The position numbers and the translations under genes are program-made. A stretch of DNA of 64,000 bases from Isurus oxyrinchus. Lineage: Eukaryota. Every line of letters starts with the position of its first letter. The first letter of the stretch is position 1. Shown piece after piece: positions 1 to 64,000 of the stretch. The notes beneath the pieces are model-generated. The model had not been told where the DNA came from, made no database searches, and saw only the letters and a program-made list of their open reading frames with translations. Where the stretch lies: contig JANJGN010000029.1 of the NCBI GenBank assembly GCA_026770705.1, positions 28,148,001 to 28,212,000 of the forward strand, in the 5' to 3' direction.

Positions 1-130
1 TAAGGGTTATGGGGAGTGTACAGGAAAATGGAGTTGAAGCCCTTGATCAGCCATGATCGAATTGAATGGCAGAGCAGGCTCGATGGGCCATGTGGTCTAC
101 TCCTGCTCCAATTTTTTGTGCTCTTGTGAT
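1..130 (+). mobile_element. CR1-type LINE 3' end
   Basis: gatcagccatgatc...gaatggcagagcaggctcga...tactcctgctcc terminal motif shared with the copies at 38.3 kb and 42.0 kb. Confidence 0.7.
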
Positions 131-504
131 AAAACAGTTGTATCACAACATTCTTGCTAATGATGCTGCAGGGTGATTAGAAATCACTGGTGCCTATTGC
201 GATGGTAAATACTGAGATGTTCAAATCCCAAAGGGAAACTTGAAACAACTGCCACAATTTGTTTTGCAATTTGTATAAATTTCAAGATACATGCCATGAA
301 TGCAAATTCCCATTATTTCATAATGTCTTTGGACTTTATCTTCCTAATAAAAACCTCTCATAGCGCTAAGTTTTACCAGTAATCTTTGGGACAAATAAAC
401 AGTGTTTCTAAACTTCACCTGGCTAGGTGACACATTTCATTCCCCCTCTTAAAAACAACCTAGATGGGTTTATTTAAAAGTGCAAATGTTTCATTGACAC
501 CTGT

Positions 505-1135
505 AGGCAGAACATTGTGCTCGTCGGGCGGGCATGCACCCAACCTGAACAAATGTAAAATGACACGCGTTGATGTTGGGTGAGCATCCCAACATCATTG
601 CACACTTGCACGATATTTCAGTTGGCGGGCACACACGGGAGTTTGCAGCATGCCACTGATAATTAACAGTCCTATTAAGGCCATTAAAGTAATAATTAAG
701 TTCAATTTTTCACTGCCCATCCCACCTTACGATTGTTGGGCAGGCGAAAAGGCCAAGCGGCCTTTGGATTTTTTAGAAAACCTCATTCACGGGCAGGATG
801 ATGTTTCCAAAAGCAAATAAAAATTAAATAAAAATGTTTAAATTTTATTCATAACGTGTCATTGCTCATGTGACAGAGTCACATGTGACATGTTTTAAAA
901 ATTTTTTTAAATCTTTCTTTTTTACTTTCAAAAATCTTCATCTCCCTAAGGCAGCTCTGTGCCTCAGGGAGCTTTTCCTTTGCCGCCTGTGCCTATGTGT
1001 GAACCTCCACGCTCACCCACCTCCCCGCCCCCACAGGCATATCGTGGTCGGGTCCCAATCACAGATGGCAGTCACTTTTGTGGCCATTCTTGGGCCCACC
1101 CACCACACCCACCTGATGAGGGCAAAATTCTGCCC
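505..1135. mobile_element. Non-autonomous PIF/Harbinger-like MITE
   Basis: Terminal inverted repeats aggcagaacatt ... aaaattctgccc; GC-rich body related to the neighbouring MITEs. Confidence 0.65.
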
Positions 1136-1237
1136 TATGTTTCTAAATTTTCCCATGTTTACCTAATTAACATTTCAAACCTAACTTCTCTTCTTACATC
1201 AAAGCACCCAAACTAGCTGCCTCTAATTCAATTAACT

Positions 1238-1239
<2 letters not shown>

Positions 1240-1283
<44 letters not shown>
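1240..1283 (+). repeat. (CA)n microsatellite
   Basis: About 22 uninterrupted CA units. Confidence 0.95.
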
Positions 1284-1288
<5 letters not shown>

Positions 1289-1291
1289 ATA

Positions 1292-2078
1292 GGGCACGAT
1301 TTTACCGTCAGCGAGTGGGGACAGAGCCCGCTCGCTGATGTGTAAAATGACACATGGTGATGTCGGGCAGAATTCCCGATGTCACTGCGCCCCATTTAAA
1401 TCTTCTGGAAGGCGGGGCCGCAGCAAAATCAGCTGCGCGCCCGCCGACCTGTTTGAGGCCATTGACAGATCAATTAAAATAATTAGTGGACCTGCCTGTC
1501 CAACCTTAATAATAATAATAATAGTTCTGTCGAAGGGTCATGAGGACTCGACAGGTCAACTCTTTTCTTCTCCGCCGATGCTGCCAGACCTGCTGAGTTT
1601 TTCCAGGTAATTCTGTTTTTGTTCTGTCCAACCTTAAGTTTGGCAGTCAGACCGGGAGCCCCGGGGGCAACTAGAAAAAACATGACACCTCACCCACAGG
1701 CGGGATGAGGTTTCATGTAGGCTTTAAAAATGTTTAACAGAGATTGTGTAAAAATTATGGACACATCCCAACTCATCTGACATTGTCACATGAGGGAACA
1801 TGTAAGGGAAATTTTATTTTCCTCCTTTTATCTTTTTTACACATAGGGCCGATCTCCTTGAGGCCGCACTCAGCCTTAGGGAGATGAATGCGCTCTTTTG
1901 TGCGTATGGGTGAAAGAGCGCACTCTCGATTTTAGGCATAGCGCTTCCCTGCAGACGTCATGCTGGGCGGCTTTAGTTGGCCCACCACATAAAATGTCAC
2001 CGTGCCTCCCATCAGGGGTGCCGATAGGAAGTGCGCCTGCCAATCGACTTCACCCCAGATGGGGAGAAAATTCTGCCC
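1292..2078 (+). mobile_element. Harbinger-like MITE (contains a Penelope insertion at 1510-1623)
   Basis: TIRs gggcacgatttt ... aaaattctgccc; reverse-complement homolog at 2092-2684. Confidence 0.7.
1510..1623 (+). mobile_element. Penelope-like pLTR fragment with degenerate hammerhead motif
   Basis: 14-bp TSD ctgtccaaccttaa (1496-1509, 1624-1637); near-identical to the copies at 8.3 kb and 17.3 kb. Confidence 0.8.
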
Positions 2079-2091
2079 TATGTGTCTCTAT

Positions 2092-2684
2092 GGGTGGAAT
2101 TTTCCCCCTGTCTGCGGGGGAGCTGATGGGCGGGTACGTGATGTCTGCAGTGATGCGCTATGCACTCCCTGTGTGGGCGGGGGGAATGCCTAAAATCGAG
2201 AGTACGCTGTTTCACGCATGCACAAGAAAGAGTGCACTCATCTCCCTGAGGCTAAGGGCAGCCTCAGGAAGATTGACTGTATATGTAAAAAAGATAAAAG
2301 TGGAAAAATAAAAATTTCCCAATGTCGCATGAGTTGGGATGTGTCCATAATTTTTACACAATCTTTATTAAACATTGTTAAAGCCTACATGAAACCTCAT
2401 CCCGCCTGTGGGTGAGGTGTCATGTTTTTTCGACTTCCCGCCAAGGTTCCTGATCTGCCTGCCAACCTTAAGGTTGGACGAGCAGGTCCACTAATTACTT
2501 TAATTGATCTCAATTGGTCATTGACAGGTCGGCGGGGCCGCAGCTGATTTGGCTGCGTCCCCGCCTTTCTGAAAGTTTAAATGGGGCACAGTGACATCGG
2601 GAATTTTGCCTGACATCGCTAAGCGTCATTTTACCCTTCGGCAAGCGGGCCCCACCCCTGCTCGCTGACGGTAAAATCCTGCCC
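2092..2684 (-). mobile_element. Harbinger-like MITE, inverted copy of the 1292-2078 family
   Basis: The reverse complement of its right end (gggcaggattttaccgtcagcgagc) matches the start of the 1292 copy. Confidence 0.7.
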
Positions 2685-2744
2685 ATAGATACATCCCACT
2701 ATTACTCTATTTTACAATAAATTCCAATAACATTGTGAGAACCC

Positions 2745-2880
2745 TGGCCTGTATGTGACCCCAGACTCACAGCAATGTGGTTGACTCTTAAATGCTCTCT
2801 AAACAAGGGCAATTAGGGATGGGCAATAAATGCTGGCCTAGCCAGTGACAGCCACGTCCCGTGAATGAATTTTAAAAAAT
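2745..2880 (+). mobile_element. SINE 3' half with LINE-derived tail
   Basis: cagcaatgtggttgactctt...gggcaattagggatgggcaataaatgctggcc...gaatgaat. Confidence 0.7.
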
Positions 2881-3364
2881 GATAATATCTTCTTGACAGT
2901 GTCAAATATGTTATTAGTAGAAAAGAAAGATTGTGCAGCATGGTACTCTTTGTTCACACCTTACTGCAGCATGACAGCACTGGGCTATGATTGTCGTAAC
3001 TGCTCATTATCTAGCTAAGAAATCACATAAGTTGGGGTGAAAATAGAACCTTATTGCATATACCAGCTTCTGTAATATCACATTATCAACTAATCTGTCT
3101 TTACGGAAGACAGGATGAAAAACATGTCAGTGGGTCAAGATAGAAATGTAAAACAAACTAATTTATGGTACAGGGAAACGCAGAGAATTTAAATTTTACA
3201 CTGAGGGAACATCTTTTTTTTAGTGTTCTCCATACATTGAAACCAAATAAAGCACAATTCTCACTTTTTAAGTGAAAATTCATTTTCAGGTTGGCTGCCC
3301 CTAAGCTAATCATTTGACTATCAGTGAATAGTGGTTTCCAGTGAAAAACAGAATAATTCGTTTA

Positions 3365-5210
3365 CATACGAACATACAAACTAGGAGCAGGAGTCGGCCA
3401 CCCACATATTAGCCTAGTAAACCTTCTCTGAACTGCTTCCAATTCATTTACATCTTTCCTTAAATCAGATGACCAATACTGTACGCAATACTCTAGATGT
3501 GGTCTCACTATTGCCCTGTATAACTGAAGGAATAGCCTGCTCTGCCATTCGGTAAGATCATGGCTGTCCTGATTGTAACTTCAACTTCACATTCCCGCCT
3601 ACCCCTGATAACATTTCACCCCCTTGTTAATCAAGAATCTATCTAGCTCTGCCTTAAAACTATTCAGACTGCTTCCACCACCTCTTGAGGAAGAGAGTTC
3701 CAAAGACTCACGACCCTCTGAAAGCAAAATTTCTGCTCATCTCTGTCTTAAATGGGTGACCCCTTATTTTTAAACAGTAATCCCTAGTTCTAGATTCTCC
3801 CACAAAAGGAAAAATTCCCTTCACATCCATCCTATCAGGACCCCTCAGGATCTTAAAGTTTTCAATCAAGTCACTTCTTACTCTTCTAAATTCCAGTGTA
3901 TACAAGCCTAACATGTCCAACCTTTCCTCATAAAACAATTCACCCATTAGTCTAGCAAACCTTCTTTGAACTGCTTCCAATTTATTTACATCTTTCCTTA
4001 AATAAGGAAACCAGTACTGTACACAAGACTCCAGATGTGGTCTCACTAGTGCCCTGTATAACTGAAGCATAACTTCCTACTTTTGTAAACAATTCCCCTC
4101 ACAATAAATGATAACATTCTATTAGCTTTCCTAACTACCTGCTGTACCTGCATACTAACCTTTTGTGATTCATGCACTAAACTTAAATAAGGGCAATTAT
4201 GAAGGCATGAATGCTGAGCTATAGTGAAGACTGGAGCAAAATAATTCATCCACCACATCCTTGCTTTCAATTATCAGTTCCCCAGATGCACTTTCTGTAG
4301 GATCGACACTCACTTTGTTAATTCTTTTCTTATTTAAATACCTATAGAAACCCTTACTGTTCATCTTTGTATTACTAGCTAGCTTTCTCTCATACTCTAA
4401 TTTTTCCCTCCTTATTAATCTTTTTGTCATTCTTAACTGTTCTTTATATTTTCTCCAATCTTCTGACCTGCCACCCGCCTTTCCATAATGATATGCTTTC
4501 TCTTTAAGTTTGATACTGTTTTTAACTTTTTTTAGGTAACCATGGATGGTGGGCCCTCCCCTTGGAATTTTTCTTTCTCATTGGAATGTACTTACTTTGT
4601 GTATTCTGAAATAACCTTTTAAATGACTGCCACTGAACCTCTATTGATCTATCCCTTAACTTCATTTGCCAGTTCACTTTAGCTAGCTCTGCTTTCATGC
4701 CCTCATAATTGCCCTTATTTAGTTTAAAATACTAGTCTTGATCACACTCGTTTCTCCCTCAAAATGAATGTAAAATTCAATCATATTATGATTGCTGCTA
4801 CCTAGGGGTGCCTTCACTATGATGTTATCAATTAGTCCTATCTTGTTGCTCAATACCAGGTCTGGTATAGCCTGCTATCTGATTGGTTCCAGAACATGGT
4901 GTTTTAAGAAACAATTCTGAAAACATTCTATGAACTCCTCATCTATGCTACTTTTGCCCATCTTATTTTTTTCAGGATGACATACATTGAGACCAGAATA
5001 TTGAAGGGTACATGACATTTAGAAAGGACAGGAAGTTAGGAAAAGTTGGAGGACTGGCACTGTTAATTAATGATGGTATCAGCACATTAGAGAGGGATGA
5101 CCTAAGCTCAAGAAACCAGGATGTAGAAGTGCTTTGAGTTAAGATGAGAAATGATAAAGGCAAGAAGTCACTTGTGGGAGTGGTGTACAGGCCCCCTAAT
5201 TGTAACTACA
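3365..5210 (-). mobile_element. Rearranged CR1 LINE (minus), with an inverted endonuclease segment at about 4972-5210 (+)
   Basis: Minus ORFs LYRALVRPHLESCVQYW...LEAVQRR; plus segment GGLALLIN...VGVVYRPPN; RT core deleted near 4180. Confidence 0.8.
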
Positions 5211-5671
5211 CGAGGACACCAGCCCCAGCATGGTTCAGGTGTAGACTGTCCAAACGGTACAAATCCCACTTTATCCCAATACTGGTGCCAATGTCCCAGG
5301 AACCGGAACTCACTTCTCCCACACAGTCATAAAAATTTACATTTGTATCTGAAGTAATATTAACCTTACTTTTGAAAGTAAAATTTTGAAAAGCTACTTC
5401 ATCTAAAATTTCCAATTGATGTTTCTTTATTATTAAAATACAGAATTTTAGCACAACCGTTTAAATAAAAACCCAAGGGATTATAACAACGCTTTTTGTC
5501 ACTATTTACAGTGCTGTTTTATCTATACAAACTTAGAACAATTTTGTCACATTAAGTGGCACTTGCGTACTCACTAAATTAGTATACTATAAATGGATGC
5601 ACACATACCAATATTTACTCCAGGAATTTACAATATTTCTATTTTTGCAATAGAAATGCAGCAACAAGCTC

Positions 5672-7986
5672 ATAAGGAACACCTAGCATCGACCTAGGCA
5701 CCAGAAATGACAAGGCAAACGCAGCCCTGGTGACCCTGCAAAGTCCTCCAGTTCCAAGCTGTTCCAGTACAGCTACAACACTGGCTACAGCACTGGCTGT
5801 ATGTGGAAAATTGCTCAGGTGTTATGACCGAACAGTTGGTAAAGCTTAGTTATTTAAAAATTACAGAGGGAAACTTTAAACAACTGTCATAACCTATAAT
5901 TTTAAGTGTTGTGTTTGAGATGCGACTCTAAATTCAGGAATCAGACCACCAGTTCTCGAGAGATTTTATTTGAAACTAAATGAAACATTTTATTAAGTTA
6001 CATCACATTAAACACATCTACATGGCTACAAACTACTACTTTCATAACCTTTAACAAATTCCCAAACTAATCTTCATTAAGGCAACAGCAGCCCATAAAC
6101 TTAACCAAACACCAGGCGAAGCATTTTCACCTTATGAATTCAAAATGAGGTTATTTTTGCTTTAGTTCCTGTACAGACAGTGGTAGGCTCACAGCTGCTT
6201 TGATGTTACATTGCCTCTCCCATGTGTACACAGAACTGCTGAAGTTATACCTAGTACTGCTCATTGAATGTAAATTCTCATTGTATCACCAGCCTTTTTG
6301 AACTCCACCTATTAACAATAAAACCGCTTTCATGGTACCAATTTTATTAGTAATATAAACATATTGCTTGGTCTCTGATAGCTAGGTGGTAGTTTTCACT
6401 CCACTTCTTGAATGCTCTATTCAAAAAATACACGCTATCTCTCTTACATATCAAAACTGGTACACATCAAAGCACCTAGACTATCTGGCTTTAACCCAAT
6501 TAAGACACACCCATAGACTAAACCTCTATTTAAAGGAAAAATATTTTCCAATAATATTATATACATTAATAGCTTCATGACACTAGCTATATCCTGTACA
6601 CAAAAAGCAGGACAAATCCGACCCGGCTAATTACCGCCCCATCAGTCTACTCTCGATCATCATACAGTAATGGAAGTGGTCATCAACAATGCTATCAAAT
6701 GGCACTTGCTGAGCAATAACCTGCTCACTGATGCCCAGTTTGGGTTCCGCCAGGGCCACTCAGCTCCTGATCTCATTACAGCCTTGGTTCAAACATGTAC
6801 AAAAGAGCTGAACACCCGAGGTGAGGTGAGAGTGACTGCCCTTGACATCAAGGCCGCATTTGACTGAGTGTGGCATCAAGGAGCCCTAGCAAAATTGGAG
6901 TCAATGGGAATCAGGGGGAAAGCTCTCCACTGGTTGGAGTCATACCTAGCACAAGGGAAGGTGGTTGTAGTTGTTGGAGGTCAGTCATCTCAGCTCCAGG
7001 ACATTACTGTAGGAGTTCCTTAGGGCAGTGTCCTCTACCCAACCATCTTCAGCTGCTTCATCAATGACTTCCTACCATTATAAGGTCAAAAGTGGGGGAG
7101 TTCACTGATGAATGCACAACGTTCAGCATTGTAGGTGACTCCTCAGATACTGAAGCAGTCTATGTCCAAATGCAGCAAGACCTGGACAATATTCATGCTT
7201 GGGCTGATAAGTGGCAAGTAACATTTGTGCCACACAAGTGTCAGGCAATGACCATCACCAAGAAGAGAGAATTCAACCATTGCCCCTTGATGTTCAATGG
7301 CATTACCATCACTAAATCCCCCACTATCAACAGCCTGGGGGTTACCATTGACCAGAAACTGAACTGGACTTGCCATATAAATACTGTGGCTACAAGGACA
7401 GGTCAGTGGCTAGGAATCGTGCGACGAATAACTCTCCTCCTGACTCCCCAAAGCCTGTCCACCATCTACAAGGCACAAGTCAAGAGTGCGATGGAATACT
7501 CCCCACTTGCCTGGATGAGTGCAGCTCCCACAACACTCAAGAAGCTTGATACTGTCCAGGACACAGCAGCTCGCTTGATTGGTACCACATCCACAAACAT
7601 ACACTCCCTCCAACACCAACACACAGTAGCAGCAATGTGTACCATCACCAAGGCCCTTTAGGCAGCACCTTCCAAACTTACGACTACTACCATCTAGAAG
7701 GGCAAGGGCAGCAGACAGACAGGAACACCACCACCACCTGCAAGTTCCCCTTCAAGTCACTCACCATCCTGAGTTGGAAATATATCACTGTTCCTTCACT
7801 GTCACTGGGTCAAAATCCTGGAACTCCCTTCCTTACAGTTCTGTGGATGTATTTACACCACATGGACTTCAGCAGTTCCGGAAGGCAACTCACCACCACC
7901 TTCTCAAGAGCAACTAGGGTTGGTCAATAAATGCTGGCCTAGGCAGCGAAGACCAAATCCCGTGAATGAATGAATAAAAAAAAAAA
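5672..7986 (+). mobile_element. Internally deleted LINE (RT region to 3' tail), interrupted by a solo LTR
   Basis: NYRPISLLS, QFGFRQGHS, ALDIKAAFD, WADKWQVTF motifs; tail ending gaatgaataaaaa-polyA. Confidence 0.85.
5820..6582 (-). mobile_element. Solo LTR of the Gmr1-like family present at 57.0-60.6 kb
   Basis: TG...CA ends; colinear similarity with 59939-60641. Confidence 0.8.
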
Positions 7987-8136
7987 TAGGGTGTGAATTA
8001 CATTTGTGCTCTCTGGTCCAAGTATCCAATGCTGTATAACCCCACATCTCCTGAACACTATAAGAGATCAACTAATGCATTATAAAACAGTAGGTGTACC
8101 ATTAAGTTATCTTATTCATCAGTCACAAAAAACCAA

Positions 8137-8142
8137 TTTATT
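8137..8142 (-). promoter_or_regulatory. Candidate polyadenylation signal AATAAA
   Basis: First canonical AATAAA I could find on the gene strand downstream of the stop codon (about 975 nt); weaker variants (ACTAAA, CATAAA) occur earlier. Confidence 0.4.
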
Positions 8143-8237
8143 TTAGAATTTCACTCCTAATGGATAATTCTGCGATACCAGTGCAGAAACTGCTCATAGG
8201 AAACATGTGTCAAAGATCTGGGCTACAGTATTATAGC

Positions 8238-8480
8238 AAAAACAGAATTACCTGGAAAAACTCAGCAGGTCTGGCAGCATCGGCGGAGAAGAAAAGAGTT
8301 GACGTTTCGAGTCCTCATGACCCTTCGACAGAACTTGATTTCGAGTCCAAGAAAGGGGTCATGAGGACTCGAAACGTCAACTCTTTTCTTCTCCGCCGAT
8401 GCTGCCAGACCTGCTGAGTTTTTCCAGGTAATTCTGTTTTTGTTTTGGATTTCCAGCATCCGCAGTTTTTTTGTTTTATC
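8238..8480. mobile_element. Penelope-like insertion with inverted pLTR pieces (perfect 86-bp inverted repeat)
   Basis: 13-bp TSD acagtattatagc (8225-8237, 8481-8493); arms 8238-8323 and 8356-8441. Confidence 0.88.
8297..8335 (-). ncRNA. Minimal type I hammerhead-like motif (core CUGUCGA)
   Basis: AGUU-CUGUCGA-A-GGGUC-AUGAG-GACUC-GAAAC-GUC-AACU: stem I AGUU/AACU, stem II GGGUC/GACUC, loopless stem III, GUC triplet. Confidence 0.6.
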
Positions 8481-9116
8481 ACAGTATTATAGCTTTGTTA
8501 CTGATTTATGCTCACGATGTGATTGGCTCCCTGCTGACACCTCAGAATTAATCCTCTCATTTTTGCTTCAGTGAGTTGGAAAGAAAATCCCTGTAACTTT
8601 TTCACAGAAAGGGCAGTGGAAATCTGGAACACTCTGCCCCAGAAAGCTGAGGATGCTGGGGCTCAATTAAAAAAATTCAAGACAGAAATAGGTCACTGAT
8701 ATGGAGTAAAGTCAGGTAAGTGGAGTTAGGGTAGAGATCATAATCTAAATGAATGCAGAACAGGAGCAAAAGGTTGAATGGCCTACTGTGTCACTGTAAC
8801 CGTGTTGCTATTAGTGATCCTAAGATGTTAGAGTTCAGGTGATTTTCCAGCATGTGAAAATAAGTTAGCTTTTAAAAACAAATAATTCATCAAATGCTAT
8901 CAAAAATACAGAGCATTTTTCAAAATAAATGTGAAGATCTTACAGTTGGAATAACGAGTGTTGCAAGTAGCACTCTACACCATAAACTGTTAGTACCCTT
9001 AATAAGGACAATACTGTTTTAGTTTAGTGATTTCTTCTTGAACAATCACCAAATCTCTTTTTGGCTAAGTTTGTTGGTACTTGTTGTTATCCCATGGGAT
9101 TATTCACCGACGTTAT

Positions 9117-9280
9117 TCAAGGAGATGGTTTCCTGTTGTTGAGTTCAATTGGACAGACATCATAGCTTCCTTTCCTTTGGGCATATTGACAGTATGTTCT
9201 CAATATGATTGCTATGATGCCCAAGATGATTACAACGATTATGATTATTACGTACAATGCCAATCCAGTCTGTGTTTCAT
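9117..9280 (-). CDS. Exon 8: transmembrane helix and cytoplasmic tail
   Basis: gttttcacag|AT acceptor; [22 protein letters not shown] followed by [27 protein letters not shown]-stop. Confidence 0.88.
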
Positions 9281-12200
9281 CTGTGAAAACATTAATAAAA
9301 ATACAAATCATTGATTTAATTCAAAGCAATATATTACAAAACACCTGATAATTTCCAAAATCCATAGCTTATTTGCAGTATTACCATATTTACCAGATAG
9401 ACTGCAGTGGTTCAGGAAGGCAGCTCACCATAACTGTCTCAAAGGTAATTCTCAAGGGATGGGCAACAAATGCTGGCCTAGTCAGAGACACTCACATCCC
9501 ATGAAAGAATAAATAAATAAATTTCATGGGATCTTTAGTCCACTATGCTCAACCGTTGGCTTTATTTCAAGTTGTATTCTTTACCTTCCTTTATTCTCCC
9601 CACATCATGGACCATTTCTGATTACCTACTCATATACTCCTTTAATTCATTTATTCATTTTTTCCATTCTCCTCCAGTACCTCTGATTTGTCACACTAAT
9701 TGTCTGATATTTAATATTGGATAAGAAGAAATTCCCTACAATTTGGTTTTCCTAGAAACCCAAAGCCATTGTCTTCAGTCCCCACAACAAACTTCACTTA
9801 ACTAGCCACTGACTCTGCAGTCCACTGTTGAACAAAAGTATTGTCACCCTTGGCATCCTGTATGACCCTGGGTTGAGTTTCTGACTCCAAGACCACCTAC
9901 TTCCACTACCATAGCATCACCTGTCTCTGTCTCCTGCCTCAATTTATCTGTTTCTACAACCCACATGCATGCCTTTGTTACCTCTAAACTCAACTATTCC
10001 AATGCTGCCCTTGCCGGCTTCCCAAATTGCACCCTTTGTAAACATTAGTTCATCCAAACTCTGCTGTGCGTATCCTAACTGGCAGCAATTCCCATTCACC
10101 CATCATTCCTATACTCACTGACCTACTTGGCTTCCAAATCGGCAACACCTCGATTTTAAAATTCCCAGTTGTGTTTTCAATTCTCTTAATGGCCTTGATC
10201 CTTCCTATTTTTGTAACCACCTCCAGCCCTACAACCTGTGAGATGTGTGTACTCCAATTCCAGTCCCTTGCACTTCCCCTATTTTAATCATTGCACCATT
10301 GGCAGCCATGTCTTCAGCTGCTTAGGTCTACCTCTCTTAAAAACAGTAAAAACAATTTGTATTTATACAGCACTTCTGTTATGACCGGAATGGGAGGAGT
10401 GAATGAACCTGCAGGCCGTACTTTCAATTTTATCCCAAAGTGACCAATTGGTAATCTATTACTAAAGACTATGTCCAGACTTCTTTCAAAAATGCAGAAT
10501 GATTAATTTATTCTTAAAACAAAACTTCTTTTAACAAGTTGCAAGTTCTAGTTAACAAACAATTGCAAACAGGAAGTATAGCTATTGATCTTCCCTAAAG
10601 AGTTCCCCCAAACACGCACACAGGCACATATACAGACAAACAAAGGCAAACAGATAATGTCTCTCTGCAGAGTTGGTTTGAAAGAAGGTTATAAAAATAA
10701 AGGATAAAGTACATAGGTGCTCGACACTGTCAACTTGGAGTTCTCTCATGTGATGATGGGCTGCTGGTCCTGGTAGGTGCCTAGGAGTTCTCACCAGCTT
10801 GGCTCAGCTGTGTCCAATTGCAGACTAGTGGCACTCATAAGAGTTCTGGCTACAGTTGATAGCTACGCACACTTTAGGCGAAGGAGGAGAGAGAGGGAGC
10901 CTTCAGATTTATGTTGATCCACTATCTCTGCTGCTTCCAAACAAACTGCTATTCTCTCCTGGTGGCCTCTGGTAAACAGGCAACAGTCCAGGTTTTTTCC
11001 CCTCTCCCCATGTGACTGCCTGGTTGTAAAATCTTTCCATTAATTAACACAAACAACTCTTCTAGCCATAAAACTCCTTAGAAAAACCCAGGTATACAAT
11101 AGAGCCTTAGACTTGCTGTCTCCATTTCAAAAGTGAAACAAATCCCAGGCCAGTGTCCACCTGTCCAGCTCAGGTCATATTCTTTCATTTCATAAGAGAA
11201 AAATTCAATCTTAAAAGCCCTGCTTCTGACACCTTTGACATGATAAAACATTGCAAGGTACTTAGCGGGAACATAGAGCAAAAGTTAACACAACCACATA
11301 AGGTGATGCTATGGCCGAAAGTATGGTCAAAGAGGTAGGTTTAAGGAAGCGTCTTAAAGTAGGAATGAGAAGTGGAGAGGTTTAAGGAGGGAACTCCAGA
11401 ACTTAGGGCCTAGGCAGTTGAAAGCATGGTCACAAATGGCAGAGCATTAAAATTGGAGATGCTCAAAAGGCCAGAATTAGAGGAGTGCAAATATCTCAGA
11501 AGTTTGTGGGACTGGAGGAGATTACAGAGATAGGGATGGGTGAAGCCATGGAAGGATTTGAAAACAAGAATGATAATTTTAAGATCAAGGCATTGCTTAA
11601 CCAGGAGGCAATGTAGGTCAGCAGACACGGGGATGATGAGTGTACAGGACTCGATGTGTGTATGAACATGGCAGCACGGTTTTAGATTACATCACATTTA
11701 TGTAGGAGAGTAGATGGTAGACCAGCCATAAGTGCATTGGAATAGTAAAATCCAGAGCTGAAGATGGGGCTTTCAGCAGCAGATGAGCCGAGGCAGGTGC
11801 GGAGCCAAGAAAGTTCACAAAGATGAAATTATTGATCTTAGTGATGACGTGGATATGTGGTTGAAATCACATCAGCTATGACACCAGGGCCTGATTCTTG
11901 CTGCTGAGGTGGGTAGCTTGAGTCCGGAAGTATCCCAACCTGCTGGATCGGCTTCAGTAGAAAGGCCCCCAGATGGTGCAATATTTGTTCCAGGGAGTGG
12001 GTGTGGGATAGAGTTGGGCCGCTGCCCCTGGAAGCAAATCAGAAGTGGCCACAGGTGTGGCTGAGTGCTGAGGCTGGCTGGTTAAAAGGCCTACATCGAT
12101 TCTCTGGAACTTTTTGTGTTAAAGGTTATTAGGTCCTCTAGCACCCTGACTCCTTACCACCCACCCTCCCCCGCCCCATCACTCCCCACGGACCCATATA

Positions 12201-15200
12201 CCCTCCATGTCAACTCATGCCAACCCATGACACCTATCCACCTCGTGCCCCCTTATAGCCCCCATGCTGATTCTTGCCCTTCACCCACCCTCAAGGCCCC
12301 TTAAAGCTCCCAACCGAACTCAATGCCAATTCATGCCTGTCACTCACTCCAATGGCTCCTCATACACATCATGCCAACCTATGGCCCTTCCATACCCATT
12401 AACCCATTTTACACTGCACAGAACTAGTGTAAAATGGGTTAAAGGACTCTTTAGTTGGCATATATGGAACGGCTCAGAACGGAAACATCCATTCACAAAA
12501 CTTCTTTAGGAAAAAACTGCTGTTCCTACAAACCTATAAAAGTGTCAATCAAAATAACTATTAAAGTATAAATAACAGAGGCTTCTTAATCTCATGCAAA
12601 TAAACATTGAGGCATTGACACAAAAGGACCACAGAAAGAACAATTTATTATAATCACTTAAAGATGTCAATCAAGTAAATTCAACAGTTCTCTTCAACCA
12701 TCCAAACAGAAGCCTGCTGAGAAAATCCTTTTATGAGACTGGGATCTCACCCAGCAGGCCTAAAGAGGGCAGGTTTAAGAACTCTTTAAGTAGATGTATA
12801 TGGCCTCATTAAGCCTGCTTGGCTGAGAGCACTGTCTAATTCTAAAATAATTAGAATATATTGGGTCACTGGGCATGGAAAGGCCAAAGGTTGGCCTACA
12901 CCACATGGACTACACCACATGGACAGCAGCCGTTCAAGAAGGGAACTCACCACCACCTTCTCAAGGACAACTAGGGATGGGCAATAAATGCTGACCTAGT
13001 CACTGACACCCACATCCTATGAATGAATATAAAATAACTTTCAGCAACATTTTCTCCACAGATTCTGATTGACCTGCTGGGTTTGCAGTAATTCCGGGTT
13101 TTATTTTTCACTGTGATTGCCCCTGCCTCCCCCCTCCTCACTATTAGAATTGAAGCCCAGCCAAGTGCTACAGCAGCTCACTGAGCTGCCATCACCTTGC
13201 ACCAATGTTACAAACTGACCTTTAACCCTGATGACCACTTCCTTCTCATCAATTCCATATTGATTGGTAGCTCGACATTTATAAATTCCTTGATGTTCTG
13301 ATGTTGCTTGGGAAATACGGATGACTCCAGAAGGACCAATCTCAATGTTGCTGCCATTACTGGGGTCTTCCCACTTTACTGTAGGTGTGGGTTTTCCACT
13401 GGAATTACAGGTTATTGTAACCTCATCTCCTTTACTGACATATACGGGAAACTCTGACACTGTTTTGTTATTTACTGATATAGTTGTGCCTCCTGGTTTA
13501 TCTGGAAAAGAGAAAATAAAGATGAAAATAGCCAGTTACACCCACAGAATCACTAACACATACACAACTCCACATCAATGCTTGGATTAGCTGGATGCCC
13601 AAACTTAGCCACATATTGTGCTCTCTTCCATCTTCCAAGAGCCATTTCAGAGCAGCTGAATCCTTTCAGTACTGCCACTGCCTGGACTTTACTCCCAGGC
13701 ACCTGTTATTTTGTACAATGAAATGCAGTGCCATTGTGTAAATATAAAGTCAACATAACAGCCACTGTATTTGATTGCTCAACGATATCACAGAGTGTTC
13801 ACTGCACCCAGAATAAAGGACGGTTCAAACATTAAATTTCCTGTAATCTGTTACTCACACAAAATGACTACATTTACATATGAGCTTTTGGATCCATACT
13901 CATTGGTGACTGTGCATTTGTACAGACCACCATGCTGCATTTGGACTGATGGGATGTGGAATATCTCTCCGCTGAATATCTTTTCATCTTTGGTCCAGAA
14001 CACTTGGGGAGTTGGGTTCCCTTCACCTTGACATGTTAAATTCTGCGATTTCCCTTTAATCCAATCTTCTTGACCTTTAAAGATCTGTGCTTTTAATGGA
14101 GCATTTGTAAAATTCATTACAACAAAAAATTAAATCATGAAATTAAACAACAGAAAGTTCAAGTATCCTTCAGATCTTTCTGGTTATTTGTTTGGTGCTC
14201 TCTGGATGTCAGTGCCCAGAATAAAACTGGCTTCTATTTTAAAACCCAGCGTCAGCATCAAAAAGCCCCAGGTCAAGTAAAACACAGGGTAAAGGCAGAG
14301 TAAGTTTCCCTGTACTTTGCAGAAAACAGCAAAGTTCTGAATAATTGATTCAGCGACACTCTGAGAATGAAGAAAACTAGTGACAGGTTTCATTTCTAAT
14401 CCTCTAAGAGGAGGTTTCCAGCTCACTAGTTAGATGGAACAGTTGAAGTAGTGTGCACGCGAGTGTGCCCTGTGATGGACTGCATCCCACCCTGGGTGTA
14501 CACCGCCTAGCATCCATTGCCTGTCAGGATAGGTTCCAACTCCCTGTGAACCTGAATTGGATGAAGCAGTTTTGGAAAGTGAGTGAGTGAGTGAAAGATC
14601 TGTCATGCAATGTTGGTGCCAGCTAAGTAGTTTGTTGCAGGGTGGCTGAGTTGTACTATTAATGATAGAGTTGATCTGCAGACACTTCTTGGGTGGAAAC
14701 TTTAAATTTATTTACAATATACTCAGCAGCAACTACACGTGTGCTTTCAACTCCAACTCTATCTCCACACTGACTGCTGATGTAGCCCGTGCTACTTTCC
14801 TATTGGTTACTACAGATCATGTGATCTTTCCTAACAAGTATTATTCTAAAAAATGCATTGCACACTAAACGAAACCATTGTTACTACATTTCTCTTCCTT
14901 TTACTGGGTTATACATATATTTACAAGTACATATTTTTCAAGATAACATAATATTTACACTGGGTAAGGAATTTACAATTTCAGTCTTTCAGGTGGTTTC
15001 CTGGAACGTCGCATCTCCAGAACTTCCGATTCTTTGTCAGGAACCTCCTTTTCCGGAGTTGCCTGAATATCAGGAGATTCAGTGGGAACCTGCAGTTCCG
15101 TATCCTCAACTCTTACAGGAACATCAGACATCCCAGTCCTCGGCTGAGTATCCTCAAGAGGAAACATAGGCCTGGTCATGATCACTTGTGGAACCAAATC

Positions 15201-18200
15201 TTGGAGATTTGTCCCTCTCTTCCTTAAATGGTTCACATGTTTACAAATGATCCGGCCTTCCACCTACATGTGGTAAAATAGAGGTCCAGTCACTGTGCTT
15301 ATTTTACCTGATAACCATTTTGGTCCTTCCCTGAAGTTCTTCACCTATACCCCATGGCTCTCCCACAGTAAATTTCCTCTCACGACTGTGCCAGCCGCGT
15401 GTCTAGTTTTCTGGCTTCCCTGGCTTATCTTCCCCTCTAAATTCGGCATTATTAGGCTCAATCTCGCCCTGAGACAGTGTTTCAACAGTAACTCCACAGG
15501 TGTGACACCTGTTGTGTGAGGGATAGTCCTGTAATGAGAAAGAAAGCATCCTAGCTTGGTTGCCAAGGAATCACCAGTTAGCTTTTTCATCCCTGCTTTG
15601 GATGTTTGAACCGCCCTTTCGGCCAGTCTATTTGAGGAAGGGTGGTATGGTGCAGTTTTCACATGAGCGATATGGTTGAGGTTGATAAACCGTTGAAACT
15701 CAGCATTCATAAATGCTGTGCTGTTATCTAAAATGTCTACTTCTGGCAGGCCGTGAATAACACAACTCTGACATAGTTTCTCAATTGTAATGGCCAACGT
15801 TGGTGACTTCACCTCATATACATCCAATCATTTTGAAAGGGCATCAACAATGAGCAGGAACATTGTTCCAAGGAAAGGTCCAATGTAGTCAATGTGTAAC
15901 CACACCCAGGGTCTACCTGGCCACTCCCATGGGTGTAACGGAGCTGTCACTGGCAACTTTTACAGTTGCTGACATTGCACACAGTGCTTTACTAAACTCT
16001 CCATTTCACCATCCATCCCAGGGCACCATAGATAGCTGCATGCTATGGTCTCCATTTGGGAAATCCCTGGATGGGCACTGTACAGTTCAATTAAAAGTGG
16101 TTCCCTCCCTTTGGAGGAACTATCACACGTGCTCCTCACAATAAGATGCCACCCTGGATGGTTATTTCATGTCTTCTGTTGAATTATGGTTTCATTTTGT
16201 CAGTTATGGACTCCTGTGACCAACAACGTAGCACTTGTTCTTGTAATTGAGATAGGACTGCGTCCCGACTTGCCCAGTCTCTGATCTGTCAAGTACGTAC
16301 CGGTGAGGAATCTAAGAAATTTAACAGTAAAACAAGTTCCTGAGTAACAGGGACATGCTCTTCATTTTCTTGTGAAGGCAAACAACTAAGGTCATCATTG
16401 TTTGCGATTTGATTACCAGTCCTATGTACGAAAGTGCGTTCATATGCTGCCAGAATTAAAACCCATTGTTGTATCCTTGCTGAGGATATGGGTGCTATAG
16501 GCTTGTCCTCACTAAATAATCCTAGCAATGGTTTGTGGTCTGAAACAATTGTAAAATGACAGCCATGTACGCACTAGTGAAATTTCTTGACACCAAAGAT
16601 GATGGACTGGCCTTCTTCTATCGTGAGTATCTCTTTTCCGCTGTGGTGAGTGTTCTTGATATGTAACCTAGCGGCTGTTCTGTGCCGTTGTCCATCCAAT
16701 GGGAGAGCACTGCTCCCATTCCGTTGGGACATGCATCACATGTCAGCACCAATTCTTTTGTCTGGTCATAATGCACTGATAGATTGGAAGAGCGCAACAA
16801 TTGTTTCACCCTTTATGAAAGCTTCTTTCTGGGGCGCCTCCCAAGTCCAACGTTGGTTCTTTTGGAGTGGAGAATGCACGGGGGCCAGCACTGTACACAA
16901 ATTGGGTAAGAGTAGCCCATAATAGGTGATCATTCCTAGAAATGATTTGAATTCTGAGGCGGTTTTTGGCGCAGATGCCTCTCTTATGGCTCTCACTTTC
17001 TCCTCAACTGGGTGGAGGCCCTGTGAATCTACCAGTGACCCAAATAGATTACTTCCCTCCCTTGGAATGTGCACTGTTCTTTTTTTAAATGTTTTCCAGC
17101 TTGCAAGAAATATTTTAAGGCTTCTTCTAAGTTTGCCAGATGCTCTTTGTCAGTGAATCCTGTCACTAAAGTAGCCCTGTCCCTAATATAAAAACAAAAA
17201 AACTGCAGATGCTGGAAATCCAAAACAAAAACAGAATTACCTGGAAAAACTCAGCAGGTCTGGCAGCATCGGCGGAGAAGAAAAGAGTTGACGTTTCGAG
17301 TCCTCATGACCCTTCGACAGAACTTGAGTTCGAGTCCAAGAAAGAGTTGAAATATAAGCTGGTTTAAGGTGTGTGTGTGGGGGGCGGAGAGATAGAGAGA
17401 GAGAGAGAGGTGGTGGGGGGGGGCTGTGGTTGTAGGGACAAACAAGCAGTGATAGAAGCAGATCATCAAAAGATGTCACCGACAATGGTACAATAGAAGA
17501 CATAGGTGTTAAAGTTAAAGTTGGTGATATTATCTAAACGAATGTGCTAATTAAGAATGGATGGTAGGGCACTCAAGGTACAGCTCTAGTGGGGTTTTTT
17601 TTTATATAATGGAAATAGGTGGGAAAAGGAAACTCTTTATAATTTATTGGAAAAAAAAGGAGGGGGAAACAGAAAGGGGGTGGGGATGGGGGAGGGAGCT
17701 CACGACCTAAAGTTGTTGAATTCAATATTCAGTCCGGAAGGCTGTAAGGTGCCTAGTCGGAAGATGAGGTCCCTAAATAGACTACAACCTGGGGCAGTCC
17801 CTGCAGTAAGCTTTCCATTGTTCTCTGAAAGACGGCACAAGCGGAAAGGCATTCCTGTGTATTTGTGCAACTCTTTGTGGGTATTAATTATGACAAATTC
17901 CTGGGAGGCATTATCCAACTCTAATTGTTGATAACATGACTCATGTCAAGCTTAGTGTACGCTGTCCCTCCTGCCAACTTGGCATACAGGTCTTTGATTG
18001 TTGGAATGGGTGCCTGTTTAGCTGAGCTACATTATTAACGTCAGTTTGTATTCTGCACAGATTTGGACACTTTGGTTACGTTCAAGGATGGGGACTATGG
18101 GTACTGCCCATTCTGAGATGCCCATTCTGAAAACTGAATAGGTTGTATGACGCCCAGTTCCTCTAGTCTGTTCAGTTCAATGTCAACTTTTTCTTCCAGG

Positions 18201-21200
18201 ACATATGGCATTGGGCTTGCCTTCATGAAGCGAGGGCTTGCTGCTCTGCAGGCCCTGGATTTTCCCCAGTTCACCCTTAAAGATGGTGGCGTACTTTCTA
18301 AATCGCTCTGGTAGCCCACTTGCTCTCGACTGGAAAATTTCAGCCCATTCTAACTGAATTTCCATTAACCAATTTCACCCCAGGAGACTTGGCCCTTCAC
18401 CTGCTACCACCATCAAGGGTAGCTTTGCCAATTGGCTTCCATAACGGACAGTTACTCTGCTTATGCCTTTTATCTGAATGTCTTCACCCGTATATATTTA
18501 TAGCTTGGTGTCTGTTTCTTCTAAACTTAATTAATGTTCGCCATTATTCAAATATCCGAAGGTCTGTTCCCCAATTACTGTAGTGGAAGCTCCCGCGTCC
18601 ACTTCCATTCTAACAGGTTTGCCATTTACTTTCACTGTGACAAATATTGGCTCTGTCTTTCCAACTTTCATATAAAACAGTGAGTAAATGTCTGAATTTG
18701 TTGTTTCAGGCTCTTCTACATCATAGATTTCATTGGGCTTCTTCTTTTGTTCACAAGCCTGCTTGGATCTTTCCTTACACTGCATCATCATATACCCATT
18801 TCTATGACAATAGTAGCATTCGATTTTTTTAAACTGCCAATCATTAAAAGACTGATTGTTTCCACCTCTATCAAAGTCATTCTTCGATTTCACTGTTAAG
18901 TTATTTTTCTTTATTCTTCATCTAGCGGGGGCTGTTTCCTGCTTCTCAGCAGAGTCTCGCTTTTTCGCGCCTCTTTTGGCTGAGAGATCCCCCATGGCCA
19001 TCTCTACCTCTAGCACCTTCTTGAAATCCAGATTGACCTTGGTCAATAATATTTTCTGAATAGTGTCCTCTTCCACACCACACACTAAACAATCTCTGAG
19101 CATGTTGTTCAGAAGCGTACTGAACTCACAATGTTCCGTTAGCTGCTTCAAATTTGCCATGTAGCATGCAATTGTCTAACCCGGGGCTGTATTTCATGAA
19201 TTAAACCGGAACCTCTGCATTGTGACTGAGGGCTTTGGTTGAACATGACCCTTCACGAGGTCCACCAATTCATCGAAATTCTTCAAATTTGGGGCATTGG
19301 GTGCTTGAAACTTTGAATCAAGCTGTAGATATTGCGCCCACAAGTACTCAAGAGGATCACTCGCTTCTTCTCTTCCCCCGTAATCTCGTTCACTTGAAAA
19401 AAAGAACATGAGGCATTCTATATGTTGAGACCAATCGTCTTTGGCTGGTTCAAAAGTATTAATTCTCTCCAATTCTTCAAGTCTAATGGAGCTTGCGACT
19501 TACAATTGCTGAGCAAGGTACAGTGCCGATTTCTTTCCAACTTGACTTCTTCTGTTCAATCCTGTTTTATCCTTATCACCAGTTTGTTGTAGGGTGGCCG
19601 AGTTGTACTATTAATGATTAAGTTGATCAGCAGACACTTCTTGGGCGCAAACTTTAAGTTAATTTACAATATATTTAGCCGCAACTTCAAGTGTGCTTTC
19701 AACTCCAACTCCATCTCCACACTGACTGCTGAGGCAACCCGTGCTATTCTCCTATTGGTTACAACAGATCATGTGATCGTGCCTAACAAGTATTATTCCT
19801 AAAGGTACATTGCACACTAAATAAAACCATATTTACTACACAGTTGAACTTTATTTCTGGGCTGAATTTTATGCTGCAAGATCTGGAGTGTTTCCCACTT
19901 TGCAGAGTGTATTATGGGATGTGTTGATGTCGGGTGTTGTTTATGACGTCATCATGTTGGTTTTCAATAATATGGCAGGTGGGAGGGTCAAAAAGTTGGG
20001 AACCCGCCTGTGTTATTTAAGTTTCAATTTAAAAGATAATTCAGCTAATGAGCTACCCATCTCAGTGCAATAATAGTCAAAAGGCAATAATACACCCACA
20101 GGGCATGATTTACAACAGGTGGGAATCTGTTTTTTAAGGGCAAGCATCTTTAGGTGGTTTTAAAACTGCAGCTGAGACCAGAGTCTGAGCTTTGCAGTTC
20201 AAACTCTATTGACTGTGGGAACTGCTCATTTGAGTGGGCAGAGGAACCTGTTGGATATTTTTCATGAGGAGAACTCTCCTCTGATTCAGAGGGCTCTTTT
20301 GATGGATTATTTTTCGGTGCATTAATGAGGGGTGAAAAGTATGAGAGACAAATGGGGATCATTGTCTCAGCTGGAGACACAGCCTGCAATGAGGAGGAGA
20401 GAAGGATAAGGAGGAGGAGAAGGGTGAGAGGAAGAAGGGAACACTAGAAGACTCATGATGCTGTCGTTCCTCAGGAAGGGGACAGAGCAGTGCCAAACCC
20501 CAAAGGTCAGAAGGAGCCCAGAAACCCTCATCTGAGGTGCAGCTGAACCTACCACCCCAAGGGGATACAGGCAGTGATTCAGCCACCAGCAACTGAGTGA
20601 GACTCGGTGCAGAAGAAGACTCAAAGACTTCCAATAGCGACTTCCTTTTTATTCATTCATGGGATGTGGGCGTCACTGGCTAGGCCAGCATTTATTGCCC
20701 ATCCCTAATTGCCTTTGAGATGGTGTTAGTGAGCTGCCTTCTTGAACAGCTGCAGTCCATGTGGTGTAGGTATACCCACAGTGCTGTTAGGAAGGGAGTT
20801 CCAGGGTCTCCAGCGACAGTGAAGGAACGGTGATATGTTTCCAAATCAGAATGGTGAGTGGCTTGGAGGGAAACTTCTAGGTGGTGGTGTTTGTATCTGT
20901 CTGCTGCCCTTGGCCTTCTAGATGGCAATGGTGGTGGGCTTGGAAGGGTTTCTAAGGAGACCTGGTGAGTTTCTGTAGTGTATCTTGTAGATGGTACATA
21001 CTGCTGCCTCTGTACATCGGTGGTGGAGGGAGTGAATGTTTATGGATGGGGTGCCAAGCAAGCGGGCTGCTTTGTCCTGAGCTGTGTCAAGCTTTTTGAG
21101 TGTGGTTGGATCTGCACTCATTCATTGGAGAGTATTCCATCACACTCCTGACTTGTGCCTTGTAGGTGGTGGACAGTCTTTGTGGAGTCAGGAGGTGAGT

Positions 21201-24200
21201 TACTAGCCTCTGATCTACTCCTGTAGCCTCAGTAGTTAAATGGCTAGTCTAGCTCAGATTCTGATCAATGGTAAACTCCAGAATGTTGATGGTGGGTGAT
21301 TCAGTGATGGTAATGCCATTGAATGTCATGGGGAGATGGTTGGATTCTATCTTGTTGGAGATGGTCAATACCTGCCATTTGTGTGGCAGACTACAAACCT
21401 TTTTGCTGGCCCACATTCCTTGGAGTTGTGGATACGAGGGGATAAGGGTTATCCACTGAAAAGATGCCTAATGATGCCTGTGAAGGTGCCCCCAGACCTG
21501 ACCCAGACAGAAGGTACAATGAGAGCCACACCAGCACCAGGGCCATAGCGGAACAGACCATCGGTCTCCTAAAGATGTGATTCCGATACCTGTACTGATC
21601 TGGAAGTGCATTGCAGTGCTCCCCCTCAGGTGTGTGGCTGATGGTCATGATTTGCTGGGCACTCCATAACATCGCCATTTCAAAGGGAGATGCCCTGGAG
21701 AATGATGACATGCCAGATGGCAGCCAATCCTCTGAGGACATGGACGATGCTGAGTTGAGTGGCCACAGTGTTGCTCCTGCTGATGGCCCTGACTGTGATC
21801 AAGTGGATGGCCATGTCACCAGGGATGCCCCCAGTATGGCAAAGTTTTCTATAAAACGTCTTGCCACTATTACAGAGGGGTTTGGTGAACTCTTGGCCCT
21901 CCTTTTCCCAGCGCTCTGCATGAACTGGTCATGTTGAACATATGCTGCACTAAGAGGGGTACAAGGGCGGCCTGACTAAATCGGGCAGTTTCACCCCTGC
22001 AAGAACACTTCTCCCCCTCGCTCTGGTGGTGCGGGCGTCTCTCCATGGGAATATGGAATTACTGTACAAGCCCTCAATCCAAAAGGTGGGAGTCCTGCTG
22101 ATTTTGAAAAACTGCTGCCACCTATTAAGATTGACATGGTTGGCAGAGATGAACCAAAATTGAAATTGACGCGCCTGGCCAGACTGGAAAATGTACGAAT
22201 CTTTACTCTGTTTGTAGATGCACTCGACTGATCATCTGCTGGGTCAGCTGACACTGCCCTGTGCCAGGAGCCCATTAACGTGCTGCTCATGACATTGTTC
22301 CAGGTCACAGCCAGCAGCCTCAGAGACCAGACACCCCACCCTCCAGCACTCATTTGGCAGGATGACGGTCTATAAACCGCCATTGCCGTGAATTTGCGGT
22401 AATCATTGTATTATTGGGTGTGCACTGACGGTGGGCCCAGAAGTTGGATTACCGCTGAACCCACCATCGGCGCGTGACTATTATTATTCAGCCCTCAGAC
22501 TTTGAAGGCAGCCTTGTCAGCATGCAGTTCCATTACAGATCCACTGGGTGGCAGTGTTAGTAAATATCTGACAGCCTCTCACTCCATTCAGAAAGCACCC
22601 TTTTTAACCCTCCATCCACTGTGGCCATTCCCCCAAAGTTGCCTCCGGATCCCACCTGAACAAAATGGTGGAACCCCTCAGGCATTGCATGAGATTTCAT
22701 ATCCATAATAGCCGCTCAATGAAAATAGGTACTGAGAGTTCACAAGGCAAAGATTCCATACATTGCATATTCCCCCAAACAACACACTATACTCCGCTAT
22801 GAACTCAGGGATACCCATTGGCACAAACACCTCACCACTCTGTGCCTCCTGACTGTGAATTCCACATTGCAGCATGAGCTTAAACTGCCAGTGATTCTCC
22901 ACTTCTGTGCTGCACTCCCATCGATAAAACCCTCAACCCACATTACCCTTACAAGAACTGCAGAGTGGTGATAATGGGGGACTTCAATCATTCTAATGTG
23001 GACTGTGATTGTAGCAGAGTAAACAGCGCAAAGATGAAGGAAATCCTGAAACATATACAAGAGAAGTTTTTTGATCAGTGCTTCTCTAGCCTAACAAGGA
23101 AGGAAACAGTACTGGATCTAGTTCTGTGGAACAGGAGTAAGTGGCAAATGTTTTACTGGGAGAGCATATAGGGAACAGTGATCATAATACCTAATCTTGA
23201 CAGTTGGTATTTACAAACAAGGCTGAGAATTTTAAAATTAAGACTTTGTTCACCTGGAGCTATTGTAGGTCAGTGAGCATAAAGGTGCTAGACGAACAGG
23301 AGTTGCTGCATGTTAAGACACAGACAGTAGAATTGTGGATGACCTAAAGTTTACAGAGGGTAGTATGTTGGAGACCAGCCAGGAGTGTGTTGGAATAATC
23401 AAGTCGTCAGGATAGAAAGCAGAGAATAATGGTAAACATTGGTGTTTGCCAGGGCTCAGTATGAGGACCACTGCTTTTTTTCTATATACTGTACATTAAT
23501 AACCTGAACCTGGGCACAATTTTTGCAGATGACATAAAACTTGGAAATGTAGTAAATAATGAGGTGGACATTAACAGACCTTTGCAGGACATAGACGAGT
23601 GAAATGGGCAGATCCAGAGAAGTGTAAAGTGATACCTTTCCACATTCTTCCAAGCAAAATGTAATATGAATTAAATGGTGCAAATAAAAAGGAGATGCAG
23701 GAATGGAGTGACCTGTGAGTATAGGTACATAAATCTTTGAAGGTAGTTGAATAAGTTCTGAAGGCTCTTAGAAAAGGATGTAGAATCCTTGACTTTATCA
23801 ATAGAGGAATAGGGTACAAAAGAAGGGAAGATGTGCTAATCATATAAAGGCCAAGGAGAGGATGCAGAAGAGGGTTAATAGAATGGTACAAGGGATGAGG
23901 GGCTTCAGTTATGTGGAGAGACTGGAGAAGCTGGGATTGTGAAAGTCAAGAGGAGATCTGATAGAGAAATAAGGAGAAGCAGTTTTCAGTGGTCGAAGGG
24001 TTGATAACCAGAGGTCACAGATTTAAAGTGATGAGAAAAAGAACCAGGGGTGAGATGTGGAACCTTTCTTTTGAAACAAAGCAATTAGCTATGATCTGGA
24101 ATGCACCGTCTGTAACGGCAGTGGAAGCAGATTCAGTCGTGACTTTCAAAAGGGAGTTAGATAAGTACTTGATGGGGAAAACATGACAGGGCCACTGGTA

Positions 24201-27200
24201 AGGAGCAGGGGTATGGGACCAGTTGGATAGCTCTACCAAAGAGCCACATATGAACATATAAATTAGGAGCAGGAGTAGGCCATTCGGCCCCTCGAGCCCA
24301 CTCTACCATTCAATAACATCATTCCTGATCTGTTTGCGGTCTTAACTCCACATTCCACCTAGCCCATAACCTTTGGCACAACGGGATGGGCCGAATAGCC
24401 TCTTTCTATACTGTATCATTCTAAGCATCATAAAGGGAAGAGCATCATCAGTTACTGGAGAGGGGCTAGGTGTATGTTGTTTTCCTAGTTTCTTTGCTTC
24501 TATGTTTGATCTATTTTGCCATCACAATATCATTTCAGATAACATAGGATCATGGCTTCCCAGAGTGCTTCTCCACAAGTTTTGGACAATTACACCAGTC
24601 TGTCTGCAGCACTCATGAGCTGGATGTGAGCCTTCACTCTTCACAGCCGTGTACCATCACCTCCATTGAAAATGCTATTCTAGCATTCTCCGTCTCTCAT
24701 TAAATAGGTCCTATCGTTATCCCTCACTTTACAGCAGCCCATTGTGGCCCAGCTTCCACTTCCTCCTCAACTTTCCATGTGGAAGTGCCTGGTCTTCACT
24801 TAATATCTTTCTCACTGGTCTGGTCAGGATGCGCACCTTGCTACGTGGGGGACTGACGACACACACTCAGACGATCGCACTCTGTGACTCAATGCACTGC
24901 AGTTGTAACGGAGTGTCTCCACACAGCCTGTCCTGTAGCTTGTTCTCTTCAACTAAAAAGAGCCATTGGAAGGCAGACTATGTGTGAAGATCATACGAAC
25001 ATATGAACAAGGAGCTGGAATAGGCCACTCATCCTGTCAAGCCTGCTCCACCATTCAGTAAGATCATGGCTGATCTGATTGTAACCTCAATTCCACATTT
25101 CCACCTTTCACCTCCTTGTTTATCAAGAATCTTTCCACCTCTGCATTAAAAATATTCAAAGACTCTGCTTCCACTGCCTTTTGTAGAAGAGATTTCCAAA
25201 GACTCACCACCCTCTGAGAGAAAAAAAATTCTCCTTATCTCTGTCCTCAATAGGTGACACCTTATATTTAAACAGTGACCCCAGTTCTAGATTCTCCCAA
25301 ATGAAGAAACATCCTCACCACATCGAACCTGTCAAGACACCTCAGGATCTTATATGTTTCAACCAAGTCCCTTCTTACTCTCCTAAAGTCTAGTGGATAC
25401 ATGCCTAGCCTGTCCAATCTTTTCTCATAAGACAATCCACCCATTCCAGACATTAGTCTGGTAATCCTTCTCTGAACAGCTTCCACGAGACCAATTCAGT
25501 TTGTTTAGGATTAAGGGCAGAGTTGTTATGAGTCTTTTATTGATCTCCATTTAGGAAAAAACCTCACAAACCTTTTATGATCAAAATGGTGCTACTTACA
25601 CAGGACATGGAGAGTCTCAACCCGTTTTTTAACAACGGGACTTGTCATTGGCTGTAATTGAAGTTTCATTTCAGCCTCGCAGACGTACTGCTGTCCATCC
25701 AGCTGTGCTTGTGCATCTACAGTGTGATAGATAGTGAGCCCACTACTGCTTGATCCATTCACTAATGTGTCATTTCCGTTCTTCAGTCTGAGTTGAAGTT
25801 TGCCCGAGACATTAAACACACTGCAGGTAATATTAACTGGGTTTCCTTCAGGGCTGGTTGGTATTTGGATTTCAGGGGCAGAGAAAGCTGTAAAAATATC
25901 AGAAAGATATTATTAGAAACATTCCCAAAGTTTATCTTGCAGCCCCTCAGTGTCACTATAAAAATGAGGCAAAAGCAGGTACGTCGAATGCTTATTGCTC
26001 ACCATCCACCTCAATGATTATGAAGTGGATGTACAAGGCCCCATGGCATCTTTCCAAGTTTCCTCAGTATTCCTGATATCCTAGTCAGCCCTGACCGAAA
26101 ACATGCCAAAACAATTGAAATGTTTGTTCAGTTCATTTCTGTTGGGGAGCTTTTCAATCTGCATTTATTTAAAATTTTCTCAGTATTTAGGCAACACTGG
26201 CAGAGCCACATTTAATGCCCTAATTCTAATTGGCCAGGTTGGTTTTACAACAGTGGTTCACTTCAGAGGACATTTGCCTATTAAATGTTTATTACTGGTT
26301 AACTGGATGGCAGAAATAATTATTTGACTGTGAAGTAGTTTGGCATCTCCTCATAGTGTGAAAGGTATTGCATAAATGCAAATTCCTCCTTTCATTATGT
26401 CTGCTGATATTTTGTGTTTTCAAATTTTGATATTGCATTTGTTTATTATTGCAGAACACGTCCTGACTAATTTATTTATTGGTTAGTGCTCAGAAAAAGT
26501 CATTCTGGACACATGATCTGTTGTGTCATTAGTTGTTTCATCTTTGATTGACGTTACATGCCTATGCCATACAAATGCATTCAGCTACTCACTGTCTGAG
26601 GGTAGGTAGCAATGGTTCCTGCAATGTCTGTTTGCTCTCCGCAACCTTCTGCTTTCAGGCCAGTACCTTTCAAATTGTTGCAAAGCCTCACATCTTAAAG
26701 GGAATGTTGCTTGTGGAGGCCTGTTCTTCCTATCTAATACACACCTGAGTGCTGCGTATCATTGCACCTGCGCAGCTTAGGGAGAACATTTGTCGATAGG
26801 GAACTTTAATCACTTTCATTCAATTCTATCTGATAGGTGATTTGTTACTGGAATATATTAAAATAGCTGAGATATTATTCTATCCTTACCAAATAGACAC
26901 TCCTCATCTCTGAACACAACTCTTCTCTCTTGTTACATGATTATATTTTTGTTAAGATGAAACAGATCATTGTGTTTACAATCCAAACTACACTGTCAGT
27001 TGTTCCAATATTCTCTAATGATTCTGGAATACCGAGTGTCACCGACATTCCCTTATAATCAGGCAATACGAGTGTCACTAATACTTTATAACGCTACCTC
27101 TCTTTGATTACATAGGATTACATTGACTTATATGGCACAGCAACATTCCACCCAACTAGCCATTTTCTACAATCCACTCAAGCTAAGTATCTGAATATGT

Positions 27201-30200
27201 AAACATGTCAATAAACTTCCTAATTTGTCACCCAATGAGAGGAATTTTATTGCTTGAAGGGATGTAAATCTGATAAGCTGCGGTTTTGACTATAACAAAC
27301 TATCAGGATGCTATCTGATTGTAATGCCTCCAATAACCAGAAACCTTACCGTACACTTCAATGAAAATGCTATCATTCTTTGGTGGAACAGATGGATACT
27401 CCTCAAAATCCGCTGTACAGGTGACTTCCATCAGACCAGACACCTGTGGTATCCATGCTGTTGTTACCCGGATAGTATTGGAATTTGGCCTTGTTGGAAC
27501 TGAATTCAATTCTTCACCATCCTGAGACCATCTTACTCTCATCTTCTCAGCGGGATAGACATTTGTAACCTCACACGTTAACGTGACTTCTTGCTTCACT
27601 TCTAAGGGATTTTTGTCAAGGATTCTAGGCGGATCCATAAAAGCTGCAACACAGACAAGAAATTCACTTCATTTTGATTTGCTGTGTTGTTTTAGTTCCT
27701 AATGGACTGAATGGAAAACTGACCAGTACATCCCAATATACACATCCCAGGAATCTATCACACTTGCTCACTGTGAGAAAACTAGAGCCATCATCAGGAG
27801 GTCACATGCTTTATTTTTGAAATTAACCCTTGCTACTCTTCAGGCAGCCCAAGTATCTAACTTGCTACTTTTGCACCAGTTACTATGAGTGGTACAGGCT
27901 GATATACTCCCTGACTTAGCTTCACTGTGCTCTTTAATTGCATCTGTCTGCACTATCCCAGTTGAGACTTGGACTTCAGTGTGCGTGATTCTGGATATGA
28001 ATCTTTCAAGCTTGTTTTGCACTCCCTGCATCATGAGATGGGCTCACCTGCTCCATGACTATCACCTCTACTGGCCACAAGGATGTGCAAGGCAGCCAGG
28101 TTAATTTCCTTTAGAAATCCCTGTCATTATTAGGAAACCTGTGGCTGCCTTCTGACAAAAACAGGAGAGTGATAATAATATCAGCAAGTGGATTATTCTG
28201 GAGATAAACATACTTTGCACTAATTTTTTTGTTACAATCAAACAGAGGGAAAAGTTTTTTGAATCTAAAGCTCATTCCAGTCATGGCTTATCTCTCAGTG
28301 TCAAGTATCTTTGCATTGCCTGAAAGATTGTTCTGAATAAAGATGCAGTATTTAGTAATATTCTTACGCTAAAATAATTTTCTGTGTTTGGCTTGTATAT
28401 ACCAGTTAATAATTTATATACCCTCACAAGGCTGGCTTTTAACCTTCCTCTCTCTGTCTACACTGAAGAGCTTGTCTCTTGACACCAGAAAGATGACAAT
28501 TTGGAGTCAAGTTAATAAGATCTCAGGTTTGACTTGTAGTTACTGATGTTTAGAAGAATGAAACGTGATTGCATTTGAAGCATAAGATTCTGAGAAGGTT
28601 TGACATGGTAGATGCTGGGAGCTTTTTTCTGCTGGCTAGGGAGTCTGCAACTAGTGGCTATAGGCTTAGAAGGAATTTCTTCAGTTAGAGGGTTGTAAAT
28701 CTTTGGAATTTCCCATCCCAGATGGCTGTGGGTGCTCAGACTTTGAGTATATTCAATGCTACGATAGAGACTTTTGAGGCTGGATTTTTGCAGAGTTGGG
28801 AGGGCTATGCAGATCTTTGAAAATGGCAGGCGGGACCTGGATGTGGAAATCCCACCACTATTTCTGACAGATCTAACTTTTTCTGGCAAGCAAAGGGGGA
28901 TGGGGCGTGATTCAATCAGGAGGGAAATGCAAACTCAGCAGGGCCATTTGAACTGAGCACAGAATTCAAACAGACCCCATTTTGGCTGTTGCAAATAACT
29001 TAACCCAACTGTGGGAGTCATGAATTGATGGAGTAGACGTAACGACTATTGAATGTTGGATAACGTCTGTTTAAGTGTCAAGATCAAAAGTTTTTTAAAT
29101 GCCCCACCCTTTAAACATAAAAAAAGCACAGGCTGAAGTTGTCAGAGAGAGGTAAAAAAAGCCTTTGCTGGATTGCTTTGATTAACAGGCCATCTGATTT
29201 ACGTTAAAAAAATTAGCATTTGGTTACGCAGTTTCATATTTGTTTGACATTACCAAAGGGGCTATTAAAGGGTAGGGTATAGGGGATAGGCAGGAAATTG
29301 GCGTTGAGGCCACAGTCAGATCAGCCTTGATTTTATTGAATGGTGGACCAGGCTTGAGGGGTTGAATGGCCTACTGCTCCTAATTTGTATATTCATATGT
29401 TTGTATTATAAATGCTTGGCTGAATTTCAAATTCTACAATTGTCTCAGCAAGGCTTCTGAGTTTGCTGATTGATTGACACTTTAAAAGGGCTAGTAAAGA
29501 ATTGGCTGTGTTTGAAATGGGGTCTGAATAGATGCTTGTTTGTTTTTATAGAGATTTACACTTGAGGAAATTTTAAAGCTTTGAATGGATTTCATCAATG
29601 GGGGTTCTTTTCATATCAAGTGCATATAAGCGAAAGCTGTAATAGTTAGAAGCTCAATTTGTCCATCTCCACATTGGTTCTAGAGATTTGCCCATTGTGG
29701 ATACAGATTGAGTGGCTATGGAGGTAACATAGAGGGTATGGGGGTTGCATAGGGGGTTTGTTGGGAGCATGAGTGGCTATGGAGGGTATGAGAGGCAATG
29801 GGAGGGTGGGTGAGGTTGTCATGAACTGGCATTGAGGTGGCATGAAGGGTATTAGGGGCCATGCATTGGGTGGGGCATAGGTTGGCATGGAGGTGACATG
29901 GCAGGGTGGGTGGGGGGTGATGGGCATGAGGTGTGAGGGGTAGATCTTCTAAAATAATAGTCCTAGACAAAGTCCCAGAGAACTCAGCCTGCCTCAGCAC
30001 TTACCCACCCCTTGGCCGCCTCGCTTTGCTTCTGTGGTTGGCGGCCCTGAATCTATCCCACCTCTGACTGCACTCATTGGGCCACTTTAAACAGAGGTGG
30101 GTCCAGTAAGTCGGGAAATTTCCAGTCTCGAGCTAGCCACCTCAATATAAAAATCTGGCTTTTGGACTCTAGGAAAATCAAGGGATATGGGGGTTGGGCA

Positions 30201-33200
30201 GGAAGGTGGAGTTAAGGTCAAAGATCAGCCATGATCTTGTTGAATGGTCTTCCTGGTGACATGAGTTCAAACCCTACCACAGCAGCTGGTGGAATTTAAA
30301 TTCAATTAATAACATATGTAATTAAAAGCTAGTCTCAGTAATGGTGCCCATGAATCTTGTAAAAACCCACCTGGTCCACTAGTGTCCTTTAGGGAAGGAA
30401 ATCTGTTGTCCTTACCTGGTCTGGCCTAAATGTGATGCCAGACCTACAGCAATGTGATTGACTCTTAACTGCCCTCTGAAAAGGCTGAGCAAGTCACTCA
30501 GTTCAAGGGCAATTAGGGATGGGCAACAAATGCTGGCCTCGCCAGCGACACCCACACCCCATGCAAGAATAAACTTTTAAAAACAGGCTCGAGGGTTGTT
30601 TGGCTTACTCCTGCTCCCATTCTTTGTGTTCTTATGTTTTGCAAACTCTTCATTGACACTTTCAAACTAATTTTGCAAACTCCTTGGCTGACTAAAAGAT
30701 GTATAGATAATTGATAGTTACACATTGGACAATAAGAAAACTGCAATTTGCTGCTGAATCCAAGGTGAGAAATTTTTATCCAATAAATTTTTGTGCTCTG
30801 TACAAAACAGGAGCTAATGAGAAGTTTATTACTATACTGCTTCCTATTTATTCTCTACAAATTATAGTTATTTAACCCATTTTTAAAAAGAGTAGTGTTT
30901 CCTGCTCAGTTGGAACTTACAGTAAATATGCAGAGTCACAGAGGAGTTGGCGATTGGTTTTGTGGTGTTGGAGTCCAAGTCCACTTCTGCCAAGCAGGTG
31001 TACTCCTGTCCATCATCTGAGATACTTGCAGTGAAACTGAAGACGTTCCTCAATCTTTTATCTTCATCTGGGAAACCTGTTTCTTCTGTGAAATTACTCT
31101 GAACAACCTCTCCCCCTCTCAGCCATGTGAGTATGAGTTTATTGTTTGGATAGACCCTCGGACCAGTGCACTCCAGACTATATGTTCTGTTAACTTCCAG
31201 CACTTCAGGAAGTGGAGTAATGCTTATCTCTCGATCTGTTAAAAGACATTAACAGGAATCATCAAAACAATATACATTGGAAACCTCTTGTTCCACTCCT
31301 CTTTTCCCTCAACACATGTATTTTTCATAAAGAGTTGTAAATAGCCTATGCGTACAATAAAGGTTATCACAATCAAAAATGTGCTTGTGTTCCAACACGC
31401 CCTATTAAAGTTCTGCTTCAGTAATTCTCTTCAGTTTGCACTAAGCCATGAGCAATGACCTGGGCCTTGATTTTAAAAAGCACTAAAATTAGCATATTTG
31501 ACAAAAAATGAAACTATCACAGAATAGAATCATAGGATGGAATTTCCCATTCTGAAGTATAAGTTGGGGGGTGGGAGTGGAAATTAGAATGATTTCCATT
31601 CGGGGGTGGGACAGCAGGTCCTTAGAGATCCCTGCGCTGGTCACCTCAAGAGGCACGAGAAGTTCAGTGAATCTTGGGCTGTGTGGGCAGAAAGTCGTAG
31701 TCCCTGCTCTTGCCTCAAGGGGTTGAAGGTACTGGTGGCATATTGAAAGGGCACCTGGACAGCCATTTGCTCACTGCAAGCCAGGAGCATCAGTCTGGCT
31801 GTTGTTCCAGAGGCAGAGACCTACTGCAGAATATAGAATGTCGCAGACCAGACAATGTGTGGCCCCACTGTTTCGCGATGCCTCTCTGTGGGATCTCCTT
31901 CCAAATAAGGCGGGAGGTCCTGTCTCCAGGAGAAGGCAGTTGGAGCTCTCCCTTTCATGTGGTGGCTTGGCTGGAAGTCGTAGTGAATGTTAGTGCCCCT
32001 GTGGGCCCCAAAAGAACCAGCGCAGCAGTGCAGGCAAAGGGTGAATGGTATACGCTGCTCCGCCAGGGTAAGTGGAACCGTCTACTCACTGCAAAGTGAC
32101 ACTCAGAAGGGCATCAGGCAGTGTAAGTGTGAGTGCACAGAGATGTCAGACAGGAGTTTGGGTTGCAGGACTCAGCAGAAGATGGGGCATGTGCACGGAA
32201 TATGTGCCAGCCACTTCATTCTCTCAATGTTCTCTCAGTTGCAGGACATCATGCTTGTTAATCACTTACTAGGAAGGGCTCAGGAGCTCCTAACCTGCTC
32301 ATGTACCCATTGGGATGACACTCAATTCTTCCGTTTGTCTGCAGGCCAAAAACGCCCACAATAAGAGGGAGCGGACTGAGGCCAGTGATGGCATTCTGGA
32401 CATCAGAGTGCTCAGCACCTTTGAAGAGGAGGCCACCAAACTAGCCGGGGAGGACAGGGCCGGGCCTGCACCGATGGCAAAACAGGAGTCCTCCAGCAAG
32501 CCAATGGTAATGCCTCGAGTCTGCAGTCGTGCTGACAGAGTGAGACATTATTTTAATAAGGGAGCGTCCATTCAGTGATAGATTTACAGTTTCTGGGGTC
32601 CTGTGCTGGGCGGGCGCGCTAAGCAGCGGGACGCGCGCCCATTGTTAATTATAGGCCTTGTTAAGGGCCTTAACTTGCCAATCGTCGCCGATTTTGAGGG
32701 GCCCGTGTGAACTCTGGCTCACGGCTCGGGCCCAACGGGCAGGCGGGTAGGTGATTTCTTTACAAACCTCATCCAGTGGGAGGATGAGGTTTGATATCGG
32801 GTTCAAAGTTTAATATGGTTTTTGTTTATTTCATTAACATGTCCCAACCCGTGTGACACTTTCACATGAGGGGAGCATGTTAATGAATTTTTTATTGTTC
32901 TATTTTTTATATTTGCCAGCCTTTCAGCGATCTCCCTGAGACAGCACTTTGCCTCAGGGAGGTGTGCGCTCTTTTGCGCGCATGTGTGAGAGAACTCACT
33001 CTGACAGATGGGGAATCCCTCCCCTGCACATGGAGCGCATACGCTTCCCATTGGGCGGCCTGCTGGGGGGGCCTTAATTGACCCGCCCACTTAAAATGGC
33101 AGCGTGGCCCGTTTCAGCGGCGGCGATCGGCTCCCCGCCCACCGCCGAGCCGGTGGGGTCCGCCCGCCCTTCAAGGGCAAAGTTCTGCCCATGAAGTGGG

Positions 33201-36200
33201 CAAAAAATTTCTCAAAGGACATTAGGTGGTGTGAGCAGGAGGTGGTGTCATCATGTTGTTTCCTGACTAGCGGTCTCCAGGTTAATTTAACCTGCAAATC
33301 TCTTCAATCTCTCTCCCTATCTTTCCGCTGGAGTTTTTAAAAGAAAGAGTGAAACGTAATAATGCTTTGAGACATCCGGTGGTTATAGGACAATGACAAA
33401 ACAGCCAATAAAGTACTGTTGAGTTAGTCATTGTTGCACACAGGAAGTTCCCACAAGCAACACATGAACTTTAGCAGATAACAAGCTTTTGCAACACTGA
33501 TAGATGGATTGCAGGACTGAAGGGAAATTCCCCTGCTCTTCCTGAAAACGGTGCCAGGAGATTTTTTTGTAAATAACTGAGCCGACAGTTTAACGTTTCA
33601 GATGAAAGATGGCACTTCCAACAGCTCAGCAGTCACTCAGCATTCTGGGGCACCCTGTCATTTGCCATGGTACAGTGTGTTTCATTGTAAATCCACCCCT
33701 GTATCCACTAAATCTTTTTCTTCCCCATTCTAGCTGCCAGGAAGAAAAGAAAGGGGAGCAAAAGAAGGCAGCCCACCCTCAACTCCATCTCCAACCCCAC
33801 TTCTGAGGATGATGACTCAGAATCCTCAGAGGATCCACCATCATGGCGTTCACCTGCACTCTCCACCAGCACAAAGACATTCACCTCGGCAATGCACTTC
33901 CTAGAGTAAGTGTGGGGTTACAATCTGGTAAGAACATCACAGACACGTTTCCATAACTGACGGAGTAAGTGACAGCCAAGGTCTCTGTCATTCACAGGAC
34001 TTTCACAGGCCCCTGTTGAGCTCCATGCAATGATAAGCCTGTGGACTTGGCCATAAGGGACAGATTGGAGTTGCAGAGACATGCAGGGGAATATCAGGCA
34101 GAGATGCCAGAGGCTTTGTGCAGACTGGACCAAGGCTGGAGGTGCCGGTCCACATTCTGTCTGCTGTACTGGCTCTGGCATGCGAGTGCTTGGCTGCCTC
34201 CCTGGAAATGGAGGCAGCTGCTTTGGAGAGCCAGGCTCCAGCAGAACACACAGTGGCTGCAGGAAATGCACTCAGTCCTGGACTCTGTCACTCTAGCCAT
34301 GGGTGCAGTGCAGTAGTGACTAGGTGAGAGAGAGGACAAGGCATCTTGATCTTGCCCCAGATGCTCCATATCCTCAAGGAGTCAGGGAGCAGTCATCGTG
34401 CACTGACATGGTGGCAAAGGGCCAGCAAGGCACCCTGGGGGGGCTTTATCTCAGGACACTCCAAGGGTGCTTAGCAGGCCAGGGCCCCTGGGCCTCAGGT
34501 CACCAGTGGACATTCACCTGTGAAAATCATTACAGTCAACAGGGCATAGTAGTCAGCTGGCTGCCTCCACCTCAGTGTGGTTGTCGGGGCTGCAATGAGA
34601 CAGTAAGATATTTTGAAGGCACATAGATTGCATGGGTGTCCACCCATTGACCAAACTTTTGGCTCTTGTAAATATCTGTTCACTGCACTGTTTGTAAGTT
34701 TCCTGGATTCCCATCTTTCTACTAGTTGCTTAAATGGTCATGAGCTTTTAAGGATGTGGAACTTAATCGCTTATCAGAGTCTGATAATGTCCACCTATAG
34801 AGTCACTTCTCTCACATTATCAGCATTTGATCATTGAATATTCCAACGTGAGAATGCTCAAACACTGGCCATCATTTATGAGTGTGCAGTCTGGACACGC
34901 ATCATGCAATCCATTACTTCCAGCTTACAAGATTCTGAGCTCTGAAAATGTCTGTGCAGAGTATGCAGCAAAATCATTGCATCTCCTGCTGCTGTTGCCC
35001 TGATGTGAGTAGTGGGTGGATGCAAAGAGTCCTCAAGGGAAGCTAAACTATGTGAGTAGCAAGGAATACTGTAGGTGCAGGGTGAGGGCTGTAAGAGGGA
35101 AACTCACAACTGTGGTTTGAAGAACAGAAAGCTGATGATAGGAGAATGATGGGGTGTGCACATTCAGTCGTTCCTGGCTGTTCTTGTTCAAATGTAATGT
35201 TGAGTTAACAGACAGGTGAAGGCGGCAAGTAAGGAGACAACGAGCAAGTTGGTCTTGACTGCAAGAGGGATTGAGTGTAGGATAAAGAAATGTGTGTGCA
35301 GTTGACTATAGCCCTTGTGGGATTTCACATGGAGAATTGTTTGGCCTGCTTGTTTCCTTATCAAGGGTAGGAATAAACCTCGCATAAAGAGATTGTAACC
35401 AAAGGGCACCAGACACCATTAAGGGACTGGGGTATTATTTCCCCATGAGGTGAGAGCATGTCTTGTGACACAGTAATAGTGTCCCTATCTCTGGGCCAGA
35501 AGCTTTGGGTTCAAGTACTGCTTCAGGACTTAAATAAAAATACCTGGTAAACCTCAGCAGGTCTGACAGCATCTGCAGAGAGGAACACAGTTAATGTTTC
35601 AAGTCCGTATGACTCTTCAACAGAATTAAGGAAAAATAGAAGAGAGATGAAACATAAGCTGGCTCAAGCGGGGTTGGACAGGTAGAGCTGGATAGAGGAC
35701 CAGTGATAGGTGGAGATAGCCAAAAGATGTCATAGACAAAGAGATGTTGAAGGTGGTGATATTATCTAAGGAATGTGCTATAGGTGACATGATGGCTACA
35801 GAAGCTGTGTTCATAAGGGGGCCAAACAGGTTGATTATCAGCCTGTAAATCCTTCTAATAAGCCTGATGGCAGGTGGTGAGAGTGGGAGAGCTTCCCGGT
35901 CAGCCACACTGCAGAAGGCAACAGCAAACAGCTGCAGTACTTTGCCAAACATAATCATGAACCAATCCAATGGATGTCTGTGGTCACCAACACCCTTTTA
36001 GGGCATGGTAGCTGGAGGAAGATGAGATGAGAGTGAGTAGAATGGGACTGTATGCTGGACCATATGGAAGACTGAGAGGCTATGTATGTAAGCATCAAGA
36101 GGTCTTACAGCCCTCTTTAGGGTCCATGCAGAAAAGATTTTAACTTGGCTGGGATGTCTTGAATGACAGAACACAGTCTTGCAGTAACACTAAGGCCATC

Positions 36201-39200
36201 TAGGACTAAATATGTCAGATTCTGCAACTGGAGGGTGGTGAGTGGTTGGACCTCAAAACTCCATGGTTCAGTGGAGGCACTGTCTTTGAGTGGATTGATA
36301 CTTTTTGGGATGATAAAGATGTCAAGGGATATGGGGTTACTGAGATCATTTGCTTAATGGGGACCAGTTACAAGAACTCCCCTGGTCAAGGTGCATGGAG
36401 GAACAATTTCAAGGGGCAAATGGTCCACTCGTTGTTTTTCCCTGTTTCTGGTTCTGCCCCAAAGAGTTCTTTGCAAGGTCTACTCCCTGTTGGCAGCAGG
36501 TATGAGGGTGACAGGGGTGCATTGCTGCAGAGACAAGAAATCATGTTGCTCTCAGTGTGCCATGCATACAGACATTGTCAGGGAATGCACGAGGTCACGG
36601 GGGAACGGAATGCTGTGCAGGGTCTGATGCATGCATTTGGCGCAAGGGCTCTATATATCACCATCGTTTCCCACATGCAAAGGATCAAACCACCAGCAGG
36701 GCTGATGTTAAGTAGTGCAATTTAATTCCATTTTCATAAATCAAGGTACATGAGAGGAAACTATAATGTATGTTACAAATAAGGAGCTGTGGTCTGCCAG
36801 CCAGAGAGGATGGAAAACAAAATAGTAAAGATTAAGTATATGCAGCTTACTCTGCCTGGAATCTGTTAGCTATTAGATTGTCACAGGCCTGTCTGCCATG
36901 TCATGCCCTTGCAGTGGCCACTGCATGTGCCACTGTGACATCCTGGCCCTCATCATCACCGTGTCTTCCCTGTCCTCATTGTCAGAGGAGGCATCTTGCT
37001 CCTCCATTTCTCCCCTGCAAAGACATTGCCTCTGTGTAGTGCGAGGTTATGCAGGGTGCAGCAGACAACGATGATCTCTGTGGCTAGTATTGGGGAGTTC
37101 CGCCTGAGCGGTCCAAACATCTGAACTTCAGCTTTAGGCCTATCATCTGCTCAATGGTGGCCCTTGTGAAGGCATGTGGACCGCAAACTGGTGTCATCAG
37201 CCAGGTCTGCTGGGGGGTATCCCTTGTTCCCAAGGAGCCAGCCCTGCAATTGCTGATGTCCTTCAAAAACTTGAGGTACCTGGGAGTGGTTCAGAATGTA
37301 GGCATGATGACAGCTCCCTGGGAATTGAGCACAAACACACAGGATTTGTTTTCTGTGATCACATGTCAGCTTCACATTCAAAGAATGGAAAACTTTCCTG
37401 TTGAGGAATGTGACTGGCTGATGCCAGTGTGCACATGTGTGCAGTCAATAGCCCCTGGCACTTGCAGGAATCCTCAATTACTGCAAAACCAATGCTCTGG
37501 CTGTCTGGCTCTTGGGATTCAAGCAGAATTTGACAAATTGGTACACTCTTCTGAAGAGAGCATCTGTCACCTTCCAGATACACTTGTGTGTCACTGTCTG
37601 GGACATGCTGCATAGTCCCCAGTGGATCCTTGGAAGGAGTCACTGGCAAAGAACTTTAGGGCCACAGGATTGGGATTGCCTCCAGATCTTCATGGGGTAG
37701 CTGGGATATGTGAACAGCCACACTCCAGACATCTTAAGGCACATCCGGCATTGTCCTTCACTCATCCACAGGCAGTTGCACTGCCTGCGATATACCATAT
37801 TCGGGCCAATGCTTACCGTCGCTCTGGCCCCTGGTCACCATCATTCTGACCTGCTTGTGGCTCCGCCACAACTTGCTGCTATGGTGGTTGCTGCTCCTGG
37901 CCCTGAGTTAACCTGCGCCGGAGTTTAGAAGAGTTGAGGCAACTTGATTGAAACATGTAAGATCCTGAGGGTCTTGACAGGGTGGATGTGGAGAGGATGT
38001 TTCCTCTTGTGGGAGAATCTAGATCTAGGGATCGCTGTTTAAAGATAACAGTTGCTCATTTGAAACAGAGATGAGGAGAAATATTGTCTCTGAGAGGGTT
38101 GTGAGTCTTTGGAACGCTCTTCCTCAAAAGGCAGTGGAAACAGGGTCTTTGAGTATTTTTAAGGTAGAGCTAGATAGATTCTTGATTAACAAGGGGGTGA
38201 AAGGTTATCGGGGGTAGGCAGGAATGTGGGGTTGAGGTTACAGTCAGATCAGCCATGATCTTATTTAATGGCGGAGCAGGCTCGAGGGGCTGAGTGGCCT
38301 ACTCCTGCTCCTAATTCGTATTCTCGTATGTTCCCCTTCATCTCGACCAGAGCCAGCAGAAAGACAGGATTGCCTGGAGCCTGCATCATCTATGCCTGAG
38401 CGGATCTGTGAACAAATTGCAGTGATCCACCTTGTCAGCATATTCTTTGTAGATTGGCTTCATCTCTGAGCCTTTAAGCCAATGCTAAGCCCTGTGTCTG
38501 ACATCCTTCTAGACTTGGTCTCCCATCCCACCCCTTCATGGTGAAGGTCATCCTGAGGACTACAGATGAGTTTTCCTCCCGTTCGTGCCTCAATGTGCAT
38601 GAAAATTGGCTGGGGTAATGTCAGCCATGTGTGAGAATCCTCTCTCAAACACTATTCCACTTGCCTCCATTAGCCTCGAGATTCTGTAGAAAGACCATTG
38701 CCTAGGCATCATAGTAAGACTTACCTCACGCATCCTTGTCATGCGTGACCAGTTAACTGGGAGAATGGTCGTTTAGAGTTGGGACTTGGCTACCATCCAC
38801 CCCCTCGCTCCCTCCCTTCCTCTCTTCATCCCTGCCTCTGACAGCAGCAGGTACCAATTGGCAAACGGCAATACAGCAGCTTCAGAACTTGATGGGTTCC
38901 CATTGGAATGCAATCCAATAATCACAGAGCAATGCTCGTTTATTGGGCGTTGGATCCTCAAGAGGAGAACTCAGCTGAGCCTGGTTCTCCAAGGAGTGAA
39001 CTAATAATGAATAGGGTGCCCCTTTACTTGGCCCAAAAAAATCAAGCATTAACTCCTCCCATCCGAAAAGAGGCCTCCCCCATATTGAACGCTGGTGAGG
39101 TTTAATGAACTGCGCAACAATCTTGACAGCTTCAGCTTGATGCATCTGAGATTTGCCATCGCATCAAGCACCTTCTATCCTCCCTTTGTTACTCACCAAG

Positions 39201-42200
39201 CGTCCCCATCATCCTACACAATTAACACTTATCATTTCTCTCCTCCTGTAACCTTACAACCTCCCTCCTGTTACCCTGGACCCTATTGCTTGCTATGTGG
39301 ACATTCCTGCTCTCCCAGCTGGCCTCAAGAACAGAAGGGGTCAGTCTCAGGAGGGCATGGGCACATCAACAGTTATGGGCTGGGGAGAGTTTTATTGTTA
39401 GTCAGAGATACTTTCCACAGTCTAAAATGTTTCACACTTCCTTTCACCCTACTTTATATTTTCCATTCGCAAATAGAAGAGGAGTTTTCACTTACTGTAT
39501 ACCGTGACCACCTCTTTCTTCTCCTTCAGCTGTTTACTCTCTGATGTACAGGTCACAGTGCATGGTGCTGCAAAATCCCATTCCTGGACACTCAGAAAAT
39601 AGTCTGTGGACCAATTTCTGCTCTTTGTTGTGTTAGGTTTTACCCCTGGTTTATATTCCACACTGAGCACTGGTTCTGTACATGTCGTACTGCAGTTCAC
39701 CAGTAAAGAGCCTCCAAATTCAACAGCTGGGGGGCTTATGTTGATCGAAACTTCAAATCCAGTTACAACTGCTGCGAAGGAAACAAATCACAGTAAATCC
39801 AGGAATATTAAATCTATTCAAAGTAGCACTTATTGAGAGTAACTCCCTGAGGTAATAACACATATTCTAACAACACCAATAAGCAGGCCACTTTTGAAAA
39901 CAAAATTTCTGCAGGATTTATAGAACCATAGAAATTTACAGCACAGGAGGCCAATCAGCTCATCATGCCTGTGCTGGTTAAAAAAAGAGCTATCCAGCTT
40001 AATCCCACTTTCCAGCTCTTGCTGGGTAGACCTGTTGGCATTATCAATTCAAATGCATATCCAAGTAGTTTTGAAATGTGATGAGGGTTTCTGCCTCTAC
40101 CACCCTTTCAGGCAATGAGTTCCATATCCCCACCAGGTGAAAAAACTCCTCCATAACACTCCTTGAATCCTTCTACACATCACTTTAAATCTATGCCGCT
40201 GGTTATTGACCTCTCTGCTATGAGAAGTAGGTCCTTCCTAAACACTCTATCCAGGCCCCTCATAATTTTATACACCTCAATTAAATCTCTTAATCAATTA
40301 AATATCTTAAATCTTCGGCTCCAAAGAAAACAATCCCAGCCTACCCAACCTTTCCTCGTAAAATTAAAATAAAGTTAAAATTCTCCCATCCTGACAACTT
40401 CCTTGTAAATCTTCTCATATCCTCTCTAGAGTGATCACATGCATTTTGAAATGTAGTGGTCAGAACTGTAAGCAGTATTCTAGCTGTATCCTAGACAGCG
40501 TTTTATCCAGTTGTAGCATAATCTCCCTGCTCTTAATGCTTTGGCTAATAAAGGAAAGTATTCTTTATGTCTTCTTAATCACCTTATCTACTTGTACTGC
40601 TACCTTCAAGGCCCCGTGGACATGCATGACAAGGTCTCTCTGTTCTTCTATATAATAAGTGTAAAATCCTGCAGATGCTGGAAATCTGAAATAAAAACAG
40701 AAAATGCTGGAAAAACTCAGCAGGTCTGGAAGCATCTGTGGGGAGAGAAACAGGGTTAATGTTTCAAGTCTGTTTGACTTCTTCAGGGCTAAGAAGAGTC
40801 ATACAGACTTGAAACGTTAACCCTGTTTCTCTCTCCACAGATGCTGCCAGACCTGCTGAGTTTTCCCAGCATTTTCTGTTTTTATTTCAGATTTCCAGCA
40901 TCTGCAAGATTTTGCCTTCATAATCGAGATTAGGTTAACTGGCCATTTAGTTGCCCTAACCCCATCTTTTGCTATTACTTCAGCAATGAGATATATCAGC
41001 ATTTCCATACAGCACCCATTAAGATGTAAACATTTCTCACCACAATTATTGGCCTCACTTGTTCACACATCAATTATTTTCAATCAAAATCAGCTTAATA
41101 ATGACAATAATGCTCTCAAAGGGGTGGGTCTTACTTGACCATATGTGCTGATTATTTTTTGGAGGAGATAACAGCCAGAAGTAATGAAAGAAACCATTGA
41201 CATAGAATAGGGGAAATTTTCTCAATGGGCACCCACTATCCAATAAAAACACTGCACCTTAGATGTGCTGCATGTAGGAAGGGATGTTGCTTTTATTTCG
41301 TCTTTAACCATTTGAAATAACTCATAGTAATTTCAGGCCGAGAACTGCCCTCTAATTCAGTGTTGGGCAGGAAATCCCAAAGCATCTGTGGGCCTCAGCC
41401 TTGGAAAGCTGCAGCCAGAAAGCTTTGGGTCCTTTCAATTGTCCAACTGCAGCTGTGCAGGGCCTTGATGAGACCACACCTGGGGTATTGAGTGCAGTTT
41501 TGGCCCCCTTACCTAAGAAGGGATATACTGGCCATAGAGGGAGTGCAGCAAAGGTTCATCAGACTGATTCCTGGGTTGGCAGGATTGTTGTATGAGGAGA
41601 TTGGGCCGACTAGGCCTGTATTCACTGGAGTTTAGAAGAATGAAAGGAGATCTCATTGAAATGTATAAAATTCAGTCAGGATGCAGGGATGATATGTCCT
41701 TTGGCTGGGGGGGGGGGTCTAGAACAAGGGGCTACAGTCTCAGGATATGGGATAGACCATTCAGGATTGAGATGAGGAGAAACCTCTTCACTCAGAGGGT
41801 GGTGAACCTGTGGAATTCTCTACCACAGCAGGCTGTGGAGGCAAGTCACTGAATATATTTAAGAAGAAAATAGATTTCTGGACTTTAAAGGCGTCAAAGG
41901 GTATGAGGAGAGCGTGGGAGCATGGCGTTGAGATGGGGGATCAGCCATGATAATATTGAATGGTGGAGCAGGCTTGAAGGTCCGAATGACCTACTCAGCT
42001 CCTATTTTCTATGTTTCTATGTCCTGTGGTGGAAAAATTGAAATACAAAGCTGCTTGGATTAACTTTCACCTGTCCTTGAGACCCCTGCAGAACTCCTGT
42101 CCATCCAGTTCATCCTGTCCATGGCCATTACGCCAACTTTGATCAAACACCCCAAAACTGGGGAACTCAGCACATGTAGAAATAAGAGAAAGAATCTAGA

Positions 42201-45200
42201 GGCTAGGCATATTCTCTTTTGCATTATTGAAAGAGGAAGACTGGGATCCAAGCCTTGCTATAGCCATAGGCCCAGTTGAGCCCAGTGAAGAAACTCAGGA
42301 AATCTCAGTACAATGGGAGCAGACTTGATGGGGAAAAAAATCTGCACCTTTTCCACATTCGTTGGTCTGGAGAATGTGAGCCTTCCAGATGTAGGGAAGA
42401 GGAAACCAACCCCCACTCCCACCTCAGTGTACCTGGTCTTGAAATAAGGTGCAATCTACGGCATATAAGCAGCCCCCCCCACCTCTCTGGACTTTAGGAG
42501 TTTGTACCTTAGAACCACTAGAACACGTGGAAAAAAAATGCAGGTATAGCCACCTGGGAAACATAGTCATAGGAAAAAGTAGGGTGTCTTGTGTGCCTTT
42601 GATATTTTATTGCAGCAGAACAGAATGTGTGCTTATGTTGTAGTTTCTTCTTTATAGAGGTTACTGTCTATTAATGTCACAGGAAATTTGACGATTGTGA
42701 AATGGAAAAAGGGTGTTCTTTTTTGTAAATGATGGCCTATCTACAGATAACTGTTTTACATCCAGGCAGCAAGTTAAAAACATACCCTAATGTAGGATAC
42801 AGTGTACAACTTCCTTTCGTTTCCCTAGTACATAAAACAGTGAACATGGTAGAAGATGACAGTGAAACAGACTGAAGTACAAGGATCAGAAGGCAAATTA
42901 ATGTTAGATATTCACCAACTAACGTAGGATTGGTTTCAGGTACATTCATGAATGCACAAATTTCGACTACCTGCCTTTTTTTTCTTTTCTACCTTCCACA
43001 CCATTAGTTAGATATAAATATAAAACAGCCAAATTTCGATAACAAAAACAGAAATTGCAGGTCTGACGATATCTGTAGAGAGAGAAACTGAGTTGACGTT
43101 TCAAGTCTGTATGACTCTTCTTCGGAGCTAAACAGAAGTAGAAATGTGATAGAATTTATACTGGTTAAGGTGGTGGGTGGAGCAGGTAAAGAAGGATAGA
43201 AGGTCAGCAATACGTGGGGGCTAAGGAGAGATTGACAATGATGTCATGGACGCAAGACAAAGGGAGTGTTAATAGTTGTGGTGAAAACAAAAGAAGGTGT
43301 TGATAGTGGCATAAAGGTGAGAAAGCAAAAGGTGTTAATAGCAGAACAAGGGTCAGTACTCTGTGAAAGAACAACATAGAACAAGTGACAGATTATCCTG
43401 AGGGGGGAGGGGCAATGGTTAGAGAAAAAGGATAAAAAAGGTGATTTAAAAAATGAATAAAACTAAAAAATAGGTAAATAAAAATAAAATAAAATCTCAC
43501 AATGGGACCAACATCCATGCGGGGAGGCTTGCTACTGCTGTCGGGGAGGGTTTAAACTAATTTGGCAGGGGGATGGTATCATGAGAGGAGGTTCAGCAGG
43601 GGGAGATGCACAGCCAAAATTAGAAGAGAGAGCAAGTGAGTCTGGAAGGCAGAGAAATTATAGGCCAGTTAAGACACAAGTGAGTCTGGAAGGTTGGATG
43701 GTATTTATTTTAATACAAGGAGTCTGATGAATAAGGCAGGTGAGTTGAGGGCACAAATTAACACAAAGAAGTATGATGTCATTGCTCTCACAGAGACATG
43801 GTTGAGAGAGGAGCTCAATATTCCAGGATATAGGGTCTTCAGGTGAGAGAGGAAAGTTGGTGGGGGTATCACAATATTGATCAAGGAATCAATTACAGCA
43901 GTAAGGAGGGATGACATTTTAGAAGGCTCCTCAAATGAAGCCATATGAGTAGAACTAAAAAACAAAAAAGGAGCAGTCACTTTGCTGGGAGTGTACTGTA
44001 GGCCCCCAAAGAGTCAGAGAAATAGAAGAGCAGATATGTAGGCAAATTTCAGAGAAATGTAAAAATAATAGGTTAGTAATAGTGGGGGAATTTCAACTTC
44101 CCCAACATTAACTTTGTTTTCATAGTGTGATAGTTTTAGAGGGAGCGGAATTCTTAAAATGCATCCGGGGAGCTTTTAAAGCCAGTACATAGAAGGTCCT
44201 ACAAGAGAGGGGGCGGTTCTGGACTTAAATTTAGGGAATGAAGCCAGGCAAGTGGTAGAGGTGTCAGTGGGAGCATTTTTCAGGTAATGATCATAACTCC
44301 GTTAGATTCAAAGATGTTATGGAAAAGGACAAGGATGGGCCAGAAATCAGAGTTCTAAATTGGGAGAAGGCCGATTTTAATAAGATCAGATTTGATTTGG
44401 CCAGAGTGGACTGGGAGCAGCTACTTTTAGGTAAATCTGTGTCAGAGCAGCAGGACTCATTCAAGAAGGAAATAGGGAGAGTACGGGGCCAACATATCCC
44501 AGTAAAGACAAAGGGTGGAACCAACAAATCCAGGGAAACCCTGGATGTTGAGGGATATACAGGATTGGGTAAAGAGAAAAAGGGAGGCTTATGACAGATA
44601 CTGAGGGCTCAAAACAGCGGAGGCCCTAGAGGAGTATAGAATGTGTAGGGGGGAACTTAAAAAGGAAATTAGGAGAGCAAAAAGGGGGCATGAAAAACCA
44701 TTGGCAGGTAAAATAAAGGAAAATCCAAAGTTATTTTACAAGTACATTAAGAGTAAGAGGATAACTAGGGAAAGAGTAGGGCCCATTACGGCCCATTAAG
44801 TGGTAATTTGTGTGTGGAGCCAGAAGATATAGGTAGGGTTCTAAATGAATACTTTGTGTCAGTGTTCACAAATGAGAGGGATGACATGGGTATGGAAATC
44901 AGGCAGAAGGACTGTGATATAATTAAAGAAATTTGCATAGAAAGGGAGGAGGTTCTAAGTGGTCTGGCAGGCTTAAAAGTAAAATGAAATGTATCCCAGG
45001 CTGTTGAGTGAGGCAAAGGGGGAGATAGCAGGGGCGCTGGCAATAATTTTCAATACTTCTCTGGCCACAGGAGAGATGCCAGAGGACTGGAGGACAGCCA
45101 ATGTGGTACCGTTATTCAAGAAGGGAGGAAGGGATAAACCAGGGAACTACAGGCCAGTCAGTCTAACCTCAGTGGTGGGGAAACTATTGGAAGCAGTTCT

Positions 45201-46986
45201 GAGGGACACAATTAATCTACACTTGGAGAGGCAGGGATTAATCAAGGACAGTCAGCATGGTTTTGTTAAGGGGAGGTCATGTCTGACCAATTTGGCTGAA
45301 TTTTTGGAAGAGGTGACCAGGTGTGTAGATGAGGGCAATGCATTTGACATAGTCTGCTTGGACTTCAGCAAGGCTTTTGATAAGGTCCCACATGGGAGAC
45401 TGATAATGAAGGTAAGAGCACATGGGATCCAAGGCAATTTGGCAAATTGGATCCAGAATTGGCTGAATGGCAGGAAGAGGGTGATGGTCAAGGGGTGTTT
45501 TTGTGACTGGATGCCTGTGTCCAGTGGGGTTCCACAAGGATGGTGTTGGGTCCCTTGCTGTTTGTTACATATATAAACGATTTAGACTTGAATGTAGGAG
45601 GGTTGTTCAGTAAGTTCACAGATGACACGAAAATTGGCGGTGTGGTAAATAGTGAGGAGGATAGCCTTAGATTACAGGAGGATATAGACGGGCTGGTCAG
45701 ATGGGCTGATCAGTGGCAAATGGAATTTAATCCAGATAAGTGTGAGGTGATGCACTTGGGCAGGACAAACAGGACACAGGAATACATGATGAATGGTAGG
45801 ACCCTAGAAAATACTAAGGATCAGAGGGACCTTGGTGTGCATGTCCAAAGGTCTCTTAAGGTAGCAGAACAGGTAGATAAGGTGGTTAAGAAGGCATATG
45901 GGATACTTGCCTTTATTAGCCGAGGCATAGAATATAACAACAGGGAGGTTATGCTGGAACTGTATAAAACACTAGTTAGGCCACAACCACAGTATTGAGT
46001 GCAGTTCTGGAATCCGCATTATAGGAAGGATATGATTGCACTAGAGAGAGTGCAGAGGAGATTTACCAGGATGTTGCCTGTGCTGGAGTGGTTTAGTTAT
46101 GAGGAGAGATTGGATAGACTGGGGTTATTTTCCCTGGAGCAGAGGAGATTGAGGGGGGACATGATTGAGGTGTATAAAATTATGAAGGGCATAGATAGGG
46201 TAGACAAGAAGAAACTTTTCCTCTTGGTGGAGGGATCAACAACTAGGGGGCATAGATTTAAAGTAAGGGAGGTTTAGAGGGGATGTGAGGAAGAATTTTT
46301 TCACCCTGAGGGTGGTGGGAATCTGGAACTCACTGCCTGAAAGGGTGGTAGAGGCAGAAACCCTCATAACATTTAAGAGGTATTTGGATGTGCACTTGCG
46401 ATGCCATGCATGGCATACAAGGTTATGGGCCTAGTGCTGGAAAATGGGATTAGAATAGTTAGATACTTGTTTGACCGGTGCAGACTCAATGGGCTGAAGG
46501 GCCTTTTTCTGTGCTGTAGACCTCTATGACTCTATGACAAAAAAAATTTTAAAAAGGGATTAAAAATAGGGTGAAGATAGAGGAGAGAGTTCACGGTCAG
46601 AAGTTGTTGAACTCAGTGTTAAGTCAGAAGGCTGTAAAGTGCGTAATTGGAAGATGAGGTGCTGTTCCTCCAGTTTGTGTTGGAACATTACAGCAGGCCA
46701 GGGACAAATGTGGGCATGAGAGCAAGCTGTAAATAGCCAAATTTCTATTTCCTACTGAGAAACTGAAACCATCCAGTATGATGGGAAACCAGTAATGATC
46801 GATTGCAGAATAAAACTATCAGATATGATTGGAACTGCAACGCTGTGAATGCCATTTAATATTATTTGAGTCTATGAAAATAATTCAAATTTACTTATAA
46901 TTAATAGCTCTTTACCTACCTGTTCCAAAGGAAAGTAACGTGAAAAGCCAAATACATTCAACCGGTGAAATTTGTCGAAAATCCAT
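9117..46986 (-). CDS. ICAM/VCAM-family Ig-superfamily adhesion molecule (signal peptide + 6 Ig domains + TM + short tail), 8 coding exons, 643 aa predicted
   Basis: Exons 46986-46920, 39771-39496, 31235-30921, 27643-27350, 25887-25600, 14104-13859, 13501-13220 and 9280-9117 sum to 1932 nt (644 codons with stop) and join in frame through phase-1 introns. All donors are GT; all acceptors are AG except exon 6 (AA). Orthology to a specific ICAM cannot be assigned without phylogeny. Confidence 0.88.
9780..11890. mobile_element. Two L2-type LINE 3' fragments in opposite orientation
   Basis: Plus piece 9780-10330 ([14 protein letters not shown]-like region); minus piece 10345-11890 split by an LTR. 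Confidence 0.6.
10377..11231. mobile_element. Probable solo LTR inserted in an L2 3' end
   Basis: tgttatga...tgaca ends interrupt the contiguous L2 terminal motif gtatttatacagcac|cctttgacatgataaaac. Confidence 0.5.
13220..13501 (-). CDS. Exon 7: Ig domain 6
   Basis: YKP...[20 protein letters not shown]...[14 protein letters not shown]; ttttccag|AT acceptor, G|GTCAGT donor; 282 nt. Confidence 0.92.
13859..14104 (-). CDS. Exon 6: Ig domain 5 (predicted acceptor is non-canonical AA)
   Basis: YAP...[20 protein letters not shown]...[15 protein letters not shown]; donor T|GTGAGT; expected acceptor reads ttttacAA|AT; 246 nt. Confidence 0.8.
14460..14595 (+). mobile_element. V-SINE/L2-type 3' tail fragment
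   Basis: gtgtgccctgtgatggactg...gggtgtac...ggatagg...ggatgaagcagt...(gtga)n terminal repeat. Confidence 0.5.
14633..19840 (-). mobile_element. Full-length degraded Ty3/Gypsy LTR retrotransposon in intron 5
   Basis: 256-bp LTRs 14633-14888 and 19585-19840; flanks tagtt/cagtt; PBS-like TGGTGATAAGGAT (compare tRNA-Ser PBS TGGCGACGAGGAT); PPT at 14889-14902; gag knuckle CYYCHRNGY, protease [10 protein letters not shown], RNase H (LTCDAC), integrase (TAPYHPSSN). Confidence 0.92.
17187..17768 (-). mobile_element. 5'-truncated Penelope-like element (GIY-YIG C-terminus, 3' UTR, pLTR with hammerhead motif at 17286-17324)
   Basis: [22 protein letters not shown]-stop; TSD gtccctaa (17179-17186, 17769-17776). 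Confidence 0.85.
19860..22495. mobile_element. Degraded PIF/Harbinger element with HARBI1-like transposase remnant (+, about 21390-21960)
   Basis: [15 protein letters not shown] and YNESH...EQTIGLLK motifs; interrupted by a LINE at 20650-21390. Confidence 0.65.
20645..21390 (-). mobile_element. LINE 3' portion, same family as 5672-7986
   Basis: [21 protein letters not shown] and the shared tail. Confidence 0.8.
22955..24430 (+). mobile_element. Degraded CR1 fragments
   Basis: VIMGDFN endonuclease motif, TRGHRFK motif, CR1 3' tails. Confidence 0.65.
24990..25486 (-). mobile_element. CR1 3' end
   Basis: [27 protein letters not shown]. Confidence 0.8.
25600..25887 (-). CDS. Exon 5: Ig domain 4
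   Basis: FSAPEIQIP...[11 protein letters not shown]...[12 protein letters not shown]...TLHVL; ttttacag|CT acceptor, T|GTAAGT donor; 288 nt. Confidence 0.9.
27350..27643 (-). CDS. Exon 4: Ig domain 3
   Basis: [24 protein letters not shown]...EVTCTADF; gttgcag|CT acceptor, G|GTAAGG donor; 294 nt. Confidence 0.92.
30255..30580 (+). mobile_element. tRNA-headed SINE (partial head)
   Basis: B-box-like gagttcaaaccc, conserved body and LINE-type tail. Confidence 0.75.
30921..31235 (-). CDS. Exon 3: Ig domain 2
   Basis: [23 protein letters not shown]...[14 protein letters not shown], resembling ICAM/VCAM D2; ttttaacag|AT acceptor, T|GTAAGT donor; 315 nt. Confidence 0.92.
35535..35790 (-). mobile_element. 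Penelope pLTR/3' UTR fragment with hammerhead-like motif (35589-35627, core CUGUUGA)
   Basis: Homologous to 61950-62262 in reverse orientation. Confidence 0.75.
37920..38335 (+). mobile_element. CR1 3' end
   Basis: ggagtttagaaga...gatcagccatgatc...actcctgctcctaattcgtat. Confidence 0.8.
39496..39771 (-). CDS. Exon 2: Ig domain 1, ICAM N-terminal type
   Basis: [25 protein letters not shown]...W...W...CTVTC...VTVY; two CxxxC pairs as in ICAM/VCAM/MAdCAM D1; acceptor ccttcgcag|CA, donor A|GTAAGT; 276 nt. Confidence 0.9.
39920..40630 (-). mobile_element. CR1 3' fragment
   Basis: (atagaa)n tail and reverse-complement CR1 ORF2 end. Confidence 0.65.
40661..40915. mobile_element. Older Penelope pLTR inverted pair (imperfect palindrome, about 120-bp arms)
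   Basis: The same peptide [22 protein letters not shown] appears on both strands in the ORF track; hammerhead remnants lie at the centre. Confidence 0.8.
41455..42020 (+). mobile_element. CR1 3' end
   Basis: [17 protein letters not shown]...[10 protein letters not shown]. Confidence 0.8.
43038..46734 (-). mobile_element. Penelope-like element split by a CR1 insertion
   Basis: TSD agccaaatttc (43027-43037, 46735-46745); pLTR with hammerhead motif at 43091-43129; GIY-YIG C-terminus at about 46590-46725. Confidence 0.78.
43496..46537 (+). mobile_element. CR1 LINE with nearly complete but disrupted ORF2 (APE + RT)
   Basis: [13 protein letters not shown]...[45 protein letters not shown]; (ctctatga)n tail. 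Confidence 0.93.
46920..46986 (-). CDS. Exon 1: signal peptide [22 protein letters not shown]
   Basis: ATG at 46986-46984, hydrophobic core [10 protein letters not shown], phase-1 donor G|GTAGGT; promoter motifs lie just upstream; not in the ORF track (too short). Confidence 0.8.
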
Positions 46987-47099
46987 AATGATTGAAGTTC
47001 AAAGCAATATGTGCCCTGGAATCACAACAATCCTAAAAGCTTCAGAGCCTTTACAGTCTTTAACTAAATCTACATAATCTTTAACTAAATAACGGCGCT

Positions 47100-47330
47100 A
47101 CATCACTTTATTTATGGAGTAACTGCGAGCTTGATTTGAATCGTGTTACTTTATGCGGGATCTACCAACCTTCCAGTAGCTAACAGACAACTGACAGTTT
47201 CTTTTTACACAGGAAGTGGGTGTGGCTAGGTAGACCAGCATCTATTGATCATCTCTAACCGCCTTGTAGGGGATTTCCATACATCTTTCCATCTTTCAAA
47301 AATCTATACAGCTTCAGTTTCTGTTTTGCT
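47100..47330 (-). promoter_or_regulatory. Proximal promoter: NF-kB GGGGATTTCC (47269-47278), ETS ACAGGAAGTG (47209-47218), KLF/Sp GGGTGTGGC (47218-47226), ISRE-like AGTTTCnnTTT (47196-47206, 47316-47326), TATA-like CATAAATAAA on minus (about 47108-47117)
   Basis: Consensus matches clustered in non-repetitive sequence 120-340 bp upstream of the ATG. Confidence 0.6.
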
Positions 47331-47331
47331 G

Positions 47332-50300
47332 TGTGTTAAGGGGTATGCTTATTTTCCCTAAGTAAGCTACTGAAGACTGTAGTTTGTTACAAACATTGCT
47401 ATTTACCTACAGCTATATGGGCAGAGTTCTCCCATCCAGGCCTGAGGCCTGTGGCAGGGACAGGGACAGGGAGTGTTTCCTGCTGCAGAGACCAACAGGT
47501 TATCGCATGGCATCTTCCGTCCCCGGCCTCATTAATTATGCAGCTGGGGCTTTCATGACATATTCCATGATGGGGCAGGCTGGATGTCATTCGCCTCACC
47601 ATCATATCCAGGTACCATATTTAAAAGGCACCTGGACATCTGCTCAATACTAACACTATGAAGTCTGGAAGGGGAGCTGAAGGGCCAGCGCCTAAGTTTA
47701 GTGACACCTCCCTATGCGCCCTCCTGTATCATGTGGCGTTCTGGAGGAATATACTTTTTCTGACTGATGGGAGGAGGAGGAGAACGCCAAACAGGGAGAT
47801 CAGCCCTGATGGGCACAGGTGATCAATGCCATAAGTGACACAAGAGTATGAACGAACTCATTCACTCCGCCAGGATAAGTCTCATCAGATGGTCACATAA
47901 ACCGCAAAGAGACTAATATGTCAGGGCACCTGGGCCTCAGTGGCAACGGCATCGTGCCTCACAGCTTCACTGCAGTGCACCCACTCTGCGATGGAGTGAC
48001 CACTGTGCCCCTCTTGCCCTTCAATAGACATGGAACACTGCATGGAATGGGGGAGGAAAAGGGGAAATGGCTTAGGCACAGAGGGAACCAGCAACCGCTG
48101 CATATCAGATGTCTAAGCCTTCTCTTTGCATGTGGATGTGCTCAGCCCTCTGGAGGAAGCTGGCAATAATCCAGTAAGGATCCACCCATTGCATAGAAAC
48201 CTGAGGGTCAAATATGCCTCCATGTTGGAGGCAGCTGATGCTGTCACTTGCACTCTCCACTCTCACTTACATGTGCCACCAGGACGAGGCCAAGCACTGA
48301 CCGGGAGGACTCCCTGTCAAGCCTCAGGACCACCCCAAACCCAGAGAGGAGCCAGAAGAGAAGATGAGAGCTACACACCTGTAGAGGCGTCACAGCAGAC
48401 ACCTGCGCCTTCCACCAGGTCTCACAATCTGGCCGCTAGCCAAGCTCCCTGGCACTCGGAGGACAGCTGGGGAAGAGGCTTTTGTGGGATCCAAGTCAGA
48501 TGATGAGCCTCTGGAATCGGCCTTCGAACTCATGGTGGAGAGTCAGCAAGAGCCTTAGCAATATCAGGCACAGGTGTTGGAAATCCTCAACAGAGTGGCA
48601 CGCGAGTTGTGGACAAGACTGTTCGGCTGCTCTCTGATGAAGTGCTGCCCAAATATGTGTGCACTGAGGTCACCATGAGGAGTATGAAGGAAGCCATGGA
48701 GAACCTTGTGCAGCAGAACGCCCGGTTTCTGATGGAGATGCACGCAGACCTGCACTCCATCCTGGCCGCCATGGATGAGTTCCTGCAGTGGCAGGGTGAG
48801 AGGGTGATGGGACACCTCAACCTCCCTTCAGGCCCCCCTTCACCTCAAGGAGTTGCGCTGCGGTCCTCGCGCACCCAAAGGGAGGAGGTGCAGCAGCGGG
48901 ACACCCCTGGGTCTTCCACTCAGGACCCCCAGAGGCTGTCCACACCCTCCAAACCCGCTTTCCCTGTGACTCCTTCAACCTCATCCTCTGCCACCACAGA
49001 GCGATCAGCTGGCCCACAGGAGGACAGCCAAAAGAATACGGGGCTCTCCAGAGAATGGCTGCTGAAGTCATCAGAGGCAACATGGCAAATGAGTCAGCAG
49101 GCCATCTCCACCCCTGCTGTAAATGTCAGGGTAGCACGTAGAAGTGGCAGGCCAAGAGAAATCAAGAAATTTTGATCACAAGTGGTTGAATGGGTGAACA
49201 CATAATTGTCATAATTCAAACGTCTGTAAATATATTCACTTCACTGTAGTATGTCTACTATTTTCTTTCAGTGTCCTTCTAAAGGCTTTGCAAGTGGCCC
49301 CACCACCCCCCACCAAGCAGTTCTCCCACACACAGCCAATGCCCCCTGAGTGAACCTGCAGGGAGAAGGGTCTGTGGGAGGGCCTTTCGGACCCTAGTGC
49401 AAGCACTCTCCCCTGCATGTGGAGCTTTCATTCATCACACTCACCTCACTGGTCCTTGGAATTGTCAATGCTGCCTACTGGGGTTCTCTTTCAGTTGTCC
49501 ATCTGAGCTGACCTGCATCTCCACCCACCCACTGACCCAACTCCCATGCAGCACCTGTGCCCTTCCAACATGAGGCTCTATTTACTTTCAGTTTGACCAT
49601 CATGGTGATAGTAATGTTTTTCATGAGCTCCCCCACCATTCCCCCTCCCCCAGACGCCCATGTTCTTTCCCCCATCACTATTGATCCTCCTGGCATCACC
49701 TTCAACCTCCCCACTGTCACCTTCCAGCCCAAACTCTTTGCTCTTGAGAATGACCAGATGTACGTGCATGTTCCCTTCCTTCCTGAGCTTCCCACCCCTA
49801 TTCACATTGACCTTCCGACCTCTTCTGCCCACCCCTCCCCCACTCCGTGCCCATGTCTATCTCCATATCTCCTCTAACAACCTTCACCGCCCCTTCATCT
49901 GACACCTTTGAATCCTCACTCTCCCCCCCTACCGGTTCCCTCTGCCCGTTGTAACCTTGACAATACCCTCACATCACTCCCACTCTGAGTTCGCTCCCCA
50001 GGAGTTAAGTATTGACTCCACCGACCCCTCCCAGTGAGCACTTTCACCTATACCTTCACCTATATCCACTTCAGACCTGGATATTTCCTACCCACCCCAC
50101 CCCCCGCCCCCCAACCTCCCCCCCCCCACCCCCCCCCGCATCACCCCCAACCCCTCCTTCACTACCCTTCATTACCTCCTATTGCCATTCATCCTGCAGT
50201 TTGAGGATCTGACCCCATGGTAAAGTCCCTGGAAGATGGCCCAAAACCTTAACAAAGTCCCTGGGAGAGGTCCGATCCCATGCAAAGTCCCTTGAAGCCC

Positions 50301-53300
50301 AAAGTTGAAGCGGCTGCATGGAGAACTTCCACTTTCTGAAAGCTGCTTCATGGGGAATCCATGTGGATGAGGTTCCACACACCCTGTGCTGCATGTGCTG
50401 CGCCAGGGTGTGGTAGTTGGAGCCCTCCATTTTCTTCTCAGTGGATGTCCACAACCTGAGCAAGGCCCTTAAGGTAGGCCCTGACTTTGGCACACCGTGC
50501 TAGTCCAGACATGTTCTGGGAGAATTCCACCCTATGTGTTTAGTGTGCTTGTTGCATGGCCTGTCTTATTCAGAGAGACTGTAGTCTGACTCAAGCAGTT
50601 ACTTCAAACTGGTTTGTTTACACCACGTGCACTATATATACAATTAGCTACAAGATAGGCACATCTCTCTTGAGTTGAGACTCTTCAATCTGCTGAACAG
50701 AATCTCTAGCACATGACTGCTCATGTCACTGTTACATCATGATCTACATCACTCATTAATCCATTACATTAGGCACTCTACACGAGGTTGGAACTCCTCC
50801 TCACTCCAGATCGCTGTTACTTAGTCATGTGTTATTACATCATAGTTACATCAGCATCAGATGCTTCTGATGTTAACCCTTTACTGTACATCTCCCCCTC
50901 AAAGTTTTTATCCCAATTATGTACATCCCTTTACATCGCTCCTCAAAATCTCAGACTTCACAGGGTTAGTCTTTGAGGCACCTTGAACAGTCTCCCAGAT
51001 CTTGTTCTGTTCTTTCTGAGGTTGAGGACATTCAGAACTCTCTGTTCGATGGGTGGCTGAAGGGCTGCCTTGTTTCTCATTCTTTAACTCCTTCAGGATC
51101 TGATTAGGAAGCTCAAGTTTGGTTTCCTTTCCAAAAATGAACAGAAATTCTTCTTGCACTCCTTGCACATGTACTTCTTCCTAAAGAGAGAAATGGCCTG
51201 ACCACAGCCTTTACAGACTAAATTTTGGGACTTCAGGCACTGCTGTTTCTCCTTATAGTTCCCTGATCCATCTCAATCCTGTATGATCTCGGTTGTGGAG
51301 CTATTTCTATTATTAAGTCTCTTTTTGTCGGCCTCGTATCCATACTCTCTTCCCGAGCTGCAGCACCAATAAGTCTCATGCTCTGTGCCTGAAGTGGAAG
51401 TTGTGAGCTTGCTTTTGCCTCTGTTCCTCCTCACGCTTTTTAATTGTCACATGGTCATTCAAGGTGACATTTGGTTCTAGTTTCTGTTGCAGAGCTGGAC
51501 ATTGTGTTCTCAGTTGTCTCCCATTAATAATGATGGTGAAAACTAGTTTTGTAGCAGTGAGGTTTGATAACTAAAAAGGGCTAAGTTGAAATCTTCATTC
51601 TTCGTTAAGTTTTTGATGACTCGAACAGCTCTTTCAGCTTCTCCATTTGCTTGAGGTTACTGAGATGAGCTGGTTATGTGAATGAAATGACAGTCTTTTG
51701 CAATATTGTGGAATAAATCATTAGCAAATTGCAGCCCATTGTCTAACACCACAATGTCCAGAATGCCATGTGTTGCATAAATCCTCTCCAATTGACTCCT
51801 TCTGCTGTGATGCTGTGCAATCTGTTCACTTCAGTCCACCTTGAGCAGTAATCAATGACAATAAGAAATTAAATCCATTTCCAGGCGCTCCCACGGCCTT
51901 GATGGAAAAGAAGAGGAAGGCAGTGGTTCTATTTGTTCTTGGCTTTTCACTGCCCATGTAAGGCAATTCAAAATTAACTTCTCAACAGAATGAGTAATGC
52001 CTGGCCACAAGATTGATATTGCTGAGCTCTTGCTTGACATTTTGCTATCCCTAAGTGACCTTGATTAATTTTTTGGAGAGTATCAACTCGAAGTAGTCTC
52101 GGAATGACTATTTGTCCTTAAAAACTAGGAGGTCACACAATGATTGTGAGGTTCATTCTCTGAAGTACTGCTATAGTACTGGGTTGTTAGGTGTATAGTC
52201 TGGCCATTCTTGCCAGACAGAATTCCTTTCTCTGGGCACATTCATCATTTTGCCATTGTGCTTATTTTATCTCCTGCATCTTCTTTGCAGTAGCAGGTAG
52301 GTGTTTGGTAATGAATGATGTATACGTTTCTACCTCCTCGATTAAGTTCAAATCTTCTATTTTTGTTCCTTCAACTGGTATTCTTGATAGTGCACCCACT
52401 GTCCTCTGGTACTTCCCTTGAACATACTCGGTCACTGAATCATGCCTCATTCATTTCAGTCTGAAGCATTGAATTCTAGGTGACACTTTTGCAATCTCTT
52501 TCATATTCAGGAGAGTAGCTAATGGCTTATGGTGTGTTTCTATTTTAAATTGCAATCCCCTCACAAGGTCTGAGAACTTTTTGCACACTAACATTGCAGC
52601 CAGCGCTTCTTTCTAAATTGTGGCATATCTTTTTTCTGTGCCTGTGAGTGATTTTGAGGTCTACATTTACCATCTCTCTGTACTTGGAATAAAATGTGCC
52701 CGGACCTTTAGACTATATACCTGCTGCTACTATAGTCAGTAGTTCGGATCGTATTGCGCTAAAATTTAAGGGGAAATTAGAAGATTCTTGATCTTGTCAA
52801 AAGCATTTTGCTAGTCTATATTCCAGCACCACTGTTGACCTTGTCTCAACAGCTCTCTCGACAGCTCATTGGTTTCTGCCAAATTTGGTAGGAACTTGCC
52901 TACTTGGTTAACTATCCCAAGGAATCCTTGTGGCTCTGTAAATTTCCTAGGTTGTGGAAACCTTCATTTGAGGATGGGGTTATCCCTGAGGCTTACACAA
53001 TGTGCCCTGGAAACTTAATCATTGGCTTTGCAAAATCACATTTCTCATTAAATTTCAAACCTGCATCCTGGAGAACTTTCAGAACTGCTCTTACTCTATG
53101 ATCATGCTATTTCCTCATGGAGTCTTGTAAGAGAATGTCATTCACATGGCATATTACTCCTTCTATGCCTTCTAGGATCTGAAGTATTGATCTCTGGAAT
53201 ATTTCTGGAGCAGACACAATTCCAAATGGTAATCTATTAAAGCCATAATGGCTGAATGGTGTTATAAAAATGGTAAGCACTCTGGATTCTTTGTCCAACG

Positions 53301-54351
53301 GCAATTGCTAAAATCTACTGTTTGCATATGGTGAATAGGATACTTTTAGCAAGGTTGGCAAGTTGCTTCACAACTTGTACTGTCTTAATTGGAATTAGAT
53401 CTTCTTTCGTTTGTAAGAGATCTGACAGAGCTTCATTCAGGACTCCAACTACTGAGCAATAACAAAACAGTTCATCTTCCAGTATTCTTTAATCGCAGTT
53501 TTCTGCCAACCTGTAAAGATCATCGATGAACAAATCCATGCTTTTACCTGGTCTCTGTTTTCACTTGTTAAATTAATTTTGTTCATACTATAAATTAAAT
53601 TTTTGTGAAATACGAATCAAATACCTGAAGGACGTCATTGTAAGAATTTGAAGTCTCACTGAGTCTCTGTCCCGCTATTACATCATTGGCAATAGCTCCA
53701 TCTGCATAGAGTAAAGTACTAACCTGATTCTTTTGATCCTTTTTGTGCAAACCAGAAGCAGTTCTATATCTGGAAATCTTCTTTCTTCAGTTGTTCCAGT
53801 GCTGAGCTTGTCGTGAGTCTTCAGTGCTTCGGAATAGTGTTGGGATTGGCAATGTAGATACCATCCTTGTACAAAGCCCTGGACTTGTTGCTGCTTCACA
53901 TGTGTTGCTTGTTGATTAAGGTCTTTACTCACTGTTCTCTGGACTCTGGGGCTGTGTCTCGGCTTGCACCTGTTGCAGTCGCAATGCGCTGACTTTGTGA
54001 GTCTTCTACCATTCCTTTAGTCCTTCTTTCAAGGATCTGTTAGATTATCAGGCCTGTCACTGTTTCTTGAAGGTTTTCTGGGCCTTTTACTTGCAGCCTG
54101 CTGCCAGCTTGTTTCATCGTGTGTTCAGGGTCAAGATGTTGTTCTTCAGGGTTTGTCTATTTTCCCAGGTGAGCTACTCAAGACTGTAGTTTGTTAAAAC
54201 CATTATTATTTATTTACAGCTCTATGTACATCGTAGGAACTCTACAAGTGGTTGGAACTCTACCTCCCTCCAGATCTCTGTTACTTAGTTGTGTGTTTTA
54301 CATCATAGTTATGTCAACATCAGGTGCTTTTGATGTTAAACCTTTACTCTA
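47332..54351 (-). mobile_element. Degraded Gypsy element; gene-proximal LTR (47332-50890) split by a Harbinger and a second LTR-like insert
   Basis: 47332-47418 plus 50781-50890 reconstitute the LTR seen at about 54138-54351; PPT at 50891-50900; RT FITPF...NRLPFGIVSAPEIFQ; integrase remnants. Confidence 0.75.
47419..50532 (+). mobile_element. PIF/Harbinger element with Myb/SANT-like ORF remnants
   Basis: TIRs GGGCAGAGTTCTCCCA / GGGTGGAATTCTCCCA, 3-bp TSD tat; APKFSDTSL motif and the 188-aa ORF at 48609-49175. Confidence 0.75.
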
Positions 54352-54379
54352 CGGTTTGTGCTAACATAATGCTGAACAA

Positions 54380-54600
54380 TTATTAAAATTGGGATTCTTT
54401 ATTCCTCTTAGGCAGCCCATTGGAATTGAGGCTGACTTGCTTCCAGCCCAGTTCAATGTGTTCTGAGATGGCTGAAAAGTCCAATGCGTGATCTGCAGAC
54501 TCTGCTACATGCAGGGCATGTGGTACTTGAAGGTTTGGATCGATGAGACGTTTGGACATTTGAGCGCTTTCTCTGATCACCTTTTTTGCCACCATATTTG
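54380..54600 (-). mobile_element. RTE-like LINE 3' fragment
   Basis: ctcttaggcagccc...gaattgaggctgacttgcttcc terminal motif; family assignment tentative. Confidence 0.4.
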
Positions 54601-54844
54601 GAGGACCTTATGAAAGCAGCACTGATGGTTCTTCTCAGTCCTTTGAAGCGCCTGCTGTAGGTTTACCAAGTCTCTGAATCATTTAGGAGCAGGGGGATCA
54701 TTGCTGGTTGGTAAACCACGATCATAGTCTCGAGTTTAAGATCCTGGTACCCTTTCCCTTAGGTGGCCCAAGGCTGATCTTGCATATTGAAGGCGATGAT
54801 GAATTTTGTCATCTATGTCTGCTTTTGTCAAGTGATGACTTGAG

Positions 54845-55195
54845 ATGAGGCGGTGGCTTAGTGATAATGTCACTGCACAGGTTCAAATCCCACCATGGCT
54901 AACTGATGGAATTTAAATTCAATTAATTAATCTGAAATATAAAGCTAATGTCAGTAATGGTGACCATGACCATATCATTGATTGTTGTAACAACCCATGT
55001 GGTTCACTAATGCCCTTTAGGAAAGGAAATCTGCTGTCCTTACCTGGTCTGGCCTACATCTGACTCCAAGCCCACTGCAATGTGGCTTACTCTGAAATGG
55101 CCCGGCAAGCTGTTCAGTTCAAGGGGTAATTAGAAATTGGCAAAATGTGCTGTCAGTGACACCCACATCCCATGAAAGAATCAATAATGAAAAAG
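54845..55195 (+). mobile_element. tRNA-headed SINE
   Basis: A-box-like tggcttagtg, B box ggttcaaatcc, conserved body and LINE-type tail. Confidence 0.8.
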
Positions 55196-56023
55196 GCCCA
55201 CATTTTCCAGGATCTCACAGGCAGAGCAGACGCCCCATCAAGTCTTGCTTCTTTCCAATGAGAAATTGCTGCAGCGTAATGGGTCACCTGGAATTAGGGA
55301 TTGTTTCAGGCATCCTGCCACACTGCAGGACTCCACTATGATATAACCAATGCAAAACACCAACAGATTCTTATTCTGCTTCGATATATAATCCACCCAA
55401 AAAAGACTTGAAATTATATTACACAGAATATCTTAAATAAATATCTCAATGCTTTTACATGTAACAAATTATTCTGAAATACACCGACTATGATGTAATT
55501 AGCTATGGCTGCCTTGGGATTACTTATGGTGAGATTGAGATGACATTGTTATAAGAGGGTCTGTGGGATAGTGGGTGTGGTGAAAGATTGGAACAGTGTA
55601 CAAAGGATGTATTTAGGAACTTGGTTAGAGATATTTCAAACACACAAAAGGCAGTTGTATATTGTGAATTTTACTATTTTGAATGTTTTTGTTATGTTGC
55701 TTTCCTAGAATTCAATTTAGTGAGAAAAGATGACGGTGGCAAAAAAGGTTATTCAGTAAATATTTCAAGTGCTTTGATTGGTTGTGTTTCTGCTGCTGAC
55801 TGTTTGTAGTTGGTTCCTGTGTTTAATTGTTAGATTTTGAGCGTCATAATTAGTAATCCTTGTTGCTGTTTGCCATATACTCATTGTCAGGTTCAGAACA
55901 TTCTTAGTTGTCATTTGCTGTTTTATAAACCAGAGATTTGAGACAACCAAGTGGCAGTTAACATGGAAATTTCCATGCATACAAGTGTGATGATAAAATG
56001 CAGATTCAACAATGGCCATACAG

Positions 56024-57010
56024 TGGGCAGAATTTTGAGTTTGGCGGGTGGGCATGGTGGATGGGCCCAGGAGTGGCCGGGAAACAGGTCACCGCCCGCG
56101 ATCAGCCCCTGATCGCGATTTCCTGTTGGTGGGCCAATTAAGGCCTGACCGGGGTGAAAGGCCAAGCAGACCAATAACGACCCAGTGGCTGGTTTAAAAA
56201 TGGCCCAGGCAGCCTCTGGAAGGCTAAGGCTGCCATGGAAGAACATCTGCTCTGCGTTAGCAAAGTGATGGAGTCGAGTATGGCTGGAGACAGCAGGCAG
56301 GAGGGCAGATCGGGTGGGCATTCAGCAGCCCCCCCCACCCCGCTTTTTGGATGAGTGCCTTGCGGTCCTCCTGGAGGAGGTGGTTGCCAGGAGGGACACC
56401 CTTGTCCCCAGGGATGGAAGGAGGAGGCCACCATATCTCACAAACAGCATGGGAGGAAGTGGCAGCACTGATTAGCAGCCATGAAGTGGTGCGGCGCACA
56501 TGGGTGCAGTGCCGGAAGAGGTTCAATGACCTGCTGTGCTCAGGAAGGGTGAGTACCGTGTTGGAATGGATCAGTGTGGTGAAATGTTAAGGTCTGGCCA
56601 TCCTCCAGTGGACCTCAGGGGTGTTAGAGTCTGAGTGCCAACTGTCAGTGATGCTGGAGCTGGCCAAGGGGGTGTGCCCTGGCTGCTTAAAATGAGTGCC
56701 TTGTGGCTCGAGGGCCACGACTCGGATGTACCCTGCGAGGTGTTCCTCAGCTGGGATTGGCCAGGCTACAATGGTGCTGCAGGTAGAGAGTGGACTTATC
56801 AATGCTCCTCTGTCCTTTCAGGAGAAGATGAGCCATAACCAGGCAGAGAGGTCATGTACAGGCGGAGGCCCCCCCCAACCTGCCGCTGCTCACCAGGTTC
56901 AAGCAGGATGCCCTTGAGCTGGAGGGTCGGCAGGCTCCACATGCAACCGGGCGTGGAGAGGCGGGGGTGCCAGATGAAAATAAGAGTGCAGTGCACAGAG
57001 GTGAGAGTTT
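56024..57010 (+). mobile_element. Harbinger left end with Myb/SANT-like ORF
   Basis: TIR gggcagaatttt; AWEEVAALISSHEVVRRTWVQCRKRFNDL. Confidence 0.75.
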
Positions 57011-60000
57011 CGGATTCATCAATTTCGGAGTCCTGCACTTCTACCTCTTTCTCATCATCCACCATAACTAATATCTCTTTTTGTCCCTCTTCCCGGTCAA
57101 TGTACTTTTTAAGCATATTTACATGATACATCTTCTGCTTCTGGAGTATTTATTAAATAATTTACTTCTCTCAATTTCCTTTCAATCCTGTAAGGTCCAC
57201 TAAATCTTGTATTTAATGAATCCCCTAGTACTGGTAATAAAACTAATACTTTCTCTCCAGAAACAAAATTGTGAATTTTAGCCTTCTTATCTGCTTTCAC
57301 TTTCATCACTTGCTGTGATATGAAATTTGATCCATGATCTGATTTGTATTTCTTTAGGTAAACCACATCTTGTAAAAAAAAAGTCTAATTAACTCCTCCA
57401 CAATCTTCTTAGCTGTAATATTTCTTAAAATGTATCACTTCAGGAAACCTAGTAGACACATCCATTATTGTTAATAAATACAGATGTCCACTTTTAGTCT
57501 TAGGGAGGGGTCCTACACAATCAACCATGACCTTGGTAAAAGGTTCTTCAAATGCTGGTACTGGGATTAAAGACGCTGGCTTAATCACTGTTTGTGATTT
57601 TCCTGTTACTTGACATATTTGACAGGTTCTACAGAATTTGACTACATCCCTATGCAATCCTGGCCAAAGAAACCCTTTATCTTTTCCTGTGTTTTCCTAA
57701 TTCCTAAATGTCCCCCCATTGGAATTTCACGAGCAATGCTCAGAATCTCATTTCTATACCCTAATGGGATAACTATCTGATCTACCTCGCTCCAGCTTTC
57801 ACTTGCTGAGACATGATCCAACCCACCACCTTCTCATCAGAATACCTGCCCAAAGATAATAACACACCAGAATACATTTTGCTTCGGTTTCTGAATTCGC
57901 TTTCTGATATAACTATTTTAATTGCAAATCATTTTTCTGTAACTCCACTAACCTCTTTGAGTTAAATACTTCAACTGAACTGTCCTGCATCCCTCCCTCC
58001 TGAACAATATTATCAAATACAGTGCCAGTTAATTGGATTTTGACACCTTCTTCTTGCCTCTGAACTGCCTGCTTATCTTGTTTATTTTGTTCTTCCCTAC
58101 GAACAATCCAGGATGTTCTTTCTGTAGCACTTCTGTGGAAAACACGACTGCAGGCTGCTCATACCATAGGCATCACCCACATTTGCGATCCAGTTATATC
58201 ATTACCCAGAATAAATTGAACCCCTGCAAAGGGCAATTTTTCTACTACTCCAACTATAACCTCACCTGTCTTCCATCTGCTCTTTAAATTTACCTTCCAC
58301 GGCGGAATAGATTTAGCATCTCCATGAACCCCACTTATTATTACCTTCTCCTGCAGCACTCCCTCTGAGTAACAAATACCACTATCCACAACATTAAGGA
58401 TTGACTAGCATCTGTGCCTCTTAAAATTTTAACACCTTTACCTACTCCACCTTCACATTCAAAGTCTTTAAACATTTCTGCGACCTGCTCCTCAGAATTC
58501 TCTTGAGTAAACTATGAACACATTCCCTCTTCTTTACCTTTCACTGATTCTCTCTGTTTCACCTGTACACAAACCATTGGTTTCTCCTGTGCCTGAACCT
58601 CAGAACCCACAGTACTTTTACTTCCAGAGCTTTTCTGTACTCCAATAATTCCTACAGATTTTTCCTGCAACCTCCAACACACTGACTCAGTGTGCCTCAC
58701 TTTATTACAATGAAAACACCTCAAATTTCGAATGTCACTTCTACCTTCAATACCTTCCTTTTTGTTCTGAGAAAAATCTTCCTGGGAACTTCCAGCTCCT
58801 CCTCTTCCCTGACTACCTGCCTTCCTTTCACCTTCCCCTTTTTATTCTTTTCCAATTTGAAAGGGTGACGGAAAAAAGGTTTAGCTCTATGAACTAACTC
58901 ATAATCATCAGCTATCTCTGCTGCTTGTCTTATAGAATCAACCCTCTGTTCCTCCACATGAGTTTTCATGACCAAAGGGATTGAATCTTTAAACTCTTCC
59001 AAAAGAATGACTTCCCTAAGAGCTGCATAGGTTGTCTCTCTTTTTAACGCCCATATCTACTGGTCAAAATTACCTTGTTTTACTCCTTCAAACTCAATAT
59101 AAGTTTGCCCAGGCTGTTTTCTTATATTCCTAAATATCTGCCTGTATGCTTCAGGAACCAACTCATATGCACTCAAAATAGCTTTTTTCACCACATCATA
59201 ATCACCAACATTTCTTCTGAGATCGAAGCATATACCTCAAGCTCCTACCTAATAACTTAGATTATAATAATAATGTCCAGTTTTCCTGTGGCCATTTCAT
59301 CTGTTTAGCTAGCTTCTCAAATGAAATAAAGAATGCTTCAATATCTGTTTCCTCAAACTTTGGAAGAGCTTGTACAAATTTAAACATCCCACTGGGTTCT
59401 ACACTGGAGATAAATCCTTCCTCACCTACTGATGTCTCTTTTCTAACTGCCGACATTTTCAGTTGGAATTCTCTTTCTCTCTCTCTTTTTCTTTCCTCCT
59501 TCTCCATGTTCACAATTTCTAATTCCCTTTTAAAAGCCATTTCTCTGTCCTTTGCTTCTAATTCAAGTTTTTTCATTTGCAACTGAAGTCTCACTACCTC
59601 CACTGTGACTCACTAGTGTCAGGTTTCACTTCCAACTGTAGATGCTATACTTTTAACTATATCTGATTTCCTAGCCCCCACAGGTGACCCCAATTTTAAT
59701 TTATCTGCCAACTCCGTTAACTTACTTTTGGTTATTTTCTCCAACCCTCTCAGAGTTATCTCTTCTACTTCCAGACAAGTCTTAGCAATTGCCAAAGCCA
59801 TCTTGCAGTCTCATCACTTCTAAAATACCTCACCAACTCCTGAATTCAAAATGCCTCTTGTACTCATAAGCTTAAGATTCACCAATTCCTAACCAATTAA
59901 GGATTAGAAATATAATTTATCCTGGCACAGCCTCCAATTGTTGTGACTGATGCAGTTGGTAAAGAGTTATTTTTAAAAACCCCAGAGGGAAACTTTAAAC

Positions 60001-60641
60001 AACTGCCATAGCCAATAATTTTAAGTGTTATGTTTGAGATGCAACTCTAAACTCAGGAATCAGACCACTAGTTATTGAGGTTTTACATTAAACTAAATGA
60101 AACATTTTATTAATTTACACAGGTTAAAACATATATACACATGGCTACAAAATACTACTATAATAACTTTTAACAAATTCCCAAAGAAATCTCCATTAAG
60201 GCAACAGCAACCCATAGATTTAACCAAACACCAGGCACAGCATATTCACCTTACGAATTCAAAATAAGGTTCTTTTCACTGTGGAGCCAGTTGGAGGCGT
60301 GCAGCTGCCTTTTGCTCTTACATTGCCCCTGCTCTGCACAACCAAAAACTACTGAAGTTATACCTACCAGCCCCATTGAATGTTAATTCTCATTGTACCA
60401 ACAACCTCCTTGAACTTCACTTTTCAACAACGAAATCCCTTTCATAATACACCCCACTTCTTGAATGCTGTATTCAAAAAATACAAATGCACAATATCTC
60501 TCTTACATATCAAAACTAGTACATATCAAAGCACCCAGACTAGCTGGCTTTAATCCAATTAAGACATACCAGCAGACTAAACCTCTATTTTAAAAGAAAA
60601 ATGTTTTCCAAAATATTATATACATTCATAGCTTCATTACA
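57010..60641 (-). mobile_element. Truncated Gmr1-like Ty3/Gypsy element (LTR-gag-PR-IN)
   Basis: 5' LTR 59939-60641; PBS-like TGGAGGCTGTGCCAGGAT at 59919-59936 (compare tRNA-Pro PBS); gag with CFHCNKVRH knuckle; protease remnant; integrase CRTCQIC...VDCVGPLP...GPY directly after PR. Confidence 0.85.
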
Positions 60642-61446
60642 AATGGACTGAGATAGGGAACTTTTGTTAACTTATATGATTTTAAGGCCAGCCTAGACAC
60701 AAGTTGTACAGTATAACTACTTCTCTGTGAAGGAGACAAGTGACTCCTTTATGAATTAGTATAGATTTGTGATTCTAAATTTACCCCATTCTCCTTTATT
60801 TGATAGTGCTCCATAATCCCAACTGAAATTAGCACTTCACTTTGTGTAATCCAATTTCCCCACTACATTGTAGTAGATTATTAACACAGCATGAGAAATG
60901 GTGGCATGGGGTGGTGATTTCACTGTACTTATAATTCAGAAACCCAAGGGACATGGGTTCAAACACAACCATAGCAACTGATGAATTTAATTGAATTGAT
61001 TAATAAATCTTGAATTGAAAGCTAGCCGTGGTGCCATGAAACAATCATCAATTGTAATTAAAAGCCCATCTTATCCACTAATGTCTTTTAGGGTAGGAAT
61101 CTGCTGTTCTTAGCCTCGAGACCCACAGGAATGTTGGTGACACTTAACTGTCCTCTGAAATGGCCTAGCAAGATACTCAGTTGTAGTAAGTCGCTACAGA
61201 AAAGTTGAAAATGTATTTTGAATGGACCACCTGTCATCGACTTAGGCAACAAAAATGACAATGGCACATCCAGCCCTGTCAACCCTGCACAGTTCTCCTT
61301 ACTAATATCTGAGAGCTGGTGCCAAAATTGGGGAGCTGGTAAGCAACAGCCGGACATAGTCATACTCATAGAATTATGACTTACAATGTCCCAGACACTA
61401 CCATCACCATCCCTGGGCATGGCCTGTCCACAGGCAGAACAGACCC

Positions 61447-62262
61447 AATGGGGACATTAAGTGTAGCAAGCAGGACAAGCTAGTGGCAGATGGCCCTAGT
61501 AGGGGTGGGGTGGGGGGAAGGGATCAAAATGGGGTAAAAGGTGGAGATAAAACAATAGATAAAAATAAATTTAAAAATAGGTGGGAAAAGAAAATTATAT
61601 TTGGTTAAAAATGATAAATTATTGGAAAAAGGGGGATCGGAAAGGGGGTGGGGATGGAGGAGAGTGCTCATGATCTGAAATTGTTGAACTCAATATTCAG
61701 TCCGGAAGGCTGTAAAGTGCCTAGTCGGAAAATGAGGTGCTGTTCCTCCAGTTTGCGTTGAGCTTCACTGGAACAATGCAGCAAGTCAAGGATGGACATG
61801 TGGGCATGAGAGTAGGGTGGTTTGTTGAAATGGCAAGCGACAAGGAGGCCAGAGTCATGCTTGCAGACAGACCAAAGGTGATCCCTTCCCTCCACCCCAC
61901 CCCCATAAGGGCCATCTGCCACTAGCTTGTCCTGCTTGCTACCCTTAATGTCCCCATTAGCACATTCCTTAGATAATACCACCACCATCAACACCCCTTT
62001 GTCCTTTTGTCTATGACATCTTTGGCAATCTCTTCTTGGCCTCCACCTATCACTGGCCCCCTATCAAGCTCTACCTGTCCCACCCCCCTCTACCAGCTTA
62101 TATTTCACCTCATTTCTCTATTTCCTTAGTTCTGATGAAGAGTCATACGGACTTGAAACGTTAACTGTATTTCTCTCTGCAGATGCTGCCAGACCTGCTG
62201 AGTTTTTCCAGGTATTTTTGTTTTTGTTTCAGATTTCCAGCATCCGCAGTATTTTGCTTTTA
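61447..62262. mobile_element. Penelope-like element with inverted 5' segment
   Basis: Minus GIY-YIG C-terminus [36 protein letters not shown]; inverted duplication 61447-61523 / 61882-61958; plus-strand pLTR. Confidence 0.85.
62128..62166 (+). ncRNA. Minimal type I hammerhead ribozyme motif with canonical core
   Basis: AGUU-CUGAUGA-A-GAGUC-AUACG-GACUU-GAAAC-GUU-AACU; palindromic AACGUU at stem III. Confidence 0.7.
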
Positions 62263-62675
62263 TATCAGTCAATTACTGCCCAAGCAACCTCCTCCAATCA
62301 TCAGTAAAGTGATGGAAGGTATCATTGACATTGCTGTTAAGAGGCACTTTTACACAACAATGACCTGCTCACTGACACCCAGTTTGGGTTCCGCCAGGGC
62401 CACTCAGCTCCTGACCTCATTACAGCCTTGGTCCAAACATGGACAAAAGAGCTGATCTCCCAAGGTGAGGTGAGAGTGGCAGAATTTGACCAAGTGTTGC
62501 ATCAAGGACCCCTAGCAAAACTGGAGTCAATGGGAATCAGGTGGAAAACTCTCCACTGGTTGGAGTCATACCTAGCAAAAGGAAGATGGTTGTGGTTGTT
62601 GGAGGTCAATCATCTCAACCCCAGGGCATCACTGCAGGAGTTTCTCAGATAGGCCCAAACATAATTTGTGCTCAG

Positions 62676-62747
62676 TCTGCCTTAGTATTGTGGTTGGTAT
62701 CTCAGCCTATCACGTGGGAGACCAGGGTTCATTTCCTTGATGGGGTG
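62676..62747 (+). pseudogene. tRNA-Asp-derived pseudogene (anticodon GTC>ATC)
   Basis: Colinear with vertebrate tRNA-Asp(GTC) TCCTCGTTAGTATAGTGG...CCTGTCACGCGGGAGACCGGGGTTCGATTCCCCGACGGGGAG, with many CpG-type substitutions. Confidence 0.8.
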
Positions 62748-62769
62748 AAGCCCAATTCTTTATTGGGGG

Positions 62770-63157
62770 GAGGGTGGTGTAGTGGTAATGTCTCTGATTA
62801 GTAATCCAGATGACTAGGCTAATACTCTTGGAACAAGGGTTCAAATCCCACCATAGCAGCTGGTGGAATTTAATTTCAATAAATAAATCTGGAATATAAA
62901 GTTAGTCTCAGTAAAGGTGACCATGAAACTATCACTGATTTTTGAAAAAACCCATCTGGTTCATGAATGATCTTTATATATGGAAATCTGCCTTACCCAG
63001 TCTGGCCTACATATATTTCCAGACTCTCAGTAATGTTGTTGACTCTTAACTGCACTCTGAAATGGCCTATCAAACTACTCCATTCAAGGGCAATCAGGGA
63101 TGGGTAACAAATACTGGCCTTGCCAGTGAAGCCCCCATCCCATGAATGATTAAAAGG
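62770..63157 (+). mobile_element. Full-length tRNA-headed SINE
   Basis: A box tggtgtagtgg, B box ggttcaaatcc, body and LINE-type tail. Confidence 0.85.
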
Positions 63158-63697
63158 ATCAGCTGCTTCATCAATGACCTTCCCTCCATCATGTAGTCAG
63201 AAATGGAGATGTTTTGATGGAATCTGTGGTTTCAAATCTTGTGGTTTTTCAGACAACTCCTTAATGAAAACAAAAAACAAGAAAGGAAACTGACCCTTCT
63301 AGTTCTCAGGAAACCAGAACTGCTGGGCAGTTGGGAACCGGCTGAAACTATATAAAAGGACAGAGCCATCCAAGCTCATTGTAGTTAATGAGCCCAGTGA
63401 GGCAGTGCAGACAAGCTGTAGAAGACAGAGGCAAGGTCCAGGAGCTGAGAATAAGTAGCTGTAGCTGTTTCAGTTACCTGAAGATAGCATTGGTGGGTCT
63501 ACACTATCCAGACAGAGTTGAGGATGGTCTGCAGATGTGTGCCATTTCTGGTGAAGATCATGCTCATGAAACTCAGGATAGTTTAGCGCTGCCCACGGCT
63601 GGGGATCAGACTAACTCCTAGAAGGAGAAGAGCTGAAATTCTTTGTGGGAAAGAGTTCTAAAGGACTGTGTGACTGAGTTTGATTATCTACTTTTTA

Positions 63698-64000
63698 AAA
63701 TTCATTCATGGGATGTGGGCTTCGCTGGCTGGGCCAGCATTTATTGCCCATCCCTAATTGCCCTTGAGAAGCTGGTGGTAAGCTGCCTTCTTCAATCGCT
63801 GCTGTCACTACGGTGTAGGTACACCCACAGTGCTGTTAGGGAGTTCCAGGATTTTGACCCAGTGGCAGTGAAGGAACAGCGGTATATTTCCAAGTCAGGA
63901 TGGTGAGTGTCTTAGAGGAAAACTTGTAGGTGGTGATGTTCCCTTGTCCTTCTAGATGGTAGCAATTGTGTGTTTGGAAGGTGCTGCTTAAGGAGCCTTG
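63698..64000 (-). mobile_element. LINE 3' end (family of 5672-7986), runs off the window
   Basis: attcattcatgggatgtgggc...cagcatttattgcccatccctaattgccc. Confidence 0.8.

Follow-up and report, generated by a model that had tools for sequence, protein, structure and literature searches.

A tandem cluster of ICAM-family genes in the shark Isurus oxyrinchus, with an invariant glutamate in the first domain and a likely history of exon-limited gene conversion

The window analysed here, a stretch of 64,000 nucleotides of the Isurus oxyrinchus genome (contig JANJGN010000029.1, hereafter C29, 28.148-28.212 Mb), contains on its minus strand a gene with the layout of a type I membrane protein, in which every Ig domain is encoded by one phase-1 exon and the frames of all eight exons are open. 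A signal-peptide exon, whose coding part (46920..46986) comprises the ATG and a GT donor, was located by its tblastn match to the N-termini of shark homologs. The D1 exon (39496..39771) has 276 nt, phase 1 and AG/GT ends and encodes an ICAM_N domain with Cys26/30/70/74 and four sequons; the D1 domain of the original prediction coincides exactly with this single, canonically bounded exon. On the plus strand, and in frame 1, translation of the same coordinates runs into stops. The ICAM-type D2 exon (30921..31235) shares 92.6-96.6 % identity with each of the six D2 exons of its paralogs in the cluster described below. D3 (27350..27643) is recognised by the Pfam profile PF21146 (ICAM1_3_5_D2; 32.3 bits, cut-off 27.5) and is one base off the paralog G5 within the exon, and D4 (25600..25887) is identical to D4 of G5. 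An I-set D5 exon body with an open frame (13859..14104) is non-canonical at its acceptor, which reads AA (14105..14106) where G5 has AG. D6 (13220..13501), also of the I-set, has canonical AG/GT ends, and the last exon (9117..9280) encodes a transmembrane segment and a short cytoplasmic tail with the stop codon. For this tail exon blastn gave no paralog within the 464 kb examined; it is 96 % identical to the tail of the Carcharodon model P0019. The introns and flanks contain, as judged by eye, fragmented gag/protease/RT/integrase-like frames, probably remains of LTR retrotransposons, at 14973-19499 (D4-D5 intron) and 56799-59609 (upstream), as well as LINE RT fragments at 3708-4577, 7068-7661 and 44983-46277.

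The gene is one of a series. Seven intact D1 exons and a broken one lie at C29 27.955-28.251 Mb, within the 464 kb examined, and the seven tandem ICAM genes have 2 to 6 Ig exons each; the cluster may extend below 27.948 Mb, the edge of the examined stretch. The broken D1 exon (G3; C29:28213990-28214260) is of type A (see below), carries a frameshift and a stop, and is situated about 19 kb upstream of the signal exon of the window gene. In G1 an in-frame stop in the transmembrane exon (C29:28243348-28243476) cuts the tail off at five residues; the copy in G2 reads through at this point, and G1 is either a tail-less ICAM or a decaying copy. The paralog G6 (C29:28037263-28052065) lacks D3-D5 and has three D6-type exons in tandem. 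In several database models from sharks, rays, loach and turtles (P0001-P0006, P0018-P0022, P0055-P0060) one chain comprises two to five ICAM_N domains; such models may be annotation fusions of tandem genes or real multivalent ICAMs.

Six Ig domains had been predicted for the window gene. Six Ig-like exon bodies together with the signal and transmembrane exons are present, but a six-domain product is put in doubt by the AA at the D5 acceptor. A contig of 851 nt from a DNA run, possibly the source of the assembly itself, covers this site with 0 differences. Two bypasses of the lost acceptor keep the frame. Skipping of D5 would give a product of five Ig domains and about 561 aa; use of the next AG (14090-14091) would trim D5 by five residues and give six Ig domains and about 638 aa. 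Judged from the sequence, the window copy would most likely be spliced in one of these two ways, and a substitution at 14093 appears to remove an intervening AG that would have made a stop. The six-domain layout is one among many architectures in the 48 homolog models, six of which have exactly D1-D6 and five of which lack only D5. Since the full D5 is found in P0019, which has the same tail, the loss of the acceptor looks recent.

Transcript data come from three probable RNA runs, which represent at most two samples and one of which is flagged as 'probably DNA'. Contigs from these three runs splice D4 to D5 at 14104 and differ from the window copy by 3 letters. The exon of G5 also differs from it by 3, and the single displayed position, 14004, carries the letter of G5, so that these contigs probably derive from G5, or else from an AG allele of the window gene. 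A spliced contig matching the window copy was absent among the pieces listed from those runs. The piece covering the transmembrane exon has a depth of 2.7, similar to intronic pieces, and unbroken contigs of 1149, 1064 and 891 nt pass straight through D4-D5. Together with the lost acceptor and the signs of turnover nearby (the broken D1 of G3, the premature stop in the G1 tail exon), these data speak for a reading in which the family assignment given below holds while the window copy itself is in decay or hardly expressed, the work being done by G5, G6 and G8, its paralogs. This reading is rather improbable: all eight frames are open, both bypasses are in frame, the D1-D2-D3-D4-D6 layout recurs in the five D5-less models, assembled contigs drop rare variants, and the D4-D5 contigs could represent the AG allele in other individuals. 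The domain count and the expression of the window copy are uncertain.

The family membership of the gene is nearly certain. ICAM_N (PF03921) is the sole Pfam match of the D1 exon (38 bits, cut-off 21), and its four cysteines C26, C30, C70 and C74, arranged in two C-x3-C motifs, are invariant in all seven paralogous D1s. With a profile built from these seven D1s, all 13 top matches in the PDB are ICAMs, and the glutamate is aligned. An AF2 model of D1 from a 53-row alignment reached a pLDDT of 90 and superseded an earlier one from 22 rows (pLDDT 67), with which fold searches had already placed ICAMs at the top. In Foldseek, ranks 1-9 for the D1 model are ICAMs. By VIA the model superimposes on ICAM-5 with Z 11.6 (rmsd 2.0, 84 aligned) and on VCAM-1 with Z 11.1 (rmsd 2.2, 83 aligned), values so close that the fold alone does not decide between ICAM and VCAM-1. 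A HMMER search with D1 among 1.84 billion representatives gave 56 matches; ten of them were looked up by name, and rays, skate, chimaera, coelacanth, loach and turtles are among these. Protein identities to Carcharodon models amount to 84-99 %, which points to a lamniform shark. The four D1 sequons (N10, N25, N46, N52), previously taken as a resemblance to ICAM-2/3, are present in the window copy, but they are no family trait, as four occur in just 3 of 63 D1s; in the complex model described below none of them belongs to the predicted integrin interface.

The residue on which the integrin assignment turns is Glu38 (codon 39656..39658, minus strand; numbering from 39769), which is predicted to bind the MIDAS. 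The register claimed for it earlier is not self-evident, because a single-sequence phmmer search yields a gapless alignment that sets it opposite Ile33 of ICAM-1, one residue short of Glu34. The profile of the seven paralogous D1s opens a one-residue gap and brings it onto E34 of ICAM-1 and E37 of ICAM-2/-3/-5 (MIDAS-ligand residue numbers after the available part of PMC4237329). In the AF2 model the glutamate is exposed at the end of strand C, which comprises residues 33-36. It is conserved throughout: when the 65 domains of 48 shark and ray proteins were collapsed to unique sequences, all 52 distinct elasmobranch D1s had it, as did 51 of 53 rows when the alignment was widened to chimaera, coelacanth and more remote matches.

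An orthologue of VCAM1, or an ancestral intermediate between ICAM and VCAM, would be an alternative: D2 and D3 both contain a VYP motif, many homologs bear the name VCAM1-like and the fold score is level with that of VCAM-1. The motif had been regarded as VCAM-like, but V-x-P is also found in ICAM-2, in bony-fish-type ICAM relatives and in many distant ICAM_N proteins. The Asp motif of the VCAM1 and MAdCAM-1 type is absent after strand C of the D1 of the window gene. VCAM-1 is missing among the PDB matches of D1 up to E 10 with the single sequence and up to E 1 with the profile, and MAdCAM-1 is likewise missing from the PDB hits of both searches. The best solved matches of D2 are ICAM-5 (E 3.9e-6) and ICAM-2 (1.1e-5), followed by VCAM-1 (1.6e-3); D3 finds mostly Ig constant domains in the PDB.

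C29 also carries profile matches to DNMT1-RFD (26.83 Mb), CDC37_N (27.31 Mb) and a JAK FERM domain (27.39 Mb), the last belonging to a gene which, by position only, we take to be TYK2. They lie on the same contig 0.6-1.1 Mb from the near end of the ICAM cluster. The ICAMs of human 19p13.2 are situated between DNMT1 and TYK2 with CDC37 nearby; the shark cluster shares this linkage, in a gene order that departs from the human one. A genome search for MRPL4 (PF00573) gave one match, on contig C2. A different gene, on contig C16 (112.546-112.555 Mb), has a D1 that matches VCAM-1 at E 1.8e-18, with an Asp aligned to Asp40. It adjoins, on the opposite strand, an EXT-family gene presumed to be EXTL2, the neighbour expected of VCAM1, so that this position is occupied by the C16 gene and not by the window gene. 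The 11 Ig exons of the shark VCAM1 (C16:112545609-112555100) are D1, D2 and D3, a tandem of seven I-set exons that are nearly identical and follow a repeat of about 1-1.5 kb, and one more. A single Asp-bearing D1-type exon was seen among them, and the fourth cysteine that human VCAM-1 has is missing from the shark D1. A separate VCAM1 beside EXTL2 refutes the VCAM1 reading, which retains hardly any probability. With D2 nearer to ICAMs and V-x-P occurring in ICAMs as well, the notion of mosaic ICAM/VCAM features fails too. The window gene is a mosaic of ICAM paralogs, not of ICAM and VCAM.

Possible partners of D1 are encoded in the same genome. The exon best matching integrin beta-2 scores 132 bits for it as compared to 112 for beta-7, and an I-domain exon has alpha-M as its best single-domain match, the top row, collagen VI, being the sum of ten weak stretches. 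This alphaM/X-like exon is 98 % identical to an alphaM-like protein of Carcharodon. The CD11 gene to which it belongs (C3675:18574-20620) is located on an unplaced, repeat-rich contig of 42 kb, and for three of four other sharks the homologous models are short or incomplete, a possible reason why shark CD11 genes were missed. Searches of the genome with the profiles PF21520 and PF00357 gave no match and tails only, respectively. VWA matches on contigs C2 and C12 were rejected as I domains on account of their collagen-like appearance, and for a further one on C36 no I-domain motif is listed. Very large arrays of single-exon VWA domains at C14:36.2-38.6 Mb and C3:208.7-209.8 Mb are probably collagen VI-like genes.

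The modelling of D1 with an alpha-I domain that had been proposed was carried out with the I domain of Carcharodon P0107 as a stand-in, with Mg and without alignments. The complex scored 0.75 as compared to 0.20 for the best control, with 100 % contact agreement across runs and a partner pLDDT of at least 88; the score mark applied is reached by 51 of 78 solved and 2 of 108 mismatched pairs (among eukaryotes 39/65 and 2/126). In the model Glu38 contacts residues 168-170 and 232-235 of the I domain, including the MIDAS residues Ser168, Ser170 and Thr235. Like complexes are solved (1mq8, 1t0p, 3bn3), so that the pass may reflect memory, and as the partner is a stand-in the model speaks for likeness rather than for binding. 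Taken together, Pfam, fold, invariance of the glutamate, synteny, partner genes and complex model back the predicted role as an ICAM-family protein and likely ligand of a beta2 integrin, which D1 would bind through Glu38. Positioned at the end of strand C, this residue would complete the Mg site of the alpha-I domain and would thereby support leukocyte adhesion.

The glutamate may instead serve another alpha-I integrin, e.g. alphaE-beta7 or one with a collagen-type I domain, or the cluster may have been shaped mainly by pathogen or lectin binding. The model is silent on which family member binds, alphaE was the sole leukocyte alpha subunit found in elephant shark in a 2014 survey (PMC4237329, available part), and human ICAMs are described as receptors of pathogens and DC-SIGN in the accessible text of PMC10886500. 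Against this, ITGB2 and a CD11-type I domain occur in the genome, and myeloid clusters of the nurse shark express Icam3 with Cd11b and Cd11c (PMC10529500, available part), so that this reading is unlikely. A review lists both alphaE and alphaL for cartilaginous fish (PMC8359198, as far as accessible).

Between D1 lineages dS amounts to 0.72-1.03, whereas D2 has a dS of 0.014-0.117 over all 21 paralog pairs. In 8 of 11 pairs tested the D2 identity of 92-97 % spans 339-381 nt, i.e. the exon plus about 20-50 nt; the other three are the two pairs of recent duplicates and G4/G5. With five of the paralogs, the D2 identity of the window gene reaches about 20 nt into the introns; with G5 the introns show some weaker homology. 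Such confinement of identity to the exon points to exon-limited gene conversion. The window gene is itself a patchwork. The 98 % identity of its D1 to that of G7 extends over 319 nt only, and the 96.6 % identity of its D2 to that of G1 over 351 nt only. From D3 to D6 it is 93-98.6 % identical to G5 with introns included, and the tail exon is its own.

The same pattern is found across species. In trees of 63 D1-D2 pairs, calculated without mammalian rows, D1 groups by lineage across species and D2 by species or order. The pairs were taken from genomic adjacency in Isurus and from gene models in other species, where wrong D1-D2 joins are possible, and the type labels were defined from D1 motifs. 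D1 type A, which includes the sawshark Pristiophorus, has a support of 99/95 and type B of 95/86; type C is a catch-all remainder and not one clade. D2 needs 13 label changes on these trees and D1 needs 2. Mean identity within a species between different types (54 pairs) is 48 % for D1 and 93 % for D2, and between orders within the same type (431 pairs) 61 % and 80 %, respectively. In AU tests, for which 24 of the 63 rows were used, a type-A clade is rejected for D2 (p 4.5e-50), and so is a clade of lamniforms for D1 (p 2.5e-55), the latter group having been named after the first tree was seen. The dN/dS ratios gave no usable sign of positive selection (D1 0.28-0.90; D2 with too few synonymous changes). 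Type A D1s lack three residues after the glutamate, at positions which lie in the predicted interface. Conversion between paralogs would keep D2 uniform, and the old D1 lineages, of which there are at least two, A (without these three residues) and B, would survive alongside the main class.

The D2 exons could also be alike through strong purifying selection or through recent duplication of whole genes, and G1/G2 and G7/G8 are indeed recent segmental duplicates with intron identity, while G4/G5 share D3-D6 including the introns. Yet the synonymous sites are homogenised too over the 21 pairs, D2 is more alike within a species across D1 types (93 %) than between orders within a type (80 %), and the likeness breaks off about 20-50 nt beyond the exon, with D1 dS reaching 1.0. 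For the Isurus genome this explanation is largely refuted, and we consider it quite improbable. The preferred reading, to which we assign a probability of roughly 0.7, is that of a tandem cluster of seven ICAM genes whose D1 likely binds CD11/CD18 (beta2) integrins via Glu38 and whose exons have likely been reshuffled by exon-limited conversion.

In comparison to mammalian ICAM-1/-2/-3/-5 (PDB 1iam, 1zxq, 1t0p, 4oi9; alphaL complexes 1mq8, 1t0p, 3bn3) the shark gene likewise has an ICAM_N D1 with four cysteines and a Glu ending strand C, an ICAM-type D2, the type I membrane layout and linkage to DNMT1/CDC37/JAK. It differs in sequence (about 25-33 % identity), in being one residue shorter before the Glu and having a YKPG-type loop after it, and in belonging to a set of seven paralogs, whose Ig exons number 2 to 6. 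Elasmobranch ICAM-like models (Carcharodon P0007, P0019, P0046; Heterodontus P0015, P0009) have the same domains, 54-99 % identity and the same Glu, and include both six-domain (6/48) and D5-less five-domain forms (5/48); P0019 shares the tail of the window copy but has a full D5, for which the window copy lacks the acceptor. VCAM-1 has the I-set D1 fold and V-x-P in D2 in common with the window gene and differs in the Asp of its CD loop and in having its own gene on C16 beside EXTL2. Another tandem family of adhesion genes, the clustered protocadherins, is known for domain-specific gene conversion, with one ectodomain homogenised and the rest diverse (PMC3966226, available part). Unlike in protocadherins, the converted unit of the shark ICAMs is a separate, intron-bounded exon, every gene has a signal exon and a tail exon of its own, and the diversity kept is that of a heterophilic, predicted integrin-binding domain.

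A wider and more tentative proposal, which we hold to be rather less probable than not, is a modular ICAM repertoire in sharks. D1 lineages that predate the split of the shark orders would surround the invariant Glu with differing surfaces and select different CD11/CD18 or other alpha-I integrins, and conversion exon by exon would exchange D1/D2 cassettes between genes that differ in stalk and tail. Read-through splicing along a cluster in which all exons are of phase 1 may then yield multivalent ICAMs with several D1s, as in several database models.

Shark ICAM-like genes as such are already known, being annotated publicly and named in print. Their database names are inconsistent (ICAM1/2/4/5-like, VCAM1-like, hemicentin-2-like, Siglec-16), in line with the vague annotation that had been expected, and a homogenised D2 beside retained D1 lineages explains this misnaming. 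As far as the sources are accessible, ICAM-1 is described in teleosts (PMC8417878), ICAM1 is dated to bony fish (PMC7916592), and a 2026 survey considers ICAMs to be amniote-specific, with other jawed vertebrates possibly using alternative molecules (PMC13262535). In a literature search outside which most subscription journals lay, neither a study of the shark ICAM locus nor one of gene conversion in ICAM clusters was found. The single window gene is ordinary; what merits the attention of specialists is the exon-limited conversion beside old D1 lineages. Since a shark has, besides ITGB2 and a CD11 subunit, a syntenic ICAM cluster whose Glu is invariant and a VCAM1 at a locus of its own, both adhesion axes date back to the ancestor of jawed vertebrates. 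The homogenisation of D2 with retention of D1 is echoed by human ICAM-1 and ICAM-3, for which the available part of PMC10886500 gives 38 % identity in D1 and 77 % in D2, and suggests that ICAM clusters evolve recurrently in this mode.
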